Source of the DNA: Escherichia coli
GTDB taxonomy: Bacteria > Pseudomonadota > Gammaproteobacteria > Enterobacterales > Enterobacteriaceae
DNA length: 64,000 nucleotides
Strand: one strand, 5' to 3'
NCBI GenBank assembly: GCA_025336725.1
Contig: GCA_025336725.1_3647.1
Part shown: piece after piece, positions 1-64,000 of the stretch
Position numbering within the stretch: position 1 is the first letter of the stretch
Layout of the letters: each line of letters opens with the position of its first letter
The notes under the pieces: generated by a model
Told to the model about the DNA's origin: nothing
Database searches by the model: none
What the model saw: only the letters and a program-made list of their open reading frames with translations
Translations under genes and position numbers: made by a program

Positions 1-342
1 CACGTTCTCTTCAATATCTCCGCTATAGACACTTTTAATGAACGTCAGGATCTCTTTTTCACCATTAGACTGATTGCGACAGCAACGAGGGCATCCTTGT
101 CCTTTCCCGTAATGGAATTCAGGACGCTGCATGAAGATATTCCCACACTCTTTGTGGCGCATCATCATAGGCGTTGAGGCGTTCACATAAGAGTCTTCAA
201 AATACTCATAATCCCCACCATGAACTTCTACACATCTCTCAACTATTTCTTGGAAGCTAGGAACTTTTTTCACAGAAACAGACCTTGCTGCGCAAGTCTT
301 GCACCCTTGCCCAGATAAATGCTTGCTGGGTTTCTGATACAT
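1..342 (-). CDS. Zn-ribbon repeat protein, partial (runs off window start)
   Basis: Minus-strand frame from ATG near 342 encodes ...VHGGDYEYF...CGNIF-QRPEFHYGKGQGCPRC, the same repeat module as ORF 430..729; not in the ORF track because truncated. Confidence 0.35.
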   Translation of the reverse strand, partial: MYQKPSKHLSGQGCKTCAARSVSVKKVPSFQEIVERCVEVHGGDYEYFEDSYVNASTPMMMRHKECGNIFMQRPEFHYGKGQGCPRCCRNQSNGEKEILTFIKSVYSGDIEENV

Positions 343-429
343 TATTCTTCCGCACGTTTTGCAATGAATCTCAACCTTATCCCAGAGGTCTTGCTTACTA
401 CATGGCTATGACCATACTTTTCAGCATTT

Positions 430-729
430 TCAAGGATATCTTTTTAATACCTTTTTGATCCACTCCTCGGTAGTGCACCTGTTACCACGCTCATGTGGGA
501 ATTTCTTACCCTTTCTTGATTTTGCAGATCTCTCAGCTCCACAAACAGGGCATCCTCTTTTTAGATTTATATGGTTATCAGGTGTCTGGTTGAAGTGGTT
601 ACCGCAGGTATTGCAGACTATTTCTACCTTATCTTTGCATGTTTTGTATTCTATAAGAGAATAATCGTACTTATCTCCGTGAACCCTACGAGCTTTTTCG
701 ATAAACCTTTCTGCACTCAATTTAGCCAT
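430..729 (-). CDS. Zn-ribbon repeat protein (VHGDKYDYS...CNTCG...GCPVCG module)
   Basis: 99-aa track ORF; RBS AAGGAGGAG before ATG at 729; Cys-x2-Cys ... Gly-Cys-Pro-x-Cys zinc-ribbon signature. Confidence 0.45.
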   Translation of the reverse strand: MAKLSAERFIEKARRVHGDKYDYSLIEYKTCKDKVEIVCNTCGNHFNQTPDNHINLKRGCPVCGAERSAKSRKGKKFPHERGNRCTTEEWIKKVLKRYP

Positions 730-789
730 AACTGTCTCCTCCTTTATTGTAGGATACTAAAAACAAACAAATATGTCAAAACCCTAAAA

Positions 790-818
790 GCAAAAAAGCC
801 CCACCCGAAGGTGAGGCT
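790..818 (-). terminator. Intrinsic terminator after tail tube gene
   Basis: Minus-strand hairpin AGCCTCACC-ttcg-GGTGGGGCT followed by TTTTTTG. Confidence 0.55.
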
Positions 819-835
819 TATACTAAAGTGTGCCC

Positions 836-1309
836 TTAGATAATACCTGCAAGACCTGCGAGGCCAGTGAGAGCACCAGTGATGTTGTCACGGTTGAGCC
901 ATGCATCCAGAATACCGATATCCCAGTCCAGTTGACCTACTTCGGTTCCGTAAGTCAGGTCAGGCTGTTTCTGGATCCAACCGATTGTAGAAATACCAGG
1001 GCCTTGGCTACCTTCCAGCAGAACCGGGAAGAATACCAGACCAGTAATCGATGCCTGTTTCTGCCAGTCGGAAAGGTAGGCGTTCCATACAGAAGTGTTC
1101 TGCAAAGATACAGTCATAACACCGGATTGGTTACGAGACAGAGCCGCAGACATTTCGCCATCCACACCAACGTGAGGGTAGATGTTGTCTTCATTTCTTG
1201 AAACAACGATCTTGGTGTCAGCAGCGAAGCCAGTGACACGCTGCTGCATCAGATACAGTTTGACCTTTTTAGGGTCATACGCATAAGGAGTTAAAATTTG
1301 AGTTTCCAT
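836..1309 (-). CDS. Tail tube protein (putative)
   Basis: 157-aa ORF immediately downstream of the sheath-sized gene on the same strand, the canonical sheath-tube order; no motif check possible. Confidence 0.5.
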   Translation of the reverse strand: METQILTPYAYDPKKVKLYLMQQRVTGFAADTKIVVSRNEDNIYPHVGVDGEMSAALSRNQSGVMTVSLQNTSVWNAYLSDWQKQASITGLVFFPVLLEGSQGPGISTIGWIQKQPDLTYGTEVGQLDWDIGILDAWLNRDNITGALTGLAGLAGII

Positions 1310-1319
1310 CTAGTATTCC

Positions 1320-2696
1320 TTATTCAGTCATTGCAACAGCATTGGTGGATTTAGAACCAACTTTGTCCAGAAGAACGTTGATCCGGATACGAACGAAGTG
1401 CAGAGCGTTGTTATACACCAGTTCTACTTTCACACCTTCCAGAACACGAGCAGCCAACTGGTTGGTCGGGATTTCTGCACGTTTTGGAACTGTAATGATC
1501 GGGTCGTAGAATACATTGTTGTCTTCGTCAAAACCTGTCAGGATAGCACCGTTCTTAATGCCCGTATTGATCGGGTTGTTCATCAGAACAGACTTGATAA
1601 CTGGCAGATCATCATCAGACATCTTCATGCTCAGGCCCATATTAGAGCGGCGGTGCATATATCCGAACATGGACTCTTCAGATCTAAACTTAATCCAGTG
1701 AGCGAAGCGGATAGCATCTGCATACTGACCAGAGGCACATTTACCTTCCCAGAAAGCACCAACACCGTTGATTGTTCTGTAGAAGTTAATGTTGTTCTCC
1801 CAAATCGCCATGCGCTGGGTCAATGTCAGTGATGGTGCAAGCACACCAGGCATCTGTTTTAAGTGTAAGCTGTCTCCGTAAGATGGATCGTTGGATGCCA
1901 TAGCACCGATAATACCGCCCTCTGGGAAGTCTTTGTCGGCGCGAGGGTCGTACATACCAACACTGTCATATTTTGCAGCTTTCAGTTTAGCGGCGATGTT
2001 GCTGTCTTTACCAGTTACATCTTCTGAAGTAGAGTAGACATGTAACTTGTAGTTAGCCTGAGCCCACTTAGCACACGCCTCAATGTCTGTGTGGTCTTCA
2101 TGACACAGGAAGTACCAATTGTCCCGCTCAGCATTGATCTTGTCAATTACTGTAGAAGGTTTTTCAGCATTGGCGATATTTTTGATTGTATAGTTACCAG
2201 TATGATAACCAACAGTGCAGTCACCAGTGATGGTGAGAACACCTTCAGAAGCCTCTACAGTGATATCGTTCAAGCTATCATCTGCTTCAATTTTAGTCTT
2301 CATTGACTCTGCAATCTGAGTTGCACCTGTTCCACCAGAAACAGGGACTATCAAGGCAGTATTGTAGTCACCTTTTGCAATAGTCATTACGACATCGGTA
2401 TCAGCTGCAGCAGCAATGCCTTTGAAATCTACAGTGGTTTTTTCTTTGGCTTGTCTGCCGATCATAACATATTGTGGAGGGAATACACCACCAAAAGCTT
2501 TTGCTGCAAACTCATATGCTGCAGAGCCTTGTGCGAAACCATCTTCCACCATCTGGTCCAGCTCAGCATATACGCGAGCTCGCTCAGTAAAGTTATTGTG
2601 GATAGCGATGAACAGGGGAGTTTCGAAACCTACAGTGTCAATAGGCTGGGTTCCGAGGTTAACTGTAACATCTACCACTTTATCTAAATATGGCAT
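1320..2696 (-). CDS. Contractile tail sheath protein (putative)
   Basis: 458-aa ORF, sheath-like size and position between head-completion genes and tube gene. Confidence 0.6.
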   Translation of the reverse strand: MPYLDKVVDVTVNLGTQPIDTVGFETPLFIAIHNNFTERARVYAELDQMVEDGFAQGSAAYEFAAKAFGGVFPPQYVMIGRQAKEKTTVDFKGIAAAADTDVVMTIAKGDYNTALIVPVSGGTGATQIAESMKTKIEADDSLNDITVEASEGVLTITGDCTVGYHTGNYTIKNIANAEKPSTVIDKINAERDNWYFLCHEDHTDIEACAKWAQANYKLHVYSTSEDVTGKDSNIAAKLKAAKYDSVGMYDPRADKDFPEGGIIGAMASNDPSYGDSLHLKQMPGVLAPSLTLTQRMAIWENNINFYRTINGVGAFWEGKCASGQYADAIRFAHWIKFRSEESMFGYMHRRSNMGLSMKMSDDDLPVIKSVLMNNPINTGIKNGAILTGFDEDNNVFYDPIITVPKRAEIPTNQLAARVLEGVKVELVYNNALHFVRIRINVLLDKVGSKSTNAVAMTE

Positions 2697-2768
2697 TTGT
2701 TTCCTCTTAATATCTGTGCACGGATATCAAACACGCAGTGTAATCATTACACTACACAATTATAACGA

Positions 2769-3320
2769 TTACTGACCGCTGTCTGTAACCGCTTGACCAG
2801 CATCGGGTGAAGGGAAATGTGTGGTTACTTCAGCCTTTATTCCCTGGAGATCTTCAAAAGCCCCAATGTCTGTCTCAACAAACCTTACGTTAAATGTCAA
2901 CATTACAGTGGCTCTATTTTCATACGTCTGCTTATTCAACGGCACCCTTTGAGGTGAGATTGTTGAATTGTTAGAGTAGGCAAAGCACGATCCCAGAGGG
3001 AAATACTTGTCATAAAACATTGGGAGATTTATTGCTTGCAGCACTCTACTCAGTGCAGCATATGCCCTGCCACGATAAGCTGTTAACAGATAAGTAACAG
3101 TGTAACTATGGGTGACGTAAGCATTACCCTCCGCATCTTGAAACTCATTGTCTTCCCAAGTGGTAGGATTGATCGCCAATGTTTGTAAAAGTACAAACTC
3201 ACCTTCCGGCTTCGGTATGGTAGAACTTTCTGCCAGAACCACAGTTCTTCCTGTAGCAACCTTGACGAGTTTAGCAATAGTGGTTTCAAGATCAGAAAAA
3301 ACTTTTTCGAAAGCTTCCAT
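2769..3320 (-). CDS. Hypothetical virion protein (tail completion/neck region)
   Basis: 183-aa track ORF packed between head and tail genes. Confidence 0.3.
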   Translation of the reverse strand: MEAFEKVFSDLETTIAKLVKVATGRTVVLAESSTIPKPEGEFVLLQTLAINPTTWEDNEFQDAEGNAYVTHSYTVTYLLTAYRGRAYAALSRVLQAINLPMFYDKYFPLGSCFAYSNNSTISPQRVPLNKQTYENRATVMLTFNVRFVETDIGAFEDLQGIKAEVTTHFPSPDAGQAVTDSGQ

Positions 3321-3745
3321 TAGTTTTCTCCTTCAGGCTCTTCTACCACAAAAAATCTATATCTTCCCCCACCAGACGTGATATATGCATCACACTTTAA
3401 AACGGTAAACCATTTCAAGTCACCGCGGATGTCAGGCAGTTGAATTTGATCAGCCATTGCATACGTTCCTTCATCCGGACTATACAACTTGGTTGATGAG
3501 TAAACTGTAAAAGCCTCATACTGTCTGTCACCCTCAGGGTTTATTTGAGAGGAGTAATCTTTAGCTGCCCTTCCTGTCAACGGCTGCACAACACACTCTA
3601 AGACATCAAACTCTTCATATTCAAGTTCTAACCCCTCGTTAGCAAAAGGCCCACCAATTGTTTTGTTATACACTCTGTGGCGACCTTTGAATGTTTTACG
3701 AGGTATTAGCCTGTTCTTTCCTATCAGCCTATAACCTGCTGCCAC
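3320..3745 (-). CDS. Hypothetical virion protein (neck/tail terminator region)
   Basis: 141-aa track ORF, start/stop adjacency with neighbours. Confidence 0.3.
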   Translation of the reverse strand: MAAGYRLIGKNRLIPRKTFKGRHRVYNKTIGGPFANEGLELEYEEFDVLECVVQPLTGRAAKDYSSQINPEGDRQYEAFTVYSSTKLYSPDEGTYAMADQIQLPDIRGDLKWFTVLKCDAYITSGGGRYRFFVVEEPEGEN

Positions 3746-3754
3746 TCAACCCCC

Positions 3755-4231
3755 TTATTTTTGCTGTCCAATTTTAAAGGTTGCAGATTCAAGCAGCACA
3801 TCGTAATGCCGCATAGCTTCGTTGAAGCCCTTCTCTTGTGCCCACTGCTCACTAACCGTAGGATTACTAAACTGCCCCGCCTCAATAACAAACTGGATAG
3901 CTTTAGCCCCTGTATCCCCCATCTGCTTAAGAATAGCCTCTGCACTTGATCCTCTAGCCATAGCTCTCAACAATTTTTCTGTCAAGGTCTGCAGTTGCGT
4001 GCTGTGAAATGCAAAGGCCGTCTCCATGAAATTGCGAACAGGCAGCCCGTTCCAACCGAAGTTGTGAATAGCTGCCAATGTTGCCATATTTAAGCCTGAC
4101 GGGTGAGGTTCATCATAAAAGCCGTAGGTTATTGTTTTGCTTTCTAGTTTCACAAGGTCTTTGTAAAAGCGATCTAAACGCTTTAGGTTGAACCTGGTTT
4201 GACATCTAACCTTTAGCATTATATTCCTCAC
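3755..4231 (-). CDS. Hypothetical head-tail joining protein
   Basis: 158-aa track ORF in head-completion position. Confidence 0.3.
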   Translation of the reverse strand: MRNIMLKVRCQTRFNLKRLDRFYKDLVKLESKTITYGFYDEPHPSGLNMATLAAIHNFGWNGLPVRNFMETAFAFHSTQLQTLTEKLLRAMARGSSAEAILKQMGDTGAKAIQFVIEAGQFSNPTVSEQWAQEKGFNEAMRHYDVLLESATFKIGQQK

Positions 4232-4272
4232 TAATGTATTTTACCACAAAGATACATCAAAAGCAACAATTT

Positions 4273-4950
4273 TTAAAAACTGCGTTTGCGTCTTGGGTGG
4301 CGAGGAGGTTGGTTATTTAGACCACTGATAGGTGTAATCCCCTGGACATCGAACGGTCCGTTGCTGTTTTCATTAAATTTAACCCGAATTCCTTCATCTA
4401 CACGAACACCCCCAATGATAATCATTCTGCTGTAAGCATCTAGCTCAGAATCTACATAGTCTGGGTTTGCCAGCAACCAATCAAGGAAATCTTTCCATTG
4501 GGCGTAGGAAGATCCACCACGAATCTCTATGGTCTCATCACCTATTTTTTCCAGACGGGAAGTTATACTTGCATTACCGCTGGACACTTCCTGCATCATC
4601 AGCCACCGCACAAGCTGCACAAGCACATTGTACTTAAGTAGGGGAAGCTTATCAGGGTCTGCCGGATAATTTAATTTCAACTTTTCCATGTCAAGGAATG
4701 TTTTAATTACCTCATCAGGGAGGGTTTCCTCATCAACATTGCCAAGCAACAACCTCATAATATTAATAAGAGGTTGGTCTGGATCAGGTTCCGGAGGTAC
4801 AGGATCTTCTTTTGGTGGTTCTTCTGGGGTATCGACTACACCATCATGGTTAGGCGGGGACGGGATAATCTCTTCATCTTCATACCATGCCATTTGAAAA
4901 TACCTCGTAAAAATAAAGCCCCATTCCTGATTTGGAAGGGGCCTTAACAA
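4273..4950 (-). CDS. Hypothetical virion protein
   Basis: Track ORF uses TTG at 4950; likely true start is ATG at 4893 (MAWYEDEE...); proline/acidic-rich N-terminus. Confidence 0.3.
   Translation of the reverse strand: MLRPLPNQEWGFIFTRYFQMAWYEDEEIIPSPPNHDGVVDTPEEPPKEDPVPPEPDPDQPLINIMRLLLGNVDEETLPDEVIKTFLDMEKLKLNYPADPDKLPLLKYNVLVQLVRWLMMQEVSSGNASITSRLEKIGDETIEIRGGSSYAQWKDFLDWLLANPDYVDSELDAYSRMIIIGGVRVDEGIRVKFNENSNGPFDVQGITPISGLNNQPPRHPRRKRSF
4917..4942 (-). terminator. Weak hairpin plus T-tract between two head-completion genes
   Basis: GCCCC/GGGGC stem with a long loop, followed on minus strand by TTTATTTT. Confidence 0.25.
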
Positions 4951-4952
4951 AA

Positions 4953-5768
4953 TTATGCCAGTGCAGCCTCAAAATCTTTCATCATATTTTGGAAAGTTTT
5001 TGCCTTACTTAAGGTAACACCGTGCTCTTTAGCGAAGGTTTGGAGTGCATCTTTTGAACCACTTTTGTCATCTTCGTTGTTAAGAGCTGCGGCCTGTTTA
5101 AGGATTTCATCCTTATTCTCAACAGCTGCAGATGCGAAAGAGGCTACAGTCACATCTTGTGGATCTGCTACAGGACCTTCACCGTCACCCTCAAGAGGTG
5201 GTTCCGGAACTTCAGGTTCAGGCTCTGGGGCCACTGTAGAGGTCAGCCCAAGATTTACAACCTGAGAGCGTTTCTTAGGCCATTCGATGGTGAAAGTTTG
5301 GGTATCTTCTTCATAAACAATGTTGCATTGCTCATCGTTTATGGTCACTTTCTTAGGCATACCTTCAGGGTCCCACAGATGGCCCTCTGCAACGGAAACT
5401 TGGAAAGCAGCATCTACTTCTTTAAATACTGACGGGGTGAGTGTGATATTGACATCCCCACTTTGCAGTGTTAAAGTGCTTTCATCAAGGTTTTCTGTGA
5501 AGAACAGAAGAATAACACCCATACGGATAGTTGAAATACCAGTATCAATTGGCAGGCCTGTGTGTTTTGCAATCTTCTGGAAGAAGTCTACAATCGTTCT
5601 ACATGGATAGTGAACACTGCCAATAACGAATTCTGTTGGGGGCAGCAGAGCTGATAAACCAACATTGATTTCTGGATTGTATTGTGCTAAAAATTGATAA
5701 AAACTTAATTGATTGTTGAAAACTCTTAATAGAGGATCATACTCAACTGGATATACGGCTCTCTTCAC
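4953..5768 (-). CDS. Hypothetical virion protein
   Basis: 271-aa track ORF directly downstream of the major capsid terminator. Confidence 0.3.
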   Translation of the reverse strand: MKRAVYPVEYDPLLRVFNNQLSFYQFLAQYNPEINVGLSALLPPTEFVIGSVHYPCRTIVDFFQKIAKHTGLPIDTGISTIRMGVILLFFTENLDESTLTLQSGDVNITLTPSVFKEVDAAFQVSVAEGHLWDPEGMPKKVTINDEQCNIVYEEDTQTFTIEWPKKRSQVVNLGLTSTVAPEPEPEVPEPPLEGDGEGPVADPQDVTVASFASAAVENKDEILKQAAALNNEDDKSGSKDALQTFAKEHGVTLSKAKTFQNMMKDFEAALA

Positions 5769-5789
5769 GGGACACTCCTGTTAAACCCT

Positions 5790-5824
5790 AATAAAATAAA
5801 AAAGGGGGGGAGAACCCCTCCCCA
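5790..5824 (-). terminator. Intrinsic terminator after major capsid gene
   Basis: Minus-strand GGGGAGGGG-ttct-CCCCCCC hairpin followed by TTTTTTTATTTT. Confidence 0.6.
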
Positions 5825-5847
5825 TATGGGATGAATCACCTTAGTGA

Positions 5848-6858
5848 TTAGCCACCGTTTTTCAGAGTTACTTTAACAACCAGCTCTGGACGGGTGTTAA
5901 CTGCCAGCATAGAAGTTTCAGATTCAATCTTCTCTTCACGCAGGTATGCAGAGTGTTTATACCACATATACAGTTCCTGTGCTGGGGTATTTGCTTCGTT
6001 AACATCGTCTGCCGGAGCAAAGTGCAGCTGGAACATCTGATCAATACCCATCGGCAGAATGCGAGCTTCTTTCGTAGGAATATTGCCAGAGATATCTTCG
6101 ATAAAGGTGATACCTTTATGCTCAAACACACGGTATACGCTGTCTTGACCGCCAGCACCAAGACGGCGACGCAGAGGTTCCTGAGCAGAGCCGTAATAGG
6201 TGTATGCCAGTTCTACCAGAGGGTGATGGGTAATAGCACTGAAGAACTCCGGTGAGCACAGAGCTACAATACGATAGCCAGCTGCGTTATCGCCAGCTTG
6301 CAGCGCGATGTGCAGACGAGCTTCTTCCAGAACCTCCATCGGATCCTGATCTGCTTTTGCAGGGTCGATCTCAACAGATTTCTGAGACACACCCCACAGA
6401 GTGTAGTAGTCATACTGACAAGTTGTGTCGCCAGGTGCATAGGATTTACCCAGAATAGCCTGGAACAGCGCTTTCTCACGCAGTGCTTCATGAGAAACAC
6501 GGATACGGCGAACAACGCGGGTTACTACGTCCTGAACAGTTTTCGGAGCATCAGGGGTGAAGTAACGACGGAAGTTCTGAACATCTGCGGCAGTGATGCC
6601 TTTATCCAGAGGGAAGAACGGGATGTTCAGGTTTTTAACCTGGGCACGTTCACTACCAACGTAGTTACGCTCACCACCACGACGGCGTGCCGGAATGTCG
6701 GTTACAACTTCATCAACACGCTCGATCTGAGCAATTGTTGAGGTGCCGAGACGGGTTTCGAACAGATCCATACCAGTGATCAGTCGGAATTGGCGCGGAA
6801 CAAGGTCCAGAGTAGCACCTAAATCAACAATGCCAAATTCATCTTTACGAGTAATCAT
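5848..6858 (-). CDS. Major capsid protein (putative, HK97-fold)
   Basis: 336-aa ORF downstream of scaffold and decoration-like genes and followed by a strong terminator; typical capsid size. Confidence 0.6.
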   Translation of the reverse strand: MITRKDEFGIVDLGATLDLVPRQFRLITGMDLFETRLGTSTIAQIERVDEVVTDIPARRRGGERNYVGSERAQVKNLNIPFFPLDKGITAADVQNFRRYFTPDAPKTVQDVVTRVVRRIRVSHEALREKALFQAILGKSYAPGDTTCQYDYYTLWGVSQKSVEIDPAKADQDPMEVLEEARLHIALQAGDNAAGYRIVALCSPEFFSAITHHPLVELAYTYYGSAQEPLRRRLGAGGQDSVYRVFEHKGITFIEDISGNIPTKEARILPMGIDQMFQLHFAPADDVNEANTPAQELYMWYKHSAYLREEKIESETSMLAVNTRPELVVKVTLKNGG

Positions 6859-6908
6859 TTATTTCTCCAAAGTAAAACTTAAATATTTCCCGAACAATTT
6901 AGGGCTTA

Positions 6909-7295
6909 TTATTCACCAATAGTCTGGACGTGAACTTTGTTACCTAAAGCTTCCAACTTATCCAGAATTCTTTGGTCTGCTTTAGCTCCGTCTGCACCTA
7001 ACAGCATATCTTTTGCAAAGGTAACACCGTGGACGGCAACAACCAGGTTATAGGACTGACCCACTTCTAATGGTTTTGCAAGATGAACTTTTCCTGCATC
7101 TTTGACAAGAGCACGGTCAACAAGAACGCCGTACACATCAGAACCGTCTGCGTTAGCGATAGTCCCAGTTTTTGTTACAACAGTGCCAGCGTGGTGATGC
7201 TCTGTCAGTGTTACCTTGATCTCTTTAAAATTGTAGCCAGCATCGCTAGAATCAACTTTGCCGAGCACGATATCAGAATATTGAGCGGTAATCAT
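6909..7295 (-). CDS. Head decoration-like protein (putative)
   Basis: 128-aa ORF between scaffold and capsid genes (lambda D-like position). Confidence 0.35.
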   Translation of the reverse strand: MITAQYSDIVLGKVDSSDAGYNFKEIKVTLTEHHHAGTVVTKTGTIANADGSDVYGVLVDRALVKDAGKVHLAKPLEVGQSYNLVVAVHGVTFAKDMLLGADGAKADQRILDKLEALGNKVHVQTIGE

Positions 7296-7315
7296 TTATT
7301 TCCCCCGTTAATGTC

Positions 7316-7789
7316 TTATTTGTTAGATTCTGCACGTGCACGAGCAAGTGCTTTTGCAACGTTTTCAGCAAGAATTTCTTCTGCGGATTTTGCAATATCA
7401 TCCACAACAGGTTCGCCATCATTACCATGTTCAGTGGTGGCAAACTCTTCTTTGGTTTTATGCACCTCTGCTTCCAGCTCTTCAATTTTTGCTTGAGCTT
7501 TCTCCAGCATAGCTACGATAGGTTCGTTAGCTTTTTCCAGCATGAAGTCAACCAGGGTTGCATGATCTTCTTCACCAACAAAGCTTAAAGCTTGAGCTTT
7601 AGCCAGCATTTTAGCTTTTTCAACTTCAACCTGGGCCTTGATGATTTCTTCAGCTTTACTCTGGGTTGCTTTCAGCTCTTCTACTTGCTTCAGCAGATCC
7701 AGATACTCTTTAGTTTTGGTTACGTCCACCGGATTCTCCTCGGTATTTGCGGATTTTGCAACATCATCCACCTCGGTAGTTTTATCCAC
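7316..7789 (-). CDS. Scaffolding protein (putative)
   Basis: 157-aa acidic, Ala/Glu/Lys-rich predicted coiled coil, upstream of capsid gene. Confidence 0.45.
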   Translation of the reverse strand: MDKTTEVDDVAKSANTEENPVDVTKTKEYLDLLKQVEELKATQSKAEEIIKAQVEVEKAKMLAKAQALSFVGEEDHATLVDFMLEKANEPIVAMLEKAQAKIEELEAEVHKTKEEFATTEHGNDGEPVVDDIAKSAEEILAENVAKALARARAESNK

Positions 7790-7809
7790 CTCAGCAGGTT
7801 CCTGTCTAC

Positions 7810-8295
7810 TTAACAGATCAGGTTCCCTTCTTTATCGAAGAGATCAGCGGTTACTTGTTCAAAAATCTGTTGTGTTTTTAACGAACTGCTCTGATCTACC
7901 ACGTTAAGCTGCTTGCCTTCTTTTGCAGCTTTATGAATGGTCACGTTATCACAACGCTCTTCCAGCCATGCAATGCAAGACTCTGCGTCAGCTTGCGCCC
8001 ATTCCCAATCAGGATGCTCTTTAGCCCAAGCTTCCTCTTCAATCTCAAAACCAAGCATGTGTGCGAGTGCTTTGGCATCGTCATACCACATATCGAAGAA
8101 ACGACGCAGGTATTCTTCAAAACTCAGCTCCACAGTAACTTGGCGAAGTGCCTTAACAATATCGTCTGTTAACTGCTCAGGCTGAAGATCACTCTTCATC
8201 AAAAGAGATACAGGTCTGTTGTTAGCGCTATAGCCTTGCGCCTTATGGCACAGGGCAATCCCCTTCTCTTTAATAGTGATTGTTTTTTCAGACAT
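7810..8295 (-). CDS. Hypothetical head morphogenesis protein
   Basis: 161-aa track ORF between portal and scaffold. Confidence 0.3.
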   Translation of the reverse strand: MSEKTITIKEKGIALCHKAQGYSANNRPVSLLMKSDLQPEQLTDDIVKALRQVTVELSFEEYLRRFFDMWYDDAKALAHMLGFEIEEEAWAKEHPDWEWAQADAESCIAWLEERCDNVTIHKAAKEGKQLNVVDQSSSLKTQQIFEQVTADLFDKEGNLIC

Positions 8296-8870
8296 TATTC
8301 ATTGCCCTCTTCTACAACACTGATCCCGAAATTTACATTGGTAATTTCGCCCGTCTCTTCATCAACATTACCTGTTGCCTGAATGCTTAGGCCACCAACA
8401 ATGCCAGCCTTCTTAGCTTCCCATAATTCAGGATTATTGTATTTAACTTTAGCAACCCAAGAGCCAGCCTTGATGACCTGCTCAGTACCAATTACTACAA
8501 CATCAAACTCTTCTTGAATCCACGTCTTTTCAATAGTGAAAGCATCTGTAGAGGTCAAGTGAAAAAGGTTTTCAGAAACTAGGCCTGCGGCGTATGCTGC
8601 GTCCCAATTATCTTTAGCCTTTTTGATAGTGTCTTTACTCATCCACTCACCGTGAGCATCTTTAGTGTCAGGTTCGTAGATGATTTCGTAGGAAATCATT
8701 TCTTCCTGTGGCATCTTATTCCCCATGTGGATTATTTTATCACGCCAAAGGAGGTTTTGCAACCCCCTGTGTTGATAATTTTTAATTTTCCATGTTAGAT
8801 ATGGAATTATCTCTGGTTGATGACATCTTAGAAGTGCCGTTGCCAGTGGATCCTGCAGCCATACCATCAC
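8295..8870 (-). CDS. Hypothetical head morphogenesis protein
   Basis: Track ORF overlaps portal 3' end; true start probably the internal Met (MPQEEMISYE...). Confidence 0.3.
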   Translation of the reverse strand: MMVWLQDPLATALLRCHQPEIIPYLTWKIKNYQHRGLQNLLWRDKIIHMGNKMPQEEMISYEIIYEPDTKDAHGEWMSKDTIKKAKDNWDAAYAAGLVSENLFHLTSTDAFTIEKTWIQEEFDVVVIGTEQVIKAGSWVAKVKYNNPELWEAKKAGIVGGLSIQATGNVDEETGEITNVNFGISVVEEGNE

Positions 8871-10338
8871 CAGCTCTACTGATGTCCTGGCCCAAGAGTT
8901 TCATTAGCTCTTCCTGATCCATGTCCTCGTCAAATCTTTCATCAAACCCGCCTACTTCAAGAATCTTATTAATTACTGCAGGAGTTTTTGGCAAGTAACC
9001 TACAGCACCGATCCTCTGGACAAACTTGGAGAAGCTCTCCATGTCCACTTCTTCAATCAGACCGGGTTTCAGTTTAGGCATATCATCATCTTCAAGGATG
9101 ATACCATTCAATGCCAGAAGCTGTGGAATAAGATCTTTATTGAAGGCCTCAGTGATAATATCTATATCACGCTGAACAAAATGCCCATGGATAGACTGTT
9201 TTGACTCAGACAGGGAGAAGGATCCAACGTTATCGTTACCGAGGTTAATAAATCCAGCACCGAAACGGTCAAGAATCGCCTTCTTACGGGCATCAATCAA
9301 ATCTTTAGTTGAATACTGCTTACCCATGCCGTCAACACCCTTCAGGGTCATGGAGTAAAGCTCTTTACCAGACTTATCTCTATCAGACGGAAGTATAAAG
9401 AAACTTTGCTCCCCACTGTGGGCATTTGCTGCGTCAAGCATAAGATCTGCAACCATTCTCCCTTCCATTGAATTCGGGTCAATACTGGCCTTGTTCAGAA
9501 TATTGGAAGGAATTTTCAGCTCAAGCACACCACCAAGGTCTTTGGAGCAGCCAACAACCTCAAGGTTTTCAATCAGAACTTTCTCACGGAAAGATCTGTA
9601 GCAACCTATCATCGGTGACACACCTGCAGGATTAGACTCTGTTCCTGACAAGGTCATGAGCATAAGCTTCTTGGCAGGGATGAAAATTTCAGGCTCATTA
9701 AAGCCTTTTGAAGGCATTGCAGCAAGAGGACCAGCCCAGCGTGCATTCTGCGTGTTTAGAAATGCATTAGGTGATTGATAAATACCTGTCAGTGTTCTAC
9801 TATTCTTGTCAAAGACAAACGGCTCTGATCTGGACAAACTGGCCTGAGGTCGGAATGCAATTTTATCAATAAGAAGCATCCCGGCATATTTACCTTCTTT
9901 CTCTCTGCGGTATACTTTCTCAAACAGTGAAAAACCATACTCGTTAAAGGTAGCTGCGCTTCTTGCAATATCTCGAAGAGTTTGCTGGTTTGCCAAATTA
10001 CGCAAAGAATACTCTATAAGCTCGGCAGCTTTCCTAGAGTCTTCACTTTTAACATTATAAAGGATCTTAAAATCATTAAATGCTTTCGTGATGAAAACAT
10101 ATTTTGTATCTAAGGCAGTAGCAACTGTGGAATCACATTTCATAGTCTCCACTGTGGCAATCAGCTGAGGCCAACGCAATTCCTCAACCATCATAGATTG
10201 TGATTCTGCCATAATTTGGGAAAGTGCGCCAGAACCGATCTCACTCATACGAACATTATGAGTTGGTGCGCCTGCGTTCCCAGATTTATTCACAGTTTTG
10301 GCTGTGGCGTTGTGTTTCCTGCGGTTCTTTTTGGACAC
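8782..10338 (-). CDS. Portal protein (putative)
   Basis: 518-aa ORF immediately downstream of the large terminase on the same strand. Confidence 0.6.
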   Translation of the reverse strand: MSKKNRRKHNATAKTVNKSGNAGAPTHNVRMSEIGSGALSQIMAESQSMMVEELRWPQLIATVETMKCDSTVATALDTKYVFITKAFNDFKILYNVKSEDSRKAAELIEYSLRNLANQQTLRDIARSAATFNEYGFSLFEKVYRREKEGKYAGMLLIDKIAFRPQASLSRSEPFVFDKNSRTLTGIYQSPNAFLNTQNARWAGPLAAMPSKGFNEPEIFIPAKKLMLMTLSGTESNPAGVSPMIGCYRSFREKVLIENLEVVGCSKDLGGVLELKIPSNILNKASIDPNSMEGRMVADLMLDAANAHSGEQSFFILPSDRDKSGKELYSMTLKGVDGMGKQYSTKDLIDARKKAILDRFGAGFINLGNDNVGSFSLSESKQSIHGHFVQRDIDIITEAFNKDLIPQLLALNGIILEDDDMPKLKPGLIEEVDMESFSKFVQRIGAVGYLPKTPAVINKILEVGGFDERFDEDMDQEELMKLLGQDISRAGDGMAAGSTGNGTSKMSSTRDNSISNMEN

Positions 10339-10440
10339 AAGCTTTACCCCTCAAAACAGTATAACAAAATAGCCCTCGTGTCAGAGGGCTAGTATCTCCG
10401 ATTACTCTATTCTACCACATCTAATTAAGATTGGCAACAC

Positions 10441-11583
10441 TTAGATAAAACGCTTGAACATAGAGGGTGATGAGATTGATGGAATCACACAAGGCAGCGC
10501 TACCTCCTCTTTCTCCAGGAAATTAATCGCAGAAGCTACACAGTCGGCCCAGTCGTCTTTTCTGTTAAATGTTGATCTTTCCCCGTTGAATTTTTCAAGT
10601 TCAGTCAGAAATGCTTCCAGAGTATCAGGATGAAAACTGGATTTTACAATCCTCACCATCCCTTGTTGGGCAAGATTGGCAAAAGGTGAGAACCTTGTCA
10701 GTTTAGATTTGTTGGAAGGCATTGGGTCTTCTTCAACCCTGAACCCTTCGGCGAGCAAGGATCTGGATGAGGTTAAGAACTCACTCTTACCTGCCTGACC
10801 AGGGTCCACAGAAAATACGATTATGCAATCATCTCCATCAAACTGCGCCTGTTTTCTGATGATCACATCTCGTTCCCCAGCCTTTTTACAGAACTTGCCT
10901 TCCAGACCTGTGGAATACCTCCCGTCATCCACGTTCTCAGGACAATAGTCCCCAGATAGGTAATAAAAGCCGTCGCTATCTTTACTTACCTTAACACTGG
11001 CGGTAAAGTCAGGAAATTTATTACCGGAAGTTCTCTCGGTTCCTGCCTTATCCCATGCCCTGCAAGATACTGATCCAAGAGGTACTCTATCGGCATCACG
11101 AAGGAAAGATCTTTGGAAATAGTTTGCACCCTCAGGTTTGGCAAACCAGTTGCCATGAAGAAGCTGGGCTTTTTCCAGCTCTGGCAGACCTTCAAGGAAA
11201 GCAAGGTATTCTGGGTTGTCTCTCAGGCATACAGGATTATCGAAAATTGTTGCGCCTATAAACGAGAATGACAACGGTCTTGGCTTGATTTCCACACCTA
11301 GTCCATTGACCGTAGTGTATTTCTCTATTAACTCCTCTTTAGAGTCTCCCCAGATAAACTCACCGTCGCGTCGGATAAAATATCTTTTCTTACCACATTT
11401 CTCCGGATCTGGATACCCTTCATCGTCCAACCACCACCTAACCAGTTTGGCAAGCATGTGTTCTGAGTCGGGGTTACAACTGATAACCATTCTTGATGGA
11501 TACTTTGACTGAGATCGCAGACGAGACATCAAATAGTCTATCTGCTCCCATTCGAATTGCGTGCCTTCATCGAAGCAAACCAT
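10441..11583 (-). CDS. terL: Large terminase, Walker B and nuclease segment
   Basis: Begins MVCFDEGTQF (Walker B hhhhDE); same frame as 11611..11988, separated from it by a single TAA at 11608-11610. Confidence 0.75.
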   Translation of the reverse strand: MVCFDEGTQFEWEQIDYLMSRLRSQSKYPSRMVISCNPDSEHMLAKLVRWWLDDEGYPDPEKCGKKRYFIRRDGEFIWGDSKEELIEKYTTVNGLGVEIKPRPLSFSFIGATIFDNPVCLRDNPEYLAFLEGLPELEKAQLLHGNWFAKPEGANYFQRSFLRDADRVPLGSVSCRAWDKAGTERTSGNKFPDFTASVKVSKDSDGFYYLSGDYCPENVDDGRYSTGLEGKFCKKAGERDVIIRKQAQFDGDDCIIVFSVDPGQAGKSEFLTSSRSLLAEGFRVEEDPMPSNKSKLTRFSPFANLAQQGMVRIVKSSFHPDTLEAFLTELEKFNGERSTFNRKDDWADCVASAINFLEKEEVALPCVIPSISSPSMFKRFI

Positions 11584-11610
11584 GGTGTATTCAAGTCCTT
11601 GATGGTTAGT

Positions 11611-11988
11611 TTATCTTGGACATACTCCATGTGGCAGTATTTTACAACGGCCTCCTTTTTTGCTCCTGTCCCACTTGCCAGTGCTCGGATCAAACCGTGG
11701 AAAAATAAACTTATGATCCTTCTCTCTGAACTTTGGTTTAATGTTTTCAGGCAGATCACTGTAAATAGCTACTGCTTTAGGCCATAGCCCACCCTCACCT
11801 TCCAACTGTGGAGTTGTTCTTCGGAACATAACCACAGAGCTGTGTGGGTCATCAATAATTTTAAGTGGCATTAGCTGCAAGAGGAACGACTTGCCAGAAC
11901 CGGCTGCACCTCCGATCACCAAAATATCTGCATCGTTCTCAAGGATCATCTTCTGCTTTTCAGAACACGGTCCGTAAATCTTAGACAT
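11611..11988 (-). CDS. terL: Large terminase, N-terminal ATPase segment
   Basis: Walker A GGAAGSGKS; ends at an in-frame TAA 8 codons before the downstream segment. Confidence 0.75.
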   Translation of the reverse strand: MSKIYGPCSEKQKMILENDADILVIGGAAGSGKSFLLQLMPLKIIDDPHSSVVMFRRTTPQLEGEGGLWPKAVAIYSDLPENIKPKFREKDHKFIFPRFDPSTGKWDRSKKGGRCKILPHGVCPR

Positions 11989-12275
11989 TAACCTCTCTCC
12001 TTTGGAAACAGTGTTCTTATATAGTCTTGCAAAATGATCAATTTAGCTCTATCATTACTACAAGACAGGTTATTATCCCTCATAATGCCAGAATTCACCG
12101 CATCTGGCGCACCTTTCTTCAAAGGGATAGCTTTAGCAGGTGGTTTCATAGCACCCTCGGGAGGTTTAACAATCAACCTTCCTACATCAGGAGGGTCAAT
12201 CTTATATTCTTTTTCGACACTTGTCGCACATCCGCACAGCAGTAAGCAAGCAACTAACAATACGGTGGCTCTCAT
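11988..12275 (-). CDS. o-spanin (outer-membrane lipoprotein, Rz1-like)
   Basis: 95 aa; signal peptide with lipobox-like LLLCGC; Pro-rich; 4-nt overlap with upstream i-spanin. Confidence 0.5.
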   Translation of the reverse strand: MRATVLLVACLLLCGCATSVEKEYKIDPPDVGRLIVKPPEGAMKPPAKAIPLKKGAPDAVNSGIMRDNNLSCSNDRAKLIILQDYIRTLFPKERG

Positions 12276-12670
12276 CTACCCTCCTGATTTATACTCTCAT
12301 TATAAATCTCTATAAGCTGATCAGGGAGTGTTGACTTCTTACCCTCAGGAGACTGGAGGTAAATAATCTGCTTTTCTTTACCTGCCTTCTCAGCTATACT
12401 TAATTTATCCTGCAGGTCAGAAAGGGATTTTTCAAGGTTTTTAACCTCCTCTGCGTGACCCATTTTAATCCTGTCCGCTTGCTTTTGTTGCTGATCAAGG
12501 ATCCGTTCCCACTTCAACTCTGTTGCTGTCACACCTTCCTGGTAAGCAGTGTCAAGCTTAGAATTAAACCAATATACGGCACCAAGATAGGCTATACCAA
12601 GAGTTGCTGCAAAAACTAAACCTTTTATGACCCCTTTATACCTGCCCAGTCCTGTTAAAACTGAAATCAT
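12272..12670 (-). CDS. i-spanin (Rz-like)
   Basis: N-terminal transmembrane helix then coiled coil; start refined to the Met preceded by GGAG (track ORF extends to 12706). Confidence 0.5.
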   Translation of the reverse strand: MISVLTGLGRYKGVIKGLVFAATLGIAYLGAVYWFNSKLDTAYQEGVTATELKWERILDQQQKQADRIKMGHAEEVKNLEKSLSDLQDKLSIAEKAGKEKQIIYLQSPEGKKSTLPDQLIEIYNESINQEGR

Positions 12671-12775
12671 TTTACGGCTCCAGAAACGAAAAAACCCCGC
12701 AGCCATACAGCTAACGGGGCGGGTTAAAATTGAGTAACCTAAATAGATCGAAACTAACTAAAAGGAGACTAATAC

Positions 12776-13045
12776 TTATCGAGGCACTCGGTGGATGATT
12801 CTAACAGTAACTGCATTCTCATTCATCAAGTAAGCATCCACATCTCTGTAAATATAAAACTTCTGCTCGCTATCAACAACACAAGCTACTGCCCCTTCAG
12901 AGTTGTCTTCAAAGAAGACCACTACTGCATCGCAGCTTAGTTCATGATACGACTCTCGAAGATTTACAGCAAGAGGGTTGAAATCGTCACGAAAATCTAC
13001 AGTATGGGTTGGATTTACACGTTCTACAATTTTAAGTGTATACAT
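12776..13045 (-). CDS. Hypothetical protein
   Basis: Track ORF 12776..13201 trimmed to Met 53 because the upstream extension overlaps tRNA-Pro. Confidence 0.35.
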   Translation of the reverse strand: MYTLKIVERVNPTHTVDFRDDFNPLAVNLRESYHELSCDAVVVFFEDNSEGAVACVVDSEQKFYIYRDVDAYLMNENAVTVRIIHRVPR

Positions 13046-13088
13046 TTTTAGGATTCCTTTTGTATATATGTTTAAGGTATGGTGAAAT

Positions 13089-13165
13089 TGGTCTCCACGG
13101 AGTGATTCGAACACTCGACCTCCTGATCCCAAATCAGGCGCTCTACCAAGCTGAGCTACGCGGAG
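13089..13165 (-). tRNA. tRNA-Pro (anticodon TGG)
   Basis: Hand-folded cloverleaf: acceptor CTCCGCG/CGTGGAG, anticodon stem CCTGA/TCAGG with loop TTTGGGA, T-loop TTCGAAT, encoded CCA. Confidence 0.65.
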
Positions 13166-13174
13166 TTTATAATT

Positions 13175-13249
13175 TGGTGGCCCTGGGTGGAATTGAACCA
13201 CCGTCTGGCGATTATGAGTCGCTTGCTTGAACCTTCCAGCTACAGGGCC
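13175..13249 (-). tRNA. tRNA-Met (anticodon CAT; could be Ile-lysidine)
   Basis: Acceptor GGCCCTG/CAGGGCC, anticodon loop CTCATAA, T-loop TTCAATT, encoded CCA. Confidence 0.6.
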
Positions 13250-13250
13250 A

Positions 13251-13326
13251 TGGTGCTGATGGCAGGACTCGAACCTGCAACCTATTGATTACAAATCAAT
13301 TGCACTACCAATTGTGCTACATCAGC
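13251..13326 (-). tRNA. tRNA-Thr (anticodon TGT)
   Basis: Acceptor GCTGATG/CATCAGC, anticodon stem ATTGA/TCAAT with loop TTTGTAA, T-arm GCAGG-TTCGAGT-CCTGC, CCA. Confidence 0.6.
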
Positions 13327-13331
13327 AAAAA

Positions 13332-13430
13332 GGTGCTAGGCGATGGAATCGAACCACCTATGTATTCAACGACTACTTCGTCTATTTTCAGGATTAAAAA
13401 TCCTCGCCCTTGCCAAAGGGCCTACCTAGC
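13332..13430 (-). tRNA. Atypical tRNA-like element (~99 nt), identity unresolved
   Basis: Good acceptor (GCTAGGT/GCCTAGC), D-arm and T-arm (GGTGG-TTCGATT-CCATC); only plausible anticodon hairpin AGGA-TTTTTAA-TCCT (TTT) plus a ~30-nt variable region with its own hairpin. Confidence 0.4.
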
Positions 13431-13528
13431 ATATTATGCGAATCATGCTGCTAGTCGGCGATGACGACTGTAACATTTGTTAATCCGGTTCTGCTTCCGG
13501 AGCTCGCTTAATTTCATGATCCACGATC

Positions 13529-13618
13529 TGGCAGAGAGTAATGGAATCGAACCATCATCGAGGATATCTCAACGGGACGGTTTTCAAGACCGCTTGAGCA
13601 CCATGCTCCCTACTCTCT
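13529..13618 (-). tRNA. tRNA-Ser (anticodon TGA), long variable arm
   Basis: Acceptor AGAGAGT/ACTCTCT, anticodon stem GCGGT/ACCGT with loop CTTGAAA, ~20-nt variable arm, T-loop TTCGATT, CCA. Confidence 0.6.
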
Positions 13619-13730
13619 TTTTATAAACAACACTGATAATGACACTGATTTTCGAACAGTTAGTGACTAGTATAAACGACGATAAACATCAATGTCATTA
13701 TCTATGTTATTTATCACAAATATGTAATTT

Positions 13731-13817
13731 TGGTGGGGAGTGATGGAGTCGAACCACCCGAGTCGCAATGACAATAGATTTACAGTCTACACCGCTACCC
13801 CTACGGTATAACTCCCC
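13731..13817 (-). tRNA. tRNA-Tyr (anticodon GTA), long variable arm
   Basis: Acceptor GGGGAGT/ACTCCCC, anticodon stem GTAGA/TCTAT with loop CTGTAAA, ~15-nt variable arm, T-loop TTCGACT, CCA. Confidence 0.6.
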
Positions 13818-13821
13818 GATT

Positions 13822-13896
13822 TGGCACCCCGTACTGGACTCGAACCAGTGTCAACGGCTTAGAAGGCCGCTGCTTTATCCACTAAGCTAACAGGGC
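13822..13896 (-). tRNA. tRNA-Arg (anticodon TCT)
   Basis: Anticodon stem GCGGC/GCCGT with loop CTTCTAA, T-loop TTCGAGT, CCA; acceptor contains G-U wobbles. Confidence 0.55.
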
Positions 13897-13954
13897 ACTG
13901 GGTGGCTTTCTTTTACACCTGAGCCGCCAGAAAAGGTGGGAGACCATGTTTATA

Positions 13955-13983
13955 ATATTACACTGTTAAGCAAAGTTTGTCAA
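13955..13983 (-). promoter_or_regulatory. Sigma70-type promoter for the tRNA operon
   Basis: Minus strand TTGACA - 17 nt - TAATAT about 50 nt upstream of tRNA-Arg. Confidence 0.55.
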
Positions 13984-13992
13984 GAAAATATT

Positions 13993-14187
13993 TTAACTGT
14001 TGCTAACAGGCTGTATTTCGGTGGTAAACGGCATAAAAGGTGCTGGTTTTTCAGCCTCTTCTACTACCACCTCTTCTTCCTCTTCACCAAACATCTCATC
14101 ATATTCTTCCTGCATTCTGTCTGCCTTGTCAAGGACATACTCTGCAATGCTTTGACGAATATTTTGTTTGGTTTTCGGATCCAACAT
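13993..14187 (-). CDS. Hypothetical protein, 3' portion (5' end lost in assembly gap)
   Basis: Acidic C-terminal ORF segment running into the N-run. Confidence 0.3.
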   Translation of the reverse strand: MLDPKTKQNIRQSIAEYVLDKADRMQEEYDEMFGEEEEEVVVEEAEKPAPFMPFTTEIQPVSNS

Positions 14188-14288
14188 CNNNNNNNNNNNN
14201 NNNNNNNNNNNNNNNNNNNNNNNNNNNNNNNNNNNNNNNNNNNNNNNNNNNNNNNNNNNNNNNNNNNNNNNNNNNNNNNNNNNNNNNN
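14188..14288. other. Assembly gap (run of N)
   Basis: About 100 consecutive N characters in the sequence. Confidence 0.95.
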
Positions 14289-14296
14289 AAACAACC

Positions 14297-14539
14297 TCAT
14301 TGTAAAGCACAAATAAATAAAACATACTTAATTTGTTTGTTATCGGGCTCAGGGTAGAAGTAGAAGATCTTGCTATCACCAATCTGAACACCACCATCCC
14401 AACAACATAAACCATAACCCGTATTCATACAAGCTAAGTCGTTGGCAAAATCTATTGCATCATCTAGTGCACGAAATTCACCTTCATCTTCTAAATAATC
14501 CTCATTCATGGAGCGGAAAACGAGCTTAACCTTAAACAT
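14297..14539 (-). CDS. Hypothetical protein (3' end may lie in the gap)
   Basis: 80-aa track ORF abutting the N-run. Confidence 0.3.
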   Translation of the reverse strand: MFKVKLVFRSMNEDYLEDEGEFRALDDAIDFANDLACMNTGYGLCCWDGGVQIGDSKIFYFYPEPDNKQIKYVLFICALQ

Positions 14540-14615
14540 AGCATTACCTGTAGACCTCGTAAGTTAAAATTGCATCACATCATATTGCAGATCTTATCAG
14601 GTAACACTGTTTTTG

Positions 14616-14804
14616 TCAACAGATTCCGGCCTTATCCTTCCTGTCTGCGTACTCTTTAATCGCAATCTCATCTGCATTGAGGGCCAAGCCTTCAAAGTAA
14701 TCCTCAAGCTCCTCGTCAATATCAGGAGACCAGCTCTTTTTCCTGTCAGTGTGAATTGCAGACTTGTTGAACTTATTACAGTTCTTTGCTACCGGATTGT
14801 TCAT
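14616..14804 (-). CDS. Hypothetical protein
   Basis: 62-aa track ORF, same orientation as neighbours. Confidence 0.3.
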   Translation of the reverse strand: MNNPVAKNCNKFNKSAIHTDRKKSWSPDIDEELEDYFEGLALNADEIAIKEYADRKDKAGIC

Positions 14805-14819
14805 TAGCTCTCCTCAGCG

Positions 14820-15392
14820 TTCATAGTAAATTTTATTTAACATTACCTCATTCTTTGCAGAAAGAATACCGAGATATGCATCACCGAACCTACCTGCAAC
14901 AACCTCTGCATGATACATCACTTCGTTAATATCGTCAAGAGTGATAACTGGATGACCGTATCTCTCTGAATATTGTCTTAGAGTGCGATGTAGAGAGTCG
15001 TCATCGTAGGCAGACTTTTTAATATCGCAAACACGACGAATAGCCTTGATGTCGAAAAACCCTGTGCGATACTAACCAAAGGAAAGTGTCTCATCAGTAT
15101 CAACATCTACATCAATACTAGCAAGAACCTTATCTACAAGATAGCTGTCATCCTTTGGACTAGCTTCCTTAGTGCGAATGTAGTTGCCATCTTTCCCTGG
15201 TGACAACTCCTTCTCATCACCAACTCGCATGTCATCGTTTGGCGGTGTTAACCACTTATCTGGATGCTTACGATCACGAGCGTCCGAATGATTGCGCTGG
15301 AAACCTGGCTTCCACTTGAAAGTTTTCCCCATCTGTTCTTCATCCTGATAACGTTTTGCAATCTTTTCTCGGTCATGTTTGCGTGAGCTCAT
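14820..15392 (-). CDS. Hypothetical protein, apparently frameshifted into two segments
   Basis: Track ORF 15072..15392 continues in another frame (YRTGFFDIKAIRRV...KIYYER, no start codon of its own) down to ~14820; shift sits near a TTTTT run. Confidence 0.3.
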
Positions 15393-15499
15393 AGCTGACT
15401 CCTCTTCAGGTTATAGAAAAACTCACTGTATCGCTTTGTAACAAGCTTTTCTATCAATCTGGTGTGATTGCCTTACCTAATGTAGTTCACACAGCTGTA

Positions 15500-15770
15500 G
15501 AGCGATTTAGAGGCCTTCTTGCCAGTTTCCACACATAAACTTTAAACAAACTCGCGCGGGAGACTCTCAACCGACTCCTTACGGCGCTTGCAAGCTTTCG
15601 TCGGCGGTCCACATTAGTGCTCGGCCTTTGGCCTGCGCTATAGCTTCGCTACCACACATGTGAACAGTCATGCATGTATGCACGCCTGTTATTGTGTGCA
15701 CTATGGAGGCCCGGCATCTCGCCCCTCATAGGCGAGTGCCAATGAAGGGCCGACACTATACCAGTAAGTA
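15500..15770. other. GC-rich, ORF-free, hairpin-dense segment (candidate structured RNA/leader)
   Basis: Multiple stems, e.g. GGCCC-GGCA-CTCGCC-loop-GGCGAG-TGCC-GGGCC (15708-15751), GGCC-ttt-GGCC, GCTTGCAAGC; no ORF of 60 aa or more. Confidence 0.3.
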
Positions 15771-15896
15771 ATAAATTTAAAACATAATACTTTAGATCTA
15801 GTATATTCTACATAAGTTAAGTATATGTACTTTAGTACCATAAGTACTAGATCTTTTATTTTTTATTATTTAGTTATTTTAGTTATATTCTTTATG

Positions 15897-15977
15897 TGTC
15901 CGTATCACGGACAGTTAGTGTCCGTATTACGGACAGATGTGTCCGCGTGGCGGACAGTAGTGTCCGTCTCACGGACA
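15897..15977. promoter_or_regulatory. Array of four palindromic operator-like sites TGTCCG-N5-CGGACA
   Basis: Perfect 6-bp inverted arms at ~15897, 15919, 15940, 15961 (21-22 bp phasing), intergenic. Confidence 0.6.
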
Positions 15978-16052
15978 GTTGGTAATCTTTGTGCTGTTGT
16001 GGACATAAAACATACATACCTTTATAATACAAATATTTAAGTTTTTACTGGT

Positions 16053-16403
16053 CTAACCAGTTGTCGACATGTGAATCACTTCTTCTGGTGGTAAAACTTT
16101 AGAAAATGTGCATCTTTTCCCTCTCCCTTGTGTGGAAGTTTCAACTATCCCAGCACACTCTAAAGTTCTAACGCATTCTGCTGCTTTCGTTTTCTTAATC
16201 CCTGTATCAGCTGCAATTTTCCTTGTGCTTGGTGTGAATCGTGAATTTCCTCCAAGCTTATACCAGTTGTGCAGATAGCAGTATACTACCTTGTCATACA
16301 GATCAAGAATAACCACCTCTCCTGTTGTAGTATTCAAAACTTTCGACAGAGAAAGTATCCCAAGCGGGACTTTAAGATAGGGCAGCTTATCCTCATCTTT
16401 CAT
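16053..16403 (-). CDS. Small DNA-binding-like protein (possible winged helix)
   Basis: 116-aa track ORF; segment RKIAADTGIKKTKAAECVRTLECAGIV resembles an HTH; adjacent to the palindrome array. Confidence 0.3.
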   Translation of the reverse strand: MKDEDKLPYLKVPLGILSLSKVLNTTTGEVVILDLYDKVVYCYLHNWYKLGGNSRFTPSTRKIAADTGIKKTKAAECVRTLECAGIVETSTQGRGKRCTFSKVLPPEEVIHMSTTG

Positions 16404-16450
16404 ATCTCCTGATTCTCCTTGTGTGGATATTTTCTTTAATATAGCAGGGA

Positions 16451-17005
16451 TTACTCCCTGCTGTCAATATCAAAACCCATTGCAAGGCCGTATGCCTCTT
16501 CTAGCGGTAACAGTCTCCCCCACACATCCCAACCAACATCCAACTGCCTGCCAAATAACTGTTGTGTGGTTCCGTGAGCATGACCAAACAGTTGAACTGA
16601 TCCGTGGGGCTTTCTGTTCCACGTTGCAAACTGGTAATGGCTCATACAGATCAGATTCTTGTTGTGGCGAAGCTCGTAATAATCTACAACCTCATGACAG
16701 AACTCTTTCATAATTCTGACAGTCGTCCTTGTGTCATGGTTACCACGAACAAGAATAATATGTCCGTTCAGCATATTTAGAATTTCAGGCAGTAAGTTGT
16801 TGATATTCTTATCCTTAGTGCATGCAATGTCTCCCAAGTGGAACACGGTGTCCCATGGTGACACAATTGAGTTCCACTTGTCTATGATCCCTGCATTCAT
16901 GCTATCAAGATCGTGGTTATACTGCGATCTGTGCTTTTGACAAGAATCGAACTCCATAACACGCTGGTGGAGAAAGTGTGTGTCACTTGTTATAAAATAT
17001 TTCAT
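16451..17005 (-). CDS. Calcineurin-like metallophosphoesterase
   Basis: Motifs SDTHF (DxH), GD, LVRGNHD (GNHD), GHAHG (GHxH). Confidence 0.75.
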   Translation of the reverse strand: MKYFITSDTHFLHQRVMEFDSCQKHRSQYNHDLDSMNAGIIDKWNSIVSPWDTVFHLGDIACTKDKNINNLLPEILNMLNGHIILVRGNHDTRTTVRIMKEFCHEVVDYYELRHNKNLICMSHYQFATWNRKPHGSVQLFGHAHGTTQQLFGRQLDVGWDVWGRLLPLEEAYGLAMGFDIDSRE

Positions 17006-17012
17006 ACTATCC

Positions 17013-17423
17013 TCATTTAAGTTTAATACAGTTTTTCAGTTCACGTTCCATACGATCCACAACCCTTTCTGGAACATTGTGGATACTTTTGTTACCGTGG
17101 CGATTCTCCACCACGATTACGGTGTAATTATACCCATTACGGATCGCCATGTCAATATACTCTTGCACATGCTTTTCTTTTGTGAATGTGTTGCTTACCA
17201 CGACACGGTCGTATCCCATACGCATCATATCTTCTATATTATCTTTGCACCATTTTGCAGCAAGTGTGACTTTACTTGCATCCCAGTTGTAATTTCCATC
17301 ATCGTCGTACCAGAACATGTCGTTCTCAAAATGTGGATACAGACCTTCTAAAGATAGCGCATTTGCCAGTGTTGATTTGCCAGACCCTGGTAGACCACGC
17401 ACGATATACAGCATTTTAGACAT
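17013..17423 (-). CDS. P-loop kinase (polynucleotide-kinase-like candidate)
   Basis: Walker A GLPGSGKST right after start; start refined to Met 34 with GGAGGG RBS (track ORF runs to 17522). Confidence 0.45.
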   Translation of the reverse strand: MSKMLYIVRGLPGSGKSTLANALSLEGLYPHFENDMFWYDDDGNYNWDASKVTLAAKWCKDNIEDMMRMGYDRVVVSNTFTKEKHVQEYIDMAIRNGYNYTVIVVENRHGNKSIHNVPERVVDRMERELKNCIKLK

Positions 17424-17502
17424 AGCGACCCTCCGTTTTAATTTTAACGACAGTATACCGTGTTCTTTTGAACATTTCAAGTGTTGACATGATGCTGTTT
17501 GT

Positions 17503-18459
17503 GTGGGAAGATTGTGTAACAAAATGACAAACGAGGAACGTATGATGAAGTATTTTAATGCAGATGATTTAGTGGATAAAGGTCTTGTAACCAGTCGGTA
17601 TTATCCAAATCTCGGATTAAAGATCTACAAATATGCCAGAAAAGTATTCTACAACAATTTATGGCATTTGTCTCCGCGTCTACTGGAGTGCCGAGGCATT
17701 GTTGTCGGTAACGAGGGGAATGTTGTGGCATGGCCCTTCACAAAAGTGTTTAACTTAGGAGAAAACTCCACCAACCTACCTGACAATAAGCTTGTGACGG
17801 CTGTAGAGAAAAAGAACGGGTTCCTTGGCGTGGTATCCTCTCATAAAGGTGAACTATTGTTCTCAACGACTGGGTCTCTTGATTCTCCATATTGTAACCT
17901 TGCAAAGGAAACCATCCAGGAGCAATGTGGCAATTTAGATCTTATCAAGAAGGTTATGGGCCATGAAAACATGACATTTATGTTTGAAATTTGTCACCCT
18001 TCAGACCCGCATATTGTTCATGAGGATCATGGTGCGTATTTGATAGGTTGTAGATACAATGATTCTGGAATAATGCTACCAGAAGCGGCTTTAGACGGTA
18101 TTGCCAAGTATCTTGGTGCAAAACGTCCTCACACTGTGCGTGAAATTCCGTTCAGCTATGCAAAAGAATTAGCTGCAGAAACAAGAGGTGAAGGGTATAT
18201 GATTCGTAAGCCTTACTACCCTTATGATCTGCAGCTGAAGATCAAGTCTCCATACTATTTGGCACGGAAGGCCGTAATGAGGGGTAAAGCTTGGAAGATT
18301 TGGGATGATGATATCTTTAAACGTGTTGACGAAGAGTTTTATGGCATGGTAAACTTCATTCGTAGCAATTACACAGAAGATGTGTGGAACTGCCTCCTGG
18401 AGCAAGAACGTCGTGAGATACTTGACTGCTATTTCCACAACGAGGACTATATGCAATGA
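17503..18459 (+). CDS. ATP-dependent RNA ligase-like nucleotidyltransferase
   Basis: Motif I EKKNGF (KxNG), motif IV GEGYMIRK, motif V LKIKSP; likely start at a downstream Met (17524 or 17542). Confidence 0.55.
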   Translation: MGRLCNKMTNEERMMKYFNADDLVDKGLVTSRYYPNLGLKIYKYARKVFYNNLWHLSPRLLECRGIVVGNEGNVVAWPFTKVFNLGENSTNLPDNKLVTAVEKKNGFLGVVSSHKGELLFSTTGSLDSPYCNLAKETIQEQCGNLDLIKKVMGHENMTFMFEICHPSDPHIVHEDHGAYLIGCRYNDSGIMLPEAALDGIAKYLGAKRPHTVREIPFSYAKELAAETRGEGYMIRKPYYPYDLQLKIKSPYYLARKAVMRGKAWKIWDDDIFKRVDEEFYGMVNFIRSNYTEDVWNCLLEQERREILDCYFHNEDYMQ

Positions 18460-18504
18460 AGAAGTGGAAAGTTCTTTTTAATCATTCCAGCTTAAGGGAG
18501 CTGT

Positions 18505-19113
18505 ATGAAACTTGTGCATGGTGTTGGTGTTAATGATGCAGACTATCCTGTCAGGGTTTTAGACAAGGATACCGGAAAGAGAATCATGTGTCCTTTTTAT
18601 ATGACATGGTCAAATATGCTAGGAAGGTGCTACCTTAAAAACAAGAAATTTGAAGCTTATGCTATGGTAGAAGTTTGTGAAGAATGGAAAATCTTCAGCA
18701 ACTTTAAGCGCTGGATGGAAAAACAAGATTGGCGGGATAAATTTTTAGATAAAGATATCCTGTTTGAAAATAATCTTATATACTGTCCAGAAGCGTGTAT
18801 TTTTGTTCCTCGTGAAATAAACAACTTCTTTGTAGCAAGGGTACCACAAAGAGGGGAGTGTTTGATGGGAGTAAGAAGAAAAGGCCCATCTTTTGCTGCC
18901 TATTGCAAAGATGGGGTTAATGACACACAGGTTTATCTTGGAACCTTTCCCACGCAGATTGAGGCACATATGAAATACTTGGAATGCAAACTGCAACTTC
19001 TTAGAGACTTGATTAGAACTGTAGATGACAGTAGGTTGCTATTAGGATTACGAAGAATTGAGAGTAAGATAGTTTTAGCTTTATCTTCAAAAACACCGAT
19101 AGAAAATTTTTAG
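18505..19113 (+). CDS. AP2-domain protein (homing-endonuclease-related DNA-binding protein?)
   Basis: C-terminal GVRRKGPSFAAYCKDG...YLGTFPTQIEAHMKY resembles an AP2/ERF-type domain; no HNH or GIY-YIG motif seen. Confidence 0.4.
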   Translation: MKLVHGVGVNDADYPVRVLDKDTGKRIMCPFYMTWSNMLGRCYLKNKKFEAYAMVEVCEEWKIFSNFKRWMEKQDWRDKFLDKDILFENNLIYCPEACIFVPREINNFFVARVPQRGECLMGVRRKGPSFAAYCKDGVNDTQVYLGTFPTQIEAHMKYLECKLQLLRDLIRTVDDSRLLLGLRRIESKIVLALSSKTPIENF

Positions 19114-19121
19114 AGGGATGT

Positions 19122-19469
19122 ATGAAAGTCTGGATAGATGATTTGCGTAACCCAGCTGATTACGGACAGGCAGATGCAGTTTGGTTTAAAACTTCACAAG
19201 AGGCTATGGAGTTTCTCAATACTCCTGCTAAAATGTATCGAAGAGTGACAGAGTGGTTTTTTGACCACGATTTGGGTGAAGACTCTGATCAAGACGGGTA
19301 TGCTGTTTTATTGCGCCTGGAAGAGCTATTTGTATTTGGCAAGCCACCTGTTGTTGACAACGTGAAGATTTTCGTGCATACTTCTAACCCATCAGCAGCT
19401 CGTAAATTTATGCTTGCTGCAGATTCGTTCAGAAAGTTTGGAATAGAGATCAAACAGAACATTTACTGA
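19122..19469 (+). CDS. Hypothetical protein
   Basis: 115-aa track ORF immediately upstream of Sir2 with a 9-nt gap. Confidence 0.35.
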   Translation: MKVWIDDLRNPADYGQADAVWFKTSQEAMEFLNTPAKMYRRVTEWFFDHDLGEDSDQDGYAVLLRLEELFVFGKPPVVDNVKIFVHTSNPSAARKFMLAADSFRKFGIEIKQNIY

Positions 19470-19477
19470 GGACACCT

Positions 19478-20239
19478 ATGCGACGACTGATTATTATCTC
19501 TGGTGCTGGCTTGAGTGCTGAATCCGGTATCCCCACCTTTCGATCTGGTAGCACTGCAATGTGGGAGAATTTCAGCATCGATGAGGTGTGTAACATCCAC
19601 ACCTTTGCCAAGAACTACTATAAGGTGCATGACTTTTACAATGCACGGCGTGTAGCTCTGGGTAGTGTTGAGCCCAATCTTGCACATCTCCGGATCGCCG
19701 AGTGGTATTCTCGCTGGTCTGGTCGTGTAATCAACCTGACCACCAATGTAGATGATTTGCTGGAGCGTGCTGGTGTAAAACATGAAGATATTTTACATGT
19801 CCACGGGTATTTGCCAGAAATAGTCTATGAGGACGATGAAGGAAGTAATGTCATTAAAGACGTTGGGTATTCGGAGGTAGATGCAGGAGAGTATATTTGG
19901 GTTAAGCCTAATGTGGTATTCTTCGGAGAAGTTGCTCCAAAGTACACAGACATGTATGACCTATTGACTTCTCTGACAAGCAATGATATGGTTATCCTTG
20001 TAGGGTGCTCAAACACAGTTATCAATTTTAACTGGGAGCTGTTCCCTGCCTGTAACAAGGGCACTAAGCTGTTGATTGTTAACAAATACGACTCACAGCA
20101 TTTGGAGGAGAATGGCATTTCACGTAGTGACATTTACCAGTATGAGGATCGCGGCATTCCTGTTTGGTTTAACGGGGCGGTTGACGCTTTCTCTGATAAA
20201 ACATTTATTGAAACTGTAGAAAACTTCATGGAACTTTAA
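19478..20239 (+). CDS. Sir2-family NAD-dependent protein (no zinc ribbon)
   Basis: Sirtuin signature GAGLSAESGIPTFR, TTNVD, catalytic HG; no CxxC pairs between HG and VVFFGE. Confidence 0.75.
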   Translation: MRRLIIISGAGLSAESGIPTFRSGSTAMWENFSIDEVCNIHTFAKNYYKVHDFYNARRVALGSVEPNLAHLRIAEWYSRWSGRVINLTTNVDDLLERAGVKHEDILHVHGYLPEIVYEDDEGSNVIKDVGYSEVDAGEYIWVKPNVVFFGEVAPKYTDMYDLLTSLTSNDMVILVGCSNTVINFNWELFPACNKGTKLLIVNKYDSQHLEENGISRSDIYQYEDRGIPVWFNGAVDAFSDKTFIETVENFMEL

Positions 20240-20252
20240 AAGGAGACCTTTA

Positions 20253-20966
20253 ATGCTGAATACTAAGTTAATTGACAATCTGGAAAAACTGTCCCAACCT
20301 GAAAACTACCTTTGGTCTGCCAACTGGGTGGAAAACTGGAACCGTGTGGCAGCTAAAGTGAAAAAATCATACACACCATTCGAATTACAGCTTAGCTTCA
20401 TTGAGGAAGAGTTTAATGAAGTTCTGGAAGAGCTGGAGAAAGGTGATGGTGGAGATCATCTGCTAAAAGAGGCCTGCGATCTTCATGTTGTTACAAGCTA
20501 TGCCGCTTATCTTGTTAATGATAATCATGAAAAGTGGTCAAACCTGTTTGATAATCCGCGAGGTCTTAAGTTTAAGATCGGTGAGTTCTATGACACACTG
20601 ATCGCTGCGAAAAACACCTCCAAGCAAAAAGCTTCTGCTTACCGCCTGGCGGAGTTGTCAACAGCTTTGCTATTCCAGCTTCGCGGTGATGTGTGCGGGA
20701 TGATGCGGAAGGTTCTCAAATCTAATGACAGCAAGTTTGCACGGGTCAACCATCTACGGTATTCACACGGTGCCAGTGCAGATATGCCTGCTGAACAACT
20801 CGTAGAGTTAGAGATTAAAGATCTTGAGCGACGCTTCGATGGTCGATATGAAGGTTTTGTTGCTAAAGAAGAATTCTACAACGGTAATAAGGTTATCATC
20901 TTCCTTGACAGCAAAGGTAAGATCATGAAGCCTTCAAGCTTCAAGGATGTAACAGAGTATATTTAA
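20253..20966 (+). CDS. MazG-like nucleotide pyrophosphohydrolase domain protein (putative)
   Basis: EEEFNEVLEELEKGD...KEACDL resembles the MazG acidic motif; C-terminal half unknown. Confidence 0.4.
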   Translation: MLNTKLIDNLEKLSQPENYLWSANWVENWNRVAAKVKKSYTPFELQLSFIEEEFNEVLEELEKGDGGDHLLKEACDLHVVTSYAAYLVNDNHEKWSNLFDNPRGLKFKIGEFYDTLIAAKNTSKQKASAYRLAELSTALLFQLRGDVCGMMRKVLKSNDSKFARVNHLRYSHGASADMPAEQLVELEIKDLERRFDGRYEGFVAKEEFYNGNKVIIFLDSKGKIMKPSSFKDVTEYI

Positions 20967-21029
20967 CAACATAGCCGGGGTTACCCGGCTTTACCTGTTG
21001 TGGAAAGTAGTAAAGTGAGGTAGTTAGTT

Positions 21030-21338
21030 ATGTACAAGCACTCCAGGTATCTTGAAAACGATGCTGTGTTTGGGGATCAGATGAAAGAATTGGTTAAACT
21101 TATAGGCAGGATAGAGGATAAGTTTGACACTAAGATCTACATCGACAGCAAGGTCTTCAACCACAAAATATGGACAAATGTGTGTGTTGGACTACATGGG
21201 GATAGAGATGTAGTAAATTTAGTTGTAATTAAGTTCATAGTGTGGCAGAATAAGACTATAAGTTATTACGATCCACATCTGCTTGTTTACCCGATAAAAG
21301 ATCTATTAGAGAAGGAGGACTGCAATGCCATTATTTAA
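21030..21338 (+). CDS. Hypothetical protein
   Basis: 102-aa track ORF. Confidence 0.3.
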   Translation: MYKHSRYLENDAVFGDQMKELVKLIGRIEDKFDTKIYIDSKVFNHKIWTNVCVGLHGDRDVVNLVVIKFIVWQNKTISYYDPHLLVYPIKDLLEKEDCNAII

Positions 21339-21591
21339 TCTTGCTAAACCTGTAGAAGCACACCAGTTTGATGGAAGCTCTTCCTCAGCATCTGATCTGC
21401 AACGGTGGATTGATACAGGTGAGTTTACATCGTCACCTGTTCGGACCAGAGATATTCGTCGCATGTGTGAGCTTGTCGAGCGTTTGGTAACCTGGTCTTT
21501 TACAGGGGATTGGTTAGTTGACTTTATGGGAGACTGGCTGGTAATGAGTAAAGAAGAAATGTTTAAAATTTTTAAGGAGGAGACTGAGTAA
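21325..21591 (+). CDS. Hypothetical protein
   Basis: 88-aa track ORF. Confidence 0.3.
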   Translation: MPLFNLAKPVEAHQFDGSSSSASDLQRWIDTGEFTSSPVRTRDIRRMCELVERLVTWSFTGDWLVDFMGDWLVMSKEEMFKIFKEETE

Positions 21592-22892
21592 TGCATCAAA
21601 TCAAAACACCCCTGTACGCACTAAACAAAGATGGCAGTTACCAGCAGTGGAAAGTATTCACAGATGGTGAAAAGGTTATCGTAGAGTTTGGCAAGCTTGG
21701 CGGTAAATTGCAGTATAAAGAAACAGTATGCACGCCTAAGAACGTAGGTCGATCCAACGAGACTACAGCTGAGCAACAGGCCGAGCTGGAAGCGATCAGT
21801 AAGTGGGAAAAACAAGTTCGCCTGGGGTATGTTGAGAATATGGAAAATTGCGAGCAGGGTGTTGACCTTTTACCCATGCTGGTGCATGACTACCTGAAGC
21901 GTGGCAAGGCACTTAAATTACCTTGCTGGATCTTGCGTAAGTTAGATGGCCTTCGTCTGCTTGTTGTTTTCCAAAATGGTGAGCCTAAATTTATTTCCCG
22001 TGGTAATAAGTCCTACCCTATTCAAGGAAAGCTTTTAGAGCAACTTCGTTCTTTCCATTCTACCACTGGGATTAAACAACTTGATGGGGAACTATACATT
22101 CATGGTCTTCCTTTGCAGAAAATAGTGTCTCTTGCTAAACGGTGGCGCACACAGGAAGAGATTCAGGCCGAGATCGATAAAGACTACGAGGCAGATAAAA
22201 AACGCCGTCATGCCGCAATTAAGGCAGGCTTATCAACATACAAAAACTTCAATAAGGTAGATATTCCTGTTGATGTTGAGCCTGTTCGTGATGATTTGCG
22301 TTACGGAGGGTATTGTAGCTATGACTTAGAGTATCATATTTTCGACATCCCTAGCGACAAGGTATGGTGGGATCCGGAAACAGAATCTGGACGCTGTAAG
22401 GATCTTATGGATGCAGAAAATACCATTACCACTCTGATGCTTGACCATATCAAGGTTGTTGACGCAGAACTTGCGTACACAGTTGATCATTGCGAAGAAT
22501 CTGTTGGTGTATTCATGTCCGAAGGGTATGAAGGCACTATCATGCGTAACTTCTGTGGTAAATATGAATACGGTCAGCGAACATCTGAAGCGTTGAAATG
22601 GAAAAAATTCAACGACACGGAAGCCAAAGTGGTGGATGTAGAAAAGGATAAGAACGATGAGGGTGTTCTTGTCTGTGTTGACAAGGAAGGTGTTGTTGTT
22701 AAAATGAAGATGAAAGGGACGCACGAGGAGCGTAGTTATGACCGGATGCTGGAGTTGATTGGTAAGTTTGTGACTTTTAAATATCAGGCGCGAACAGAGG
22801 ATAACAACTTCCAGTTCCCGGTGGCTATATGCGTCCGAAATGTTAACCAGACACTTGGGAGGTGCTGGAATAATATAGGGTTTAGTAGGTAA
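21591..22892 (+). CDS. ATP-dependent DNA ligase
   Basis: Motif I KLDGLR, motif IV EGTIMR, motif V LKWKKF. Confidence 0.75.
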   Translation: MHQIKTPLYALNKDGSYQQWKVFTDGEKVIVEFGKLGGKLQYKETVCTPKNVGRSNETTAEQQAELEAISKWEKQVRLGYVENMENCEQGVDLLPMLVHDYLKRGKALKLPCWILRKLDGLRLLVVFQNGEPKFISRGNKSYPIQGKLLEQLRSFHSTTGIKQLDGELYIHGLPLQKIVSLAKRWRTQEEIQAEIDKDYEADKKRRHAAIKAGLSTYKNFNKVDIPVDVEPVRDDLRYGGYCSYDLEYHIFDIPSDKVWWDPETESGRCKDLMDAENTITTLMLDHIKVVDAELAYTVDHCEESVGVFMSEGYEGTIMRNFCGKYEYGQRTSEALKWKKFNDTEAKVVDVEKDKNDEGVLVCVDKEGVVVKMKMKGTHEERSYDRMLELIGKFVTFKYQARTEDNNFQFPVAICVRNVNQTLGRCWNNIGFSR

Positions 22893-23022
22893 CGGGGGTC
22901 AATTGAATGATGGTTTTTCAATTGTCTCCTGCATATGCCCTGATATTCTCACTGTGCAACATAACCATGCTGTGCAGTGTTGTTGATCGGGTTCGTTATG
23001 AGTGAACTGGAGAGTATGGAAA

Positions 23023-23511
23023 ATGAAACTTGATAAAAATGTTCAACGAAAAGCTTTCTTGGATATGATCGCATATTCAGAAGGCACAGATAATGGTAGA
23101 CAACCTACCAAGGATCGGGGATACGATGTCATAGTTGGTGGCAAGCTGTTTAGCGATTACAGCAAGCATCCAGGTGTGTACGTTAAGCTAAATTCTAAAC
23201 TTACCTCCTCTGCCGCTGGTCGTTACCAAGTTTTGGAGAAGTTTGCTAAACACTATATGAAGCAGTTAGGATTGCCAGATTTTGGCCCTGACAGTCAGGA
23301 TAAGATTGCCTTACAGCTAATCCGTGAGTGCAAGGCACTTGATGATATTGATGAAGGGCGTATTCATCAGGCCATTTATAAATGCCGCAGCCGCTGGGCA
23401 AGCTTCCCACCACCACCAGGGGCTGGAAAGCTGTACAATCAGCGAGCAGAAAGTATAGACAAGATGCTGGAGATCTTTAAGAAGGCAGGTGGAGTTGTTA
23501 CAGATGAGTAA
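23023..23511 (+). CDS. Endolysin, lambda R-like lytic transglycosylase
   Basis: QRKAFLDMIAYSEGTDNGRQ...GYDVIVGG...FSDYSKHP closely matches lambda R as I recall it; start refined to ATG after GGAGAG. Confidence 0.8.
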   Translation: MKLDKNVQRKAFLDMIAYSEGTDNGRQPTKDRGYDVIVGGKLFSDYSKHPGVYVKLNSKLTSSAAGRYQVLEKFAKHYMKQLGLPDFGPDSQDKIALQLIRECKALDDIDEGRIHQAIYKCRSRWASFPPPPGAGKLYNQRAESIDKMLEIFKKAGGVVTDE

Positions 23512-24187
23512 CGGGATTGACTGGTGGAGTGTCTTTAGATACGATACAGGCACTGGAAGGTTGTTTTGGAAGTCCCCACCAAAAAACAAACCTCAACTGA
23601 TGGGAAAGGAGGCTGGATGTACTAACATGGACGGGTACAGGGATATAATCTATCGCGGCGTGCATTACTACAGGCATAGATTGGTGTGGGAGATGCATTA
23701 TGGACCAATTCCAGAAGGGTACGAAGTTGATCACATAAAGCCACTTTTCTATTCCGATGGTGTTGCTGATGACAGGATAGAAAACCTACAGCTGTTAACA
23801 CCAGAAGAAAACGCAAAAAAGGCGGCAGATGACGGATGCCTGGCACGCAAGATACCTAAATCTAACACTGGACACTTGGGTGTATATTTTCATGCTAGAA
23901 CTGGAAGGTATGCTGCTTTTGGTAAGGTAGGTCATTACTATAAGAAAGACCTAGGAGAATACGATACCTTAGAAGAGGCCCTTGCTGCTCAAAAGTCTTT
24001 TGAAAGTGGCACGTTTGTCAGGGAATATCGTGGACAGCCTTTAGGGAGGGATAAATCTAGAGGTGTCAGATTTGAAGCAGATAGGGGCAAATGGAAAGTA
24101 ACTTTCAGAGGAAAAACGATAGGCAGGTTTGACACCAAAGAGTCTGCTGAAGCGTGTTACGCAAAGGCTCTTGCTGAAAGATTGTAA
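23489..24187 (+). CDS. HNH homing endonuclease with AP2 domains
   Basis: HNH core VDHIKP...NLQLLTPEEN followed by two AP2-like repeats (GVYFHARTGRYAAFG..., GVRFEADRGKWKVTF...). Confidence 0.7.
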   Translation: MELLQMSNGIDWWSVFRYDTGTGRLFWKSPPKNKPQLMGKEAGCTNMDGYRDIIYRGVHYYRHRLVWEMHYGPIPEGYEVDHIKPLFYSDGVADDRIENLQLLTPEENAKKAADDGCLARKIPKSNTGHLGVYFHARTGRYAAFGKVGHYYKKDLGEYDTLEEALAAQKSFESGTFVREYRGQPLGRDKSRGVRFEADRGKWKVTFRGKTIGRFDTKESAEACYAKALAERL

Positions 24188-24255
24188 CAGTATCATTGAC
24201 ATGACCACACGGACGTGGTATTGTTTCCTCATAAAATATTAAGGAGGGTTTAACC

Positions 24256-24462
24256 ATGAAAGATTTTCTGTTGGCAATTTTGTTCATGGTAGCATGTTTG
24301 GCCTGTGGTGTCGTATTTGCAGGTGAAACAGCGTACCTTGTCGATGTATATCGAGACAATGGTAAACGTATTTGCCTTTATGAAACAAGCCAAGGTGAAC
24401 TCTATGAGCTTGTGAAACAAGGCGAGGCAGGTTCCTGTCCTCGCACCCATTTCTTTGAATGA
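24256..24462 (+). CDS. Small secreted or membrane-anchored protein
   Basis: 68 aa with N-terminal hydrophobic segment LLAILFMVACLACGVVFA. Confidence 0.35.
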   Translation: MKDFLLAILFMVACLACGVVFAGETAYLVDVYRDNGKRICLYETSQGELYELVKQGEAGSCPRTHFFE

Positions 24463-24474
24463 GCGGGGGATTAC

Positions 24475-24937
24475 GTGGAAGACGGTCGTTTAATGAAGTC
24501 TGAACGCAGGCTTATTGTGCAGCTGATCCCAGAAACAGCTTGGTATAATAACCTACGAAACGCTGTGAAGAAGAGCGAGTGGGATAAGATCCGTAAGAAG
24601 TGCTACAGAGAGGCCAACTACACTTGTGAGGTGTGTGGCGGTAAAGGTAGCAAACACCCAGAATTAGTGTCATGAACTTTACACTTTCGAAGGGGGTGAT
24701 CGGCTTGTAGGACTGATAGCGTTGTGCCCAGACTGTCACACATCGGTGCATCCAGGGTTAGCAAATATCCGTGGAAAGTATGCTCAGGCAGTTAATCAGT
24801 TGGCTAAGGTGAATAAGATCACCAAGGGTATGGCAGAGGCCTATTACCGAGACTGCTTTGCAGAGTGGCGTGAGCTTAGTAAAGTTCCAGAATGGAAGAC
24901 TGACTTTTCGTGGATAGAGGGTTACCTTGATGGCTAA
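24475..24937 (+). CDS. HNH-like zinc-finger nuclease, apparently frameshifted
   Basis: CEVCGGKG...HPELV in one frame continues as CHELYTFEGGDRLVGLIALCPDCHTSVH in the adjacent frame (~24655). Confidence 0.4.
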
Positions 24938-25220
24938 GAAACCTGCAAAAGAGAAATTTGATAAGACAGCTTTTGTATTCGATACACCTTTGGACGATAT
25001 CATCAGAGGTATGCAAGCCTTGTATCGGAAGTCTGAATCTGAGCAGTTGTCGGAATCAGAGCTTTACTGGTTGGGTTGGTGGGAGCTTAATCTGCCTAAA
25101 GCTGAAAGCTCTAATCTAAAAATCGTTAAAACGTGTGCCCAAGAAAATGCTGCACTTGGGATTTACCACAAAAGAAAAAGATCAACAAAAAGCTCTCCAA
25201 GAAAGACTAAAAAGTCTTGA
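24927..25220 (+). CDS. Hypothetical protein
   Basis: 97-aa track ORF, basic C-terminus. Confidence 0.3.
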   Translation: MMAKKPAKEKFDKTAFVFDTPLDDIIRGMQALYRKSESEQLSESELYWLGWWELNLPKAESSNLKIVKTCAQENAALGIYHKRKRSTKSSPRKTKKS

Positions 25221-25279
25221 CAAAAGTGTTATTAATCTGATATTATCGGTCAGATACATATAAACTAGGAGAACTAGAT

Positions 25280-25588
25280 ATGCTTAAAATTTTTATTGTT
25301 GAAGATAAAGATATTGTCCAGTTGTATGCAAACGAGAATCATAAAGGTATGATTCTGAAGAAGGCAAGCAACCTTCATGAAAACACAATTCAACCTGGTG
25401 ATGTAATTAAGATCTGTGGTTATATGATGCCAGACTCCTTGATGAAAATAACCCACCACTGGGGGTCTAATCCGTTCCTTTTTGAAAAGTATTGGGATGT
25501 TGAATCACTTATTGCAGAGAGTGATGATGCATTCCATTACAGCATCCAACCATCTTGCAGAATAACTAACAGGAGGGTCTTTGAGTAG
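25280..25588 (+). CDS. Hypothetical protein
   Basis: 102-aa track ORF. Confidence 0.3.
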   Translation: MLKIFIVEDKDIVQLYANENHKGMILKKASNLHENTIQPGDVIKICGYMMPDSLMKITHHWGSNPFLFEKYWDVESLIAESDDAFHYSIQPSCRITNRRVFE

Positions 25589-26720
25589 AGAATATCCACT
25601 TATTGAGTCCATAGATTGTCTGGCTGATCTTCTTGAACCTGACGCTATAGTTTATTATGACTTCGATCAGGTTGCGTATCAAGCTGCAGCAAGTTGTGAA
25701 AAAAGGACAATTGAGGTAACACACAAAGCCTCCGGACGTAAGAAGATGTTTAAAACACGAACAGAGTTCTGGGGGCGGCAGAAGAACACCGTTGGTGGTT
25801 GGTTAAAAGCTGAGAATACCAACCGTGAAGCTGCATGTAAAAAGGCTGGCAAGGAGTTTATTCCGTGGACACGAGAAGATTTCGATGTCTTGGATATCCA
25901 AACACCTGATCCTGTAGAGAACTGCTTGCACACAATTAAGTGTAAAGCTAATGCAGTTCTTAATTATCTTGGTATTCCTGAAGATCGGTGCGTGGGGGTA
26001 CTTGGAGGCACAGGTAATTTCAGACTAGATCTTCCCATGCCGGAAAGATATAAAGCCAACCGTAACAATACTCTTCGACCACTGCTGCTTGGAGATGCAA
26101 GACAGTATCTCCAAAAGCAGTATAATGCTCAAGTGATCAACGGTATCGAGGCTGACGACTGGTTAGCTATCCAGCAATTTGAAGGTTGGAACCACTACCA
26201 AAAAACAGGTAAGTTCAACAAGTTTATTATCTCTATTGATAAGGACCAAAGAACACTACCGGGGCTTGTGTTCGATCCCATGCGAAACGATAAGGGAGAT
26301 TTTGTAAGGGAAACCCCTATGCTGATCGATAACGGTATGGGGAACATCTTCATGAAGCCTAATGGAGAGGTTGGTGGTTACGGAATGCTGTTCTTCGGAT
26401 ACCAAATGCTGTGTGGTGACTCTGCTGACAACATCAAGCCGTATCAAGGACTTATCGGTAAGGGTAAGTTCGGGGATGCCTCAGCATTCTACCTGCTGTC
26501 TCAGTGCAGCACTCCAAAGGAGATGTGGGTGGCTATTATTGATCAGTACAAGAAGTGGTTCCCGAAAGGTGTTGTTAAGTATACTGACTTCAATGGTATT
26601 GATCGTAGAATTTCCGTAGGTCAATGGATGAGTATAATTTTTGACTGTTTGTATATGAAGCGAACATTCAATGATCAAACAAAACTTGTTAACGTTCTTA
26701 GAAATGTTGGAGCAATTTGA
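25581..26720 (+). CDS. 5'-3' exonuclease / flap endonuclease (RNase H-like, FEN family)
   Basis: Hallmark GIEADDWLA (GxEADD) plus an acidic-residue pattern typical of FEN nucleases. Confidence 0.7.
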   Translation: MSREYPLIESIDCLADLLEPDAIVYYDFDQVAYQAAASCEKRTIEVTHKASGRKKMFKTRTEFWGRQKNTVGGWLKAENTNREAACKKAGKEFIPWTREDFDVLDIQTPDPVENCLHTIKCKANAVLNYLGIPEDRCVGVLGGTGNFRLDLPMPERYKANRNNTLRPLLLGDARQYLQKQYNAQVINGIEADDWLAIQQFEGWNHYQKTGKFNKFIISIDKDQRTLPGLVFDPMRNDKGDFVRETPMLIDNGMGNIFMKPNGEVGGYGMLFFGYQMLCGDSADNIKPYQGLIGKGKFGDASAFYLLSQCSTPKEMWVAIIDQYKKWFPKGVVKYTDFNGIDRRISVGQWMSIIFDCLYMKRTFNDQTKLVNVLRNVGAI

Positions 26721-27052
26721 TGACTAAAAATGCTGTAGATAACGCAATTATGGAAGCTGTTTTTGAGGATGACCATACAACAGGGACACTTAAAACAAAA
26801 AACACATTCGTTGTTGCCACAGGTATGTGGCGGTTGTATGAAGATGACACCATTTCATACATCCTGTACACGGATGATTACGCAGATGACCGTGTATGGT
26901 CTGCTGTTTTAAAAGAGGATTGTGAGCTGATTGATGGCGAGCGGTTATGCATGTTCACCAGTGTGGAAACCGATGTTAAGCTTTGCTCTCTCGTCTTGTT
27001 CAAAGATAAGGCTTATGCTCCTGATGAAGGAGAGGAGGATAAGGAAGCATGA
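26717..27052 (+). CDS. Hypothetical acidic protein
   Basis: 111-aa track ORF. Confidence 0.3.
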   Translation: MMTKNAVDNAIMEAVFEDDHTTGTLKTKNTFVVATGMWRLYEDDTISYILYTDDYADDRVWSAVLKEDCELIDGERLCMFTSVETDVKLCSLVLFKDKAYAPDEGEEDKEA

Positions 27053-27676
27053 GAGAGCGTCTATTATCCATAGACCAGTCGTTGACACACACAGCTTGTG
27101 TTGTATGGGACGATGGAAAGCCTGTTCATAAGGTTGTATTACGAACTCAAAGCTCATCTGCAAAAGAGAAGAAACCAGGGACGGTTTCTTTTGCAACAGC
27201 TGCTGAGCGTATTGACTGGATCTGCAAACAGGTCAGATATTATATCCACACGCACGGAGTTGACACCGTGGTTATGGAAGGGCTTTCCTTTGGATCACGC
27301 GGGGATGCCACACGTGAACTGGCGGGTTGTTTTACGGTCTCGAAGTATGCTTTGGGATGCTTTAGCAGATTGTGAAAATGACGGCCTGTTTAAGGTCCAC
27401 ACAGTAACACCGACAACCGCCAAAAAGTTTGCTCGTAGTCATCTTCCTGAAGAACTTGCTTTTGAGGAGAAGAAAAAGCTTGACAAAAAGACAGGTAAAG
27501 AGCATACTGTGAAGAAACCTGTTACGATGGATAAAAAGTTAATGGTTAAGGCCTGTGAAGTATCTGAACCAGGGTTTCTGGATGGGATCAATTTAAGATA
27601 CAAGGTAAGGCCGATCTGCAGATGCCTACGGATAGGCAGGGCGCATCTGGAGGGATTATCGCAAAGCGTAAAATAA
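27049..27676 (+). CDS. RNase H-fold nuclease (RuvC/YqgF-like resolvase candidate), apparently frameshifted
   Basis: SIDQSLTHTA...VVMEG in the first frame; continues in a second frame after ~27340 (near TGTTTTA). Confidence 0.3.
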
Positions 27677-28231
27677 GAAAGAAAGCTGTCAAAGCTCCCG
27701 TTCATAGCGGGTGGCTAAAAGATTCTAAGGACATAGCCAACTTTCGGAAAGAATTGTCAGAAGAGCAGGATGGCCTTGATCCGATCTTGTGCGAGCCACT
27801 TCGTAAGCCTTGTTTAGATCATGATCATCTGACTGGTCGTTGCAGAGGTGTTTTGTCCCAATGCACTAATACCTTTGAAAGATATGTGCTTAAATACTGG
27901 ATGAAATACTGTAGCGAGTATCAGGTGCAGTTTATCAGAGGCGTTGCGCCGGATGGCTGACTATCTGGAGAAAGACTACAGCGACTTCCCGCTCCACAAA
28001 AACTACAGAGACGATATGACAAAGTTCTTGAGGAGATGCTCTAAAGCCACAATTATTGCACGAGCAGAATCGGATCTCGATCTTGTCATTAATCCAGAGT
28101 ACACTAAGCATGAGGCTATTGAAGCCTACATGCAGGAGTTCATAAAGAAAACTGAGGAGAGAGACTTCTATGGGGATGAAAAAGGTATTCAATCCTTGCG
28201 ATTCAGTTCTGATCAGGATGAAATACCGTAA
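27622..28231 (+). CDS. Endonuclease VII-like resolvase, apparently frameshifted
   Basis: CLDHDHLTGRCRGVL...CTN resembles the T4 gp49 core; C-terminal part (ADYLEKDY...) lies in the next frame from ~27950. Confidence 0.5.
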
Positions 28232-28391
28232 CTGGAAAGGTGTTGTTGCAGATCGCCGCGTTACTGAACCTAATTTATGGTTTGGTTCTACAGAGTATCA
28301 TAAAGAAGAGCAGTGGTTGATGCATGCCTTTGATGTAGACAAGGGCGAATATCGTGACTTCGCTTTAAAAGACATTCTTCAGTTTTACTAA
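28170..28391 (+). CDS. Hypothetical protein
   Basis: 73-aa track ORF. Confidence 0.3.
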   Translation: MGMKKVFNPCDSVLIRMKYRNWKGVVADRRVTEPNLWFGSTEYHKEEQWLMHAFDVDKGEYRDFALKDILQFY

Positions 28392-28403
28392 GGAATCTTA
28401 ACG

Positions 28404-29387
28404 ATGATGACAAAGTTAACTCTTGAGCAAATTTTAACACTAAAGCAACAGGGATACACTAATAGACAAATTGCTCGTGAATTTTTAGGCCGTGAGTCAC
28501 GTGAGAGCTGGATCCGACTACAGCTTAAACGTGCACAAGAGAATATGTCAGAGATTGTAGGAGAAGCAACGGAGCGCTTCCTTGAAGAGCACAAAGGCGC
28601 TAAAGTTTGGGTGTATGATACAGAGACATCCCCAACAAACGGCTGGTTCTTTGGGCACTATAAGACCAACATTCAAACCTGTGGTATTGAAGTTATGCCT
28701 TATATGCTAACTTTCGCAGGTAAGTGGTTAGACAGCCCTAGTGTGGTTGACTGCGCTCTTCCCGATTACAAAATGTGGAATGAGGATATTCACAATGATC
28801 TCGAATTGATTCAGGATTTGTGGTATTATCTGGATAAATGTGATGTCGCAGTAGCCCACAATTCAGGTTTTGACTGTGGGTGGGCCAACCAACGATTTGC
28901 ATTTCACGGGTTGCCGCCAACAAGCCCATACAAAGAGGTTGACACCCTCAAAATGATCAAGAAGGCATTCCGTTTGAATGCAAACACTTTGGAGTATGCA
29001 TGCAAATACTTCCAACTTGCCAGACAGAAACTGATTGACCACACATTTGAAATGTGGATCAAGTGTGTTCACGGTGATCTTGAGGCGTTTAAACAGATGC
29101 GGGAGTACAATGTTGGTGATATCCTATCTCTGGAAGGCCTGTATTTGCTGGCTCGTCCGTTTGCTAAGCAGCACCCCAACATGTCATTGTACTACCAGGA
29201 CGAGGAGCCAAAAGTTCGTTGCCCACGCTGTGGTGGAGAACACCTTCACGAGGAAGAAGCTTTGGCGTATACTCAATTGAGTGCATTTAAAACATACCGC
29301 TGCGAAGGTTGTGGATCTGTTGTTCGTGATCGTAACAACATCCGTACCAGAGAAGAAATGAAAAACACCCTGATTCAGATAGTCTAA
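28404..29387 (+). CDS. DnaQ-like 3'-5' exonuclease with N-terminal HTH
   Basis: Exo motifs VYDTETS (DxE), HNSGFDCGW, YNVGDILSLEGLY; N-terminal TNRQIAREF helix-turn-helix; C-terminal CxxC...CxxC. Confidence 0.65.
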   Translation: MMTKLTLEQILTLKQQGYTNRQIAREFLGRESRESWIRLQLKRAQENMSEIVGEATERFLEEHKGAKVWVYDTETSPTNGWFFGHYKTNIQTCGIEVMPYMLTFAGKWLDSPSVVDCALPDYKMWNEDIHNDLELIQDLWYYLDKCDVAVAHNSGFDCGWANQRFAFHGLPPTSPYKEVDTLKMIKKAFRLNANTLEYACKYFQLARQKLIDHTFEMWIKCVHGDLEAFKQMREYNVGDILSLEGLYLLARPFAKQHPNMSLYYQDEEPKVRCPRCGGEHLHEEEALAYTQLSAFKTYRCEGCGSVVRDRNNIRTREEMKNTLIQIV

Positions 29388-29396
29388 CAATTATAG

Positions 29397-29430
29397 GGAG
29401 GCTTGCGCCTCCCTTTTCATTTTGGAGGCA
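29397..29430 (+). terminator. Intrinsic terminator after exonuclease gene
   Basis: GGGAGGC-ttgc-GCCTCCC hairpin followed by TTTTCATTTT. Confidence 0.55.
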
Positions 29431-29432
29431 CT

Positions 29433-30251
29433 TTGAGCAAGAAAGAGTCCAACGACAAATATTACACAAACCCTGAGTATGCAGAATACCTTGTTGGTAA
29501 AGTAAAAGATAAGTATGGGAATTGTGCATACGTTGAGCCTTCTGCTGGAAGGGGTTCTTTTTCAAAACTATTTTCAGAGATACTGTCGTACGATTTAGTA
29601 CCAGATCCTGAATTTGAAGGACCAACACCGTGCATTCAGGCAAACTTCTTGGAGGTGTATCCCAAGGCAGATGTCTTCATAGGTAACCCACCATTTGGCA
29701 AGAATTCATCCTTAGCTTGCAAATTCTTTAACCATTGTGCATCATTGCTGGAGATTGGAGGAGCTATAGCCTTCATCTTGCCACGGACATTTGAAAAAAT
29801 ATTTTTTGCAAACAAACTTAACCTGTCGATGCACATTGTCTACAGCGAAAGGTGCCCTAAGAACTCGTTTTTACTTAATGGCAAACCTTATGACGTGCCA
29901 TGTGTTTTCCAAATTTGGGAGAAAAAGGCGTGCAATAGGGATCCTGTAGAGGTTGGAGAGAATAAGTTATTTTCTTTTAGCACTCCAGATGACTACGACT
30001 TCTGTGTAAGACGTGTTGGGTATAATGCTGGAAAAGTATTGGAGGAGGATGACCCAAAATCTGAAGAATCAACATATTTCATAAAATCTTTAGTTGACGG
30101 TGTTGACAGAGTGTTTGCTGAATGCTATTCTTCCTTTCAAGAAGAAGCAGGTAAGACTGCCGGAATGAAGAGTATAGGTAAGAAAGAACTACAATACATT
30201 TTGGAGACTAGGTATGATCAAAAGCATAGACTTGACCAAAGAACTTACTGA
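29433..30251 (+). CDS. N6-adenine DNA methyltransferase (putative)
   Basis: Motif I-like VEPSAGRGSF and motif IV IGNPPFG; start moved to TTG after GGAGG because the track N-terminus overlaps the terminator hairpin. Confidence 0.6.
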   Translation: MSKKESNDKYYTNPEYAEYLVGKVKDKYGNCAYVEPSAGRGSFSKLFSEILSYDLVPDPEFEGPTPCIQANFLEVYPKADVFIGNPPFGKNSSLACKFFNHCASLLEIGGAIAFILPRTFEKIFFANKLNLSMHIVYSERCPKNSFLLNGKPYDVPCVFQIWEKKACNRDPVEVGENKLFSFSTPDDYDFCVRRVGYNAGKVLEEDDPKSEESTYFIKSLVDGVDRVFAECYSSFQEEAGKTAGMKSIGKKELQYILETRYDQKHRLDQRTY

Positions 30252-30672
30252 TGCAAAAGCTTTTGGTGAGACAGCGGTACAAAGGGGGCAGGCGATGGGA
30301 CTGGCACTACCTTTCGTCTTAAAAGAGCACTTTACAGATTTTCAACTTATCAAGGGTGATAAGGGAATGCTTATTCTGGAGCATAAGTTGAGTAAGAAAC
30401 GCTACAAAGTTGTTTTTAATTCTAAAGCCCCAACAAAACTAGGATTCAGAACTTACAATCTCAACCCATCCTACACCAAGGGTGTTGGAAGGGTAGAACA
30501 ACAACATTTCAGTGCCAGAGCTTCTTTAGCCCCTTTGATGCTAAATTTCTCAGGGGTGGCTTTAGGATACCTTGATAAGAAAAGAGTTCTTCATGTTCGT
30601 TTCACAGACTTTGTAACGCTTTTAGCTAACAACGAGGTTGATGAAAAGGGACGTGTAAAAACAAACTTCTAA
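30214..30672 (+). CDS. Hypothetical protein
   Basis: 152-aa track ORF. Confidence 0.3.
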   Translation: MIKSIDLTKELTDAKAFGETAVQRGQAMGLALPFVLKEHFTDFQLIKGDKGMLILEHKLSKKRYKVVFNSKAPTKLGFRTYNLNPSYTKGVGRVEQQHFSARASLAPLMLNFSGVALGYLDKKRVLHVRFTDFVTLLANNEVDEKGRVKTNF

Positions 30673-30687
30673 TAACGCATAGTATGA

Positions 30688-30891
30688 TTGGAGGCCACAA
30701 TGACACTAAAGTTAACAATTCCAGACAGCTTTTCAGAAAACTTTATCCCAGAAATGATGGATAAGATGCGATCATTGCTTGATCAGATCGAGGAAGCTGT
30801 TTGGGAAGACGATGCTGTAGTGGCTAACGAGCTGGTAGATAAGTGTAAAAGTATTATTGATGCAGTTGAAGAATACCACGGAGGTTTTTGA
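30688..30891 (+). CDS. Hypothetical acidic protein
   Basis: 67-aa track ORF. Confidence 0.3.
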   Translation: MEATMTLKLTIPDSFSENFIPEMMDKMRSLLDQIEEAVWEDDAVVANELVDKCKSIIDAVEEYHGGF

Positions 30892-32459
30892 TGGATATTA
30901 TTGTTCTTAATGCACCACCGTGCTGCGTCCCGAGTGGTACAGAGTTCCTCACCAAATCCGGGTGGAAAAGTATAGAAGATTTTGATAATGATTTCGTGGC
31001 GGTGTGCGATAAATTTGGGGCAATGCATTGGGAGATACCTGAATTTATTGAAGGCAATACTCCAGTTTTTGAAAAGGGCGTTTTTGCCACATGGTCTATG
31101 GTTTTAACACCTAACCACAAAGTTCTGTATGAAAACAGAAGAGGATCAAGAATTGCTAGAGAGTGGTCAGAGATAACTTTGGAATCCAAAACTGGCTACG
31201 ATGGATATATACCTGCCACCTTCCATCAAGAGTCTGGAGAGGATGTGGACGATTTTGACCTGCTTAGAGTTGCAATCCTAGCAGACTCTTCTGAGGTTAA
31301 AAACCGAGAAGGTGTGTTAATGTTTAATATTAAAAAGGACCGTAAAAAGGAGAGGCTGCGATACTTATTTAAAAGAACTGGAGTAACCTTTTCCGAAAAA
31401 GAGTTTGAGAGTATGCCTGGTTACACCCGTTTTTTCATTCACAACAGCCCTTTCATGAAGAAAGATGGTATACCTAGCCACTGGTGGAATCTCTCTTCCA
31501 AGGCCAGTGAAAAACTACTAAACGAGATGCTGAAATGGGATGGGTGCGAGAAATACAAATCTTTCTCAACCACTTCTAAAGAGGAGGCAGATCTATTTCA
31601 GCTTTTAGCAGCAAAATGTGGGAGAAAGGCCAAAATTGAAATAGATAACTACAAAAGGGAGTGTGATGAAGAGAGCAGAACTCGTAGCGTTTGCTATGCG
31701 GTAAAAATTCTAAAGTCAGACTCTTATTCGATGCGTAAAAGTGGCGGATATGATAATCCCGATAAAGCTTTTCAACCTTACAAAGAGGAGTTACCTGGGG
31801 GTAAGTGTTACTGCTTTACCACAACAACCGGATTTTGGGTGGCAAGACAAAACGGTATGGTGTTTTTAACAGGTAACAGTGGAAAAGACCATATTGCAGA
31901 TCTCTTGTTGGAAGCTATTCCTAACTCACACCACCGTGAGGTTAAGGAGATGCTATTCAGTGTGGCAATTAAGGCAGCTGGTGTAACTCCTCAGCTCTGG
32001 AATGCACTTTATGACCGCCACTACAAAGAAGAGCCTTGCCCTTTCTTAATGATAGACGGCAAGCATGTTTCTCCGCGAGAATGGATGATCCATTGTAGTG
32101 AAAATCTGATTAAACCTATCTTTGGTGAAGATGCTTTCGGTAAAGCCGCAGTCGCATCTTTGAAGAAAGATTTCCCTGAAGGTAAAGGGGTTATTGTTTA
32201 CTCCGATGGTGGATTCAAAGAGGAGCTGGCATGCCTTAGTGAGTACGCATACAGCACAGGTGGAGATCTGTTGTTGTTCCGTATTCACCGTGTCGGATAT
32301 GACTGGGGAAATGATTCCAGAACCTATCTAAGTCTGGAAAAGAACGGAATAAAAGGGATTGAGTTTGATGTTGTAAACCCTGAAGGTGCACCTTGGGAAT
32401 GTGCATCGGAGATTGTGTGCAAGTATATTGATGCTAAAGAGGCACAAGAAGAATGTTAA
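30891..32459 (+). CDS. dNMP kinase (T4 gp1-like) interrupted by an intein
   Basis: Extein MDIIVLNAPPC + SGKDHIADLL... gives a P-loop of the T4 gp1 type (RSGKDT); extein C-terminus resembles dNMP kinase. Confidence 0.6.
   Translation: MDIIVLNAPPCCVPSGTEFLTKSGWKSIEDFDNDFVAVCDKFGAMHWEIPEFIEGNTPVFEKGVFATWSMVLTPNHKVLYENRRGSRIAREWSEITLESKTGYDGYIPATFHQESGEDVDDFDLLRVAILADSSEVKNREGVLMFNIKKDRKKERLRYLFKRTGVTFSEKEFESMPGYTRFFIHNSPFMKKDGIPSHWWNLSSKASEKLLNEMLKWDGCEKYKSFSTTSKEEADLFQLLAAKCGRKAKIEIDNYKRECDEESRTRSVCYAVKILKSDSYSMRKSGGYDNPDKAFQPYKEELPGGKCYCFTTTTGFWVARQNGMVFLTGNSGKDHIADLLLEAIPNSHHREVKEMLFSVAIKAAGVTPQLWNALYDRHYKEEPCPFLMIDGKHVSPREWMIHCSENLIKPIFGEDAFGKAAVASLKKDFPEGKGVIVYSDGGFKEELACLSEYAYSTGGDLLLFRIHRVGYDWGNDSRTYLSLEKNGIKGIEFDVVNPEGAPWECASEIVCKYIDAKEAQEEC
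30924..31877 (+). mobile_element. Intein (318 aa) with homing-endonuclease-like insert
   Basis: Block A CVPSGTEF, block B TPNH (TxxH), C-terminal FLTGN followed by +1 Ser; central LAGLIDADG-like LLRVAILADSSE. Confidence 0.6.
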
Positions 32460-33046
32460 TCGGAATTGATGTAGATTTGACACTGGTAGATTCAGGAACA
32501 GCATGGTGGGAGTGGTTGGAGCGTTTGTATGGTCCAGCCAGTAAGACAGTCGCTAAACCTTCTAACGGACTGATGTATTACGATCTGTCAAAGTATTGGC
32601 CTGATCGCCCCAAAGAAAACATCATAGGGCCTTTTGATTTTTGGAGTGACCCGTTCCTCTACGACTTTCTTAAGCCTGAAGAGGGGGCTATTGAGGTTAT
32701 GAAAGATTTGGTGGCTCGTGGTCACAAGCTTGCATTTATCTCGGTATGCAAGAAAGGTCACCTTGCATCTAAATCAAGGTTCTTAAAGCGTTGGACCAGT
32801 GATTTTATGGATCTTGACGATCACACCCAGGGCCACGGCTTCTACGCCACACATTTCAAAGGAAATGTGGCTGTAGATGTTATAATTGACGACAGGCATG
32901 AATACCTAAACCAATTCGCTTCACGACCTGAAGTTATTAAAATCCTAAAAGATACGCCTTATGAGCAATTCGAGGAGTTAAAGGTCAGTGTTGACTATAC
33001 CGCTAATAGCTGGTATAAAATAGGAAAGTTTTTAGAAGGTATTTGA
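32453..33046 (+). CDS. HAD-family 5'(3')-deoxyribonucleotidase-like hydrolase
   Basis: N-terminal IGIDVDLTLVDS (DxD nucleophile motif). Confidence 0.55.
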   Translation: MLIGIDVDLTLVDSGTAWWEWLERLYGPASKTVAKPSNGLMYYDLSKYWPDRPKENIIGPFDFWSDPFLYDFLKPEEGAIEVMKDLVARGHKLAFISVCKKGHLASKSRFLKRWTSDFMDLDDHTQGHGFYATHFKGNVAVDVIIDDRHEYLNQFASRPEVIKILKDTPYEQFEELKVSVDYTANSWYKIGKFLEGI

Positions 33047-33047
33047 A

Positions 33048-33248
33048 ATGGGCAGATGTTCTAAAGGTGGCGATCCTGTAGTCAGATACGGTGACTGGCT
33101 AGAGGTGTATGATCTGGGAGGTAAGCTGGTGTATGCCTCCAGGATCACCCAAGACATGTGCTCCGATATGTTCAACAGATACCTTGCATTTAAGGCCAAC
33201 ATAAACCCAGACGAAATTTCCAAAATTAAAACAAGGAGAGCTAAATAA
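33048..33248 (+). CDS. Hypothetical protein
   Basis: 66-aa track ORF. Confidence 0.3.
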   Translation: MGRCSKGGDPVVRYGDWLEVYDLGGKLVYASRITQDMCSDMFNRYLAFKANINPDEISKIKTRRAK

Positions 33249-34231
33249 TGCTAAAACTGTGCACTGCAAAGATCATTGCTGACAGCATTTCCGAGAAAGG
33301 TAAGCGCATCACCACTTTTGAGCTAGAGTATCCTCGAATTATTCACTCAGAGCTTATGACGCATCGAGTATTCAGCCGAAACGCCATGTCTTCCCGTGCA
33401 GTTCCTGTCGGCAAGATGCTGCAACAGATTGTGGAGAATCCTGCAATGCCAGTTCGCTTCGGTGCAAATAAGCGAGGGATGGAAGATGGTGGGGAACACG
33501 ATCAAAAGATCCGTGTAGAGTACACTGACATGGAGTTAACTCCTGAAGAATTTTGGAAAGAAGCTGCAAAAAACGCCGCTTGGCATGCAGAGAAGTTCGC
33601 ACTTGCTGGTTACCATAAGCAAGTATGTAACCGCTTAGTGGAGCCTTTTCAACGCATGAAAACAGTTGTAACAAGCACCGAGTGGAATAATTTTTTCCAC
33701 CTCCGTTGCTGGCACGATGCGGATCCTACGATTCAGATGTTGGCTAATTGTATGTGGGAAGCTCTTGTGAATAGCACCCCTGAGATCCTTAAACCAGGTC
33801 AATGGCACACCCCATATGTAGAGCACGTTTATTTGGACGGAGAGTTTAACTACGCTGTACGTGACACAGAAGGAAAGCTCTGCATCCTCGATACTAAAGA
33901 AGCTCTGTCTATCAGTGCTAGTTGCTGTGCACAAGTATCTTATCGAAATATTGACAGCACGTTTGAAAAGGCAGACAGTGTGGCTAAAAAATTGATTGGT
34001 GGGGATCGTATTCATGCAAGCCCTTACGAGCACCAGGCAACACCTATGGATCACGATAACGCAATGGAACGTTTAAACTACTATCTATCTTCATGTGAAA
34101 TCACACAAGACAGCTGTGTTTGGCAGGAAGGTGTAACCCATCAAGACCGTGATGGTAAATTCTGGTCTGCCAACTTTTGTGGGTGGGTTCAGCACAGACA
34201 ACTGCTTAATAACCACTTCGTGAAAGGTTAA
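33248..34231 (+). CDS. thyX: Flavin-dependent thymidylate synthase ThyX
   Basis: ThyX-like signature ELMTHRVFSRNAMSSRA (HR...SxR). Confidence 0.65.
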   Translation: MLKLCTAKIIADSISEKGKRITTFELEYPRIIHSELMTHRVFSRNAMSSRAVPVGKMLQQIVENPAMPVRFGANKRGMEDGGEHDQKIRVEYTDMELTPEEFWKEAAKNAAWHAEKFALAGYHKQVCNRLVEPFQRMKTVVTSTEWNNFFHLRCWHDADPTIQMLANCMWEALVNSTPEILKPGQWHTPYVEHVYLDGEFNYAVRDTEGKLCILDTKEALSISASCCAQVSYRNIDSTFEKADSVAKKLIGGDRIHASPYEHQATPMDHDNAMERLNYYLSSCEITQDSCVWQEGVTHQDRDGKFWSANFCGWVQHRQLLNNHFVKG

Positions 34232-34290
34232 TCCTATCACAGCGATAGGTAACTTCTGTGTTGACTAATACTATCAGATAATCTATAATA

Positions 34291-34791
34291 ATGGCTCACT
34301 TTGTTGGTGAGCCAGAAATGGAGACAGATATGAGTAATGTTATGATTCCTAAAAAGACATTTATTTCAGTTACTTTAGATTTTCTATCTACCGTTCCCGG
34401 GTTTAACGTTCGCACACGAAACGGTCTCCGAGCTGCACTCTTTGCCATAGGGTTTGATTTAAAAAGTATTGATGTTCTTCGTGGAAAAAACGTTCGATGC
34501 AGAAATAAGCCAACACATTATCGAAAGACAGATGTATTTGCTGGTGTCATGCGTGCAGACTTTAGATACCCACAAATGTATAACGGTGTAGATATTTTAG
34601 ATGTAGATAAAGCACCCGGTGAGGCAATGCTTGTTCAAGATCTTCCGTATGATATCCCTGTAGAGGATCGTGTTAATGTAAGAAAGTATACAAAACAATC
34701 TGAAAAGGCTGAAGATATTCATATTGTTGATGAACCTTTCAATTTTGAAGATCTGCATCGCCTGGAAAAATTATTCGGTATTGAAAGCTAA
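34291..34791 (+). CDS. Hypothetical protein
   Basis: 166-aa track ORF. Confidence 0.3.
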   Translation: MAHFVGEPEMETDMSNVMIPKKTFISVTLDFLSTVPGFNVRTRNGLRAALFAIGFDLKSIDVLRGKNVRCRNKPTHYRKTDVFAGVMRADFRYPQMYNGVDILDVDKAPGEAMLVQDLPYDIPVEDRVNVRKYTKQSEKAEDIHIVDEPFNFEDLHRLEKLFGIES

Positions 34792-35032
34792 GGTGGTGAA
34801 GATGAGTCATAACTCCAAGTGGAAGGATCTTGGTTTTGCAAGTCGGGCAGAATATGTTGGTTGGCTTTGGTTCAACGGTCTGACAAACGATATTAAAATG
34901 TATGATGATGTTTATTATGACGAGTATACAGGTAAAATTATAAATATCTCTGTAGAAGAGGATACCTTTACTCGGCAAGATACTGATACCTGCCTTGATA
35001 AATACGTGGATGAAGTGGAGGAAGCAAATTGA
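34724..35032 (+). CDS. Hypothetical protein
   Basis: Track ORF; likely start is the internal Met (MSHNSKWKDL...) around 34801. Confidence 0.3.
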   Translation: MLMNLSILKICIAWKNYSVLKAKVVKMSHNSKWKDLGFASRAEYVGWLWFNGLTNDIKMYDDVYYDEYTGKIINISVEEDTFTRQDTDTCLDKYVDEVEEAN

Positions 35033-37344
35033 TCACCAAAGTAATTAAAAGTAACGGATGTGAAGTTGAATTCGATCCAGAACGTTTAAATAAGGCAGCT
35101 ATTTTCGGTGACGACGGTAACGGCAATTGGTCACATATTGCAATGGATGCATACAAACGTCTGTATGATGGATGCACAACCAAAGAAGTTAACCAAGCTA
35201 TTATAGATTCATGTGTTAGCCGTAAAGACGAAGCACATTCCCGTATGGCTGGTCGTGTTCTTATTGGTCAGATCTATAAAGAGGCTTTTGGAGGGTTTAC
35301 AAAGATCCCTTCCTTACCATCATTCTACAATACCATGGTTGAGAAAGGGTATTGGGAGGATATGGGTTATAGCTTTACTGAGTTAAACACTTTAAACACT
35401 GTTATTGATCACAGTAAAGATCTCGGTTATGGCTATGCAGTCCTTAAACAGTTTCGTGACAAATACGGGATCAAGGATACTCTTAAAGACACCCTGTTTG
35501 AATCTCCCCAGATGATGTTTATGGGGATAGCAATGGCTGTAATGAAGAATATGCCTAAAGAACGCCGTATTAACGATGTTGTAAAATTATACACTTATCT
35601 GTCAGACTTAAAGATCAATGCCCCGACACCGTACTTAAACGGTCTACGCACAGGCAAGACAGGGTATGCATCTTGTTGCGTAATAAAAGCTGACGATACA
35701 GCAAAGTCTATTGGTGTGGCACGTGAAGTTGCTTACACAATGACGGTTAACCAAGCAGGCATTGGCTACTATTTATCGTCAAGATCTGCAGGTGATGGTG
35801 TTCGTGGTAACACGATTAAACATATGGGAAAGCTCCCATATTATCGTGGTATTGATGCTGGGGTTAAGGAGAATAGACAACAATCCCGTGGTGGTTCGGC
35901 AACAGTGTCATTCCTTGCACTGGATCCTCAGATTGATGAGCTAATCCGTTTGAGAAACCCTATGACTGTTGCTTCAAAAAGAATCAACACTATGGATTAT
36001 TCCATAGGTATTAATAGGTCGTTTATCAACCGTGTGGCTAAAAATTTAGATTGGATGCTTGTTTCTTATAAGCACGCACCTCAGCTGCATGAAGGCATCT
36101 TCACCATGTCTATGGAGGAGTTTGATGCAGAGGTTGATCGGATCGCTAAAGATGACAGTATTCCTAAAACATGGATCCGTGCTAGAGATCTTGCTGCTGA
36201 ACTTATCACGCAGCGTACTGAGGTAGGAAGACTGTATGTATACTGGACAGACGAGATGAATAGGCATACACCTTTTAAAGATGTAATCTATTCAAGCAAC
36301 CTGTGTGCAGAGATAGCCCTTCCGACAAAAGGCTATTCAGATATGCGTAATATCTTCAAGTATGATGCTGATGATGGTGAGGTTGCATTGTGCTTCCTAT
36401 CATCTCTTGTAGCTGGGAGGGTTACCCCAGAGGAGTATGAGGACGTTGCATACTACACGGTGCTTATGATTGACAATGTTATGGAAATCATGACATATCC
36501 GTATGAAAATATGGAGAGCACTGTTAAAAAACGCAGATCCATCGGGGTTGGCCTTACCAATGTTGCACATTTTATTGCCAGCCACAAGGTTACTTACGGA
36601 TCTCCTGAAAGTAAACAGCTTGTTCACGATCTTGCAGAACTCCACAGCTACAGCTTGCATAAGGCAAGTTTACGGTTGGCAAAAGAGCGTGGTGTCTGCG
36701 AGTGGATGCATAAAACAAAATATCCAGAAGGTTGGTTACCAATCGACACCTATAACAAAGAGGTCGATAGCGTGGTGAAAGATCCTTCTCTTAAACAGGA
36801 TTGGGAAGGGTTACGTAAAGAAATAATTGAAAATGGTGGGCTACGTAATAGCGTTCTTGAAGCATATATGCCTAATGAAAGCTCTTCGCTGGCAACAAAC
36901 ACCACTAACGGGGTTTATCCTGTCCGTGAGCACATTATCTTTAAAAAGTCGCCACAAGGGCAGGTGCTGTTTATCGTTCCTGACTATGATGAGTTGAAAG
37001 AGTATTACACTTCGGCTTGGGACGTTGATACTAACGACATGATCGATATGTATGCTGTGATTCAAAAATTCACAGGTCAGGCAATCAGCGCGGATTTATA
37101 CATCGACTACACCAAGTTGAAAGATGGTAAAATTTCAATGAAGGAGCAGCTGGGTTACCTTATCCGTGCTACTAAATTCGGGATGAAGACATGGTATTAT
37201 TTAAACTCCAGGGTTGGTGCTGGTGACTCCTTGGCAGAGGAACTTCATGCCAAGAAACAGGCTGAAGATGAAACCAGAAAGAACTATCCTTTGATTGCAG
37301 ATAGTTCAGTTGAAGATCCGTATTGCGAAAGCTGTGCACTATAA
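35029..37344 (+). CDS. nrdA: Ribonucleotide reductase class Ia large subunit
   Basis: 771 aa, NrdA-typical length, followed by NrdB-like and glutaredoxin genes. Confidence 0.7.
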   Translation: MITKVIKSNGCEVEFDPERLNKAAIFGDDGNGNWSHIAMDAYKRLYDGCTTKEVNQAIIDSCVSRKDEAHSRMAGRVLIGQIYKEAFGGFTKIPSLPSFYNTMVEKGYWEDMGYSFTELNTLNTVIDHSKDLGYGYAVLKQFRDKYGIKDTLKDTLFESPQMMFMGIAMAVMKNMPKERRINDVVKLYTYLSDLKINAPTPYLNGLRTGKTGYASCCVIKADDTAKSIGVAREVAYTMTVNQAGIGYYLSSRSAGDGVRGNTIKHMGKLPYYRGIDAGVKENRQQSRGGSATVSFLALDPQIDELIRLRNPMTVASKRINTMDYSIGINRSFINRVAKNLDWMLVSYKHAPQLHEGIFTMSMEEFDAEVDRIAKDDSIPKTWIRARDLAAELITQRTEVGRLYVYWTDEMNRHTPFKDVIYSSNLCAEIALPTKGYSDMRNIFKYDADDGEVALCFLSSLVAGRVTPEEYEDVAYYTVLMIDNVMEIMTYPYENMESTVKKRRSIGVGLTNVAHFIASHKVTYGSPESKQLVHDLAELHSYSLHKASLRLAKERGVCEWMHKTKYPEGWLPIDTYNKEVDSVVKDPSLKQDWEGLRKEIIENGGLRNSVLEAYMPNESSSLATNTTNGVYPVREHIIFKKSPQGQVLFIVPDYDELKEYYTSAWDVDTNDMIDMYAVIQKFTGQAISADLYIDYTKLKDGKISMKEQLGYLIRATKFGMKTWYYLNSRVGAGDSLAEELHAKKQAEDETRKNYPLIADSSVEDPYCESCAL

Positions 37345-37349
37345 TTTTA

Positions 37350-37371
37350 AAGGGGCTTCGGCCCCATTTTA
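37350..37371 (+). terminator. Hairpin plus T-tract between nrdA and nrdB (attenuator-like)
   Basis: GGGGC-ttcg-GCCCC followed by ATTTT. Confidence 0.45.
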
Positions 37372-37382
37372 GAGGTAGAATA

Positions 37383-38470
37383 ATGGCTGTATTTAATGCT
37401 GAGAACACCGCTCATAAAACTGGTGACTATCCGCTGTTTCTGGGACAGCAAATGGGCATGTACGACTCTATCAACAAAAAATATCCACAACTGTTTGAAC
37501 TATACAAAAAACAAAAAGAGCAAGATTGGGCAGAGGATGAAGTGGATTTGTCGCAATCTATTTCAGATTTTGTAACATGCTCTAAGTCAACTTATGACGT
37601 GATGGTGCAGACCTTGATGTGGCAATGGGAGGCTGATAGCGTTGCGGCAAGATCGATTATCTGCCTCTTTTCACCATTCATCACTAATAGCGAGCTTTTC
37701 ACTCTACTGATGAAACAGTCAGAGATTGAAGTTCTTCACGCACTAACCTACTCAGAGATTGTTAGACAATGCCTCCCTAATGCTCGTGAGATTATAGAAG
37801 AGATTCAGGAAAACCAAAACGTTCTGAGCAGATCTGGCGTTATTGTCAAATACATGCAAGAGCTTGAGATTATTGGTGCAAAATACCGACTGGATCCTTC
37901 TAGTGTTGAAGAAGATATTGTGCGGAAATGCATTCTTAGAGCGCTTTTGCACTTTTAGCTCTGGAAAGTATTGAGTTTGTGCAAGTTTTGCATATACTTT
38001 CGCAGTAGCTGAACAGGGTATTTTTTGTTCAGGTAGCGCAGCTTGTTCAAAAAATCATGCTTGACGAAATGCTGCACTCGAAAGGTGATTTTGCCATCAT
38101 TGATATCCTGCTTAATGATCCAGCATGGGAGAAAAGCTTCCTTGAGATAAAAGGGGAGTTAAAAGAGATTCTTGATGAAGTACGAACCAAAGAGTACGGT
38201 TGGAGCGACTATATTTTCAGCGAAGGAAGAGCGATTATAGGTCTTAACTCACCGTTGCTTAAAGAATGGGTTGACTATAACTGTTCACCGATTTATGATT
38301 ACTACGACATCGACAAAGACTTTGTGCCGCCAACAAAGGACCCGCTACCGTTTATGCAGGTGTGGATGAAACCTTCATTGCAACAGACGGCGAACCAAGA
38401 AATGTCGAACACTGACTACCGCGTCAACACAACTGTTAACGACGCTGAAGAAGAAATTTGGGAGTTTTAA
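37383..38470 (+). CDS. nrdB: Ribonucleotide reductase small subunit, disrupted by about three frameshifts
   Basis: N-part has ExxH-Y (EIEVLHALTY); the SFAxxFAxAE and DEMLH motifs appear in different frames within 37940-38060, each switch at a T-run. Confidence 0.65.
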
Positions 38471-38473
38471 TAT

Positions 38474-38752
38474 ATGAGCTGCGAAAAATCTTTTTTCATC
38501 ATCATTTACGGTAAGGATAACTGCCCACATTGTGTAAGAGCAAAAGAATTTGCAGTCAGTAAAGGCATACCTTTCGTATACAAGACGCTAGGTGAGGGAT
38601 ACACAAAAGAAGAGCTTATCGAGAAGTGTAGCCCATTTGTTCCCAGAACGTTGCCTCAGATCTTCTTGGAAAGCAACCTTAACAGTATCCACATAGGAGG
38701 TGCTGACGATTTCATCTCTTTTGTTAAGAATGGTTTTGGAGAGAAAAAGTGA
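38474..38752 (+). CDS. Glutaredoxin (NrdH-like)
   Basis: 92 aa with CPHC redox motif near the N-terminus. Confidence 0.65.
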   Translation: MSCEKSFFIIIYGKDNCPHCVRAKEFAVSKGIPFVYKTLGEGYTKEELIEKCSPFVPRTLPQIFLESNLNSIHIGGADDFISFVKNGFGEKK

Positions 38753-41378
38753 AAGTTGTAAAACGGGACGGTAGAGAAGAGTTTTATAACGGAATCAAGG
38801 TGATCAAGGCGGCAGAGTCCGCCTTACTTGAGTCTGGGCATACTGAAGAAGAAGCTTACCGGATTGCCTGCGCGGTTAATGAAGTTGTTGCCAACAATCT
38901 GCCAACCGACCAGTGCACGATCTCTGTAAAAAATATCCATATCCTTGTTGAAGATGCTCTTATGGATATGGGTTTAAAATGTGCAGCCAGAGAATACATC
39001 CAGTATAGACAGACAAGAGATAATAACAGAGAGGCAGGTGGAAAACTGCTTGCAGATATTAGTGGCTTTTTGGATCGTACTTGTGATGAATTTACAAAAG
39101 AAAACGCAAATAAGCCTACTAATCATGTACACACTCATCGTGACCTGCTTGCAGGAATCCTTAGCAAACACCTTGCATCAACACAGATCCTGCCAGATCG
39201 TGTCTCAGAAGAGCACAACAAGGGCTTCATCCATGTGCATGATCTTGACTACTTGATCAGTCCGTTAACAAACTGTTGTTTGGTAAATTATCCGGATATG
39301 CTGGAAAACGGATTCAACATTGGTAACGCCCATGTCAGCAAGCCTAAGTCAATAGGGGTTGCAACAACAATCCTTAGCCAAATCTCTAGTGCAGTAGCTA
39401 GTGCTCAATATGGTGGTCAGACTATGAGCCATATTGATCATTATTTGGCACAGTATGCTGAAGCCACCTATGAGAAGAACCTTAAATTTTGTCAGGAGCA
39501 TTGGTTGCCGGATGCTGAAGGCGTTGCAATGCAGATGACTGATAAAGACGTGTTTGACAGTATGCAGACGTTGCTTTATCAAATCAACACGTTAACTTCT
39601 GTCAACGGTTAACAAACTGGCCGTTTTAAAACTCTGCTAACCTCAGTATGAGGGGTCAGCTGATTGCTGGCTAACGGGGAACGCTAAGGCGAAAGCTATG
39701 CCAATCCCGTGACTAGCTTCACAAGGAGTGAGGCGGTTGTAACGACTAACCTTTTGGTGTAGGGATTATGGAAGATTCCGAAACGCAGAGGTCTGATTAA
39801 GAATCACATGGTGTGATTTCAGGCAAGAGATAGTCTGGCCTTGTGGAAACATAAGGGTGGGGACCGCAAACCCCTTTTATCACATTAAGTTTAGGACTTG
39901 ATACCTCGGTCTTTGGTAGAATGATTACCAAAAACTATTTGAAAGTTCACAAAATGGGTCTTGGTGAAGAACGGATCACACCTGTGTTCCCTAAAGTATT
40001 GTTCTTCCTAGAAGAGGGTGTCAACATGAGCCCTGAGGATCCTAACTATGATTTGAAACGATTAGCTCTGGAATGCTCTGCAGAGCGGATTTATCCTGAC
40101 TTTGTTTCTGTTCCGCTAAATCGTAAGGTGACAGGTTCTACAGATGGCAAAGTAACGAGCATGGGTAAACTATAACTGCTCATGTAAAATCTATCTAAAC
40201 GGGGAAACTCCAGAACGGACAATCCCGTGCTAAATGTTCTTTTGAACTAAATGCCTAACGACTAACCGTGATGAATGTAGCGGTGTAGGGTGTAAGCCGA
40301 TGACACTCGAAATGGTAGACACACTAAGTGTGAAGATATAGTCTGATCTGCATGGGAACATGCAGCAGCACTTAAAGGTGCGGGGGTGGACTTGCGAACC
40401 ACCCTGAACATAATGTGTAGAAGTTTCTTATCGAAATATAGCGACCCTGTAACAGGCGAGGAGAAATACCTTGGCAGATTTAACTTAGGTGTTGTTAGCC
40501 TTAACCTACCAATGATTGCGGCAAAAGCTAAGACGGAAGGTGTTGATTTCTTTACCGTTCTAGACGAATATCTGGATTTGGCATATGAAGCTCACCTTGT
40601 AAGGGTTAACCGTCTGAAAGGCACTAAGGCAGGTCAGAACCCCATCATGTGGTGTGAAGGCGCTCTTGCTCGCTTGGATCCTGAAGAGAGTATTGATAAA
40701 CTCTTCTATGACGGGTACGCTTCCATCAGTATTGGGTATATTGGTGTGTATGAAACCTGTCAGATTTTGGGTAGAGAGGGAGACAAGGCTTTAGCTCTTG
40801 GAATCCTTCAGCACATGAAAGATGCTTGTGAGCGATATAAGAAGGAAAGTGGTCTGGCATTCAGCTTGTACGGCACTCCTTCTGAAAGCTTGTGCTACAA
40901 AGCTGCAACCTGTCTGGATCGTGAATATCCTGAGGTATTGAAGCACGAGCATGAATATATCACCAACAGTTTCCACCAACCAGTATGGATCAATAGTTCA
41001 CCTTTTGATAAGTGGAAGTATGAAGAAGGTTTTGCTATGATCTCCTCTGGCGGCAACATTGGATACATAGAGACACCTAACCTGAAAAACAACCTGGATG
41101 CTTTAGAGGCTCTTGTTGACTTCGGGTATAAACACATTATGTATTTTGGTATTAACCAGCCAGTGGATAAATGTCTTAAGTGTGGATTCTCTGGTGAGTT
41201 CAGTGCAACAGCTAAAGGGTTCTGCTGCCCTGCGTGCGGATGCCACGATGAACAATATATCTCAGTGATCCGAAGAGTGTCTGGCTATCTCTCCAGCCCG
41301 AACAGTAGGCCGTATAACACAGGTAAACAAGCAGAGGTTATCGAGCGAGTTAAGCACTACGGAAGTTGTGGCTGCTGA
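38749..41378 (+). CDS. nrdD: Anaerobic ribonucleotide reductase, three exons
   Basis: Exon1 38749..39609, exon2 ~39867..40166 (GPQTPF...DTS...GRMIT...PEDPNYDL), exon3 40416..41378 (CRSFL, RVSGYL glycyl-radical motif, CxxC...CxxC). Confidence 0.7.
39610..39866 (+). mobile_element. Group I intron 1 in nrdD (ORF-less, ~257 nt)
   Basis: Exon ends in T, intron begins with TAA stop and ends in G; contains AAGAGATAGTCTGG resembling the group I core; exon reading frame restored after removal. Confidence 0.5.
40167..40415 (+). mobile_element. Group I intron 2 in nrdD (ORF-less, ~249 nt)
   Basis: 5' exon ends ATGGGT, intron ends in G before TGT AGA (CRSFL); contains AAGATATAGTC, the conserved group I core element. 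Confidence 0.6.
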
Positions 41379-41440
41379 TACTTGACAAAAGCCACAAGGA
41401 TGTGGCATATTGTTGGTACACAGTAAACTAGGAGGTGCAG

Positions 41441-41560
41441 TATGTCTACAGGTATTTATAAAATTTGCAAGTGCGGTTGCCATTGTAATCTTCGTTGGTG
41501 CAAGGCGCTGGATGATTTTATTTGGTATTGCCCTGAATGTGGTGCGGAGTATCTATGAAC
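41441..41560 (+). CDS. Small Cys-rich zinc-ribbon protein (39 aa), not in ORF track
   Basis: ATG preceded by AGGAGGTG; MSTGIYKICKCGCHC...WYCPECGAEYL. Confidence 0.35.
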
Positions 41561-42028
41561 ATTGCCGGATACACAGAAATATCTTACACCGAAGGGCCAG
41601 GTATTAGAACTGCCTTGTGGGTATCTGGGTGCCCACACGCTTGCCCTGGTTGCTTTAATCAGGCATTTTGGTCAAAAGATAAGGGAAGAGAGTTCACCGA
41701 GGAAGACTTGCAAAAAATCTTGTCAGATTTGGACAACCCGTCTGTGTGCGGTATCTCTCTGCTGGGTGGAGAACCCTTGGCATACTATAATGAGCCGGGT
41801 ATTATTAGCCTGATGGAGAAAATTAAGGAAAAATTTGGTGACAAGAAAACTATTCTTGTGTATACTGGGTTCACATTTGACCATATCTCTAGTGATGTTC
41901 TTAAACTGGCTGATATCATCATTGATGGTAAGTATATAAAAGATTTGCCAACCAAGAAACCGTTCCGAGGAAGCGATAACCAAAGAATGTTTAAAAAAGT
42001 AGCAGGTGGGTGGGTTCAGGTAGACTAA
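41555..42028 (+). CDS. nrdG: Anaerobic RNR activating enzyme (radical SAM)
   Basis: Cys cluster GCPHACPGC near the N-terminus; start refined to MNIAGYTEIS. Confidence 0.65.
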   Translation: MNIAGYTEISYTEGPGIRTALWVSGCPHACPGCFNQAFWSKDKGREFTEEDLQKILSDLDNPSVCGISLLGGEPLAYYNEPGIISLMEKIKEKFGDKKTILVYTGFTFDHISSDVLKLADIIIDGKYIKDLPTKKPFRGSDNQRMFKKVAGGWVQVD

Positions 42029-42031
42029 TTG

Positions 42032-42061
42032 TTGACAAAGCTTTGTTTAGACGGGTATAAT
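42032..42061 (+). promoter_or_regulatory. Sigma70-type promoter
   Basis: TTGACA - 18 nt - TATAAT. Confidence 0.5.
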
Positions 42062-42092
42062 TATCGTAAAATGAAAGCAGAGGAGGTGCCAA

Positions 42093-42206
42093 ATGGCTAA
42101 AAAGGCCTTGAAGAAGGCGTATAAAAAAGAGATTGCGCTTGAGCTTAAGAAAAAACACAAGCGTGAAAAGAAACATCATGAGGATGAAGAGGGGGTGCAA
42201 CAGTGA
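42093..42206 (+). CDS. Small basic protein (37 aa), not in ORF track
   Basis: ATG after GAGGAGGTG; Lys-rich MAKKALKKAYKKEIALELKKKHKREKK. Confidence 0.3.
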   Translation: MAKKALKKAYKKEIALELKKKHKREKKHHEDEEGVQQ

Positions 42207-42553
42207 CACAAGAACGTATTGATTTGGCTAATAAGTTTGTAGATCTCATTTTGCCACGGTTAGTTACTCAACATGCTGACGCTATTTCTACTAATCTCGA
42301 TGGCTTACGCCTAATGCTGAATCGCACAGATGACCCTCGTATTCGGGCCGATTTAGAAGCCTCTGCCAACAAACTGGAAAAGTTCTTGCAAGTAGACACG
42401 CAAGAAGCCTTACACAATATTATGGTGGAAGGTTTCTCTAAAGAATTTACCGTTAAAGAGCTTAAGGAGCTGATCCACCAAGAAGAGATGAATATCCGAG
42501 TTCAGGCTGTTGCAAGCAGCATGGAAGCGGCTATCGAAAAACTGTTGCAATAA
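42203..42553 (+). CDS. Hypothetical protein
   Basis: 116-aa track ORF. Confidence 0.3.
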   Translation: MTQERIDLANKFVDLILPRLVTQHADAISTNLDGLRLMLNRTDDPRIRADLEASANKLEKFLQVDTQEALHNIMVEGFSKEFTVKELKELIHQEEMNIRVQAVASSMEAAIEKLLQ

Positions 42554-42591
42554 AAGTTCCAGACACATCTCAATCTGAAAGGAGTCCCACT

Positions 42592-43380
42592 ATGGGTCGA
42601 GCTAAAGAAACAAAACGCATGCGTGATGAAGCCAGAGAGGCTCGTAAATCTGATCGCCTGCGTAAGGCTGCTGAGAAATTTGCTGACGAACGAGAGCACA
42701 CCGCTCCAGCTCTCCGACCAATGAATAAAAAGCAGCAAAAGTATCTTGATTATCTAGGGTCACGTAAGATTATTATTGTAAACGGTGTGTTTGGGTCTGG
42801 TAAGACATTCATGGCATCTGCATATGCAGGTGATCTTCTGCGTAAGAACGAGATTGATAAGATCATTGTTGCACGCCCTTACGTTCAGACAGGAAAGACT
42901 TCAGGATTTAAACCCGGAAATGCAATGCAGAAACTGTGGCCCTATCTTCGGAGTATGATGGACACGATTTGTCGTCGTGTTGGCAAAGGTGCTTTTGCAG
43001 CAATGCTGGGAGACGGTCAGAACAGCCGTATCGAGATTTGTGAAGTTGAAAGTATTCGTGGTCGTAGTTTCGATGAACGATGCTTTGTCCTAATTGACGA
43101 GGCACAGCAAACTAACCCTGAAGAAATGTTGTCAATTATCACAAGGATTTCCGATCAGGCCACCCTTGTAATTATGGGGGACAATAGCCAACGAGACATT
43201 CCTGGTAAATCTGGCCTTGCATGGGTGACAGATTTCTTTACACGACATCCAGATCCTGAAGTTGGGATGATTAGCTTTGATAGTCCTGACGATGTTGTTC
43301 GTTCTGGACTGGGTCGTCAGATTGCACTCAATCTTATTGAGGACCGTGCAAACCGTATTTGGACTCCTGTTTCCGAGTAA
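42592..43380 (+). CDS. phoH: PhoH-like ATPase
   Basis: Walker A GVFGSGKT, Walker B VLIDEAQ. Confidence 0.7.
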   Translation: MGRAKETKRMRDEAREARKSDRLRKAAEKFADEREHTAPALRPMNKKQQKYLDYLGSRKIIIVNGVFGSGKTFMASAYAGDLLRKNEIDKIIVARPYVQTGKTSGFKPGNAMQKLWPYLRSMMDTICRRVGKGAFAAMLGDGQNSRIEICEVESIRGRSFDERCFVLIDEAQQTNPEEMLSIITRISDQATLVIMGDNSQRDIPGKSGLAWVTDFFTRHPDPEVGMISFDSPDDVVRSGLGRQIALNLIEDRANRIWTPVSE

Positions 43381-43424
43381 CATATAAGGGTGGTTATTCC
43401 ACCCTTGAATATCTAAAACACTTG

Positions 43425-43453
43425 TTGACAAACAGACAAGCTTTAGGTATTAT
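43425..43453 (+). promoter_or_regulatory. Sigma70-type promoter
   Basis: TTGACA - 17 nt - TATTAT, preceded by hairpin GGGTGG-ttatt-CCACCC. Confidence 0.5.
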
Positions 43454-43481
43454 TGCCTGACAAAACGAGGAGAAGAACAGT

Positions 43482-43793
43482 ATGGCTACGATACAAGAGA
43501 GATTGAATAAAATCTACTGCCTGTTTGTCTATAACGGCGAGACAATTTTGGCAAATAAAGGATACAAGAATGTGTGGATTAAGGACAGCGGTGGTAATAT
43601 AATCAACTTGGCTCTACTACGTGAGCGAAGACACCGATTCTTCACTGAGTCTCGTGTTATTGAAAGCAACACCTTTTACAGAACAGGTGATAAAGTAATT
43701 GTTGACAATGACACGTGGTATGTGGTAGACTGGCAATCGTTGACCTGTGATGCTTCTGACAATTGCAAGTATTCCATGGTAATTGCCAAATAA
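43482..43793 (+). CDS. Hypothetical protein
   Basis: 103-aa track ORF. Confidence 0.3.
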   Translation: MATIQERLNKIYCLFVYNGETILANKGYKNVWIKDSGGNIINLALLRERRHRFFTESRVIESNTFYRTGDKVIVDNDTWYVVDWQSLTCDASDNCKYSMVIAK

Positions 43794-43854
43794 AGGCAAA
43801 CGAGAATCAGGTTTAAATAAATCGCTTTTAATTTTCCAACATTAAGGACCTCAC

Positions 43855-44901
43855 ATGAATTTAACACCTCGCAGCACCATGGTACACGGCATGAAAGAAA
43901 AACAGAACGGCTTCGAACCGATGAGTAATAAAATGTTTGGTATGCCGGGTGGTATTATGGAAACATACAGCTACCCAACACCTGTTGTTGACCACGTTCT
44001 TTATATCGACGATTTGGAAGATCTACAAGACCATATGTCTCGTCTGCAGACGATCCGTATGGCTCAGCCGGAAGAAAGCATTCGGGTGATCATCAATAGC
44101 CCTGGTGGTTGCGTGCACATTGCAATGGCATATCTGCAGGCATTCCGCGAGTCTCAGGCAAGCGTTGTTGTACATGCTGAAGGGATGTGCTGCTCTGCTG
44201 GAACAATCTTATGGCTGGGTTGCAAAGAACGCACCGTGGCTCCAGATACTGAGTTTATGTTCCACTACTACCAAGGTGGCACTTATGGCAACGGTGTGAA
44301 CATGAATACTCAGGTCAGCTACTGGAAAAAACGTTTCGAACGTCTGATCGAAAAATACTACGGTGGGGTGCTGACAGAAGATGAGATCGCATCCATCACG
44401 GCTGGTGGAGAAGTGTGGTTGGACGGAGAGGAGCTGGCAGCTAGAACTGGAGCTATCATTCTGGACGATGAAAATATTCAGCGTATCCAGAACGGGCAGA
44501 AACCGAAAAAGCTCCTGGCAAAAGGTGATGAAGGGGTATTAGGTGAAGCAGGTCTGCCAGAGATTCACCAGTGCACCTCCCTGGACGAACTGGTTCATGC
44601 TGTTGAGTCTGCAAAAGCAGGTGGTGCGAAAGACGATGTTCACACTGTGTTCCTGAATCTGCAGATGGAAAGTGGTGAGACCGTCCGGATCGGCCTCGGA
44701 GAGATTACCTCAGAAGATCTGCAGCGATTCTCTGTGGTAGAGCTTCAGGACATTTTGTCCCAATTGAAAACCACCCTGAACGGCGGCGAAGAAGTTCAGG
44801 TGAAAGATAAGACCCGTAAGCGTCTGGTGGACAATATTATTAAAACAGCAAAAGAGCTCAATGAAAAAATCCTGGGCGCAGGAATTGTCGAAGAAGCTTA
44901 A
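43855..44901 (+). CDS. ClpP-like serine protease with ~150-aa C-terminal extension
   Basis: INSPGG, GMCCSAGT (Ser), FMFHYYQGG (His), VWLDGEE (Asp) match the ClpP fold and triad. Confidence 0.55.
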   Translation: MNLTPRSTMVHGMKEKQNGFEPMSNKMFGMPGGIMETYSYPTPVVDHVLYIDDLEDLQDHMSRLQTIRMAQPEESIRVIINSPGGCVHIAMAYLQAFRESQASVVVHAEGMCCSAGTILWLGCKERTVAPDTEFMFHYYQGGTYGNGVNMNTQVSYWKKRFERLIEKYYGGVLTEDEIASITAGGEVWLDGEELAARTGAIILDDENIQRIQNGQKPKKLLAKGDEGVLGEAGLPEIHQCTSLDELVHAVESAKAGGAKDDVHTVFLNLQMESGETVRIGLGEITSEDLQRFSVVELQDILSQLKTTLNGGEEVQVKDKTRKRLVDNIIKTAKELNEKILGAGIVEEA

Positions 44902-44913
44902 ACATTAATTCCA

Positions 44914-44935
44914 AAGCCCTCTTCGGAGGGCTTTT
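44914..44935 (+). terminator. Intrinsic terminator
   Basis: AGCCCTC-ttcg-GAGGGCT followed by TTT. Confidence 0.5.
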
Positions 44936-44952
44936 ATGATCTGGAGATTTGC

Positions 44953-45486
44953 ATGACTTGTGCTAGAAAACCTGATGAACAACGTAACGCTTACGATGAG
45001 TATGTGACACCGGAGTGGTGTGCAGAAGGGCTGTATGACCTTATTCCGTTCCCAGAAGACTGGACATACTTAGAGCCTTGCAGGAATAGCGCTTCAGGTG
45101 TGTTCTACTCCCGTATGCCGTTAGGATCTGCATGGGGAGAAATTCAAGAAGGTGTTGACTATCTGAATACAGAATACAACCATGTTGACTGTATTATCAC
45201 CAACCCGCCGTACAGCCTGGCTCGTGAGTTTGTGGACAAGGCGTTGAAAGATGCCGACGTAGTTATTATGCTTTTGCGTCTTAATTTTCTGGAAAGCAAG
45301 GCCAGATTTGAATGGTGGCTTGATAATGCACCTACCACTGTGATCACAATATCTAAGCGTCCGTCATTCCAATCCAATGGTAGAACGGATGGGCAGGCAT
45401 ATGCATATTTTGTATGGGACAAGAAAAACCGTCTAGACTTGCCGCCATTTATGTGGTTGGCACCACCAGAGGCAGACTTGAAATGA
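44953..45486 (+). CDS. Small phage-type N6-adenine DNA methyltransferase
   Basis: 177 aa with catalytic motif IITNPPYS. Confidence 0.6.
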   Translation: MTCARKPDEQRNAYDEYVTPEWCAEGLYDLIPFPEDWTYLEPCRNSASGVFYSRMPLGSAWGEIQEGVDYLNTEYNHVDCIITNPPYSLAREFVDKALKDADVVIMLLRLNFLESKARFEWWLDNAPTTVITISKRPSFQSNGRTDGQAYAYFVWDKKNRLDLPPFMWLAPPEADLK

Positions 45487-45767
45487 AAATGAGTGCTAAG
45501 GACAAGTTGCACCAGTTAGCGCTAAAACGTCCTGTAACGCTTCCTGACGAGCTTAACTCTATTTATGATGCGATTGTAGGGGAGATACAAAATAAAGCGT
45601 TAGCAGGCTTTCTGGGATGCGGATTTTCGATAAATCTTCCATCGCACCTCTCAGACTACTTCCCACACATCGTTGGGGATTTGAGGGCAGGAGGTCTGCA
45701 GGTGGATGTTGTTGGCATCTCTCCGGAGAAAAATAACACGGTTGCCTACTTGACAGTAACTTGGTAG
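45483..45767 (+). CDS. Hypothetical protein
   Basis: Track ORF 45414..45767 trimmed to ATG overlapping the upstream stop. Confidence 0.3.
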   Translation: MKMSAKDKLHQLALKRPVTLPDELNSIYDAIVGEIQNKALAGFLGCGFSINLPSHLSDYFPHIVGDLRAGGLQVDVVGISPEKNNTVAYLTVTW

Positions 45768-46028
45768 TTGTGTATTGTTGTTATCAACAAGGGGGTCATT
45801 TATGTATGTCATTTTCAATTTACTCAAGACAGGCGAAACACTACACAGAGATTCTGATCACTCAGAAAAAATCTGTAGAAGGTGAGGGAATATCATCATA
45901 AATGCGTCCAGATCGGGTTTTTGATAGGCTTATTGCTATGATCCCTCTTGAGAAGTATACCCTCTGACAGGTCATAGGGATGCTTGGGATTTAATTGATT
46001 ACATAGATTCATTTAAGGAGCCTAGTGT

Positions 46029-46427
46029 ATGAAGATTGAGATCACTAAAGAAGGTAAGAAAGTGTCTGGCGATTATGCAACAGTAATTCGGGATGTAATG
46101 TTTGAAGTAGCCCAGACTGGTACTTCTAAGGTTGGTCAAACGGTAAGTGTGCAAGGTAATATTGCCGCAGGTGAAAAGATAATCATCGTGATCAAAGGAC
46201 AAGACCCTGTGGAAGGAACAGTGGGCCGAGGAGGCTACCTGTGCATTTCTGAAGAACCGCGTATGCTGGTTGCTGATAACTCCACAGGTAAAAAGCGGGT
46301 ATGTAACACGGACGAGGTGATGATTATCTATCCAGTCAACCAAGATGATCCGGCAACATGGATTGTGGGAAATGAAATCTTCTCTTTAGAAGAGTTATCC
46401 TTCCCAGCTCCGCGCTCTGTTCAGTAA
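46029..46427 (+). CDS. Hypothetical protein (MKIEIT-type N-terminus)
   Basis: 132-aa track ORF. Confidence 0.35.
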   Translation: MKIEITKEGKKVSGDYATVIRDVMFEVAQTGTSKVGQTVSVQGNIAAGEKIIIVIKGQDPVEGTVGRGGYLCISEEPRMLVADNSTGKKRVCNTDEVMIIYPVNQDDPATWIVGNEIFSLEELSFPAPRSVQ

Positions 46428-46466
46428 TAATTTATCTTACCAGGGACGGTAGAAGTAGGAGGTAGC

Positions 46467-46700
46467 ATGAAAGTTAAATTTCTTACAGATTTAGGATACC
46501 CTTCCTTGGTTGACTGCATCGGTAAAATTGTGGAAGCAAAACGGCTATCTGCAAACGATAATGTTGTCATGGTTAAGGGAAAAGATTTATTAGCTGCAGG
46601 TGCAGAGTCTGGCAGGATCTCTCCTGACTATACGTATTACCTGTCTTTAAGTAATCTACCAGAACGAGGCGGCAAAGGCCTTGAAGTTGTAGAGGAGTGA
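46467..46700 (+). CDS. Small paralog-family protein (MKVKxLD...DLLAAGA)
   Basis: 77 aa; shares N-terminus and LIAAGA core with 50029 and 50243 ORFs. Confidence 0.4.
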   Translation: MKVKFLTDLGYPSLVDCIGKIVEAKRLSANDNVVMVKGKDLLAAGAESGRISPDYTYYLSLSNLPERGGKGLEVVEE

Positions 46701-47230
46701 CAGGTATGCTTCTGATTAACTGGGAATACCTCTATGGGGACAAAGATCCTGTTGCGTTTGTTGATCGTAGATGGAGATATACTGAAGAACAACTGGCTGC
46801 AAAAAATTTAACTGCAAAACGCAGAAAGATCATCCAGTGCAAGTATAAATACGCACAGTTTGCTGCAAAAGTGTCTCCACAAATCGAGAGCTTTGTGCTT
46901 AAATTGTATGACGAGTACCTCAAATTCAAATTGGATTTTGTACAGGTATACCGTGCACAGATACGGCCAGATACCAGCATTTGTAGATGGAAGGTTGTTT
47001 GTGACGGTAAAGATTTGCCACTCAGCTTGACAATTGAGCAGCGTTGGGGGTATCATGAGTGCGGTCTGTATGAGACTTGGGATGTCATTGTAGATCCTGC
47101 TAAGTACCTGAACACAGAGGAGCTGGAATATATCAATAAGGTTATTCTAGATATGTTTTTCAACTACACTCGTGAAAACTCCGAGAAAGAACGAGATAAT
47201 TTTCTTGACACCATCAGCAACCATCTGTAG
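46697..47230 (+). CDS. Hypothetical protein
   Basis: 177-aa track ORF. Confidence 0.35.
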   Translation: MTGMLLINWEYLYGDKDPVAFVDRRWRYTEEQLAAKNLTAKRRKIIQCKYKYAQFAAKVSPQIESFVLKLYDEYLKFKLDFVQVYRAQIRPDTSICRWKVVCDGKDLPLSLTIEQRWGYHECGLYETWDVIVDPAKYLNTEELEYINKVILDMFFNYTRENSEKERDNFLDTISNHL

Positions 47231-47260
47231 TATATAATTTAACCTACAAAGGGAGAGCTA

Positions 47261-47497
47261 ATGAGTATAAATGTTGTGCTAATAGGTTACCTGGTAATAG
47301 CCGTTATAACAGCGGTATTCTTGACAGGTGTATGCATCGTGTCTAGACGAAGGGTGAAGTTTGATGATTTTATCACCATCATCACTGCTGCACCTTTTTG
47401 GCCTATTGTTATCTTCATCGTAATAATGTGCCTAGTTGATTACTACAAGAATATCCGTAAGGAGAAAAAGGGGAGTAGGGATGGAGACCGCACCTAA
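47261..47497 (+). CDS. Small membrane protein
   Basis: 78 aa with two predicted hydrophobic helices. Confidence 0.35.
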   Translation: MSINVVLIGYLVIAVITAVFLTGVCIVSRRRVKFDDFITIITAAPFWPIVIFIVIMCLVDYYKNIRKEKKGSRDGDRT

Positions 47498-47698
47498 AAC
47501 TGTTTATACTGTTCTTAAAGAGATTGCGTTCTACGCAGATCTTAGCCAGGCACCTTTATGGGAAAAGAGCATGTATTTAAAGTGGTGCGTTAATTTAGGG
47601 AGACCTTCCAGTGTTTCAAGACATGTTTATTGAGATGCTATCTGGGGTATTGTTACTGGTAGCCATCTTAGGTGGTGCAGTTCTGATGTATAAATATC

Positions 47699-47902
47699 TT
47701 GAAAAAGGAGACAGCAATGGCAAAAAATAAATCTTTAGAGCAGGCTGAAAACCTTCTCCACGAGCTGGTAAAGGAGTGGAAAGTTGAATACTCAGATTTT
47801 AATGCAAGAGAAGGTGAGGATTATTGGCCTACGGAGCGCTCAGAGGGGGAGTGGTATCAAGATTTTATAGAATGGTTATATCAGACGTGCGATGAGGGGT
47901 GA
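47699..47902 (+). CDS. Hypothetical acidic protein
   Basis: Track ORF; probable start MAKNKSLEQ near 47717 after AAAGGAGA. Confidence 0.3.
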   Translation: MKKETAMAKNKSLEQAENLLHELVKEWKVEYSDFNAREGEDYWPTERSEGEWYQDFIEWLYQTCDEG

Positions 47903-48309
47903 CGATGTTTGTTAAATATGTAAAAACGTGCCTCAACAGTCTTGGTAGAGAGCATTGGTACACACTGCTTGAAAAAGGAGAAATTTTAACAAAATCTGGA
48001 AAGATAACTTTGATACCTTTGGACGATAAAGATCCGTCACTACTTGTCATAGATGATTACGTTACAGGTGTGTCGTACGAGGTATCTGTAGAGAGGTTAA
48101 TACGCAGATCTGGAGGTCCTTATGACCGAAGAGAGTATGTTTTCGATTCCGTTACAGAGAAGGAAGATCCGTCCCTAATGTTTAGGATGGTGATCAGGGA
48201 TATGAAATCATCTATAAATAGGATCGTAAAGGACATTAGAAGGCCTTTTAGGGTAAAAGTTAAGAAGTTTTTGATTCTAAAAAGATCAACATACTCGCCG
48301 TTGTGCTAG
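47899..48309 (+). CDS. Hypothetical protein
   Basis: 136-aa track ORF. Confidence 0.3.
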   Translation: MTMFVKYVKTCLNSLGREHWYTLLEKGEILTKSGKITLIPLDDKDPSLLVIDDYVTGVSYEVSVERLIRRSGGPYDRREYVFDSVTEKEDPSLMFRMVIRDMKSSINRIVKDIRRPFRVKVKKFLILKRSTYSPLC

Positions 48310-48342
48310 GCGTAATTCAACTTCTGTTAATTTTGCACTATT

Positions 48343-48372
48343 TTGAACTGTTGTTTAAGTAATGTGTATTAT
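48343..48372 (+). promoter_or_regulatory. Sigma70-type promoter followed by a palindrome
   Basis: TTGAAC - 18 nt - TATTAT, then ATGGCACA-aagga-TGTGCCAT. Confidence 0.45.
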
Positions 48373-48422
48373 GGCACAAAGGATGTGCCATAATTAAATA
48401 AACTAAGAAAGAGGTAGAGAGA

Positions 48423-48770
48423 ATGTCAAAGATTAAATCGATATTAATGTGGGTGGCTGTTGTAGCTTTTGTAGGATACTGGACTTGGGAAACTGAATTA
48501 AAAGATATTGGGTATACCAGCCTTGAGAGCAAGGCGTGCATTGGCATAACCGATGCATTCAGGCAGAATGCTATGGATCACGAATGTGTCGATGCAGATA
48601 TAGATGAGAAACTGTCTAAGGACAAAGATTTTTACCATGGTCATGCCTTGCTTGATAGTGGTGACACTGTAGAATTCTGGTCGTGGTTCCGTGAAGATGG
48701 GACAATAAAGACAGCAGTAAAGATTTCCAACAAAGAGTTGATGCTGTTGCAGCAGAAGGAGGTGCAATGA
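48423..48770 (+). CDS. Secreted or membrane-anchored protein
   Basis: 115 aa, N-terminal hydrophobic segment ILMWVAVVAFVGYWTW. Confidence 0.35.
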   Translation: MSKIKSILMWVAVVAFVGYWTWETELKDIGYTSLESKACIGITDAFRQNAMDHECVDADIDEKLSKDKDFYHGHALLDSGDTVEFWSWFREDGTIKTAVKISNKELMLLQQKEVQ

Positions 48771-49054
48771 TCTGGATATCCTACGCTGATGGCACCATGC
48801 TGTATACTGCAGGTACTAGATATGAAGTTAAGGAGGACGATAAAAAATTTATCGTAAAAACATTTGACAAGGACGACAACCTTTTGCTAGAATTGACTTA
48901 CAAGGTTGGGGAGGTATCTAGCATCCAATTGGATTGCGGTCATAAAGATAACCCGCTCAAGAAACCTGGGGTAGGTAAATCTTCAGAAGAACGCCTGTCT
49001 CGTATTGCAGAAAGCGTTTCTGCACAAAAATCTAAGAAGGGGACTAGAAAATGA
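48767..49054 (+). CDS. Hypothetical protein
   Basis: 95-aa track ORF. Confidence 0.3.
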   Translation: MIWISYADGTMLYTAGTRYEVKEDDKKFIVKTFDKDDNLLLELTYKVGEVSSIQLDCGHKDNPLKKPGVGKSSEERLSRIAESVSAQKSKKGTRK

Positions 49055-49245
49055 AAAACTTACGTTTTAACACTTATTACTACAACACCTTGAATGATTT
49101 GTATTATATTGTTCGAAGTAAAAGTCCTGAAACAGTCCTATTCTGCCGCGAACCTTTCAAAGGGGAGGAAGTAGAGTCTGAGATGAATGTTAGCCATATT
49201 ACCTCTTTGTTGCTCTCAGGCGCAATGGAAGAAGCAATATTCTAA
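49051..49245 (+). CDS. Hypothetical protein
   Basis: 64-aa track ORF. Confidence 0.3.
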   Translation: MKNLRFNTYYYNTLNDLYYIVRSKSPETVLFCREPFKGEEVESEMNVSHITSLLLSGAMEEAIF

Positions 49246-49263
49246 ACCAGGCGGGAGGGTTTT

Positions 49264-49461
49264 ATGAAGCACTATTGCCTGTTTGGTAGGATGGGTGTAG
49301 ACTGTGATTGGGTTTTCTTAAAACTTGTCAGCATCCGAGAGTCAATCCCAGAAGAAGAGCAAGAAAGTGAGCTGATGGCATGGATCAACTATTACGGAAA
49401 CACTTTCAGGTATGTCAAAATGGAAGGGCTGCCAAGCGAGGCTGAAGATGAAACTGTTTGA
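49264..49461 (+). CDS. Hypothetical protein
   Basis: 65-aa track ORF. Confidence 0.3.
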   Translation: MKHYCLFGRMGVDCDWVFLKLVSIRESIPEEEQESELMAWINYYGNTFRYVKMEGLPSEAEDETV

Positions 49462-49732
49462 GTGGTTTAAAAAGTTTAAATACCGAGCCGTTGCTGTATC
49501 GAAATGGACCGTCCGCTGGGTGGACGATGATGGAACACAAATTCCAGGTGATCAGGATACCGGATACTGGGTTATGATGGAGAACGGATTTGGGAAAAGG
49601 AAGTTTAAATGTGTTGGTGCTCCTACTCTTTTAAATGTTAGAAGTGTGCCAGGGTACAGCACTATGGTTGTTTGGGAGCTATCCGGTGTTCCTCCTGCCA
49701 ATGTGCAATATCTGCCAAACCCAGAAAAATAA
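49412..49732 (+). CDS. Hypothetical protein
   Basis: 106-aa track ORF. Confidence 0.3.
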   Translation: MSKWKGCQARLKMKLFEWFKKFKYRAVAVSKWTVRWVDDDGTQIPGDQDTGYWVMMENGFGKRKFKCVGAPTLLNVRSVPGYSTMVVWELSGVPPANVQYLPNPEK

Positions 49733-49744
49733 AAGGAGAAGATA

Positions 49745-50029
49745 ATGAGCAAGGGTGTCAGTAACAGTGCTGCAGAGTTTAAAGTGATCTGTAAAGGAAC
49801 TTATTGGATAGTGAAACAGAAGGTGTACCTATTCGGTTTCATACCGTTTTGGCAGAGATTTTGCTGGGGAGCTAACGAGCTTAAGAGATACGCCACCAAG
49901 GCTATGGCACTTATTGGTATAGCTGAATACATTGCTGCCAGGGACAGAGAGGGGAAAACTTGTTACTACACTGCTGACGAGATTCGCAACAGTGTTTACG
50001 TTCCACAACCGCCCGATGGAGACCGCTGA
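49745..50029 (+). CDS. Hypothetical protein
   Basis: 94-aa track ORF. Confidence 0.3.
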   Translation: MSKGVSNSAAEFKVICKGTYWIVKQKVYLFGFIPFWQRFCWGANELKRYATKAMALIGIAEYIAARDREGKTCYYTADEIRNSVYVPQPPDGDR

Positions 50030-50253
50030 TGAAAGTGAAAGTTTTAGATTCAAACTTCTATATTGGTCAAGAGCCTTTAGTTGGAAAAGTATTTACCGCT
50101 ATCCCTAACGAAGATTATCCTGACCTTTTAAAAATAAAAGGATCAGATCTTATTGCCGCTGGCGCGTCTCAGGAGTACTTTGACAGTCAGTGGGCCTACA
50201 ACTTTGCCCTAGGGGAGGATGTGGAGGTAGTGGAGGACGATTATGAAGGTTAA
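50029..50253 (+). CDS. Small paralog-family protein (MKVKVLD...KGSDLIAAGA)
   Basis: 74 aa, paralog of 46467 and 50243 ORFs. Confidence 0.4.
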   Translation: MKVKVLDSNFYIGQEPLVGKVFTAIPNEDYPDLLKIKGSDLIAAGASQEYFDSQWAYNFALGEDVEVVEDDYEG

Positions 50254-50497
50254 AATTCTTGACTCTAACGTCTACTTGGGACAATCATTCCTGAAGGGAA
50301 AGGTAGTACCTGCTGTATACTTCGAAGGGTTGCCGTGGGATGATCCTGTGCGGCAAAATCACAGCTATGTAGGCCACAATGTGGTGTTCATTTTGGGATC
50401 AGACCTGATCGCGGCTGGTGCTCCGGAATATTATTTCGGAGAGGACTCGTATTATGCCTTTGGGTTAGGGTCAGATGCAGATATTTTAGAGCCGTGA
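50243..50497 (+). CDS. Small paralog-family protein (MKVKILD...GSDLIAAGA)
   Basis: 84 aa, paralog of 46467 and 50029 ORFs. Confidence 0.4.
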   Translation: MKVKILDSNVYLGQSFLKGKVVPAVYFEGLPWDDPVRQNHSYVGHNVVFILGSDLIAAGAPEYYFGEDSYYAFGLGSDADILEP

Positions 50498-50900
50498 TTG
50501 GGGACTGTTGTGAAAAATAAACTGTTCAAAGTTACAATGAAAATTCGCGGAGCTTGGAGCGTAAAGCAAGGGCGTATCCCGGAATTTGAAAAAGACTTCT
50601 ACGTAGTCTCCACCTCGGAGGCTGCATGCTGTGAGCTGGCTGTACTATGCAAGAACTGTCGAAGGATACCAGACTGGTGGCTATGACGGAGAAATTATAA
50701 GCAAGGGTGTAGAAGAAATTAATGTGTTGACAAGTGAAAAAGTTTTTGTTATAGTGCATCCAGATTCCAGAGTGAAGCATTACTGGAATGCCAGAACAAA
50801 AACTTGGACACCGTTTGCAGATTCTGCTACGCCACTTTTAAACCAGAAAGCTCTTGACTCTGCCCCAAGTTATGGGGTTGTTGAAGAAAAGCTAGACTGA
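50498..50900 (+). CDS. Hypothetical protein, apparently frameshifted; paralog of 52705..53100
   Basis: Two overlapping track ORFs; C-part VIVHPDSRVKHYWNARTKTWTP matches VMRHPHSNIAYYWDVLNNEWTP of the 52705 ORF. Confidence 0.35.
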
Positions 50901-51213
50901 AACAGTGAGGTACTAACATGATGGATTTAGTTCTGGACACTGATAACACCGGAGAGTTTAAAAAGGATGGTGTAACAAGCGTTGACCAATCCTTCTCTGC
51001 CAAGATTGACTCAAAATGGACCTACAAGTTTGATGGAGATCTCCGCAAATGACTAAGGAAGGTTGTAGATGCTGCAGCCATTTTGAACGCTCTGGATACG
51101 ACCCTGTGAATCCTTTGATCAAGGATCCTGTTGAGTTTGCAGAGTATGTTCGAAAAATGGCAGATCTTGCTGTAGATATTTTAGACACTATCGACAACAA
51201 GCTATAAAAACTG

Positions 51214-51242
51214 TTGACACAACGCTTCAGATTTAGTATCAT
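51214..51242 (+). promoter_or_regulatory. Sigma70-type promoter upstream of hpf-like gene
   Basis: TTGACA - 17 nt - TATCAT, then hairpin AGAGGG-tttggtt-CCCTCT. Confidence 0.45.
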
Positions 51243-51289
51243 TGTTTTCAAAGAGGGTTTGGTTCCCTCTTCTTTAAAAGGAACACGTT

Positions 51290-51607
51290 ATGCAAATTGA
51301 AATCACTGGCAACGTAGAAATCACTGAAGGTATGGTGTCTTTCATTTCCCACAAAATGTCTAAGCTGGAGCGTTTGCACCCCTCTGCCAACTATGCACGT
51401 GTGAGTGTAAAAGTTGAAAATGATCACCAGGAAGTTATGGCGTTCATTTTTGACACTTTCGGAAAAGAAGTTATTGCCAAAGCTAAAGGCAGTGATGCTT
51501 ACGAGGCAACTGACCGTATGGTAGATGTTGCAGCACGTCAGCTGGCTAAATGTGGTGGAAAGAAAGGTAAGGGGAAAGGCAAAGTAAAGATTGACTTTGG
51601 AGAATGA
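51290..51607 (+). CDS. hpf: Ribosome hibernation promoting factor-like protein (HPF/RaiA family)
   Basis: MQIEITGNVEITEGM...KLERL...VKVEN...AKGSDAYEATDRMVDVAARQLAK parallels E. coli HPF as I recall it. Confidence 0.65.
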   Translation: MQIEITGNVEITEGMVSFISHKMSKLERLHPSANYARVSVKVENDHQEVMAFIFDTFGKEVIAKAKGSDAYEATDRMVDVAARQLAKCGGKKGKGKGKVKIDFGE

Positions 51608-51743
51608 GGTGCTACAATGGATGTGATTAAGAAATTAGTCCCAAGTGTAGAGATTGCATGCTTTGAAATTATGTTTGCAATCGCAGTTGTAGTTAATGTG
51701 TTAGGTTACGGCTATTAATATCAAATATTGAGGAGACCTCTAA

Positions 51744-51974
51744 ATGAAAATTAAATTATTCAAAACTGAGCTGGCAGACAAAAACTGTGGACTGGTCGAA
51801 GGCATGATCGTTGAAGCACAACCAGTTGACTACATGAAGGTGGTTCGTGATGCCCTGGGTGAAGGTTTTGATCTGATGGAGCCAGCTCTGCGAGAAGATG
51901 TTATCGAGATGGCTAAAAAGCACACACCGGAAGGTTTGGTAGTGTTTGTTGCTCCGGTAATGGAGAGGAGTTGA
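51744..51974 (+). CDS. Small hypothetical protein (MKIKLF-type)
   Basis: 76-aa track ORF. Confidence 0.35.
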   Translation: MKIKLFKTELADKNCGLVEGMIVEAQPVDYMKVVRDALGEGFDLMEPALREDVIEMAKKHTPEGLVVFVAPVMERS

Positions 51975-52104
51975 TTGTAACTCCGGATGTGTATGAGGTT
52001 GTAGAAGAGTAATCCTGCTTGGGTTGGAATACTTTCCTCGACAAGAAAGGTTTATAATTATTTGTGGGAAAGGAATCCCCATCTCTTACCAGAGGTGATA
52101 CCAT

Positions 52105-52368
52105 ATGATTGTTTATTTTAAAACTTCAGGTGGATACCCTGATTCTCAAAGCTTGATTGGAAAAACGTGCACAGCATACTCGCCTCTTGATGAGGAGGTA
52201 AGCGGTATCCTACAAGATATGTATCGGATTGATCCCCAAGAAGCTTTTGATCAAAACCTTGTATTTGTCAAAGGCTCAGACATGAAGTCTTTGGGGGCAT
52301 TCCCTGAAGCAGATGATGATGCTGTTTATTCGTTTATGACACCTTTTGAAGCTATGATTGTGGGGTGA
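52105..52368 (+). CDS. Small hypothetical protein (distant member of the LIAAGA family)
   Basis: 87 aa; VFVKGSDMKSLGAF resembles the family core. Confidence 0.35.
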   Translation: MIVYFKTSGGYPDSQSLIGKTCTAYSPLDEEVSGILQDMYRIDPQEAFDQNLVFVKGSDMKSLGAFPEADDDAVYSFMTPFEAMIVG

Positions 52369-52705
52369 GAATATGAAAGTACGCTTTATTGGTGAAACAA
52401 TTCCTGTGCATCTCCGGTCTCCTGAAGACTCTGCAGATCTTGCATCTCAAAAGGCGAGAGGGTATGATAAGAAAGTGATCTCAAGCAATGTAGAGCTTGA
52501 GGCCACCAGTCTACCTGACCCGGCTGCATTCTTCAATCATTATGGCTACTATTTTAGCAATCTGATGAATATTGGTGAGCTTGTGTTTATTAGTGGTGGA
52601 GAGATAGTTAGCAAGCTTGGTGGAGATCCGGATATCTTTCATGAAACCTGCCCTTTTGCATTTGTGGTGGGTTCAGATGTGGAAGTTATTGAGGAGGTTC
52701 GGTAA
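52358..52705 (+). CDS. Small hypothetical protein
   Basis: 115-aa track ORF. Confidence 0.3.
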   Translation: MWGENMKVRFIGETIPVHLRSPEDSADLASQKARGYDKKVISSNVELEATSLPDPAAFFNHYGYYFSNLMNIGELVFISGGEIVSKLGGDPDIFHETCPFAFVVGSDVEVIEEVR

Positions 52706-53100
52706 TGGTAAGTCTATACCGTGTTGAGTATAGCTCGGATACTGTATACAACGTAAGAAGCAAAGATCGCAGTGATAGAGTGCAAGAAATGTATGTTCTT
52801 GCAGATAGTCCGTTATCTGCAGCGTTCAAGGCAGGAGCTCTTGCATCTCGTTGGAAATTTGAGGGTGGATCTTTCTATGAAGAAACCCTTGAAGATTCTG
52901 TTGTTATTTCTTCTGTAGAGGTTTCAACCGACTACGAAGGGAAAAAGTTCGTAATGCGGCACCCACACAGCAATATTGCGTACTACTGGGATGTTCTGAA
53001 CAATGAGTGGACCCCTGATCTTCAGAAGGCCACTGTTCTAACCCCATTCCTGGCAGATAAGTTCCCACCAGAAGGTAATTTATCTGCACTGTTTCAGTAA
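52705..53100 (+). CDS. Hypothetical protein, paralog of 50498..50900
   Basis: 131-aa track ORF. Confidence 0.35.
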   Translation: MVSLYRVEYSSDTVYNVRSKDRSDRVQEMYVLADSPLSAAFKAGALASRWKFEGGSFYEETLEDSVVISSVEVSTDYEGKKFVMRHPHSNIAYYWDVLNNEWTPDLQKATVLTPFLADKFPPEGNLSALFQ

Positions 53101-53118
53101 TTTTATGCCACACAGGTG

Positions 53119-53147
53119 TTGACAACACCAACCCTGTGTGCAATAAT
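53119..53147 (+). promoter_or_regulatory. Sigma70-type promoter embedded in an inverted repeat
   Basis: TTGACA - 17 nt - AATAAT; CACACAGG (53109-53116) and CCTGTGTG (53133-53140) flank the -35. Confidence 0.4.
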
Positions 53148-53176
53148 ACCTTCATCTTAACAAGATAGGAGACCGA

Positions 53177-53437
53177 TTGATGAAGATTAAATTGAAAAAC
53201 CTTGAAACGGCAGAGATTCAGGAAGGTGTTGATTTCCGTTCTAAAGATGGAGACATCCTAGAGGCGAATGTCCCGACATATAAGTTGATTAAAGGTTTTG
53301 GCAACGTTCCGGAGGAGGATATTACAGACATTCTTATGATGTTGATCCTTGACGGGACTGTGTTTGTAGGTGAAGGTGAGAACGCTATTGCAATCCCGAG
53401 ACATTTTTATGAAGTAGTTGACGAAGAGGTGCTGTAA
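53177..53437 (+). CDS. Small acidic hypothetical protein
   Basis: 86-aa track ORF. Confidence 0.35.
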   Translation: MMKIKLKNLETAEIQEGVDFRSKDGDILEANVPTYKLIKGFGNVPEEDITDILMMLILDGTVFVGEGENAIAIPRHFYEVVDEEVL

Positions 53438-53788
53438 ATGAAAGTAGAGATCACAGGTTTTGATATGAATGCGGTTCCGGAAGATATTTTAGCTAAACTC
53501 CCGGAAGGTTTTGGTAACGGTGTTGTGGTTGATGCTGTTCCTCCTACCAAAGACATTCTGCTGCAGTATGGTGTGGCAGAGGAAGATGTCGATAAAGTTC
53601 TTACAATGATGGCAATCGACCGTGTTGTCGTTGTTAAAGGTCTTGAAGGTTTTGATGACGATCCTCTGATTATTCGTGGTGATGACTATAGCATCATCGA
53701 CAACGAAGGCCAAGAGTTCTACGAACCTTCTGCTGAAGATGTTCTTAACTTACTACTGGAAGCAGGCACCGAAGAGGAGGAAGAATAA
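53438..53788 (+). CDS. Small acidic hypothetical protein
   Basis: 116-aa track ORF. Confidence 0.35.
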   Translation: MKVEITGFDMNAVPEDILAKLPEGFGNGVVVDAVPPTKDILLQYGVAEEDVDKVLTMMAIDRVVVVKGLEGFDDDPLIIRGDDYSIIDNEGQEFYEPSAEDVLNLLLEAGTEEEEE

Positions 53789-54138
53789 TGAAAATTGATC
53801 CGTTACTGAAGGCTCGTGCAGAAAAAGTATACACTGTCAAGCTGACCTCTCTGGTCCCTACTTGTCATCCGGATGTAGGTTGGCCTGAAGGCCTGGTAGA
53901 GGGGACTGTAACAGCTGCATACCTTCCTAACATCAAATACCTCATGGAGATCTTGGAGATGGATGAGGAAACGGCAGAACAGTTCCAGTTAGACATGAAG
54001 CAAAGTGGGACTCTGGTTATTCACGGGTGGTATAATACTAAAGATGCAGAAGACCCTCTGGTGACTTCTAATCTGGCATATGAAATCTTAGGGCCTTTGA
54101 ACCTGGGGAAGACTAATGAAAGATCTGGTTTAGATTAA
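53788..54138 (+). CDS. Hypothetical protein
   Basis: 116-aa track ORF. Confidence 0.3.
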   Translation: MKIDPLLKARAEKVYTVKLTSLVPTCHPDVGWPEGLVEGTVTAAYLPNIKYLMEILEMDEETAEQFQLDMKQSGTLVIHGWYNTKDAEDPLVTSNLAYEILGPLNLGKTNERSGLD

Positions 54139-54205
54139 GATTAAAGATACCAATGGAGAACTCAGCCATTTTGGAATTAATGATGGTGACGAGCTGATCG
54201 CACAC

Positions 54206-54403
54206 TTGCCTACCAAGGAAGTTGTAAGCAAAGCGGTTGCCGGAGAAGAAGCTGCAATGCAGGCTGCAGGTGTGGATGAAAACTATGTAGCTATGTGCAT
54301 GTGCCGAGATCAGGTTGTTCTGTATAAAGCGTATCGACCAAACGGAGCCACGGAGTGGCTTGTATTCCGACCAGATGGGTATGAAATCTTAGAGGCACTA
54401 TGA
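54206..54403 (+). CDS. Hypothetical protein
   Basis: 65-aa track ORF. Confidence 0.3.
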   Translation: MPTKEVVSKAVAGEEAAMQAAGVDENYVAMCMCRDQVVLYKAYRPNGATEWLVFRPDGYEILEAL

Positions 54404-54492
54404 TAAATCTTGCCAAGGTTGCAATGGTCCTGCTAATTATTTGCTGGTCAGTAACCTTAACACTGTGTCTTGTATTTCAGTAAGGTGCTTGT

Positions 54493-54756
54493 ATGAACAT
54501 CCTGATGTGGGGTGTAGCAGTGGCGTTTGTTGCATGTTTTTGCTGCTGGGTTGCGGTGAGGATTTCTGTAGCTACCCTTCGGAAGTTGGGGTTCTCAGAG
54601 TGGGATATTAATATCCTCTCTTTTCGCAATGAAACAATCTCAGCCGCCCTGCTCTGTAAGAAATTCAAGTGGGAACCTTGTGAGGTCATGAACTATCTAA
54701 GAACGGGTGATATACCTGAAAGATTTAAAAAAGTTCTTGACGGCAAGGATAAATGA
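54493..54756 (+). CDS. Small membrane protein
   Basis: 87 aa with N-terminal hydrophobic helix. Confidence 0.35.
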   Translation: MNILMWGVAVAFVACFCCWVAVRISVATLRKLGFSEWDINILSFRNETISAALLCKKFKWEPCEVMNYLRTGDIPERFKKVLDGKDK

Positions 54757-54845
54757 TAGTATAGTGACTAACAAGAGGTGAGGAATGACTGATTTTACTG
54801 AAGCTTTAATGATGGCCTTGTCTGTTTTAGCGCTATCGGTGTGTT

Positions 54846-55163
54846 TTGGTGCGTTATTCACATCTCTGGTTAAAGTTTTACATACCATATTATCACCCAA
54901 GGAGCACAGTAATGACGAAGATTGACTTAAATGCTGGCGACCATGTTGTTGTCAAATGCATCGGGGATTATCTTGGATTCACAATCGGCAATACTTACGA
55001 GGCAGTAGTGGCGAATGTTTATCATGATAAAGTCCTCAGTCTTGTATTTGACTGCGACGATGACGGAGATGACCGCTACGTCTGTGAGGTGCTGGCACGT
55101 GACGATAGTGAAGATCAGAAATTCCTGGTTATCGAACTGAACGGTATTTTTGTAGAACGTTAA
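54846..55163 (+). CDS. Hypothetical protein
   Basis: Track ORF; likely start at internal Met (MTKIDLNAGD). Confidence 0.3.
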   Translation: MVRYSHLWLKFYIPYYHPRSTVMTKIDLNAGDHVVVKCIGDYLGFTIGNTYEAVVANVYHDKVLSLVFDCDDDGDDRYVCEVLARDDSEDQKFLVIELNGIFVER

Positions 55164-55191
55164 TTTAAAACAATATAAGGAGACTCTTACT

Positions 55192-55497
55192 ATGGCTAAA
55201 TCTAAAGTTGAACTGTTCACCTCTCTTCCTTCTGACACTGCAGAGCGTGATCGCCTCCGTAAAACAATTGAAGAGCTGGTAGAACTTCAGCTTCAGATTA
55301 AAGATCTGAAAGATGCTATTAAGGATATCATCCTTGTTGAGAAGCAGGATCACCTGTATTCCCCTAAATTCATCAAATCTCTGGTGGCTACCGAGTTCGA
55401 TATTCGCTATGAGGCTGAAAAGCGTCGAGCTAAAATCGAAGAAGAGGTTGAACACATGTCTGAGGCAGACATTCTGTTCAAACGCTCTGTAGAATAA
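55192..55497 (+). CDS. Hypothetical coiled-coil protein
   Basis: 101-aa track ORF followed by a strong terminator. Confidence 0.35.
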   Translation: MAKSKVELFTSLPSDTAERDRLRKTIEELVELQLQIKDLKDAIKDIILVEKQDHLYSPKFIKSLVATEFDIRYEAEKRRAKIEEEVEHMSEADILFKRSVE

Positions 55498-55503
55498 TGA
55501 CAA

Positions 55504-55529
55504 AGAGGGGGCTTGGCCCCTCTTTTTTA
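55504..55529 (+). terminator. Intrinsic terminator
   Basis: AGAGGGG-gcttgg-CCCCTCT followed by TTTTTT. Confidence 0.65.
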
Positions 55530-55551
55530 CTATCTATGAAGGAGATTTGAG

Positions 55552-55878
55552 ATGGGTATGCCGATTACTGTAAAAGAATTGAATGAACGTGATGCAGGTG
55601 GGCTATGGCCTGCACGAAAAATACGCTGCGTCTATATGAAAGAGAATCTTGAACATCTTGATCAACAGATCAAGGTCGGCGATATTTTCGAGGTCTTCTA
55701 TTCCAATCGTCGCAACTGGGAAACCATTCAGCCTTCTGGTTTTGTTCTTGCCAAACTTGACACTGGAGAAGTGATTATCCCCGGGTTGAATATTGTCTTC
55801 GAAATTATCCAGGAGTGGGATCCGGACAAAATGAAATACGAAGAGTTGTTCGGTAAGGACATCATTAAACCTGTGTGA
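55552..55878 (+). CDS. Hypothetical protein
   Basis: 108-aa track ORF. Confidence 0.3.
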   Translation: MGMPITVKELNERDAGGLWPARKIRCVYMKENLEHLDQQIKVGDIFEVFYSNRRNWETIQPSGFVLAKLDTGEVIIPGLNIVFEIIQEWDPDKMKYEELFGKDIIKPV

Positions 55879-55886
55879 GGTGAATT

Positions 55887-56186
55887 ATGTCTACAAAGAC
55901 AGCTAAATACTCATACATGCCAGCCACCTCAGCAGAAATAGACTTCAGTTTTGATGTGTTTCCACTGTTTGAGGTAGTTCTGGCATACCCTACTGTATTA
56001 TCTGCTCCTGAATCACTTGTGCCTGTTAAATTGCAGAACGCCATGCATTCCATGCACTACAACAATAAATGTAGGCACAGATGGTGTCAAGACGAGGAAA
56101 AAGATCTGGAGAGTTTGAGAGATTTTGATAGCCACCTTTTGACAACTTTTAGCTACTCTAATCTTGATAAGCCCTCATGGGTATAG
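55887..56186 (+). CDS. Hypothetical protein
   Basis: 99-aa track ORF. Confidence 0.3.
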   Translation: MSTKTAKYSYMPATSAEIDFSFDVFPLFEVVLAYPTVLSAPESLVPVKLQNAMHSMHYNNKCRHRWCQDEEKDLESLRDFDSHLLTTFSYSNLDKPSWV

Positions 56187-56210
56187 CAAAATATAGAATT
56201 TAAGGCACCT

Positions 56211-56239
56211 AGGACGCTCTGTGGCGTCCTTTTCTTTAT
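56211..56239 (+). terminator. Intrinsic terminator
   Basis: AGGACGC-tctgtg-GCGTCCT followed by TTTCTTTAT. Confidence 0.55.
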
Positions 56240-56398
56240 CTGATGCACGATTGCATATCTTAGATAGTTAATCTCACCACAGAGCGTTTAAGAGCTTCCT
56301 GCACACAATTATCTTTTTCGAGCGTAGCGAGAACGCACGTCCGTTTTGACCCAAATCACCATACGCTCGGATTTTAACCAACCCTCGCGGCGTTTCTG

Positions 56399-56427
56399 TT
56401 GACACATTACCGCTCCTGTGATAGTAT
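56399..56427 (+). promoter_or_regulatory. Sigma70-type promoter
   Basis: TTGACA - 17 nt - TAGTAT, upstream of two small unlisted ORFs (33-aa hydrophobic peptide, 52-aa acidic protein). Confidence 0.4.
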
Positions 56428-56821
56428 CCACACATCGTTTGGAGAATATGGAATACACAATTAAAACATTGTCAGAGGTTTTGGTGGTGATCCTGATGAT
56501 CATCACGTCCATAGCGGCTGTTGCCGGAATACTAACGGGTGGAACATGACCAACACACATGCATCTGAAGAGACATCTGAAGAAGTGACCGTAGAGGAAA
56601 ACTTAGACCCTGAGGCTGATGACCTGACGTGGGAAGACATCTTAGACATCTGGTTCTCTATCCTGCCTGAGCACGAAGAGTTCAGAGGTGGCAGACTATG
56701 AAGCACCGAGCCCACATAAGTTTATCATGCTAAAGCATGGCCTGAAGAGGCAAACGTATATAAATTCCTGCGCATTGGAACGTATAACCCTGTTCACACT
56801 CTCATTCCCAGAGGAGATTTC

Positions 56822-57037
56822 ATGAAGATAGAAATATTTGGTGGAGCTGACAACACTCGTGGCCTGATTTACCTTGAATTTGATGAATCTTACCTCCCAG
56901 AGGTGTTAAACATGGACGCTATTGCAGAATCCCTTAATGTAGACCCTAAAGATCTCTACTCAGGTGCTGAAATTGATGGTTGGGAAGAGACTATGAACAT
57001 TGATTTCAGTGAATCAGGTGATGAACCTCTGGACTGA
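56822..57037 (+). CDS. Small acidic hypothetical protein (MKIEIF-type)
   Basis: 71-aa track ORF, last plus-strand gene before the ORF-poor region. Confidence 0.35.
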   Translation: MKIEIFGGADNTRGLIYLEFDESYLPEVLNMDAIAESLNVDPKDLYSGAEIDGWEETMNIDFSESGDEPLD

Positions 57038-57385
57038 CACACAATTAGCTGCTCAGCTAAGGTTCTGTAGGCACCTATAACATCTTCCAACTAAATTTCC
57101 TACCAACACAGTTACTTACCTACCACACATGACTGTTTGCTTGTTTAGTGAGCAGTCATCCCTTGACATTCTTGCCTATCATGATAAAATTAAGTTCTTC
57201 TCTTTTCTTTTACCGAGTAATTCGGGTTTTCTGTTCTCTTCGGTTTGAAGGGGTATGGAGATACACCTGAGTGAACAGGGTGAACAACCGAACATTTGGC
57301 TATGGCATTAGCATGGCGAAGCGGACGGGTGACGAAAGAGGGGCCGGAGGACACCAGTCACTGCCATATAGTATATGGGTGATAA

Positions 57386-57927
57386 CCTGAAGAGTCTGAA
57401 TAAGTGTTTAAGTACCAGTCAGAGGAAAGGGTGAATGGTAGACGAAGGGGGAGGGGGGTTTCTTATATCTTTAATTTGTATACTTTATATACACTTGTAA
57501 ACCAATTCAATTGTAATTTGTTTACCACACAAAGTGGATAGAGACAAATATCACCTATTAAACTTGAATTATTTATAGAAAATACCACAACACCTCTTAA
57601 GTCTTTGATTTTACACACAAATCTTACAAATATCCTACCTCCATATTTAACATACTTGTAACATACTCCATATCCTACCTGCCTGATCAATTTTACTCCC
57701 ATCACATCCCCACATTCCCCTGTCTGTATTACTCCCCGCCCCGCTTGGGAGTCCTGTCATATCTGGCTTTCCGGCAAATATCACACCCACAAATATCATC
57801 ACCTGAAGAGGGTTTCATCCCATAGTATATACCTTGCCTGAAGAGCGCTTCATACACCACCTAAATTTTTTAATTGACCCCTCCCCGCCGCCGGAGAGGT
57901 TGGCTTTTCCCACACAGGCCTGAAGAG
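57386..57927 (+). repeat. Four same-strand copies of CCTGAAGAG
   Basis: Copies at ~57386, 57802, 57837, 57919; two preceded by ATAGTATAT. Confidence 0.5.
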
Positions 57928-58464
57928 TCAGCCAGAAATATCTCAAGGGGTCCGGTTATGCCACGATTCTGTGCTTGTCCTACAGGAGTGCTGCCCTGTC
58001 AGGAGCCGGTAGCGACTGGAGTGCTGCCAGGCGGACGGAATGGGAATACTTCTCATTCTTATAACGATTCTCAAATATCATGGCAGTGAGGCAAATTAAT
58101 AGGCCAGGCCGTTCACACAGTGGCACAACATTTGCAACCTATCTTGGGTGGGGGAATGAGAATACCTATCATTGTGAGAATAGTTATCATTACGGGCAAT
58201 TTAACATAATACCCATTATGCGCACCACTGGCGATACATACAGGGATTGATAACATGTGACACTGTTTACGCATATAACAATTGCATTTCTTACTATTTG
58301 TGGGGGATATAGTTAGCAGCCAATAGATTAGATATTAACCTGCAGCTATCCAGCCATTTAGACGTCTAAACGCCCACACAACAAGGATTATACATACATT
58401 CCTGAATGTAAACAGGGCCGCAAAAATGCTACCATACCAGATTGTAAATTTTTCATGCAGCACT

Positions 58465-58560
58465 TGACAAAGAGGAGAAAAACTTGTCTGACATGCTGTG
58501 ACATAATGGTGACATACTGGGCATGCTGTGACACAACTGACACGATTGACATAATTGACA
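58465..58560 (+). repeat. Phased array of TGACA(T) motifs
   Basis: Eight TGACA at ~58465, 58489, 58499, 58510, 58529, 58538, 58547, 58556; last four 9 bp apart; GCATGCTGTGACA occurs twice. Confidence 0.5.
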
Positions 58561-58683
58561 TGCATGACTGTTTACGCTCTCACTATTCCCGCTATTACTA
58601 TTCACTCCCTTTACTGTTTACATTTCCAATAATCTACATGCATAATAGTTTACATAGCTAACTATTTACACAGAGATGATAAG

Positions 58684-58924
58684 CCATGACATTCGTTTGC
58701 ATGACAATAATCACACTGATTATAATTAGCATGACATAATATAAAAGCAGGGCAACTATTAGAAGATCTATAGTTGCCTTGCTTATTATGTCATGATTAA
58801 CTGAATATAAGGCAACTATGATCTGATTAATAGTTTGCAGACAAACTATCACGGGGGTGATGGTTACTGCTTTTATATTATGTCGCGACTCCGTCGCGCC
58901 ATGCCATTCGTTTGCATAGTTGCC
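58684..58924. repeat. Direct repeat plus long imperfect palindrome
   Basis: CCATG(A/C)CATTCGTTTGCAT at ~58684 and ~58899; inverted arms CATGACATAATA...GGCAACTAT / ATAGTTGCC...ATTATGTCATG about an AGATCT centre (~58730-58795). Confidence 0.5.
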
Positions 58925-59530
58925 TTATTGTTACAGGTAAAACAATTGCATTGTTAATTGTTTCTTATCTTTTTCTTAGTCATCTAATGATTTCAGTCAG
59001 GACAGTAATGTACAGTAACCATTAGACGACTAAAGATTTCTCTGTTTATGATAACTCACCGTGATAATTTCGGACGGTTTACGAAAAATGTTGACACCCT
59101 GGCTGATTTATGTTATGCAGTTTACACGAATAATTATTTTATGCAGGTATTGACTATTCCGTTATTCTGTGGTTGGAATAAATACTTAGCAGGCTATAGA
59201 ATGGTGAACGTACGTAAATTCTGAGATTTGGCGGCTATAGTTATACTCGATTTTTCACGTAGAACACGGCTTTGTGGTTGTGTAAGTGTATGACTTATAA
59301 AGATTTTTAGTTATTGACAAGATATTGAAGATGTGCATCAGGTTAAATTTTGTGCAATAGCGGCATTACGTGCAATTTTGGGAGAGAAAACGGGTAAAAA
59401 TGGCATTGCTACCACATAATGAAAGATTATGCAATAGTTATTTTATATGTATATTTGTACAGTGTGCGGGATTGATGGCTCGTCAATTATTCCACTTGCC
59501 AGGCGGGGCCGTTGTGGTAGGAAGAGAGCA

Positions 59531-59559
59531 GACAAAAAGAAAGGGGCTTAGTGGGCCCC
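59531..59559 (-). terminator. Intrinsic terminator for the minus-strand block
   Basis: Minus-strand GGGGC-ccactaa-GCCCC followed by TTTCTTTTTGT. Confidence 0.45.
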
Positions 59560-59714
59560 TTGATAATTCAGTTAAAAAATTATAATGATTCGTATATTTC
59601 AAAAATCCGATTTGCCAGGCGTCGTTACGGAATCTAAATTTTTCTTCACGTTTGATCATAAGATCTTTATAGCCGTATTTCCTTAAGCACTTCATTAACT
59701 TTATGGCGGCATAC

Positions 59715-60002
59715 TTACATTATCTTGAGCGTCACCAATAAACTTGTTGCTATGTGGTGCATTGCTTTAATTTCTTCTTCCAGGACCAGGGCAACTACGC
59801 GGACCGGATCAAGCTGATATGCGGTAACATCAATGCGGCATTGTAGACGGCTTTTAACGTCTGCCACCGGATATACTGCAACCTCTTCCCCGTCAACATT
59901 GACGATAATTAGTTTACCATCGATTTCGAATCCTTTCGCCGCCGGACCGTGACAAAAAGCGTTATCAAAACTGTATGCCGGATTATCAGATTCAATGTTC
60001 AT
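59715..60002 (-). CDS. Hypothetical protein
   Basis: 95-aa track ORF. Confidence 0.3.
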   Translation of the reverse strand: MNIESDNPAYSFDNAFCHGPAAKGFEIDGKLIIVNVDGEEVAVYPVADVKSRLQCRIDVTAYQLDPVRVVALVLEEEIKAMHHIATSLLVTLKIM

Positions 60003-60156
60003 GGCGTTTTTACCTCTCAGTTAATTTTCTTACAGCTTCCCTTCAAAAAAGAATATATCAAAACTGCCGATCCCTGTCAACCAGGGATAGCATAATTTTT
60101 ATGTGATCAAGGGGCTGTTTGCCCCTGACCATGTAACTTGTTGTATTATTTATTGC

Positions 60157-60405
60157 TCATCCAGCTTTCCCAAGCTGCCTGATAATCTGCCTCACTGCGG
60201 CGGATCTCTTCTTGCTCTTCAAGCCGGATCTCTTCTTCAAAGGTAAAGGATATCGGATTTTTGGTCTGGCGTAACATCCAATCATCTTTTTTACGGGTAA
60301 AGATCTTATATGCTTTCTCGCAAACCTCCTTTTTACTACCTTTTTGGACTTCAGCGCTTTGTAGGCCATGTACTGAACTAGTTTGAGCTGATCAAGGCGT
60401 TTCAT
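60157..60405 (-). CDS. Small basic hypothetical protein
   Basis: 82 aa, Lys/Arg-rich. Confidence 0.3.
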   Translation of the reverse strand: MKRLDQLKLVQYMAYKALKSKKVVKRRFARKHIRSLPVKKMIGCYARPKIRYPLPLKKRSGLKSKKRSAAVRQIIRQLGKAG

Positions 60406-60470
60406 GATGTTTTCCCTCTTTATGGGGTTCTGGTTTGGTGGGCCTTTTGGCCCGCAGTGTCATTATCTTA

Positions 60471-60740
60471 TTACTTACGGCGGCAAAATTCAAGTGTTTT
60501 AATTGATAATCTTCCTCGGCCTGATACAACCGCCTCAATCATTTCGTTGGCATTGTTGAAGCCATACCCTTGAGCGAACTCATCCGCGCCACCTTCGTGA
60601 TCATGTTCTGCATTCATCGCTTCCACAAAATGGAATTCCAGGGTTATTGAGATAAGGCTTGATGTTCCGTCCTCTTTTTCGATGAGATCCCAAATAGCGT
60701 TAAAACGTGATTCGACTTCTTGGTTAATCCAGCTTGACAC
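60471..60740 (-). CDS. Hypothetical acidic protein
   Basis: 89-aa track ORF. Confidence 0.3.
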   Translation of the reverse strand: MSSWINQEVESRFNAIWDLIEKEDGTSSLISITLEFHFVEAMNAEHDHEGGADEFAQGYGFNNANEMIEAVVSGRGRLSIKTLEFCRRK

Positions 60741-61162
60741 GGCGTTTTCCTCTCTTCTGGTTGTTGTGTGGACACTTTTGCCCCTTCAAGATAAATGTTA
60801 CCTAACCACGGCAGATGTCAACTGTTTTTATAGTTTTTATATAACGGGCACCCTACGTGGGTGTCTCCCCGTCGCCAGGTGCCACCCGTGAGATAAGTAT
60901 AACAAAAAACAGGACCATTGCAAGCCCTGTTTATTGTCTTAAAACCAGTTGCCAACCGTTTCCAATAGATCACTGCCTATCAGGACAACACTGATCAGCA
61001 CATACCTAACCATAAAGGGAAAGATCGCCAACATTGCCGCCACGATCCCTATGGTAATAATTATCTTTCTCATGTTTTCTATTCTCTTTCTGTTGCGTTC
61101 AAGGCGGTCACCGCCGCCTGCTTATGCTTTGTTAGTCAAGGGGGCGTACGGTATAGATTAAA

Positions 61163-61387
61163 CTATGCTGTACGCTCAACTATGACAACGGTTTGAGGGA
61201 TCTCACCTTCCACCACTATCAAGGCTTTTTTCTGCGTAATGGATATTTTTACCCGCTTCAGCGTGGCGGTAAAGTCTTTCATTTCGTCACGTGGTGTTTT
61301 AGTGCAATGCCAGATCTCAGGCTTACCTATTTGCAAGCCGCGTAAAAATTCCGTTTTCCCTGTTTTGTTCGTGATCATTTGTTTCAC
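61163..61387 (-). CDS. Hypothetical protein
   Basis: 74-aa track ORF. Confidence 0.3.
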   Translation of the reverse strand: MKQMITNKTGKTEFLRGLQIGKPEIWHCTKTPRDEMKDFTATLKRVKISITQKKALIVVEGEIPQTVVIVERTA

Positions 61388-61388
61388 C

Positions 61389-61598
61389 TTACCCGATACC
61401 GTGGGAAGATAGGATCATGTTAGCCATAGTTGCAACCACTCCAACCGATAATGCCAGGCCAACTACTACAACCGTGAAAATTTTTTCTAACATGATTCCA
61501 CCATCATTAATGGGCGTTGCCTTATTGCCCCGCCCTATGTCGTACACTTTACCAGATCCGCGCCAGGTGTCAACAATTATTTTTAACCGTCTGTACAT
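61389..61598 (-). CDS. Small membrane protein (putative)
   Basis: 69 aa with hydrophobic segment VVVVGLALSVGVVATMANMIL; competing plus-strand ORF judged less likely. Confidence 0.25.
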   Translation of the reverse strand: MYRRLKIIVDTWRGSGKVYDIGRGNKATPINDGGIMLEKIFTVVVVGLALSVGVVATMANMILSSHGIG

Positions 61599-61664
61599 TC
61601 TGAAATTGTCAAGGTTTTTGATAAAACAATGGAATTGAGAGTTTTCCCATCTTCTGATCCTCTG

Positions 61665-61928
61665 TTAGCATATGATAGCGATCACGCCGCCACAAATAAA
61701 AGGTAAATCAAAACGGTCTAACCTGCAAGCTATTTTTAAACGAAAGGCAACATAAAAGAAAAGTTGCAAACAATCGATCATTGTGTTAGCTGTTGAAACG
61801 CTGCCAGCATTAAACATCGCCCCGCCCACGGCGTTAAACGTTGCGTTACTCACGAAAGCGAAAAGGCAAGCGATCACGGTGGCGATCATAATGTTGCGTT
61901 TTGTCAATTTGTAGATGATGTTTTTCAT
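61665..61928 (-). CDS. Small membrane protein (putative)
   Basis: 87 aa with N-terminal hydrophobic helix. Confidence 0.3.
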   Translation of the reverse strand: MKNIIYKLTKRNIMIATVIACLFAFVSNATFNAVGGAMFNAGSVSTANTMIDCLQLFFYVAFRLKIACRLDRFDLPFICGGVIAIIC

Positions 61929-61992
61929 TCTGTCATGTTGGCGGCAGCGATGCCGCCTTATGTATTATGCTTTGTTAGATTGTTGTTTGTTG

Positions 61993-62226
61993 TCAACTAT
62001 TTTCAAAAAATTTTTCTGCTGTAATATTTTTCCCGGTAGGGTTCGCTACTTTCAAAATTTTATCATGCACTGGACGCCCAAAAGAATAAGCGCCGTACAC
62101 AGTGCACCAATAATCGCCGTCAGGCTGTACTATTACCGCCGCATAGGGTACGCCTTTTTCGTTTTTGCTGACAAAATAGATCACATTGCCATTAATAGCC
62201 TCAGCGCGTTTAATTTGTTCCATCAT
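61993..62226 (-). CDS. Hypothetical protein
   Basis: 77-aa track ORF. Confidence 0.3.
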   Translation of the reverse strand: MMEQIKRAEAINGNVIYFVSKNEKGVPYAAVIVQPDGDYWCTVYGAYSFGRPVHDKILKVANPTGKNITAEKFFENS

Positions 62227-62289
62227 GATGATTCACCTATCTTTATTTTTTCATAGTTTCAGGAGGGGCCTTTTTCGGCCCCGCCAGGC

Positions 62290-62589
62290 TTATTTATTGA
62301 TGGCGTGCAGCGGGAAAGGTACGCCAGGTTGATAGATAACTTTTACAACCTCATCAGGGCAAAAAAAGTTACAAAATTCACCCTGATAAGCCTCATCCTC
62401 TTTTAATTCTTCATCAACATACTGGAAAAAGTAGTCGATGCTTGGATAATCCTGACCGGGATTATAGTCGACCATTGTCAGGACTAGTTCAAGATCGTTG
62501 CGTAGGATATGCATACCCGCTTTTAAGTATTTTGCTTCCATTTCTACTACATCGCCAACAGTAACAATAGCCATGATTTTAACTCCCAT
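62290..62589 (-). CDS. Hypothetical protein
   Basis: 99-aa track ORF. Confidence 0.3.
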   Translation of the reverse strand: MGVKIMAIVTVGDVVEMEAKYLKAGMHILRNDLELVLTMVDYNPGQDYPSIDYFFQYVDEELKEDEAYQGEFCNFFCPDEVVKVIYQPGVPFPLHAINK

Positions 62590-62797
62590 CTATCCGGTTA
62601 ATGATTGGGGGCCGCCCCCTGATAAGTCTTATTATCCATATTGTCGGACTTGATGCAAGTACTTTTTAAAAATTTTTTAAACGCCTTGGGGGCCGCTGTA
62701 GCGCTAAAATAAAAAAGGCCATGCAACCGCATAGCCTTTGTGTGATTATATCGCTGCAGGCCCTGCCATGGGCCTTATTTTGCATCATTTGCCGGAA

Positions 62798-63118
62798 TTA
62801 TTCAGAGAAAACATCGTTCACAATAGCGATCACAATGCCGCCCACCTTGTCACGGTCAACAATGCACAAATCACCATAGATCATGTGGTAGTCTGGATGA
62901 TCTTTCACGGAATAGTCAATGAGTGTTTTCTTATCATCCAGCTTTTTAACTTCCACAGTCATTGTAATAAAATGATCGTTAAAGGCACTATTGCGGAAGA
63001 TCATTACCTGGCCGCCTTGACATCCAGTGATCTCAACTTCCACGCCGTCTACGATCTGACCATCAAAGAAATAAAGATTATTGGCGGGCATAAACATGAT
63101 CATTGCTCCTTTTTGCAC
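62798..63118 (-). CDS. Hypothetical protein
   Basis: 106-aa track ORF; the overlapping plus-strand ORF looks like a shadow. Confidence 0.3.
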   Translation of the reverse strand: MQKGAMIMFMPANNLYFFDGQIVDGVEVEITGCQGGQVMIFRNSAFNDHFITMTVEVKKLDDKKTLIDYSVKDHPDYHMIYGDLCIVDRDKVGGIVIAIVNDVFSE

Positions 63119-63189
63119 TGATTATTTTAGCAGGGTTTAAATTTACTTTATTTGATGGCCCTGGGGTCAAGGCCATCTAAAAATAAATT

Positions 63190-63390
63190 TTACAGGCCTA
63201 CGATCTCTTTAATTCGTTTTACTGCTGCCTCAGCGCCTTGAGGGTAAAAATTATGGTAACCAATTACGCGGGTAATACTGATCGCCGCCTGATGATCTTC
63301 ATAATACCCCTTGAATATTTCTTGACCATCAACCAGCACAGCGATTTTTTCTTCTTTTTTGAAATTAATAACGCGGATATTGTTGCTCAT
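63190..63390 (-). CDS. Hypothetical protein
   Basis: 66-aa track ORF. Confidence 0.3.
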   Translation of the reverse strand: MSNNIRVINFKKEEKIAVLVDGQEIFKGYYEDHQAAISITRVIGYHNFYPQGAEAAVKRIKEIVGL

Positions 63391-63674
63391 TTTGTTTCTC
63401 CTTTTGGAACTTTGTCTGTGTGGTGGGGAGTGTCTCCCCGTTGATTGTTATTATCCATATCCCGGACCGGATTGCAACACCCCGGAAGAAAAATTTTTTG
63501 AAAAAAGTCAGGCCCCCAGGGATCGGGGCCGTTATCAGGTACGTACGGCGATAAAATACATCCCTACGCCTAACAATATTTCAAGGGCGATAATCTCAAG
63601 CCATACCATAACGCGGCGCGCCTTATCGGTGCTGGGCTTATCCTTGAGTGTCATCGTCTCCCCCTTTCCTTCTG

Positions 63675-63914
63675 TTAGCAGTGACGTGGTTTACAATGGC
63701 CCCCAGGAGTATTATCGCCACGCACATTACGAGAAAAATTATTTCTGTCGTTGTTCGATCCATTGTTATAAAATTCCTCAAGATCAGGCCTAAAAGTAAA
63801 TTTTTCGTTATTGAATCCATCACGCCAGGCGGCTGGCCTCAAATCTTCACTAAATGGATTAATTAACGTGGTATTATTTAAACGGCTGGCCCACATATTT
63901 TCTATTCCTCTCAA
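63675..63914 (-). CDS. Hypothetical protein
   Basis: 79-aa track ORF. Confidence 0.25.
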   Translation of the reverse strand: MRGIENMWASRLNNTTLINPFSEDLRPAAWRDGFNNEKFTFRPDLEEFYNNGSNNDRNNFSRNVRGDNTPGGHCKPRHC

Positions 63915-64000
63915 ATAAGCGATCCGCCTCAGTTAAACAAATCTCATGGGCGTGATCTCTGGTTTTAGCTTCATCAAAAACCTGTTGTGCAAGGCTGCAA

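Follow-up and report, generated by a model that had tools for sequence, protein, structure and literature searches.

The window, by which we mean the whole 64-kb stretch of DNA that was analysed, is part of a 122-kb Vequintavirus (rV5-like) contig in a draft Escherichia coli assembly (proteins MCT7477488-91). Its ribonucleotide reductase (RNR) region has the gene order found in rV5, BP9 and CM1: thyX, nrdA, nrdB, grx, nrdD, nrdG. In the window, nrdD is split by two group I introns (two RF00028 hits in Rfam). A sequence-only reading of the window had described an intact nrdA beside an nrdB that appears as two ORFs with a gap between them (37323..37958 and 38057..38470), and both descriptions hold. 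The features of this segment are listed below.

nrdA, 35029..37344, + strand: intact, 771 aa; 99.1% identical to BP9 NrdA; corresponds to NCBI protein MCT7477488.1
nrdB, 37383..38470, + strand: 1088 nt in the window versus 1089 nt in relatives, a net change of -1
nrdB 5' part, 37383..37958, + strand: from the native ATG to a premature TAG; 191 aa ending RALLHF
Indel 1, 37945..37948, + strand: a T4 run versus T5 in relatives, at codon 188; TAG follows four codons later in the upstream frame
Indel 2, 37976..37981, + strand: TTTGTG versus TTTATTG in relatives; A>G plus one T lost, at codon 199-200
TAT codon, 37994..37995, + strand: C205Y after frame repair; TGC in close relatives, TGT in the L011/L012 lineage
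Indel 3, 38021..38026, + strand: a T6 run versus T5 in relatives, at codon 213
nrdB 3' part, 38027..38470, + strand: frame 2, VQVAQLVQKIMLDEMLH...EEIWEF*; the listed ORF starts from ATG 38057

Identity and reading frames of nrdB

The identification of the gene as nrdB is secure. The N-terminal fragment matches Pfam PF00268 (Ribonuc_red_sm) with E=7.6e-14 (52.2 bits against a cut-off of 33.6, compared with 104.8 bits for the intact BP9 orthologue), PHROG 86 is matched with E=3.7e-108, and E. coli R2 can be aligned to the region. Nucleotide identity to the genes for rV5 gp106, BP9 NrdB and CM1 NrdB, the class Ia beta subunits of Vequintavirus, is 97.6-98.2% over 1.2 kb. When the BP9 orthologue is aligned to E. 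coli R2, residues D84, E115, H118, Y122, E204, E238 and H241 all align. The window keeps the same di-iron ligands and radical tyrosine residues, spread across three frames. The frame breaks (codons 188-213) fall between the iron ligand equivalent to E204, within ALESIEF, and those equivalent to E238 and H241, within LDEMLH.

Unlike in rV5, BP9 and CM1, the nrdB frame of the window is interrupted at three points from codon 188 to codon 213. Alignment to intact relatives resolves the disruption, described earlier as about three breaks within about 100 nt, into three 1-nt indels within 77 nt, and the window differs here from more than 140 relatives. The 5' ORF (37323..37958, with the native ATG at 37383) ends in ...KCILRALLHF*, and the NrdB translation as recorded is therefore interrupted, stopping at codon 192. 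Its 191-aa product is identical to NCBI protein MCT7477489.1, which is recorded solely from this one NCBI contig. The upstream part of nrdB lies in frame 0, the peptide AFALLALESIEF in frame 2 (about 37943-37978) and ASFAYTFAVAEQGIF in frame 1 (37981-38025), and from 38027 the sequence VQVAQLVQKIMLDEMLH... is back in frame 2, where the 3' ORF (38057..38470) begins MLDEMLH. All three frames are used, and each contains a stop within 37940-38060. There are thus three switches, but the earlier placement of the conserved segments in three different frames is not correct, since ALESIEF and LVQKIML share one frame. Likewise, the statement that each switch occurs at a T run applies to two of the three, which are pure changes of run length, whereas indel 2 combines a substitution with a lost T.

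The position of two switches at T runs would be compatible with expression of nrdB by programmed recoding, through ribosomal frameshifting or transcriptional slippage at these runs. However, three successive shifts would be required, with wrong-frame stops within 4-14 codons, and efficient slippage needs T runs longer than the 4-6 nt present here. In addition, the frame break is not conserved, since the annotated relatives examined have one uninterrupted 1089-nt ORF with T5 runs. Recoding is effectively refuted. The two ORFs with a gap also resemble the arrangement produced by the group I introns of bacteriophage T4 nrdB and nrdD. Unlike the T4 nrdB intron, nothing is inserted in the nrdB of the window, and the range 37000-38700 has no Rfam match; an intron in nrdB is ruled out. 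A metagenome scaffold (L015) was considered as evidence of an intron or homing site near the patch and was rejected, as it gave no Rfam hit and no phage match. Its nrdB homology ends at window position 37917 and is followed by unrelated AT-rich sequence, and the scaffold may be chimeric.

Undoing the three changes yields a 362-aa NrdB ORF that is 99% identical to that of BP9 and differs from it at three residues (V163I, I200V and C205Y). Eleven of the 15 private nrdB substitutions are synonymous. Together with the three amino acid differences in 362 residues, this gives no sign of relaxed selection on nrdB, nor of the substitution decay that would characterize a pseudogene. The three indels are the sole indels across 7.5 kb (32082-39608) relative to BP9, and the calculated chance that three random indels in 6.4 kb land within 77 nt is about 4e-4. 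Their isolation in 7.5 kb and their confinement to 77 nt point to a single bad patch and not to independent neutral events.

Interrupted nrdB genes in other vequintaviruses

Three other vequintaviruses resemble the window in having a broken nrdB but unbroken nrdA, grx and nrdD. One of them is L010 (Logan, SRR19500616), a different strain from an independent assembly that is 94.8% identical to the window. Its nrdB has both the T5>T4 deletion and the TAT codon in common with the window, and a second frameshift near codon 270. The substitutions of L010 are almost all at third codon positions and look accurate, to judge from their pattern, and its extra non-synonymous changes are found in nrdB only (P35L, V183I, C205Y). 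In L013 (Logan, ERR13987301), nrdB has a +2 change at codon 140 and E358*, and it is the sole frame-broken gene in 20 kb. Phage vB_Eco_Alma (OV101294) has R268* in nrdB. Apart from the shared deletion, the lesions of these phages lie elsewhere in the gene and are spread out, compared with the 77 nt affected in the window. The independent lesions in L013 and Alma indicate that real loss of nrdB happens.

The window could accordingly hold a real, recent loss-of-function allele, in which slippage shortened the T5 run at codon 188 to T4, as in L010, with the other changes following in a dead gene, or in which one complex event produced them all. The phage would then depend on the host NrdAB plus its own NrdDG. 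Phage-encoded class I RNR is dispensable in bacteriophage T4, which makes such a loss conceivable, and two of the three indels are run-length changes, the type expected of slippage. Nevertheless, we consider this explanation unlikely. Three independent neutral indels should bring tens of substitutions at indel-to-substitution ratios of 0.03-0.05, and nrdB shows no such decay. Moreover, the alleles flanking T4 and TAT in the window are CM1-like, which rules out a recombination tract shared with L010. With a CM1-like haplotype up to its flanks, the T4 allele was not inherited from an L010-like donor, and a parallel event is needed. Finally, the best listed matches among 182 phage records all have 182 nt where the window has 181, and none has the net length of the window. 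If the lesion were real, rV5-like phages could drop the small subunit of the aerobic RNR yet retain nrdA and the anaerobic nrdDG; taken together, this case and those of L010, L013 and Alma would suggest that nrdB is lost repeatedly.

The sequences L011 and L012 (Logan) were rejected as representatives of the same phage; they contain the exact glutaredoxin sequence of the window, yet are 94-96% identical overall and have an intact nrdB. The sequence has no match among E. coli complete genomes, and among plasmids a single homologue turned up (CP057073), which is intact. The T4 allele was not found when viral, metagenome and genome contigs were scanned for the exact pattern; these scans carry no weight, because the intact T5 pattern was absent from the viral contigs too. 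A literature search for frameshifts in rV5 nrdB and for SRR19500616 returned nothing relevant.

Lesions and indel statistics across the record

The nrdB indels are truly present in the record, clustered and essentially unique to it, and the record contains other lesions of the same style, including one in the terminase gene. About 13 conserved genes in the 64-kb window have private lesions, compared with 1-2 in control genomes. Besides nrdB, ten conserved genes occupy two frames, where the same test gives one in CM1 and two in rV5, and internal stops are found in the large terminase gene, a 192-aa gene and others. The affected genes encode the terminase, a gp62-like protein, Endonuclease VII (EndoVII), a RuvC-like resolvase, an HNH protein and several small products. 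The patches measure about 10-80 nt, contain 2-5 small indels together, often by mismatches, and lie inside highly conserved genes. Four of them are given below.

gp62-like head-module gene (rV5 gp62 homologue), 7806..7815, - strand: a -2/+4 patch at a GTAC site that yields two ORFs; 325 aa in relatives
Large terminase lesion, 11608..11651, - strand: within the gene 10444..11988; -1 and +1 indels 43 nt apart, each adjoining a mismatch
RuvC-like resolvase gene, 27323..27343, + strand: two 1-nt deletions 20 nt apart that split the gene
EndoVII gene, 27922..27925, + strand: two 1-nt deletions 3 nt apart that split the gene

In the terminase gene, the shifted stretch holds a TAA at 11611-11613, and a lost GTAC lies between the two indels. 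Identity to this stretch does not exceed 97.3% in any of the 148 phage records that match it, 119 of which cover 80% or more of the query. The gp62-like stretch is 321 nt long in the window versus 319 nt in the best matches listed out of 118 records, and the RuvC-like stretch is 691 nt versus 695 nt in all 40 records listed of 121 matching ones. The gp62-like, RuvC-like and EndoVII lesions were not found in the listed relatives. The gp62-like gene has no match in Pfam, NCBIfam or PDB and belongs to PHROG 2970, which has no assigned function; from its position and conservation, it is presumably essential. A phage without terminase cannot package its DNA. A viable phage could therefore not contain all the lesions of the record, and the occurrence of similar lesions in terminase and other genes also speaks against a real loss of nrdB.

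We propose that the three nrdB indels are probably errors of the sequence record and not properties of the phage. The actual gene would be undamaged and encode a normal class Ia RNR beta subunit of 362 aa, and its patch (37945-38026) would be one of the short indel patches of the window, which may have arisen during base calling, consensus building or polishing. In that case, the contig would be unfit for inferring gene loss, and roughly 13 disrupted ORFs would need correcting.

Homopolymer errors had been suggested as the likeliest cause. The private patches in other genes and the absence of decay in nrdB favor an artefact. Homopolymers are not a general weakness of the record, however: compared with BP9, 207 of the 213 coding homopolymers of at least 5 bases are free of indels, and the control genome rV5 gives a similar rate. 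Only 6 of these coding runs in the window have an indel, and two of the 6 are the T-run changes in nrdB, which would also suit slippage in a real allele. Small indels in a locally at least 90% identical context number 74-90 per comparison for the window and 30-38 between controls, and a mismatch lies within 2 nt of 39% of them in the window versus 18% in the controls. Indels show no association with Dam sites (7/79 versus a background of 9.5%). The private substitutions show no enriched sequence context beyond GTAC, and their spectrum is transition-rich, like real divergence.

Several observations count against an error of the record. L010 shares both T5>T4 and the TAT codon, and nrdB is independently broken in L013 and Alma. 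The record is not globally error-rich, as judged from the clean homopolymer runs and from an indel-to-substitution ratio of 0.040-0.047, compared with 0.029-0.036 between controls. Furthermore, the indel patches are enriched beside GTAC. With these points taken into account, a real nrdB lesion of any origin appears possible, though it is not what we expect.

Altered GTAC sites and the indel patches

GTAC is the sole 4-bp palindrome with an excess of private change in the window: 19 of 59 conserved sites are altered versus 13% expected (p=1e-4), and Dam and Dcm sites are not over-altered. The window contains 84 GTAC sites; in three relatives, stretches that are a little longer (68 kb) contain 112-115. 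Fifteen private indels lie within 6 nt of GTAC, versus 3.6 expected, a four-fold enrichment, and besides the terminase patch, the gp62-like patch and several others contain a lost GTAC. L010 has no GTAC in 4.9 kb; its sister L011, which is 98% identical, has six such sites, every one of which is altered in L010. A biological process aimed at GTAC could thus contribute to the patches.

These observations would fit an explanation in which all the lesions are real: a host restriction system cuts at GTAC, inaccurate repair leaves scars, and selection purges the sites. The nrdB patch would be a scar around a former TGTAC at 37993, and the contig would represent a damaged genome, perhaps no longer viable, that was present in the E. 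coli culture. The TGT version of codon 205, found in the L011/L012 lineage, creates such a GTAC site, and L010 has TAT, like the window. However, the closest relatives have TGC and no GTAC at the nrdB patch, so that a TGT ancestor must be assumed, and the T-run changes lie 28-48 nt away from the former site. Propagation would not be expected of a phage whose terminase gene contains a stop and whose EndoVII, resolvase and head genes are split. In addition, the link to the motif requires no such biology: it would equally arise if GTAC carried a modified base that interferes with base calling from long reads. We therefore regard restriction scars as the source of all the lesions as improbable. 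Only slightly more credible, and still doubtful, is a broader proposal in which vequintaviruses lose nrdB repeatedly, codon 188 with its T5 run is a parallel slippage hotspot (in the window and L010), the same lineages are purging GTAC, and the patches are scars of restriction and inaccurate repair.

The GTAC signal may reflect rapid purging of restriction sites, or it may mark modified DNA in which base calling goes wrong; phage genomics would benefit from knowing of either. Many of the GTAC losses are clean synonymous changes.

The reading frame of nrdB

The ribonucleotide reductase small subunit gene nrdB (37383..38470) is split between two open reading frames. In a three-frame translation of 37880-38100, frame 2 encodes the conserved peptides AFALLALESIEF and, further on, VQVAQLVQKIMLDEMLH, frame 1 encodes ASFAYTFAVAEQGIF between them, and the upstream part of the gene is in frame 0. 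Alignment with intact relatives resolves the frame switches into three 1-nt indels.

37323..37958: first nrdB ORF, native ATG at 37383, C-terminal end ...KCILRALLHF*
37945-37948: indel 1, T5>T4
37976-37981: indel 2, TTTATTG>TTTGTG
38021-38026: indel 3, T5>T6
38057: start of the second nrdB ORF

The sequence-only reading had described two ORFs, conserved peptides spread across frames and three switches, and this description is confirmed. The gene is 1088 nt long in the window and 1089 nt in relatives, so that the three indels together leave it out of frame. Between the equivalents of the E204 and E238/H241 iron ligands of E. coli R2 the frame is shifted, and nrdB as recorded would therefore be unable to give an active protein. 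In a search matching 182 phage records, the stretch measures 182 nt in all of the 60 best matches listed and 181 nt in the window, whose net length is thus absent from those 60.

A 362-aa ORF results when a T is inserted at each of indels 1 and 2 and a T is deleted at indel 3; its product differs from the NrdB of the related Vequintavirus phage BP9 at three residues (V163I, I200V and C205Y). Because the differences after repair are so few, and because 11 of the 15 private nrdB substitutions are synonymous, the gene bears the mark of purifying selection that has lasted to the present. All three indels fall within 77 nt and are the only ones in 7.5 kb of the alignment with BP9; by our own calculation, three independent events in 6.4 kb would lie so close together with a probability of about 4e-4. 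Independent neutral decay fits poorly; the source of the indels was either a single local event or a single patch of local error.

Judged by its sequence, nrdB is a normal class Ia RNR beta family member, with the Pfam match and ligands of that family present and a single ORF lacking. Unlike nrdB of T4, it is not an intron-split gene of that sort. Recoding of nrdB has a vanishingly small probability, since the annotated relatives examined encode one uninterrupted ORF. Should the break be real, nrdB would be a pseudogene of an already known kind.

Other broken genes and the accuracy of the record

Every annotated BP9 gene was translated and searched against the window, and genes aligning in at least two frames were counted. 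There were 11: the intron-split nrdD and ten true frame breaks, namely nrdB, a 325-aa head-module gene (homologue of rV5 gp62), an HNH endonuclease, a RuvC-like resolvase, endonuclease VII and five small genes. The same test gave one gene in the related phage CM1 and two in rV5, and the ORF map confirmed the splits. The gp62-like stretch has its intact length, 319 nt, in the best listed of 118 matching phage records versus 321 nt in the window, and the resolvase-endonuclease VII stretch its intact 695 nt in the best listed of 121 versus 691 nt. Private small-indel patches split or shift the gp62-like, HNH endonuclease, RuvC-like resolvase, endonuclease VII and rV5 gp128-like genes and several small ORFs, whereas these genes are intact in BP9, CM1 and rV5. 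An internal-stop scan added the large terminase.

7806-7815, 24665-24702, 27323-27343, 27922-27925, 45806-45950, 48239-48279, 50622-50660, 51040-51094, 51958, 60353: private small-indel patches
10444..11988, minus strand: terminase large subunit, with its lesion at 11608-11651

In the terminase, a +1 and a -1 indel, each adjoined by a mismatch, stand 43 nt apart; they put 14 codons out of frame, creating an internal TAA, and enclose a GTAC>GTCC change. The best identity to this stretch among matching phage records is at most 97.3%. Without a working terminase, a phage cannot package its DNA; in a phage that propagates, this lesion at least is therefore very unlikely to be real.

Lesions throughout the window follow one style, two to five small indels within 10-80 nt, and the nrdB patch fits it. 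Where local identity is at least 90%, each comparison yields 74-90 small indels for the window versus 30-38 between control pairs, and 39% of those in the window have a mismatch within 2 nt versus 18% in the controls. Private small indels comprise 54 deletions versus 25 insertions. The homopolymer mechanism proposed in the sequence-only reading holds only in part: two of the three nrdB switches are pure T-run changes, the middle one being a deletion with an adjacent A>G, but indels affect just 6 of 213 coding homopolymers of at least 5 bases aligned to BP9 (two of the six in nrdB), versus 5 of 220 in the control rV5. The indel-to-substitution ratio is only slightly raised (0.040-0.047 versus 0.029-0.036 between controls), and the 1,839 private substitutions are rich in transitions and for the most part synonymous. 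Most of the window is therefore accurate, truly diverged sequence with scattered bad patches.

We consider the nrdB lesion to be probably an artefact of the sequence record, because of the stop in the terminase, the count of conserved genes that are broken, the patches that pair indels with adjacent mismatches, and the lack of decay in nrdB. As a feature, the break is most likely not real.

nrdB lesions in relatives and the GTAC signal

A real lesion specific to nrdB is unlikely, yet some evidence speaks for it. The 90% cluster of truncated NrdB has a second 191-aa member, likewise ending RALLHF, from the 4.9-kb Logan contig L010 (SRR19500616), a different strain with 94.8% identity to the window.

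L010 1056-2142: nrdB with T5>T4, a TAT codon at 205 (C205Y), a second deletion at GAGTAC, and P35L
L013 (Logan contig, ERR13987301) 10001-11088: nrdB with +2 in a GA repeat at codon 140, and E358*
L003 (phage Alma) 2587-3675: nrdB with R268*, CGA>TGA

L010 has the T5>T4 deletion and the TAT codon in common with the window, and carries its additional 1-nt deletion 246 nt downstream; its nrdA, grx and nrdD are unbroken. In its sister contig L011, 98% identical, nrdB is intact. The nrdA substitutions between the two fall nearly all at third codon positions, and thus L010 looks accurate, so that an independent, apparently accurate contig carries the T4 allele. Import of both alleles from an L010-like donor is ruled out by the window's CM1-like haplotype, which reaches their immediate flanks; the alleles arose either by parallel mutation or through one and the same systematic error. 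The lesions of L013, where nrdB is the sole frame-broken gene among 36 in 20 kb, and of Alma are unrelated to that of the window, and real nrdB loss therefore occurs in vequintaviruses.

Two side observations concern these contigs. In L013, nrdA, endonuclease VII and a methylase all contain stops no more than 12 codons from their ends. In the ENA metagenome scaffold L015 (2141-2305), vequintavirus nrdB homology ends at the equivalent of window position 37917, 28 nt before the first indel. The next 164 nt are AT-rich and unrelated, and Rfam and phage matches were not found in them; this is either an insertion or a chimeric scaffold.

GTAC is the only 4-bp palindrome with an excess of private change in the window, Dam and Dcm sites changing at a normal level. 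Among the 59 GTAC sites conserved in three relatives, 19 are altered, versus 13% expected (p=1e-4), and the G position is changed 11 times (p=5e-6). The window has 84 GTAC sites versus 112-115 in slightly longer (68 kb) stretches of three relatives. For 15 private small indels, a GTAC of a relative is 6 nt away or less, versus 3.6 expected and a maximum of 11 in 2000 shuffles. L010 (1-4897) lacks GTAC altogether, all six L011 sites being altered in it. Lost GTAC sites occur inside the terminase, gp62-like and several other patches, and an ancestral TGT codon, the state seen in L011, would give the nrdB patch one too.

This signal fits a biological reading, in which restriction sites are purged and cleavage leaves scars, and also a technical one, in which modification at GTAC disturbs long-read base calling; the technical one would also account for the identical odd calls in L010 and the window. 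Of 16 coding GTAC changes in the window, 9 are synonymous, a share above that given by fully random errors, yet compatible with errors confined to the outer G/C positions. A real, genome-wide damage process linked to GTAC is a distinctly improbable explanation. At GGCC sites, a private indel lies within 10 nt in 9 of 70 versus a 3% background, and substitutions are not in excess.

Gene neighborhood

The sequence of the window is that of an rV5-like E. coli myophage in the genus Vequintavirus. More than 100 phage records are 97.6-98.2% identical to its nrdB region, and BP9, JEP1 and similar phages show 93.5-95.8% identity over a 24-kb stretch. Exact protein look-up (NCBI) gave MCT7477488.1 for NrdA, MCT7477489.1 for the 191-aa NrdB fragment and MCT7477491.1 for glutaredoxin. 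The three proteins carry the label Escherichia coli and share one 122,420-bp contig, and the window is therefore part of a phage contig within a draft bacterial assembly. The local order is thyX, two small genes, nrdA, nrdB, grx, nrdD and nrdG.

38749-39609, 39867-40166, 40416-41378: nrdD exons, with two group I introns (257 and 249 nt) between them
18505-19113: free-standing HNH endonuclease gene, PHROG 953
23489-24187: free-standing HNH endonuclease gene, PHROG 99
13089-13896, minus strand: six tRNA genes (Pro, Met, Thr, Ser, Tyr, Arg)

The nrdD introns score 28.1 bits (below the gathering score) and 72.7 bits against Rfam RF00028. In contrast to the two introns here, nrdD has one in CM1 and is uninterrupted in BP9, rV5 and Alma; in rV5_ev146 and L010, an ORF sits between the nrdD pieces. 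Both HNH genes are probably mobile homing endonuclease insertions. They lie in segments without alignment to BP9. The tRNA cluster of six is also found in rV5, whereas the BP9 annotation has five.

Follow-up and report, generated by a model that had tools for sequence, protein, structure and literature searches.

The window, the 64,000-nucleotide stretch of DNA analyzed here, comes from an rV5-like coliphage (Vequintavirus) and is 93-95% identical to Vequintavirus genomes over 38400-41800. All features described below are on its plus strand. A glutaredoxin gene, grx (38474..38752; Pfam Glutaredoxin, and annotated likewise in relatives), lies directly upstream of nrdD and shares its operon context, and nrdG, the gene for the activating enzyme of NrdD, lies at 41555..42028 (Pfam Fer4_12 and Radical_SAM). 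The nrdD gene itself is in three pieces. Exon 1 (38749..39609) has a GTG start that overlaps the grx stop, codes for the ATP-cone and the N-terminal part of NrdD, and ends at ...SVNG with the codon GGT. Exon 2 (39867..40166) has 100 codons, from QTPF to TSMG. Exon 3 (40416..41378) has the catalytic Cys as its first codon (CRSFLS...), followed by the glycyl-radical domain, a C-terminal Cys cluster and the stop at 41376-41378. The intervening segments are ORF-less group I introns: intron 1 at 39610..39866 (257 nt) and intron 2 at 40167..40415 (249 nt). A first-pass annotation of the window had proposed this split of nrdD by two such introns, and structure models, covariation and the spliced reading frame bear it out.

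The exon lengths (861, 300, and 963 nt) are all divisible by three, and joining the exons yields a single ORF of 707 aa with no internal stops. The spliced protein matches positions 1-562 of the 562 in Pfam NRDD (PF13597, E = 4e-160), in addition to Gly_radical (PF01228) and ATP-cone (PF03477, residues 1-91 of the protein). The full NRDD domain with its catalytic Cys, the C-terminal glycyl-radical domain and the adjacent nrdG identify the product as a class III (anaerobic) RNR. Alignment to T4 NrdD (1h78; E = 5e-169) is free of gaps across both junctions (ntltsvngqtpf and vtsmgcrsfls). The Cys of MGCRSF aligns with what we take to be the catalytic Cys290 of T4, in that protein's own numbering. 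As aligned, intron 2 directly precedes the predicted catalytic cysteine codon, between Gly and Cys of ...SMG/CRSF... (a slash marks an insertion point here and below).

Intron-less alleles fix the boundaries. Aya (L005), which lacks both introns, is contiguous at junction 1 (GTCAACGGG/CAAACT), and AlexBoehm (L001), which lacks intron 2, is contiguous at junction 2 (AGCATGGGT/TGCCGG). Since these alleles join exactly at the predicted sites, neither intron's boundaries can slide. The exon coordinates 38749-39609, 39867-40166, and 40416-41378, which the first-pass annotation had given in part as approximate, are thereby exact, and its inferred splice sites, with a T ending each upstream exon and a G ending each intron, are confirmed. 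Without the introns, nrdD is uninterrupted and runs colinear with T4 NrdD and the intron-less alleles. Synonymous differences between intron-plus and intron-minus alleles are clustered beside the insertion sites.

Intron 2 is a member of the T4 sunY family, as indicated by P7.1/P7.2 together with sequence homology in the core. It has no P2, and we take it to be of the IA2 type, the subgroup of T4 introns. It is preceded by T40166, ends in G40415 (omega G) and contains an in-frame TAA at 40173-40175. P1 (40159..40185; 8 bp) pairs exon sequence GCAUGGGU with the guide GCUCAUGU, and includes the wobble U40166-G40178. The core region, as listed, spans 40190..40365 in an explicit model with covariation: P3 (40190-40195 with 40314-40319), P4 (40199-40204 with 40223-40228), P5 (40209-40219), P6 (40229-40230 with 40253-40254), P6a (40236-40247), P7 (40260-40264 with 40339-40343), P7.1 (40265-40284), P7.2 (40288-40308), P8 (40320-40332), and P9 (40348-40365). 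The core motif AAGATATAGTC is at 40333-40343. The MFE fold adds peripheral 3' hairpins at 40368..40405, namely P9.1 (40368-40371 with 40378-40381) and P9.2 (40383-40389 with 40399-40405); read from the alignment, P9.2 changes from GGGGGUGG paired with CCACCCU to GGGAGUGG paired with CCACUUU in ECGD1.

Several measures support this model. Intron 2 scores 72.7 bits with Rfam RF00028, above the gathering score of 50 bits (E = 1.6e-16 for the whole window), and its MFE has a z-score of -2.89 against dinucleotide shuffles. All listed pairs are standard. In an alignment of nine family members (A1), 99.0% of cells are paired, as against 30-43% when the partners are slid, and 16 of the 47 pairs changed on both sides, a number reached in 0 of 500 shuffles. 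P7.1 and P7.2, which lie between P7 and the 3' strand of P3, covary, while P7 and the splice-site U-G are constant in all eight nrdD members; at P1, the alignment of the terminase intron is faulty. Over intron positions 12-202, identity is 83% to the F1-type nrdD intron of T-even phages and 76% to the T4/U5 intron.

Intron 1 is of the IA type with extra helices P3.1 and P3.2, and opens with an in-frame TAA. It follows T39609 and ends in G39866 (omega G). P1 (39604..39625; 8 bp) pairs exon AACGGU plus UA with the guide UGGCCGUU, has the wobble U39609-G39620, and is unchanged in seven sequences. P3 is formed by 39632..39637 (CUCUGC) and 39785-39790 (GCAGAG). P3.1 (39641-39653) and P3.2 (39655-39671) lie between P3 and J3/4 (39641..39671), followed by P4-P5-P5a, with a GAAA loop, and P6 (39674..39734). 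The catalytic core (39744..39838) comprises the P7 5' strand (39744-39748), P7.1 (39749-39758), P7.2 (39762-39779), the P3 3' strand, and P8 (39791-39824). It closes with the core motif AAGAGATAGTCTGG at 39825-39838; J8/7 and the P7 3' strand lie within AAGAGAUAGUCUGG at the same positions. P9 (39839-39856) is capped by a GAAA loop. The 3' tail of the intron also pairs with the 3' exon (39859-39862 with 39871-39874), in a hairpin that encloses the 3' splice site.

The Rfam evidence for intron 1 is weaker. Its score with RF00028 is 28.1 bits (E = 5.7e-5 in a 1-kb search and 0.0036 for the whole window), below the gathering threshold, so that its group I membership rests on structure and covariation and not on the score. 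The Rfam alignment has a weak P3 with flagged mismatches and does not accommodate the 35-nt P3.1/P3.2 insertion. It proposes a P3 between part of GCUGGC and CAGAG, which is mismatched; by covariation GCUGGC forms a hairpin with GUCAGC, P3.2. The search with RF00028 that the first-pass annotation suggested thus settles intron 2 above the curated threshold, whereas intron 1 required a corrected structure model and covariation. Its refuting condition, that no P1-P9 structure be foldable, does not hold, as both introns give complete group I models of standard pairs.

The MFE z-score of intron 1 is -4.25 against dinucleotide shuffles. A variant of the intron that carries an HNH gene (in JEP1, FV3, and Phage 203) keeps all helices with altered sequence. 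P3 in the variant is CUCUCC paired with GGAGAG, a G-C to C-G compensation; P3.2 shows an A-U to G-C compensation; P6 is rebuilt; P9 and the 3' hairpin also contain compensatory changes; and P7.1, P7.2, and P8 are entirely different hairpins. P7 is unchanged across the alignment. A full-length MAFFT alignment of the variants (A2) was set aside as it misaligned P7.1-P8. In alignment A3, 99.0% of cells are paired, as against 32-51% with partners slid; the count of pairs changed on both sides is not above that of shuffles (206 of 500). The covariation effectively involves two lineages, and each compensatory change is therefore a single event. The variant's P7.1 also contains an extra GCAGAG, a decoy for the P3 3' strand. 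P3.1/P3.2 is not a new structural feature: P3.1 is listed among the optional group I helices (PMC3873408), and the layout occurs in Bacillus-type phage introns.

Neither intron contains a plus-strand ORF of at least 30 aa, other than an in-frame run-in of 10 codons to exon 3 (GTG 40386), and neither encodes an endonuclease. The introns of relatives hold ORFs with HNH_3 and NUMOD-like domains, in the P8 loop of intron 1 and in the P6 loop of intron 2. Judged by sequence, the window introns are ORF-less forms, either derivatives or precursors, of introns that carry I-HmuI-like HNH genes in relatives. Movement would be open to them only passively or through an endonuclease acting in trans. Between a Vequintavirus and a Phapecoctavirus, the HNH proteins of intron 2 are 91% identical, whereas the NrdD exons are only 63-68% identical. 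Both introns have presumably been mobile in the past by homing, and an intron already in place would protect its site from the cognate endonuclease of a relative infecting the same cell.

Taken together, it is highly probable that the window nrdD carries two compact, endonuclease-free group I introns which are spliced to give one mRNA for a 707-aa NrdD. The introns probably do so by self-splicing, and the expected sequence of events is as follows. The grx-nrdD-nrdG transcript would fold into two ribozymes. In each, the guide near the 5' end of the intron would form P1 with the closing bases of the exon before it, the exon-terminal U taking part in a U-G wobble. A free guanosine docked in P7 would attack after this U, and the freed 3'-OH of the exon would then attack after the terminal G of the intron, ligating the exons. 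Two such reactions would produce the single mRNA. On unspliced RNA, the TAAs at 39610 and 40173 would stop ribosomes.

The introns could be genuine by descent with one or both of them, most likely intron 1, no longer able to splice, leaving nrdD as a tolerated pseudogene or with a truncated product. T4 nrdD is dispensable during aerobic growth, and a non-splicing intron could therefore be tolerated for some time. The low RF00028 score of intron 1 fits such decay, as do the loss of endonuclease genes from both introns and a P10 that is weak in both (in intron 1, two possible pairs by inspection). The adjoining nrdB appears to have a frame broken by three single-base indels, which could mean relaxed selection on the RNR genes. 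The apparent frameshift is due either to errors in the sequence or to decay of the RNR locus; all three indels fall within T runs, the pattern expected of sequencing error. The core helices of both introns, however, are intact with standard pairs, and the U-G wobble and terminal G are present. The three exons have neither stops nor frameshifts and keep full Pfam coverage, and ORF-less intron 1 is kept at 98-99% identity in 14 independent isolates. We therefore consider loss of splicing improbable.

Less probable still is that each exon gives its own polypeptide and the pieces assemble once translated, without RNA splicing, as reported for the mobE-split nrdA of Aeromonas phage Aeh1. Split RNR genes working without splicing are covered in the literature to which PMC7344957 refers, and GTG 40386, preceded by AAAGGU, is a possible in-frame start for exon 3. 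This GTG, however, sits inside the P9.2 hairpin. The first 18 codons of exon 2, among them those of the conserved QTPF motif, have no start codon, the earliest being ATG 39921. The interruptions, moreover, are full group I ribozymes with covariation, whose boundaries match intron-less alleles to the base. Inteins, translational bypass elements and assembly artefacts have practically no likelihood: the length of intron 2 is divisible by three, but the in-frame stops and the 257-nt length of intron 1 mean that neither segment is an intein and also speak against bypass, Rfam and covariation indicate group I structure, and the same inserts in dozens of independently sequenced phages exclude an artefact.

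With splicing of two group I introns as the preferred reading, the origin of intron 2 can be considered. At least four intron insertion sites occur in phage nrdD, and a single guide, unchanged, fits two of them. The guide GCUCAUGU pairs with AUGAGU/ at the Tyr179 site in T-even phages and with AUGGGU/ at Gly/Cys290 in rV5-like, phAPEC8-like, and Vibrio phages. Such pairing of one guide at two sites would be expected after ectopic insertion by reverse splicing, and not from endonuclease-driven homing. In its backbone, window intron 2 differs from the HNH-carrying Vequintavirus intron at a single base (intron position 28), whereas its P6a hairpin exactly matches the F1-type P6a of T-even phages. 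This combination is suggestive of patch recombination in which paralogous introns of two different phages met during co-infection, an event that may have excised the endonuclease gene precisely. Loss of the HNH gene by simple deletion was rejected as the source, since P6a would need four or five further changes and yet matches the F1 type exactly. P6a of the ORF-less intron in TH18 differs yet again. The form found in the window is either ancestral or recombinant. That the sunY family spread to two nrdD codons in unrelated coliphage families with its guide unchanged, and that intron 2 is a mosaic, is a tentative proposal that we regard as possible but less than even in likelihood.

The arrangement is found in many relatives. 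In the phage collection, intron 1 occurs in 43 records, intron 2, each time together with an HNH gene, in about 18, and both in at least seven. An nrdD in three pieces, split at the same two sites, is present in at least seven Vequintavirus genomes (navn, 241Ecol014PP, JEP1, A147, A135, C2, and phita32), and multiply split nrdD genes are also present in TH18 and Vibrio phage F100. The view in the first-pass annotation that two introns in one nrdD are less usual therefore overstated their rarity. Intron 1 is found only in Vequintavirus, at ...SVNG/QTPF..., and is missing from many relatives; the site of intron 2 carries an intron in phAPEC8-like phages, TH18, and a Vibrio phage as well. The ORF-less combination of the window is absent from phage-collection records and IMG/VR contigs, and a pattern scan of IMG/VR gave no match to the window type of intron 2. 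Literature searches gave no account of nrdD introns in Vequintavirus; the introns reported in the rV5 paper are confined to the terminase gene, with none in nrdD.

For annotation, one three-part join is the appropriate record for the window nrdD. Such a gene is often entered as three "NrdD" fragments, and a search at Rfam's default cutoff would overlook intron 1 as well as the fourth-site intron of TH18. The locus is a further case in favour of phage RNR genes being hotspots of self-splicing introns at catalytic codons. ORF-less, HNH-carrying, and empty alleles among phages that are otherwise about 95% identical provide a natural system for the gain-and-loss cycle of homing endonucleases, and the allele set is possibly also informative on intron movement to a new site. 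The current understanding of group I introns is unchanged by the case.

Among known systems, intron 2 resembles the T4 nrdD intron (sunY, with I-TevII) in host gene, ribozyme core, helices, lack of P2, possession of P7.1/P7.2, and an identical guide. The comparison with sunY made in the first-pass annotation thus holds as homology for intron 2, whereas the T4 site is empty in the window nrdD. The intron in T4, U5, F1, and FL44 splits Tyr179 (GAGU/AU); the intron 2 site, Gly/Cys290 in T4 numbering, is 111 codons downstream. The T4 intron is 1033 nt long with a GIY-YIG gene 3' of P9, whereas intron 2 is ORF-less and its relatives have an HNH gene in P6. The closest counterparts are the deposited Vequintavirus introns (navn, 241Ecol014PP, JEP1, AlexBoehm, FV3, and others), which share the insertion sites. 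Their intron 1 is 98-99% identical to the window copy in 14 records, and their intron 2 is 96-98% identical outside P6, always with a 510-nt HNH gene in P6 that the window copy lacks. The nrdD of AlexBoehm is annotated as a two-piece join, and intron boundaries were annotated in BASEL (PMC8594841). The site-C introns of the phAPEC8-like phages ECGD1 (nrdD annotated as a join), A145, and nepoznato, of TH18, and of Vibrio phage F100 share the insertion point and guide with intron 2, and their cores are 76-86% identical to it. They differ in belonging to other phage subfamilies and in a long P6 that contains an HNH gene, intact or as a remnant; in TH18, a C-G replaces a U-A within P7.

For intron 1, the likeness extends to an intron in a DNA polymerase III alpha-like gene of Bacillus phage S4-2 and to the IMG/VR introns L016 and L017. 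These have a near-identical P4-P5 and the same layout (P3, two hairpins, UAA, P4), and introns of this type are likewise below threshold in RF00028 (28.7 bits). The detailed comparison covered the 5' half; the host genes and hosts are different, and there are ORFs in P6. Multiple introns in one gene have precedents in Twort nrdE, with two introns, and Brochothrix A9 nrdE, with three introns plus an intein (PMC3653736). Essential or conserved phage genes, including the rV5 terminase in three segments, may carry several group I introns at functionally critical codons (PMC3653736, PMC3606486). These cases differ from the window nrdD in gene or host. With the same introns at the same sites in many deposited relatives, the window nrdD is a thoroughly documented instance of a classic phenomenon among phages, in which only the fully ORF-less state is unrecorded.

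The nrdD gene of the window occupies three exons at 38749-39609, 39867-40166 and 40416-41378 (861, 300 and 963 nt), and the first-pass annotation had these coordinates exactly right: the segments join in frame into a 707-aa ORF with no internal stops. In Pfam, the spliced NrdD has an ATP-cone, a complete NRDD domain (E = 4e-160) and a glycyl-radical domain, and it aligns to the sequence of the T4 NrdD crystal structure (1h78, E = 5e-169) without gaps over both joins (...ntltsvng|qtpfitl... and ...kvtsmg|crsfls...). Intron 1 (39610-39866, 257 nt) and intron 2 (40167-40415, 249 nt) each follow an exon-terminal T, end in G and carry the J8/7-P7 motif (39825-39838 and 40333-40343, respectively), as had been read from the sequence. 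On the plus strand, neither has an ORF reaching 30 aa. The proposed splice sites are matched by alleles that naturally lack the introns. In phage AlexBoehm, which carries intron 1 but not intron 2, the empty second site reads ...ACGAGCATGGGT|TGCCGGAGTTTT...; Aya (Vequintavirinae) has neither, and its first site reads ...GTCAACGGG|CAAACTCCG.... Because the bases flanking each boundary differ, the boundaries cannot slide and are fixed by these alleles. Synonymous differences between intron-plus and intron-minus alleles are clustered beside the insertion sites (for example, TGT AGA AGT TTC TTA TCG versus TGC CGG AGT TTT CTT AGC), a pattern that would fit co-conversion during homing.

Intron 2 is recognized by the Rfam group I intron model, RF00028, at 72.7 bits (threshold 50). 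Its positions 12-202 are 83% identical to the F1-type T-even nrdD intron and 76% identical to the T4/U5 nrdD (sunY) intron. An explicit model (P1, P3, P4, P5, P6/P6a, P7, P7.1, P7.2, P8 and P9) has standard pairs throughout, and the 3' tail adds P9.1 and then P9.2. The model was tested on an alignment of nine members of the family, drawn from three insertion contexts, in which 99.0% of cells are paired, compared with 30-43% after the partners are slid along by 1-3 columns. Changes on both sides occur in 16 of 47 pairs, a count reached by none of 500 shuffles, with the heaviest covariation in P3, P7.1 and P7.2. P7 and the splice-site U-G do not change among the eight nrdD members.

The same Rfam search, which had been suggested as a check on both introns, does not call intron 1 under the curated criterion: its score of 28.1 bits is below threshold, with E = 5.7e-5 when 1 kb is searched and 0.0036 for the whole window. 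The score is low because the model forces a weak, mismatched P3. In the minimum free energy fold, P3 is formed by CUCUGC (39632-39637) and GCAGAG (39785-39790), with two hairpins separating it from the UAA preceding P4. The diverged, HNH-carrying intron 1 of JEP1, FV3 and Phage 203 has CUCUCC and GGAGAG at P3, which decides the pairing. The full model (P1, P3, P3.1, P3.2, P4, P5, P5a, P6, P7, P7.1, P7.2, P8 and P9) contains only standard pairs in the window, and the variant type forms an identical model in which P6, P7.1, P7.2 and P8 are made of quite different sequences. P3.1, the extra pairing after P3, is a recognized optional group I element (PMC3873408). In a core alignment of seven sequences, 99.0% of cells pair (32-51% when slid), with compensatory changes in P3, P3.2, P6, P9 and a hairpin joining the intron 3' tail to the downstream exon. 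Since the alignment comprises essentially two lineages, each such change counts as one event, and the number of covarying pairs is not above that of shuffles (206 of 500). A Bacillus phage S4-2 intron and two IMG/VR contigs share the layout of intron 1, with near-identical P4-P5. Our conclusion is that intron 1 is a genuine group I intron, of IA type, whose subfamily is poorly captured by RF00028. The reading of nrdD as cut by two ORF-less group I introns is thus correct, by Rfam for intron 2 and by structure models and covariation for both introns.

The tail-exon hairpin lies outside the standard group I elements. GGGG in the tail of intron 1 (39859-39862) can pair with CCCC of exon 2 codons 2-3 (39871-39874), enclosing the 3' splice site within an 8-nt loop; the HNH-carrying type has GGAG with CUCC, compensated via synonymous exon changes (ACC CCT to ACT CCA). 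The JEP1 intron 1 also has a decoy GCAGAG (locus L003, 1650-1665) in the 5' strand of its long P7.1. The same sequence is P3' in the ORF-less type, and the decoy may be a rearrangement remnant from the origin of the ORF-bearing form.

Conventional self-splicing of both introns is the best explanation of this organization, judged from sequence. Both would be removed from a grx-nrdD-nrdG transcript by the guanosine-initiated route, and early in-frame stops would limit translation into the ribozymes. Loss of splicing activity is disfavoured by the intact helices and exons and by the persistence of the same intron across many isolates. That nrdD works as a split gene without splicing is unlikely, because the first 18 codons of exon 2, which include the conserved QTPF, offer no start codon. 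Inteins, translational bypass and assembly artefacts were excluded.

Over 38400-41800, the window shares 93-95% identity with many genomes of Vequintavirus (rV5-like) coliphages, and the local order of nrdB, glutaredoxin, nrdD, a 38-codon Cys-rich ORF and nrdG agrees with annotated relatives. The window nrdB (37383-38470) is disrupted relative to that of SophiaRose (1089 nt, 97.4% identical). Three single-base indels (near 37945, 37979 and 38022), all in T runs and netting a one-base deletion, leave two ORFs, 37323-37958 and 38057-38470, that are out of frame with each other, reflecting either homopolymer sequencing error or a true pseudogene. The Cys-rich ORF (MSTGIYKICKCGCHCNLRWCKALDDFIWYCPECGAEYL, 41442-41558), which overlaps the nrdG start, corresponds to a conserved 117-nt CDS in relatives; it has no match in a Pfam search and could encode a small zinc-ribbon protein. 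In relatives, a free-standing gene of ~310-390 aa separates nrdD from this ORF (loci L003, 4400-5335; L004, 3917-4849; L014, 4587-5747), with DUF4379/CapR zinc-finger and T5orf172 domains in JEP1 and navn and a GIY-YIG annotation in SophiaRose. The window lacks the T5orf172/GIY-YIG-type gene of these three phages. Its 41379-41441 interval is a mere 63-nt spacer, and all three endonuclease slots of the nrdD locus are therefore empty. Elsewhere in the window, a minus-strand cluster (13092-13896) includes five tRNAs that exceed the Rfam threshold; another two hits, to the tRNA-Sec model (13335-13430 and 13532-13619), fall below threshold and are probably long-variable-arm tRNAs.

Among 50,697 phage records, intron 1 occurs in 43, all of them rV5-like genomes apart from Bacillus phage S4-2, which matches over 50 nt; 14 lack an ORF (98-99% identity), whereas P8 of the other 29 harbours an HNH gene. 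The site is empty in many relatives. Intron 2 occurs in ~18 Vequintavirus records, every time with a 510-nt HNH gene in P6, and the compact form of the window is absent from every phage-collection record and IMG/VR contig searched. At least seven genomes have both introns (navn, 241Ecol014PP, A147, A135, JEP1, C2 and phita32), several annotating the pieces as nrdD_1, nrdD_2 and nrdD_3; nrdD of AlexBoehm is annotated as a join. About two dozen MG0656xx records ("Campylobacter phage" A147, A135, C2, A145 and others) are labelled Campylobacter jejuni phages and are ~95% identical at the nrdD locus to E. coli Vequintavirus or Justusliebigvirus genomes. A145, the one record inspected, is marked UNVERIFIED, and the host labels look questionable. 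The BASEL annotators report having defined intron boundaries (PMC8594841), the rV5 genome paper describes introns in the terminase gene only (PMC3606486), and split nrdD genes, as well as nrdE genes with several introns, appear in a survey of RNR genes in phages (PMC3653736). Our literature search found no description of these particular Vequintavirus nrdD introns. The unrecorded aspect is the state of the window, in which both introns are present and neither encodes an endonuclease.

The T4 nrdD intron interrupts the Tyr179 codon (GAGT|AT), a site recovered by demanding the known protein sequence and common to T4, U5, F1 and FL44. In the window protein, intron 1 falls at G287|Q288, which is 11 codons downstream of the position equivalent to the T4 site, and intron 2 falls at G387|C388, immediately ahead of the cysteine aligned to T4 Cys290, which we regard as the catalytic residue. 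T-even introns at the Tyr179 site and introns at the Gly|Cys site have the same guide, GCUCAUGU, pairing with ...AUGAGU| at the former and ...AUGGGU| at the latter (an A-U versus a G-U pair), whereas the guide of a related terminase intron in Aeromonas phage 2L372X differs. The shared guide would fit movement of the intron to a new site already matching it, as in reverse splicing; however, spliced nrdD contains three ATGRGT sequences, and illegitimate endonuclease-mediated events are a possible alternative. The window intron 2 differs from the HNH-carrying Vequintavirus intron of 241Ecol014PP only in one base and in the P6a hairpin, where it matches the T-even F1-type intron exactly. It is either a pre-invasion form or one that lost its endonuclease gene through patch recombination involving a paralogous intron. 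The intron HNH proteins of Vequintavirus and Phapecoctavirus are 91% identical and their NrdD exons 63-68%, which indicates, on sequence comparison, recent horizontal movement of the intron cassette.

The Gly|Cys site is occupied in other phages as well: by ORF-less introns in Justusliebigvirus ECGD1 (annotated as a join) and A145 and in TH18, and by HNH-carrying introns in Phapecoctavirus nepoznato (HNH in P6) and Vibrio phage F100. The nrdD of F100, an unclassified phage, has been annotated as several pieces together with two HNH genes (L021, 1-2668); its Gly|Cys intron is of the sunY family with the guide unchanged, and another interruption lies upstream. A second TH18 intron (L022, ~2613-2884; exact boundaries inferred by eye) occupies a fourth site, ~...YGTP|SES..., at window residues 545|546. 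Its core is IA-type (CUAACGACUAUCGAAAGC ... GUGAUAUAGUCUAG), and an RF00028 search of TH18 did not report it at E < 0.01. Phage nrdD genes have at least four intron sites, and the window introns are real and of a well-known kind, already present and partly annotated in relatives.

Follow-up and report, generated by a model that had tools for sequence, protein, structure and literature searches.

The stretch of DNA analysed here (the window, 64,000 nucleotides in all) shows ~93% nucleotide identity to the rV5-like coliphages FV3, BP9, JES2013 and LL12 (Vequintavirinae, genomes of ~137 kb). As judged from GC skew and the ORF map, a minus-strand structural block extends up to ~17.5 kb, and a second block, on the plus strand, reaches from there to ~56 kb. 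The gene under study encodes a ClpP-like protein and lies in the plus-strand block, near genes for an anaerobic ribonucleotide reductase (NrdD/NrdG), a PhoH-like protein and a DNA methyltransferase. The first-pass annotation had placed the ORF in a metabolic region on the strand opposite to the head module. This was confirmed: the gene belongs to a nucleotide-metabolism block on the plus strand (43.9 kb), ~35 kb away from the minus-strand head module (5.8-10.3 kb). The features of both regions are collected in Table 1.

Table 1. Features of the head module and of the ClpP-like locus in the window.
Feature	Position	Strand	Basis or remark
Major capsid protein, lambda gpE type, 336 aa	5848..6858	-	Pfam Phage_cap_E, E=1.2e-39; without N-terminal propeptide/'delta domain'
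Head decoration protein	6909-7295	-	Head-module annotation
Head scaffold gene, phrog_2970	7316..8295	-	Two ORFs here (7810-8295 and 7316-7789), split by a small indel
XkdF-type Peptidase_S78_2 protein, probable prohead protease	8295..8714	-	Pfam PF14550, E=1.2e-17; best PHROG phrog_1530
Portal protein	8782..10338	-	Head-module annotation, in agreement with BASEL
PhoH-like ATPase gene, conserved upstream neighbour	42592..43380	+	rV5 annotation; NCBIfam PhoH E=3.6e-40, under the curated cutoff
Sigma-70-like promoter, TTGACA-17-TATTAT (11/12)	43425..43453	+	5' of the small ORF/ClpP-like pair; corresponds to rV5 P121
Small ORF directly upstream of the ClpP-like gene, phrog_5456, 103 aa	43482..43793	+	Corresponds to rV5 ORF121
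Shine-Dalgarno AAGGA of the ClpP-like gene	43844..43848	+	6 nt 5' of the ATG, read from the sequence
ClpP-like serine peptidase gene (predicted)	43855..44901	+	348 aa + stop, intact ORF; rV5 gp117/ORF122 orthologue; phrog_5410
N-terminal region, aa 1-45, predicted disordered	43855..43989	+	pLDDT <50 for residues 1-40
ClpP-fold catalytic core, aa 46-212	43990..44490	+	AlphaFold2 pLDDT ~85-92; Foldseek; phmmer matches to PDB ClpP chains
Codon of Ser114 (E. coli ClpP S97), predicted nucleophile	44194..44196	+	Invariant in alignments A1, A3 and A4
Codon of His137 (ClpP H122), predicted base	44263..44265	+	Invariant in alignments
Codon of Glu186, at the position of ClpP catalytic Asp171	44410..44412	+	phmmer alignment to PDB 9ndj: 'erDfw' vs 'ggEvw'
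Flexible linker, aa 213-240	44491..44574	+	pLDDT <50 at 223-240; length and sequence variable in alignment A1
C-terminal alpha/beta domain, aa 241-348 (~100 aa)	44575..44898	+	No detectable relative; seen only fused to the ClpP-like core
DNA methyltransferase gene, downstream	44953..45486	+	Same order in Certrevirus PBES 02

The ClpP-like gene is a real, conserved and already annotated gene of the rV5 type. Its product is 95-99% identical in about 119 phage records (tblastn) and 97.7% identical to rV5 gp117/ORF122, and it matches the phrog_5410 profile ('ATP-dependent protease') over its full length, C-terminal domain included (E=4.5e-153, with residues 24-344 aligned to positions 4-322 of the 323 in the profile). 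The rV5 gp117/phrog_5410 proteins, which are named 'ClpP ATP-dependent protease subunit' or 'ClpP-like protease' in the Vequintavirinae, have the same series of neighbours (PhoH, small ORF, ClpP-like gene, DNA methyltransferase) and show no material difference from the window protein. The gene has been known since the rV5 genome and forms a PHROG family of its own. Its non-structural nature is implicit in the curated BASEL annotations, where a 'ClpP-like protease' is carried alongside a separate 'prohead protease'. The small phrog_5456 ORF was present in all Vequintavirinae-like loci examined, and in some relatives a phrog_7224 ORF lies between it and the ClpP-like gene. The sigma-70-like promoter in front of the pair was considered as a sign of early timing and rejected, since rV5 has such promoters before its structural genes too.

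The Pfam CLP_protease model (PF00574) is matched above its gathering threshold (49.2 vs 20.2 bits, E=7.6e-13, residues 59-168), and the AlphaFold core superposes on solved ClpP chains, including ClpX-bound ClpP (Foldseek, TM ~0.7 normalised to the target, E ~4e-9). The ClpP fold proposed in the first-pass annotation is thus borne out. Across 20 homologues, the most distant at 38% identity, neither Ser114 nor His137 varies; both are also kept in the ICP1, Otagovirus, Pakpunavirus, Sugarlandvirus and Certrevirus relatives and in E. coli ClpP, and the oxyanion Gly of ClpP is conserved in the window protein. The column equivalent to Asp171 is more variable: it holds Glu in the window protein, in P0033 and in the Certrevirus, phiPsa347 and PAK_P2 proteins, Asp in those of ICP1 and Sugarlandvirus, and Gln in the 4MG/Hena1-type proteins. 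An intact Ser/His/Asp triad had been read from the sequence at first. This holds for the first two members but not for the third, and the triad appears to be intact solely as Ser-His-acid. Glu186 could stand in for the Asp, while Gln as the third residue in some relatives raises doubt on the activity of the protein in those clades.

The regions that flank the core differ more strongly from ClpP. In the alignment with E. coli ClpP, the proline-rich residues 1-45 lie where ClpP has its axial loops and helix alphaA, and they bear a conserved FG.PG...Y.YP motif (conserved columns F28, G29, Y40 and P41). The extension of ~149 aa behind the core is charged, as had been described (30% charged residues), and acidic (pI 4.85), but it is not simply helical: a short helix is followed by the disordered linker and then by a compact alpha/beta domain. 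The compact part of this domain (aa 241-341) comprises two beta-strands and four helices, in the order N-terminal helix, beta-hairpin, short helix and two longer helices, and when modelled alone it gave a pLDDT of 76. In the full-length AlphaFold2 model the separate domain spans residues 243-341. No family was found for the domain in Pfam, and BFVD returned one match, which is probably a family member. A profile search against 1.84 billion representatives gave 9 matches, and the genuine ones all carry the same ClpP fusion. No similarity to the scaffold of the same phage was detected (hhalign probability 0.2%), and none of the viral fold matches listed for the domain is described as a scaffold.

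We then consider whether the protein retains what is needed for work with a Clp unfoldase. The curated ClpP cutoffs are missed, TIGR00493 scoring 32.8 vs 308.6 bits and all other ClpP models staying far below cutoff too. The positions Y60, Y62, F82, I90, M92, F112 and L114 of E. coli ClpP, which we take to be its hydrophobic IGF-loop pocket, correspond to R77, I79, E99, H107, E109, T127 and A129 in the window protein, in an alignment of ~20% identity. R77, E99, H107 and E109 are invariant in the ClpP-like family. No ClpX, ClpA or Lon was found in the rV5 gene set. The docking features for ClpX/ClpA therefore do not appear to be conserved, as far as can be judged from the primary structure, and the protein is probably not 'ATP-dependent' in the canonical way; the GenBank label of that wording finds no support in the sequence features examined. 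As a separate observation, rV5 encodes a MoxR-type AAA+ protein.

Comparison with three groups of ClpP-superfamily proteins helps to place the window protein. With cellular ClpP (MEROPS S14; E. coli ClpP, PDB 1TYF/6WR2) it has in common the fold, the Ser, the His, the oxyanion Gly and the handle helix, whereas it is only ~20% identical, has Glu for Asp171, lacks gating loops and helix alphaA, has changed pocket residues and carries an additional C-terminal domain. The highest-scoring curated model is NF045542, 'head maturation protease, ClpP-related', with 62.3 bits, although its cutoff of 120 is not reached; the cellular ClpP models score 33-41 bits. The ClpP-related head-maturation proteases (NF045542; phrog_1684/94/133; e.g. 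Gordonia phage gene 4) are ~31% identical to it over the core, and phrog_1684 is matched with E=2.4e-23. Genes of the NF045542 type lie between portal and capsid genes and their products act inside procapsids, while the window gene lies elsewhere and another protease fills that slot. The short phage ClpP-like proteins (phrog_1827; ICP1 gp211, Otagovirus phiPsa347 gp048, Pakpunavirus PAK_P2 gp169 and Sugarlandvirus) have the same divergent core with Ser-His-Asp/Glu. Their genes, as in the window, lie outside head modules, among nucleotide-metabolism genes and often just 3' of PhoH. These proteins are mostly ~180-235 aa long without an extension; the ICP1 protein has 326 aa, and its extension is not homologous to that of the window protein (hhalign probability 0.4%). 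Taken together, these comparisons suggest that the window protein represents a separate clade within the ClpP superfamily. Its origin may lie among the head proteases of phages, enzymes that work with no unfoldase; such a descent is plausible because the scores against them exceed those against cellular ClpP.

The first-pass annotation had seen no prohead protease in the head module. It can be seen from Table 1 that this is incorrect, since the ORF between the portal and scaffold genes is an XkdF-type Peptidase_S78_2 protein. The order on the minus strand is TerL, portal, XkdF-type protease, phrog_2970 scaffold, decoration protein and lambda-gpE-type capsid protein, and the curated BASEL genomes name the same series of portal, prohead protease, head scaffold, decoration protein and major capsid protein. 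The XkdF-type protein is the probable prohead protease, its proteolytic activity being predicted only. The suggestion that the ClpP-like gene is a relocated protease-scaffold gene is undercut because its premise, a head module without a protease, was wrong.

Protein lists of virions are available for several relatives. For rV5, 19 virion loci are detected and all are accounted for; ORF122 is absent from them, and so are ORFs 62 and 63 (PMC3606486). In the same data set, the capsid peptides R.KDEFGIVDLGATLDLVPR and K.DEFGIVDLGATLDLVPR, which span residues 5-22, are abundant in virion MS (PMC3606486). The capsid protein of the window has the same N-terminus as that of rV5. Because the rV5 virion peptides begin at residue 5, the rV5 capsid protein is not trimmed at its N-terminus; a mature capsid protein left unprocessed is the very outcome that the first-pass annotation had named as refuting its capsid-protease idea. 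The virion list of Pectobacterium phage CB7 (Certrevirus) includes CB7_5, a 'prohead core protein protease' whose gene adjoins the portal gene (PMC7344957) and which is taken as the counterpart of the XkdF-type protease from its name and gene position only. The ClpP-like CB7_184 has no 'MS/MS confirmed' note in GenBank, while most of the CB7 structural genes shown have one. The W70 virion list contains a phrog_1530 protease, W70_136, and no Clp protein (PMC11370258), a ClpP-like gene being only putative in W70. In the W70 homologue search the best matches of P0003 were ordinary Vequintaviruses. Absence from virions is weak evidence alone, because prohead proteases can leave the capsid, often after digesting themselves.

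Vibrio phage ICP1 shows the same pairing of two proteases: the XkdF-type gp125, named 'capsid protease', is encoded next to the coat gene, and the ClpP-like gp211 ~45 kb off. In ICP1 RNA-seq the head genes gp122-128 are classed as 'Late' and gp204-211 (nrdB, PhoH, ClpP-like) as 'Middle-late', and a nucleotide-metabolism subset that includes gp204-211 peaks at 12 min vs 16 min for the structural genes (PMC7567579). This timing is that of the ICP1 homologue, whose ClpP domain shares only about 36% of its residues with that of the window protein. The XkdF-type protease (PF14550) and the ClpP-like protein are both predicted serine proteases of one phage, but of unrelated families, and only the former has the canonical head-module slot, equivalents in the virion lists of relatives and a late ICP1 homologue.

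The neighbourhood of the gene was compared in a range of phages. PhoH followed by at least one small or variable gene and then by the ClpP-like gene is the arrangement in rV5, ICP1, Certrevirus PBES 02 and CB7, and Otagovirus phiPsa347; in phiPsa347 the PhoH and ClpP-like genes overlap by 8 nt. In Curvibacter phage P26059A the PhoH and ClpP genes are adjacent (ORFs 117 and 116, PMC5964084). Among 80 IMG/VR loci with relatives, 42 contain a PhoH gene, which is co-oriented and upstream in every case; it is within 0.18-2.1 kb in 40 of these 42, and the linkage extends to 15 of the 22 clusters formed at 70% identity. A fixed third gene between the two was considered and rejected, as the intervening genes vary by lineage: they encode a PD-(D/E)XK exonuclease, a DprA-like protein, HNH endonucleases or proteins of two unknown families, phrog_5456 and phrog_7224. 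The PhoH-less loci examined have other upstream genes, namely NrdA, NrdB and a RuvC-like resolvase (L041), a directly adjoining RuvC-like resolvase (L052) or an endolysin (L038). In PAK_P2 and Sugarlandvirus the ClpP-like gene is near a dCMP deaminase or dNMP kinase gene. No ClpP-like relative was found in a head module among the loci examined. The PhoH linkage may in part be an inherited gene order among related large myoviruses; it persists across divergence to ~25-35% identity and across turnover of the intervening genes.

We consider it likely that the window protein, the orthologue of rV5 gp117, is a serine peptidase of the ClpP superfamily with a non-structural role, directed at cytoplasmic host proteins or non-structural phage proteins, with capsid maturation left to the XkdF-type protease. 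A non-structural protease had been offered as the alternative in the first-pass annotation, and it fits the absence from virion lists, the middle-late timing in ICP1 and the placement among nucleotide-metabolism genes. It also agrees with the independent proposal of Iyer et al. 2021, who contrasted virion-linked peptidases (XkdF included) with patchy ClpP genes 'deployed against the host' (PMC7824862). In the literature on phage ClpP-like proteins we found no experimental study of the window protein, a close homologue or a family member. From the data on fold, residues, genomic context and exclusion from the head pathway we infer the remaining steps of a mechanism. The protein would be made in mid-infection together with the nucleotide-metabolism genes, like its ICP1 homologue, and would assemble by itself into ClpP-like rings. 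These may cleave cytoplasmic host proteins or non-structural phage proteins without canonical docking to ClpX/ClpA. In E. coli ClpP, truncation of the N-terminus opens the pore. With no N-terminal gate, the chamber of the phage protein may stand open at all times, so that unfolded or nascent chains could enter with no unfoldase at work; the flexibly tethered C-terminal domain is a candidate selector of substrates or partners. Overall, the protein could serve to take over the host, to recycle resources or to turn over regulatory proteins.

Other explanations have to be weighed against this one. The protein could be what most GenBank labels call it, a true 'ATP-dependent Clp protease proteolytic subunit', whose rings dock on host ClpX/ClpA or mix with host ClpP and so redirect proteolysis. 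The E. coli host supplies both ClpX and ClpA, the Pfam CLP_protease cutoff is passed, the best structural matches are ClpP chains (a ClpX-bound one among them), and the nucleophile, the general base and the oxyanion Gly of ClpP are all retained. However, the curated ClpP models are missed widely, the axial loops and helix alphaA that are needed for coupling are absent or disordered, conserved charged residues stand at the hydrophobic IGF-pocket positions, and the phage encodes no Clp unfoldase, so that we regard this explanation as unlikely. A weakly active or inactive mimic of ClpP, which would protect phage proteins by interfering with host proteolysis (it might, for instance, cap or poison the ClpP rings of the host or tie up adaptors), is extremely doubtful. 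Such a mimic would be in keeping with a third triad residue that is not Asp and is Gln in several clades, and with a docking-pocket surface that is conserved but charged; in cellular ClpP the triad Asp also couples catalysis to ring assembly. Against it, Ser114, His137 and the oxyanion-hole residues are invariant at 23-27% identity, which points to selection for catalysis, the third residue is acidic in most lineages, and no sign of an interaction with host ClpP was found.

The relocated prohead protease-scaffold fusion of the first-pass annotation, in which the ClpP-like core matures the capsid and the extension acts as scaffold or targets the protein into the procapsid, seems very improbable. 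It draws on a sequence somewhat nearer to phage head-maturation proteases (phrog_1684, NF045542) than to cellular ClpP and on the C-terminal targeting segments that are common in prohead proteases, HK97 gp4 and lambda gpC/Nu3 being examples; a protease that leaves the capsid would also be compatible with the absence from mature virions. But the NF045542 cutoff is missed (62 vs 120 bits), and a protease and a scaffold already occupy their canonical positions in the head module. The C-terminal domain is compact, alpha/beta and unrelated to the phage scaffold, with no scaffold among the listed viral fold matches. The capsid protein carries no 'delta domain', its N-terminus is left in place, and the CB7 and W70 virions list the head-module protease and no ClpP-like protein (the W70 gene for the latter being putative). 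In addition, the ICP1 homologue belongs to another temporal class than the head genes, and the relatives in the 80 loci lie in nucleotide-metabolism blocks, none of those examined being in a head module. Since the head module carries a protease of its own, the ClpP-like protein can almost certainly be dismissed as the enzyme that matures the capsid.

Beyond the non-structural role itself, the gene order could reflect a functional pair, in which a PhoH-type ATPase/RNA helicase and a gate-less peptidase form a new phage ATP-dependent degradation machine, or a module that recycles ribonucleoproteins (e.g. ribosomes) and feeds the adjacent ribonucleotide reductases, with the C-terminal domain providing the coupling in Vequintavirinae. 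The linkage in 15/22 clusters, the constant co-orientation and the gene overlap in phiPsa347 are the features cited for it, and we put it forward as a speculation that is rather improbable as it stands. Once the substrates and the PhoH link are known, they could inform on phage PhoH, a widely used marker gene, and could also reveal the Vequintavirinae protease that is sensed by protease-triggered CBASS immunity. The results correct a wrong inference: the phage does not lack a head protease, nor is the ClpP-like gene a morphogenesis gene that has been displaced. The interest that remains lies in an uncharacterised family, its PhoH link and a C-terminal domain without detectable relative. This divergent family of ClpP-like peptidases is kept outside the head modules in many large virulent phages, including rV5-like phages, ICP1, Otagovirus, Pakpunavirus, Sugarlandvirus and many uncultured ones.

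The order of the PhoH-like and ClpP-like genes is shared widely. In 42 of the 80 viral loci that encode ClpP-like relatives (L010-L089), PhoH lies upstream of the ClpP-like gene in the same orientation, and this order is present in 15 of the 22 clusters into which these loci fall when clustered at 70% identity. In the Otagovirus phiPsa347 the two genes overlap. No account of the pairing turned up among the papers searched. In every Vequintavirinae-like locus examined, an ORF of family phrog_5456 is situated 5' of the ClpP-like gene; it adjoins this gene in the window, while a phrog_7224 ORF intervenes in some relatives. The phrog_5456 product could be a partner or a regulator. Coordinates are collected in the table below.

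Features of the window and the basis on which each is listed
Feature	Position	Strand	Remark
Head scaffold gene, in two ORFs	7316-8295	-	phrog_2970; ORF comparison with Bas59
XkdF-type prohead protease	8295-8714	-	best PHROG match phrog_1530
Large terminase, in two ORFs	10441-11988	-	comparison with Bas59
Run of 100 N	14189-14288		assembly gap or masked stretch
Sigma-70 consensus promoter (TTGACA-18-TATAAT, 12/12)	42032-42061	+	upstream of ORF at 42203
PhoH and ClpP-like gene pair	42592-44901	+	also loci L010-L089
Small ORF, 103 aa, phrog_5456	43482-43793	+	upstream of ClpP-like gene

The XkdF-type prohead protease of the head module is labelled 'DNA methyltransferase' in many GenBank and RefSeq records, and its best-matching family phrog_1530 itself bears this name. 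The XkdF-type domain covers only the C-terminal part of the 379-position phrog_1530 profile, which suggests that the label stems from fusion proteins within that family. The name looks like a propagated misannotation. It was reported that the EcCdnG CBASS operon detects cleavage by phage proteases, and that it restricts the Vequintavirinae phages Bas48-59, where it relies on loop determinants other than the ones it uses against T4 (PMC12991175). Candidate triggers in Vequintavirinae are the XkdF-type protease or the ClpP-like protease.

The scaffold gene is represented in the window by two ORFs of 161 and 157 aa, and its counterpart in Bas59, a curated Vequintavirinae genome, is a single ORF of 325 aa. 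The alignment contains a small indel (TGATCTGTTAAGTAG--ACAGG versus TGATC----AAGGCGGTACAGG), and the reading frame is broken because this indel brings in stop codons. Either the assembly is wrong here or the gene is truly disrupted. With respect to virions, the phrog_2970 protein is abundant in phage W70 (W70_135, 913 spectra; PMC11370258), marginal in Pectobacterium phage CB7 (CB7_6; PMC7344957) and undetected in rV5 (PMC3606486). It may not be a classical expelled scaffold in all members.

Relative to Bas59, the large terminase frame carries a +1 insertion adjoining an A-run and then a -1 deletion about 60 nt further on; this split looks like a sequencing or assembly error. The run of 100 N is consistent with draft-quality sequence. 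About 18-23 records in the MG0656xx series that bear the name 'Campylobacter phage' share ~97% identity with the rV5-like E. coli phage of the window, and these are probably mislabelled or contaminant assemblies.

Follow-up and report, generated by a model that had tools for sequence, protein, structure and literature searches.

Large lytic coliphages carry small, non-essential early genes with accessory or counter-defence functions, as exemplified by dmd, ipI and arn of phage T4 and by ocr of phage T7. Vequintaviruses, phages with a broad host range, are candidates for therapeutic use; roughly two thirds of their genes can be dispensed with and count as “dark matter”. A transposon-sequencing data set is available for the close relative Bas54 (bioRxiv 10.1101/2025.11.20.689424, Extended Data Table 8), whose orthologs are 91-98% identical to the proteins described here.

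The window, i.e. the whole stretch of 64,000 nucleotides that was analysed, originates from an rV5-like E. coli phage, a Vequintavirus myovirus. Three families (A, B and C) of duplicated small genes were detected within an 8-kb stretch of it (Table 1). In PHROGs the proteins A1-A3 are already grouped in phrog_5009 (with 13920, 13661, 13367 and 8603), whereas A4 and A5 are split into separate families and each C protein forms a family of its own (phrog_12359, 12155 and 12457); neither of the five-member families A and C is recorded there.

Gene content and organisation of the array

The array comprises at least 12 small, mostly acidic genes, five of family A, two of family B and five of family C, and appears to represent an operon-like set of accessory genes. 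All ORFs of the preliminary description were recovered on the plus strand at the positions assigned to them. The genes are tightly packed with overlapping or abutting junctions (11 nt are shared by A2 and A3, a single base by A5 and B2), and the order A-A-B occurs twice, as A2-A3-B1 and as A4-A5-B2. The computed pI of 4.0-5.4 and net charge of -1 to -23 favour protein binding or nucleic-acid mimicry over nucleic-acid binding.

The search of the window proteins against Pfam, NCBIfam and PDB gave zero matches. They matched their own PHROG families with E-values of 1e-32 to 1e-74, every one of these being listed as “unknown function”, in agreement with the earlier statement that no function can be assigned.

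Table 1. Array genes, promoters and neighbouring features (positions in the window)
Feature	Position	Strand	Size	Bas54 ortholog	Remarks
A1	46467..46700	+	77 aa	bas54_0166 (94.8% identical)	phrog_5009 6e-36; distant-member HMM 6e-19
A2	50029..50253	+	74 aa	bas54_0159	modelled protein
A3	50243..50497	+	84 aa	bas54_0158	BLASTP to A2 5e-16; phrog_5009 2.5e-32; HMM 3.7e-18
B1	50498..50900	+	123-132 aa in relatives	bas54_0157	phrog_7379; B HMM matches both pieces
Sigma-70-type promoter TTGACA-17-TATCAT	51214..51242	+			11/12 consensus; 100% identical in five relatives; upstream of HPF gene, C0, A4, A5, B2
HPF/RaiA ribosome hibernation factor homolog	51290..51607	+			annotation in relatives; inside array, outside families A-C
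C0	51744..51974	+	89 aa in relatives, 76 aa here	bas54_0153	C HMM 3e-15
A4	52105..52368	+	87 aa	bas54_0152 (95.4% identical)	divergent; HMM 5e-7; hhalign 97%
A5	52373..52705	+	110 aa	bas54_0151 (96.4% identical)	divergent; HMM 2.5e-7; hhalign 96%
B2	52705..53100	+	131 aa	bas54_0150	phrog_7379 4e-66; start overlaps A5 stop by 1 nt
Sigma-70-type promoter TTGACA-17-AATAAT, TG-extended	53119..53147	+			hexamers kept in five relatives; upstream of C1-C4
C1	53180..53437	+	85 aa	bas54_0149	modelled protein
C2	53438..53788	+	116 aa	bas54_0148	net charge -23; shuffle vs C1 p = 6e-5; hhalign 4e-4
C3	53788..54138	+	109 aa in relatives	bas54_0147	hhalign C2-C3 0.029
C4	54116..54403	+	95 aa in relatives	bas54_0146	beyond interval first described
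bas54_0140 ortholog	55887-56186				2.8 kb downstream, same block

Three paralogous families

All-against-all alignment, shuffling and profile comparison confirmed the earlier proposal that several families recur among these small genes, and in all three the similarity goes beyond composition. The family boundaries had to be redrawn, since family C is larger than first described, B1 is broken in the window and families A and C share a predicted fold.

Family A consists of five ORFs (46467, 50029, 50243, 52105 and 52373). In BLASTP among the 130 plus-strand ORFs of the window, 50029 matched 50243 at 5e-16 and 46467 matched 50029 at 2e-6, followed by 50029 and 50243 against 52358 (0.002 and 0.004) and 46467 against 52105 (0.014). 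Smith-Waterman comparison of A pairs with composition-preserving shuffles gave z = 27, 12.7, 10.1, 8.5, 8.0 and 6.1. While 46467, 50029 and 50243 matched phrog_5009 at 1e-32 to 1e-37, 52105 did so at 1e-4. When an HMM was made from 60 distant representatives outside the Vequintaviruses, without the window sequences, it detected exactly these five ORFs of the window (3.5e-24, 6e-19, 3.7e-18, 2.5e-7 and 5e-7), the next-best ORF scoring 0.13, and hhalign assigned the orthogroups of 52105 and 52373 to the broad A profile with 97% and 96% probability, respectively.

The conserved core, present in the alignments of the window members, comprises an N-terminal MKVK(L/F)L strand, a GK(V/I)xxA strand, a G(S/K)(D/E)L(I/L)xxGA turn, Y.F and an acidic E(V/I)VE end; Y11, L40, G44 and F58 are almost invariant among 63 distant members. 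In A3 the loop joining strands 2 and 3 carries an insertion; A4 has a helical-looking insertion, and A5 an N-terminal extension and a degenerate turn motif (GGEIVSKLGG). Family A as a whole forms 85 clusters at 50% identity. In lambdoid prophages of E. coli it occupies the accessory slot that separates the Q antiterminator from the lysis genes, and it further occurs in tandem domain repeats and in a fusion with DUF3310, a distribution consistent with a modular binder domain.

The two copies of family B, 50498-50900 and 52705-53100, correspond over their full length, the former being frame-broken in the window. The ORF 50631-50900 resembles 52705-53100 (BLASTP 7e-6; shuffle z = 12.8), both copies match phrog_7379, so that PHROGs groups B1 with B2, and the intact B1 ortholog of phage ECP26 aligns with 52705-53100 over its full length (26% identity, 123 columns, 3e-9) in a colinear manner that includes the HP.S...YW....WTP motif.

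Family C comprises 51744, 53180, 53438, 53788 and 54116-54403. The pair 53180 and 53438 is marginal by BLASTP (0.09 among the 130 plus-strand ORFs), and in the shuffle test its similarity exceeds what composition explains (z = 7.1; Gumbel p = 6e-5, or 0.03 corrected for 528 pairs). The extension to 51744 and 53788 is indicated by colinear alignment and by hhalign over 59-77 columns (4e-4 for C1-C2, 0.0095, and 0.029 for C2-C3), while 54116-54403 was matched by a C HMM built without it (9e-5 in the window, 5e-7 on intact orthologs). Each link is weak by itself, but together they make a convincing chain.

Predicted fold of families A and C

The proteins of families A and C, 74-116 residues long, are predicted to be SH3-like beta-barrels made of a single domain, based on confident AF2 models of A2 (pLDDT 89.9, pTM 0.78) and C1 (pLDDT 88.7, pTM 0.75). 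Both models are five-stranded SH3-like barrels, and both matched SH3, KOW and PsaE barrels with many top matches in common. The helical insertion of family C is placed where A3-A5 have their insertions, a position common to both families. No sequence homology between the A and C profiles was detectable by hhalign (probability at most 8%, E 0.004-0.7).

Promoters and presumed timing

Six sites on the plus strand match 11 of the 12 positions of the sigma-70 consensus; the sites at 51214 and 53119 are intergenic. In total, 36 sigma-70-type sites were found compared to 24.7 +/- 5.3 expected from shuffles, a modest excess. Judged from the promoter consensus, the block probably lies in the early part of the phage that is transcribed by the host RNA polymerase. 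The previous assignment to an early region is in line with the strong sigma-70-type promoters of the block; in the relatives in which each site was found, its hexamers are kept. We found no published time-course transcriptome of a Vequintavirus in the literature.

Transposon insertion phenotypes of the Bas54 orthologs

In E. coli K-12 the genes bas54_0147-0168 are all classified as “Non-essential” or “Intermediate” (bioRxiv 10.1101/2025.11.20.689424). Since bas54_0151-0153 belong to the “Intermediate” class even in this host, they may have a general role in fitness. In the uropathogenic clinical isolate CFE311, insertions in bas54_0152, 0151 and 0150 dropped to a mean count of 0.0, with log2FC values of -7.16 (A4), -6.17 (A5) and -6.77 (B2) and q = 0, in one pooled experiment with one strain for which the supplementary table sheets S6 and S7 are duplicates (bioRxiv 10.1101/2025.11.20.689424). 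The B1 ortholog bas54_0157 showed a weak effect in CFE311 (log2FC -2.14, q = 0) and the C0 ortholog a non-significant dip (-2.78); the orthologs of A1, A2, A3 and C1-C4 had no phenotype in either of the two hosts (bioRxiv 10.1101/2025.11.20.689424).

Simple polarity is disfavoured, since insertions in bas54_0155 and 0154, upstream under the same promoter, and in the downstream genes 0149-0147 were without effect, and little polarity was noted overall by the preprint authors (bioRxiv 10.1101/2025.11.20.689424). The loss of insertions in 0152, 0151 and 0150 is contained in the table of the preprint and was not discussed by its authors; the orthologs concerned are 95-98% identical to the window proteins. 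The requirement in CFE311 could mirror host physiology instead of immunity.

The only defence systems listed for CFE311 are DS-28 and Tmn, and the knockouts made in the preprint concern bas54_0063 and bas54_0140, the latter being validated in this way as needed against DS-28 (bioRxiv 10.1101/2025.11.20.689424).

Proposed role of the array

The array probably encodes host-specific accessory proteins that are expressed early and act as counter-defence factors by binding host proteins, a reading that we favour with modest confidence. The barrels of families A and C would serve as stoichiometric binders of host proteins. The basic lytic cycle does not depend on the array genes, and single paralogs are required in certain hosts. 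In CFE311, A4-A5-B2 would act jointly as a translationally coupled trio, most likely neutralising a strain-specific immunity or exclusion function, and the remaining paralogs may cover other host variants. The dispensability of the orthologs in K-12 and the requirement of three of them in CFE311 are as predicted by a host-specific or counter-defence role.

A more far-reaching version is doubtful as a whole. Families A and C would then form one ancient, diversified superfamily of stand-alone SH3-like binders, which the Vequintaviruses would have expanded to at least 10 copies to obtain a repertoire against variable host proteins; the paired A proteins would be adaptors for B in three-gene modules, and A4-A5-B2 a new multi-component inhibitor of a CFE311 defence system.

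Alternatively, the products might be general host-takeover factors, their KOW/SH3-like barrels docking on conserved components of the host such as the ribosome, RNA polymerase or partners of the NusG type. In concert with the phage HPF encoded next to them, they would reprogramme translation or transcription in every host. We regard this as unlikely, if worth considering.

It seems rather improbable that A4-A5-B2 serve a host adaptation unrelated to immunity, offsetting a physiological or envelope difference of CFE311 such as a missing or variant host factor needed by the phage. The conditional essentiality was indeed seen in a whole clinical strain and not against a cloned defence system, and such genes may exploit host-specific resources according to the preprint (bioRxiv 10.1101/2025.11.20.689424). 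However, the neighbouring gene bas54_0140 of this block has been validated as a counter-defence gene, family A also occurs in prophage moron slots, and E. coli strains differ far more in immunity than in core physiology, as argued in the preprint (bioRxiv 10.1101/2025.11.20.689424).

A packaging of the small proteins into the virion for injection, similar to the internal proteins of T4, is very improbable: the gene 47899-48309, whose ortholog is annotated as “virion structural protein” in some relatives, is part of the block but lies outside families A-C, the A, B and C orthologs are without any virion annotation, and the block is non-structural with sigma-70-type promoters.

Gene breakage and selection

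In the window, private indels (-3, -1, -1 and -3 nt at 50616, 50630, 50644 and 50657) break B1 into two ORFs, 50498-50686 and 50631-50900, a variant shared by none of 98 phage records. C0 is truncated by a 1-nt deletion at 51955; its orthologs P0155-P0159 have 89 aa and the C-terminal end GNGEELIVTPDVYEIVEE. A 1-nt deletion at 54104 changes the C-terminus of C3, and C4 carries a nonsense codon (AAG>TAG) at codon 6 (54131-54133). Of 119 phage records, 94 carry a B2 with an identity of at least 99%.

That the array consists of functionless duplicated ORFs or decaying remnants is hardly credible, a view that both the transposon results and the signs of selection contradict. B1, C0 and C4 are broken here, but frame breaks occur genome-wide in the window and also hit core genes, so that they are not specific to the array. 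About 119 relatives have intact copies of the genes, the dN/dS of the orthologs of 0.00-0.19 (0.02-0.04 for B2) points to strong purifying selection, and three genes are conditionally essential.

The dN/dS values gave no sign of ongoing diversifying selection among the orthologs. The earlier suggestion of a host-takeover or anti-defence family holds in part, being in line with tandem diverged paralogs in a small-gene block that is dispensable in K-12 with three orthologs required in CFE311, and lacking this mark of diversification. The array orthologs are conserved and not fast-diversifying, in contrast to many arms-race genes.

Comparison with known systems

Twelve previously anonymous ORFs are assigned here to three defined families, two of them with a predicted fold, and the A4-A5-B2 trio is tied to a strong host-specific requirement already present in public transposon data. 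Should the SH3-like barrels turn out to serve as a modular binder scaffold, new inhibitors of bacterial immunity may be obtained from the family, which also occurs in E. coli prophages and in tandem-domain proteins.

The A2 and C1 models have the same five-stranded topology as the small beta-barrels of eukaryotic SH3, the KOW domains of Spt5/NusG, PsaE and OapB; neither the window proteins nor the 63 distant A members gave a Pfam match, SH3 or KOW included, at E up to 1. The moron slot of lambdoid E. coli prophages likewise contains a member of family A (P0031/P0032; identity to A1 41-45%) among small ORFs of unknown function. In that position, which is transcribed late, the gene occurs as one copy and is not accompanied by B or C. 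None of the characterised counter-defence proteins was found to be related to the array proteins in sequence or fold. Although a multi-copy paralogy with a repeated A-A-B order has not been described for the coliphage counter-defence genes (T4 dmd, ipI and arn; T7 ocr), these genes and bas54_0140 resemble the array in being small, acidic, dispensable in K-12 and needed only in particular hosts.

Phage background of the array

The 8.2 kb spanning the array share 91-96% identity with more than 110 genomes of rV5-like phages (Vequintavirus) of about 136 kb, the nearest relatives of this region being ECP26 and NHEP1 (95.6% identity). The array is located inside a long plus-strand stretch of small genes, and the GC skew is positive from 18 to 56 kb. 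Nearly all genes of this block are labelled 'hypothetical protein', except for a homolog of the ribosome hibernation factor HPF/RaiA, the gene of which was non-essential for phage Bas54 on both Escherichia coli K-12 and CFE311 (bioRxiv 10.1101/2025.11.20.689424). All ORFs named in the preliminary description, which had proposed three paralogous families (A, B and C) of small genes, were present in the window (Table). Six tRNA genes (Pro, Met, Thr, Ser, Tyr, Arg) are clustered on the minus strand at 13089-13896.

Table. Array genes with their Bas54 orthologs, associated features and sequence lesions
Feature	Position	Strand	Remarks
A1	46467-46700	+	bas54_0166
A2	50029-50253	+	bas54_0159
A3	50243-50497	+	bas54_0158
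A4	52105-52368	+	bas54_0152
A5	52373-52705	+	bas54_0151
B1	50498-50900	+	bas54_0157
B2	52705-53100	+	bas54_0150
C0	51744-51974	+	bas54_0153
C1	53180-53437	+	bas54_0149
C2	53438-53788	+	bas54_0148
C3	53788-54138	+	bas54_0147
C4	54116-54403	+	bas54_0146
HPF/RaiA homolog	51290-51607	+	mid-array, downstream of perfectly conserved sigma-70-type promoter 51214-51242
Strong sigma-70-type promoter	51214	+	in gap ahead of HPF-C0-A4-A5-B2; hexamers kept in five relatives
Strong sigma-70-type promoter	53119	+	in gap ahead of C1-C4; hexamers kept in five relatives
bas54_0140 ortholog	55887-56186	+	91.9% amino-acid identity; no annotated function; same block as array
Private frame break, B1	50630-50657	+	indels
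Private frame break, 96-residue gene 50918-51207	51093		vs ECP26, EmilHeitz
Private frame break, C0	51955	+	1-nt deletion
Private frame break, C3	54104	+	1-nt deletion within G run
Private nonsense change, C4 codon 6	54131-54133	+	AAG>TAG; 95 aa in relatives
Private frame break, gene 47899-48309	48267		vs ECP26, EmilHeitz
Split/truncated gene	7319-7831	-	intact in ECP26
Split/truncated gene	27086-27673	+	intact in ECP26
Split/truncated gene	37314-37955	+	intact in ECP26
Prophage family A gene, loci L002/L003	8001-8228		41-45% identity to A1
Prophage family A gene, locus L004	371-598		41-45% identity to A1

Membership of the gene families

Among the 130 plus-strand ORFs of the window, BLASTP linked A2 to A3 (5e-16), A1 to A2 (2e-6), and A5 (52358/52373) and A4 to other members at 0.002-0.004 and 0.014-0.027, respectively. 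Since eight of the ten A pairs reached z = 5-27 in Smith-Waterman comparisons with shuffles of the same sequences (A2-A4, z = 4.1; A4-A5, z = 2.6), the likeness is not compositional. In PHROGs, phrog_5009 takes in A1, A2 and A3, and A4 matches it at 1e-4. When 1.84 billion representatives were searched exhaustively by HMMER with the family A alignment, 85 clusters had E values of 1e-3 or lower, the majority being single-domain proteins of 65-75 residues; the domain also occurs in two- and three-domain tandem proteins and in one fusion to DUF3310. A profile built from 60 distant family A proteins alone matched just A1 to A5, whether the 130 plus-strand ORFs or all 739 six-frame ORFs were searched, and hhalign against this profile gave probabilities of 97% for the A4 and 96% for the A5 orthogroup. 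The window thus holds five family A genes, and A4 and A5, previously considered distant candidates, are true members. A fusion of A2 and A3, suspected where a tblastn match covered residues 1-62 only, was rejected: phage AlexBoehm carries both genes, and the C-terminus has diverged.

In E. coli lambdoid prophages a lone family A gene lies between the Q antiterminator and the holin genes, neighboured by small ORFs without assigned function and with the holin/lysozyme/Rz cassette beyond, which is a classic moron slot. The contigs of the distant members P0045, P0053 and P0083 (only 1-2 kb) were uninformative with regard to genomic context.

The proposed pairing of B1 and B2 was borne out by the similarity of the C-terminal piece of B1 (50631-50900) to B2 (BLASTP 7e-6, z = 12.8) and by their common PHROGs family, phrog_7379. 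In relatives B1 is a single gene of 123-132 residues that aligns with B2 over its full length (26% identity, 3e-9). In the window it occupies two frames split by four private indels (-3, -1, -1, -3 nt), a variant absent from 98 of 98 phage records. Profile comparisons of B with A and with C gave no signal, and Vequintavirus records were the sole source of family B matches in the searches run.

Family C had been described as a pair of acidic proteins at 53177 and 53438 (C1 and C2). Their relationship goes beyond composition, being weak by BLASTP (0.09) and significant against shuffles (z = 7.1, p = 6e-5; 0.03 Bonferroni-corrected); the boundary, however, was drawn too narrowly. According to orthologs from the protein collection, C0 has 89 residues in other genomes, and its last residues there, ...GNGEELIVTPDVYEIVEE, correspond to the C-terminal strands of C1, C2 and C3. 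The orthogroups of C0 to C3 align colinearly (pairwise hhalign E values of 4e-4, 0.0095 and 0.029 over 59-77 columns), and an HMM of these four finds C4, absent from its training, at 9e-5 among 739 ORFs and the intact 95-residue C4 orthologs at 5e-7. Based on these alignments and the HMM match, the window encodes five family C genes, reaching past the interval originally delimited. C1 is comparatively variable, its allele in phage phiWec189 being 52% identical.

Organisation and recombination

The genes are tightly packed, A2 and A3 overlapping by 11 nt and A5/B2 as well as C2/C3 having one base in common. A strong promoter was not found in the C0-A4 interval. The products of A2-A5 and C1-C3 have a pI of 4.0-4.7 and a net charge of -6 to -23, and those of A1, C0 and B2 are less acidic (pI 4.9-5.4; -1 to -6).

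Two sets of genes, A2-A3-B1 and A4-A5-B2, have the arrangement A-A-B. A simple segmental duplication is unsupported by the pairwise scores, A2 and A3 being mutually closest, although such a duplication may be hidden by gene conversion. Three proteins from Vequintavirus-sized contigs are natural chimeras: P0008 combines the A2 N-terminus with the A3 C-terminus, P0029 an A1/prophage-type N-terminus with the A2 C-terminus, and P0041 the A3 N-terminus with the C-terminus of the 51049-51207 gene. They indicate that paralogs have recombined and undergone deletion, the breakpoints falling on or close to the conserved DLIAAGA motif.

Broken reading frames

Frame breaks were scored relative to ECP26 and EmilHeitz; raw indel counts relative to ECP26 were uninformative because divergent patches yield compensating gap pairs. 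Selective decay of the array, as the broken B1, C0 and C4 might imply, was rejected, since core genes (head decoration protein, RNase H, NrdB) break equally often relative to ECP26: the accessory block has 6-7 affected CDS out of 39, the rest of the window about 10 out of 66. The lesions are thus a matter of this particular sequence's quality or history. Indel errors or a lineage rich in mutations are more plausible than a selective loss of genes. The window also has a 97-nt deletion at 49444, and a 79-residue gene of relatives (bas49_0175 / ECP26_00147) is ruined at 45790-46028 (+) by small deletions at 45807, 45885, 45902 and 45949.

Predicted folds and database searches

Sequence searches of Pfam, NCBIfam and PDB returned zero matches for families A, B and C, and PHROGs only families of 'unknown function', in agreement with the earlier statement that no function is assignable. 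AlphaFold2 predicted five-stranded small barrels for A2 (pLDDT 89.9, pTM 0.78) and C1 (pLDDT 88.7, pTM 0.75), and judged by these models both families are SH3-like. In the C1 model strands 2 and 3 are separated by two helices, and A3, A4 and A5 carry sequence insertions at the same position. Profile-profile tests gave no mutual match between A and C, and we therefore claim a shared fold only and no homology.

Family C matches came from Vequintavirus records only in the searches run, save for a single homolog at the level of structure, from Vibrio phage Vc1, found in BFVD with the C1 model (TM 0.72, 31% identity). The C1 model also matched an 83-residue protein of Shigella phage CM1 (BFVD, probability 0.98). 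The ortholog of 54909-55163 (+) is the sole 83-residue CDS in the CM1 stretch examined and is presumptively equated with the BFVD entry; via this match 54909-55163 is a candidate for a further SH3-like small protein.

Strain-specific requirement of three Bas54 orthologs

The window genes are one-to-one orthologs of genes of the Vequintavirus Bas54 (MaxBurger, MZ501093; 91-98% amino-acid identity), for which transposon-insertion sequencing was reported in the 2025 HIDEN-SEQ preprint. In the reference library on K-12 every gene of bas54_0147-0168 was 'Non-essential' or 'Intermediate'. In the comparison of K-12 with uropathogenic CFE311, insertions in the orthologs of A4 (log2FC -7.16), A5 (-6.17) and B2 (-6.77) fell to a mean count of 0.0 (q = 0 each), and the B1 ortholog showed a log2FC of -2.14 (q = 0). 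In CFE311 the orthologs of A1-A3 showed no effect, nor did genes 0155 and 0154 upstream or 0149-0147 downstream (bioRxiv 10.1101/2025.11.20.689424). Upstream genes of the same putative operon being unaffected, together with the preprint authors' own assessment, argues against simple polarity.

In Extended Data Table 8 of the preprint the sheet 'Data S6' (labelled K-12 vs CFE303) is numerically identical to 'Data S7' (K-12 vs CFE311), and the CFE311 wig file is given in the command line of each. We therefore assigned the result to CFE311; the supplement seems to lack the actual CFE303 resampling table. The orthologs of A4, A5 and B2 are absent from the main text, and the only knockouts made were those of 0063 and 0140, the latter validating bas54_0140 as needed against the predicted defence system DS-28 of CFE311 (bioRxiv 10.1101/2025.11.20.689424). 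The bas54_0140 ortholog in the window is followed 3' by a terminator-like hairpin (56211-56230). Published work on phage EdH4 (Hachiman, CRISPRi-ART) contained nothing concerning the array genes.

Possible roles of the array

Taken together, the data fit putatively early, non-core, host-specific accessory proteins. Counter-defence through protein binding is in our opinion the most likely mechanism and somewhat favoured, because the requirement depends on the strain, the fold is an acidic interaction domain standing alone, a neighbouring gene is validated in counter-defence, and the prophage copies occupy a moron slot. A general takeover of the transcription or translation machinery is less likely, and so is a host adaptation unrelated to immunity. 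It is unlikely that the products are virion proteins or that the genes are 'junk' ORFs, the latter in view of the strong purifying selection on the array orthologs (dN/dS 0.00-0.19; B2 0.02-0.04; 94 of 119 phage records have B2 at 99% identity or more).

The preliminary reading, tandem paralogs typical of host-takeover or anti-defence genes, is confirmed and extended as an observation (five genes in A, two in B and five in C) and supported in part as an interpretation. With the A4-A5-B2 trio the array, previously uncharacterised itself, offers a concrete and testable lead, and it is of a kind familiar in phages.
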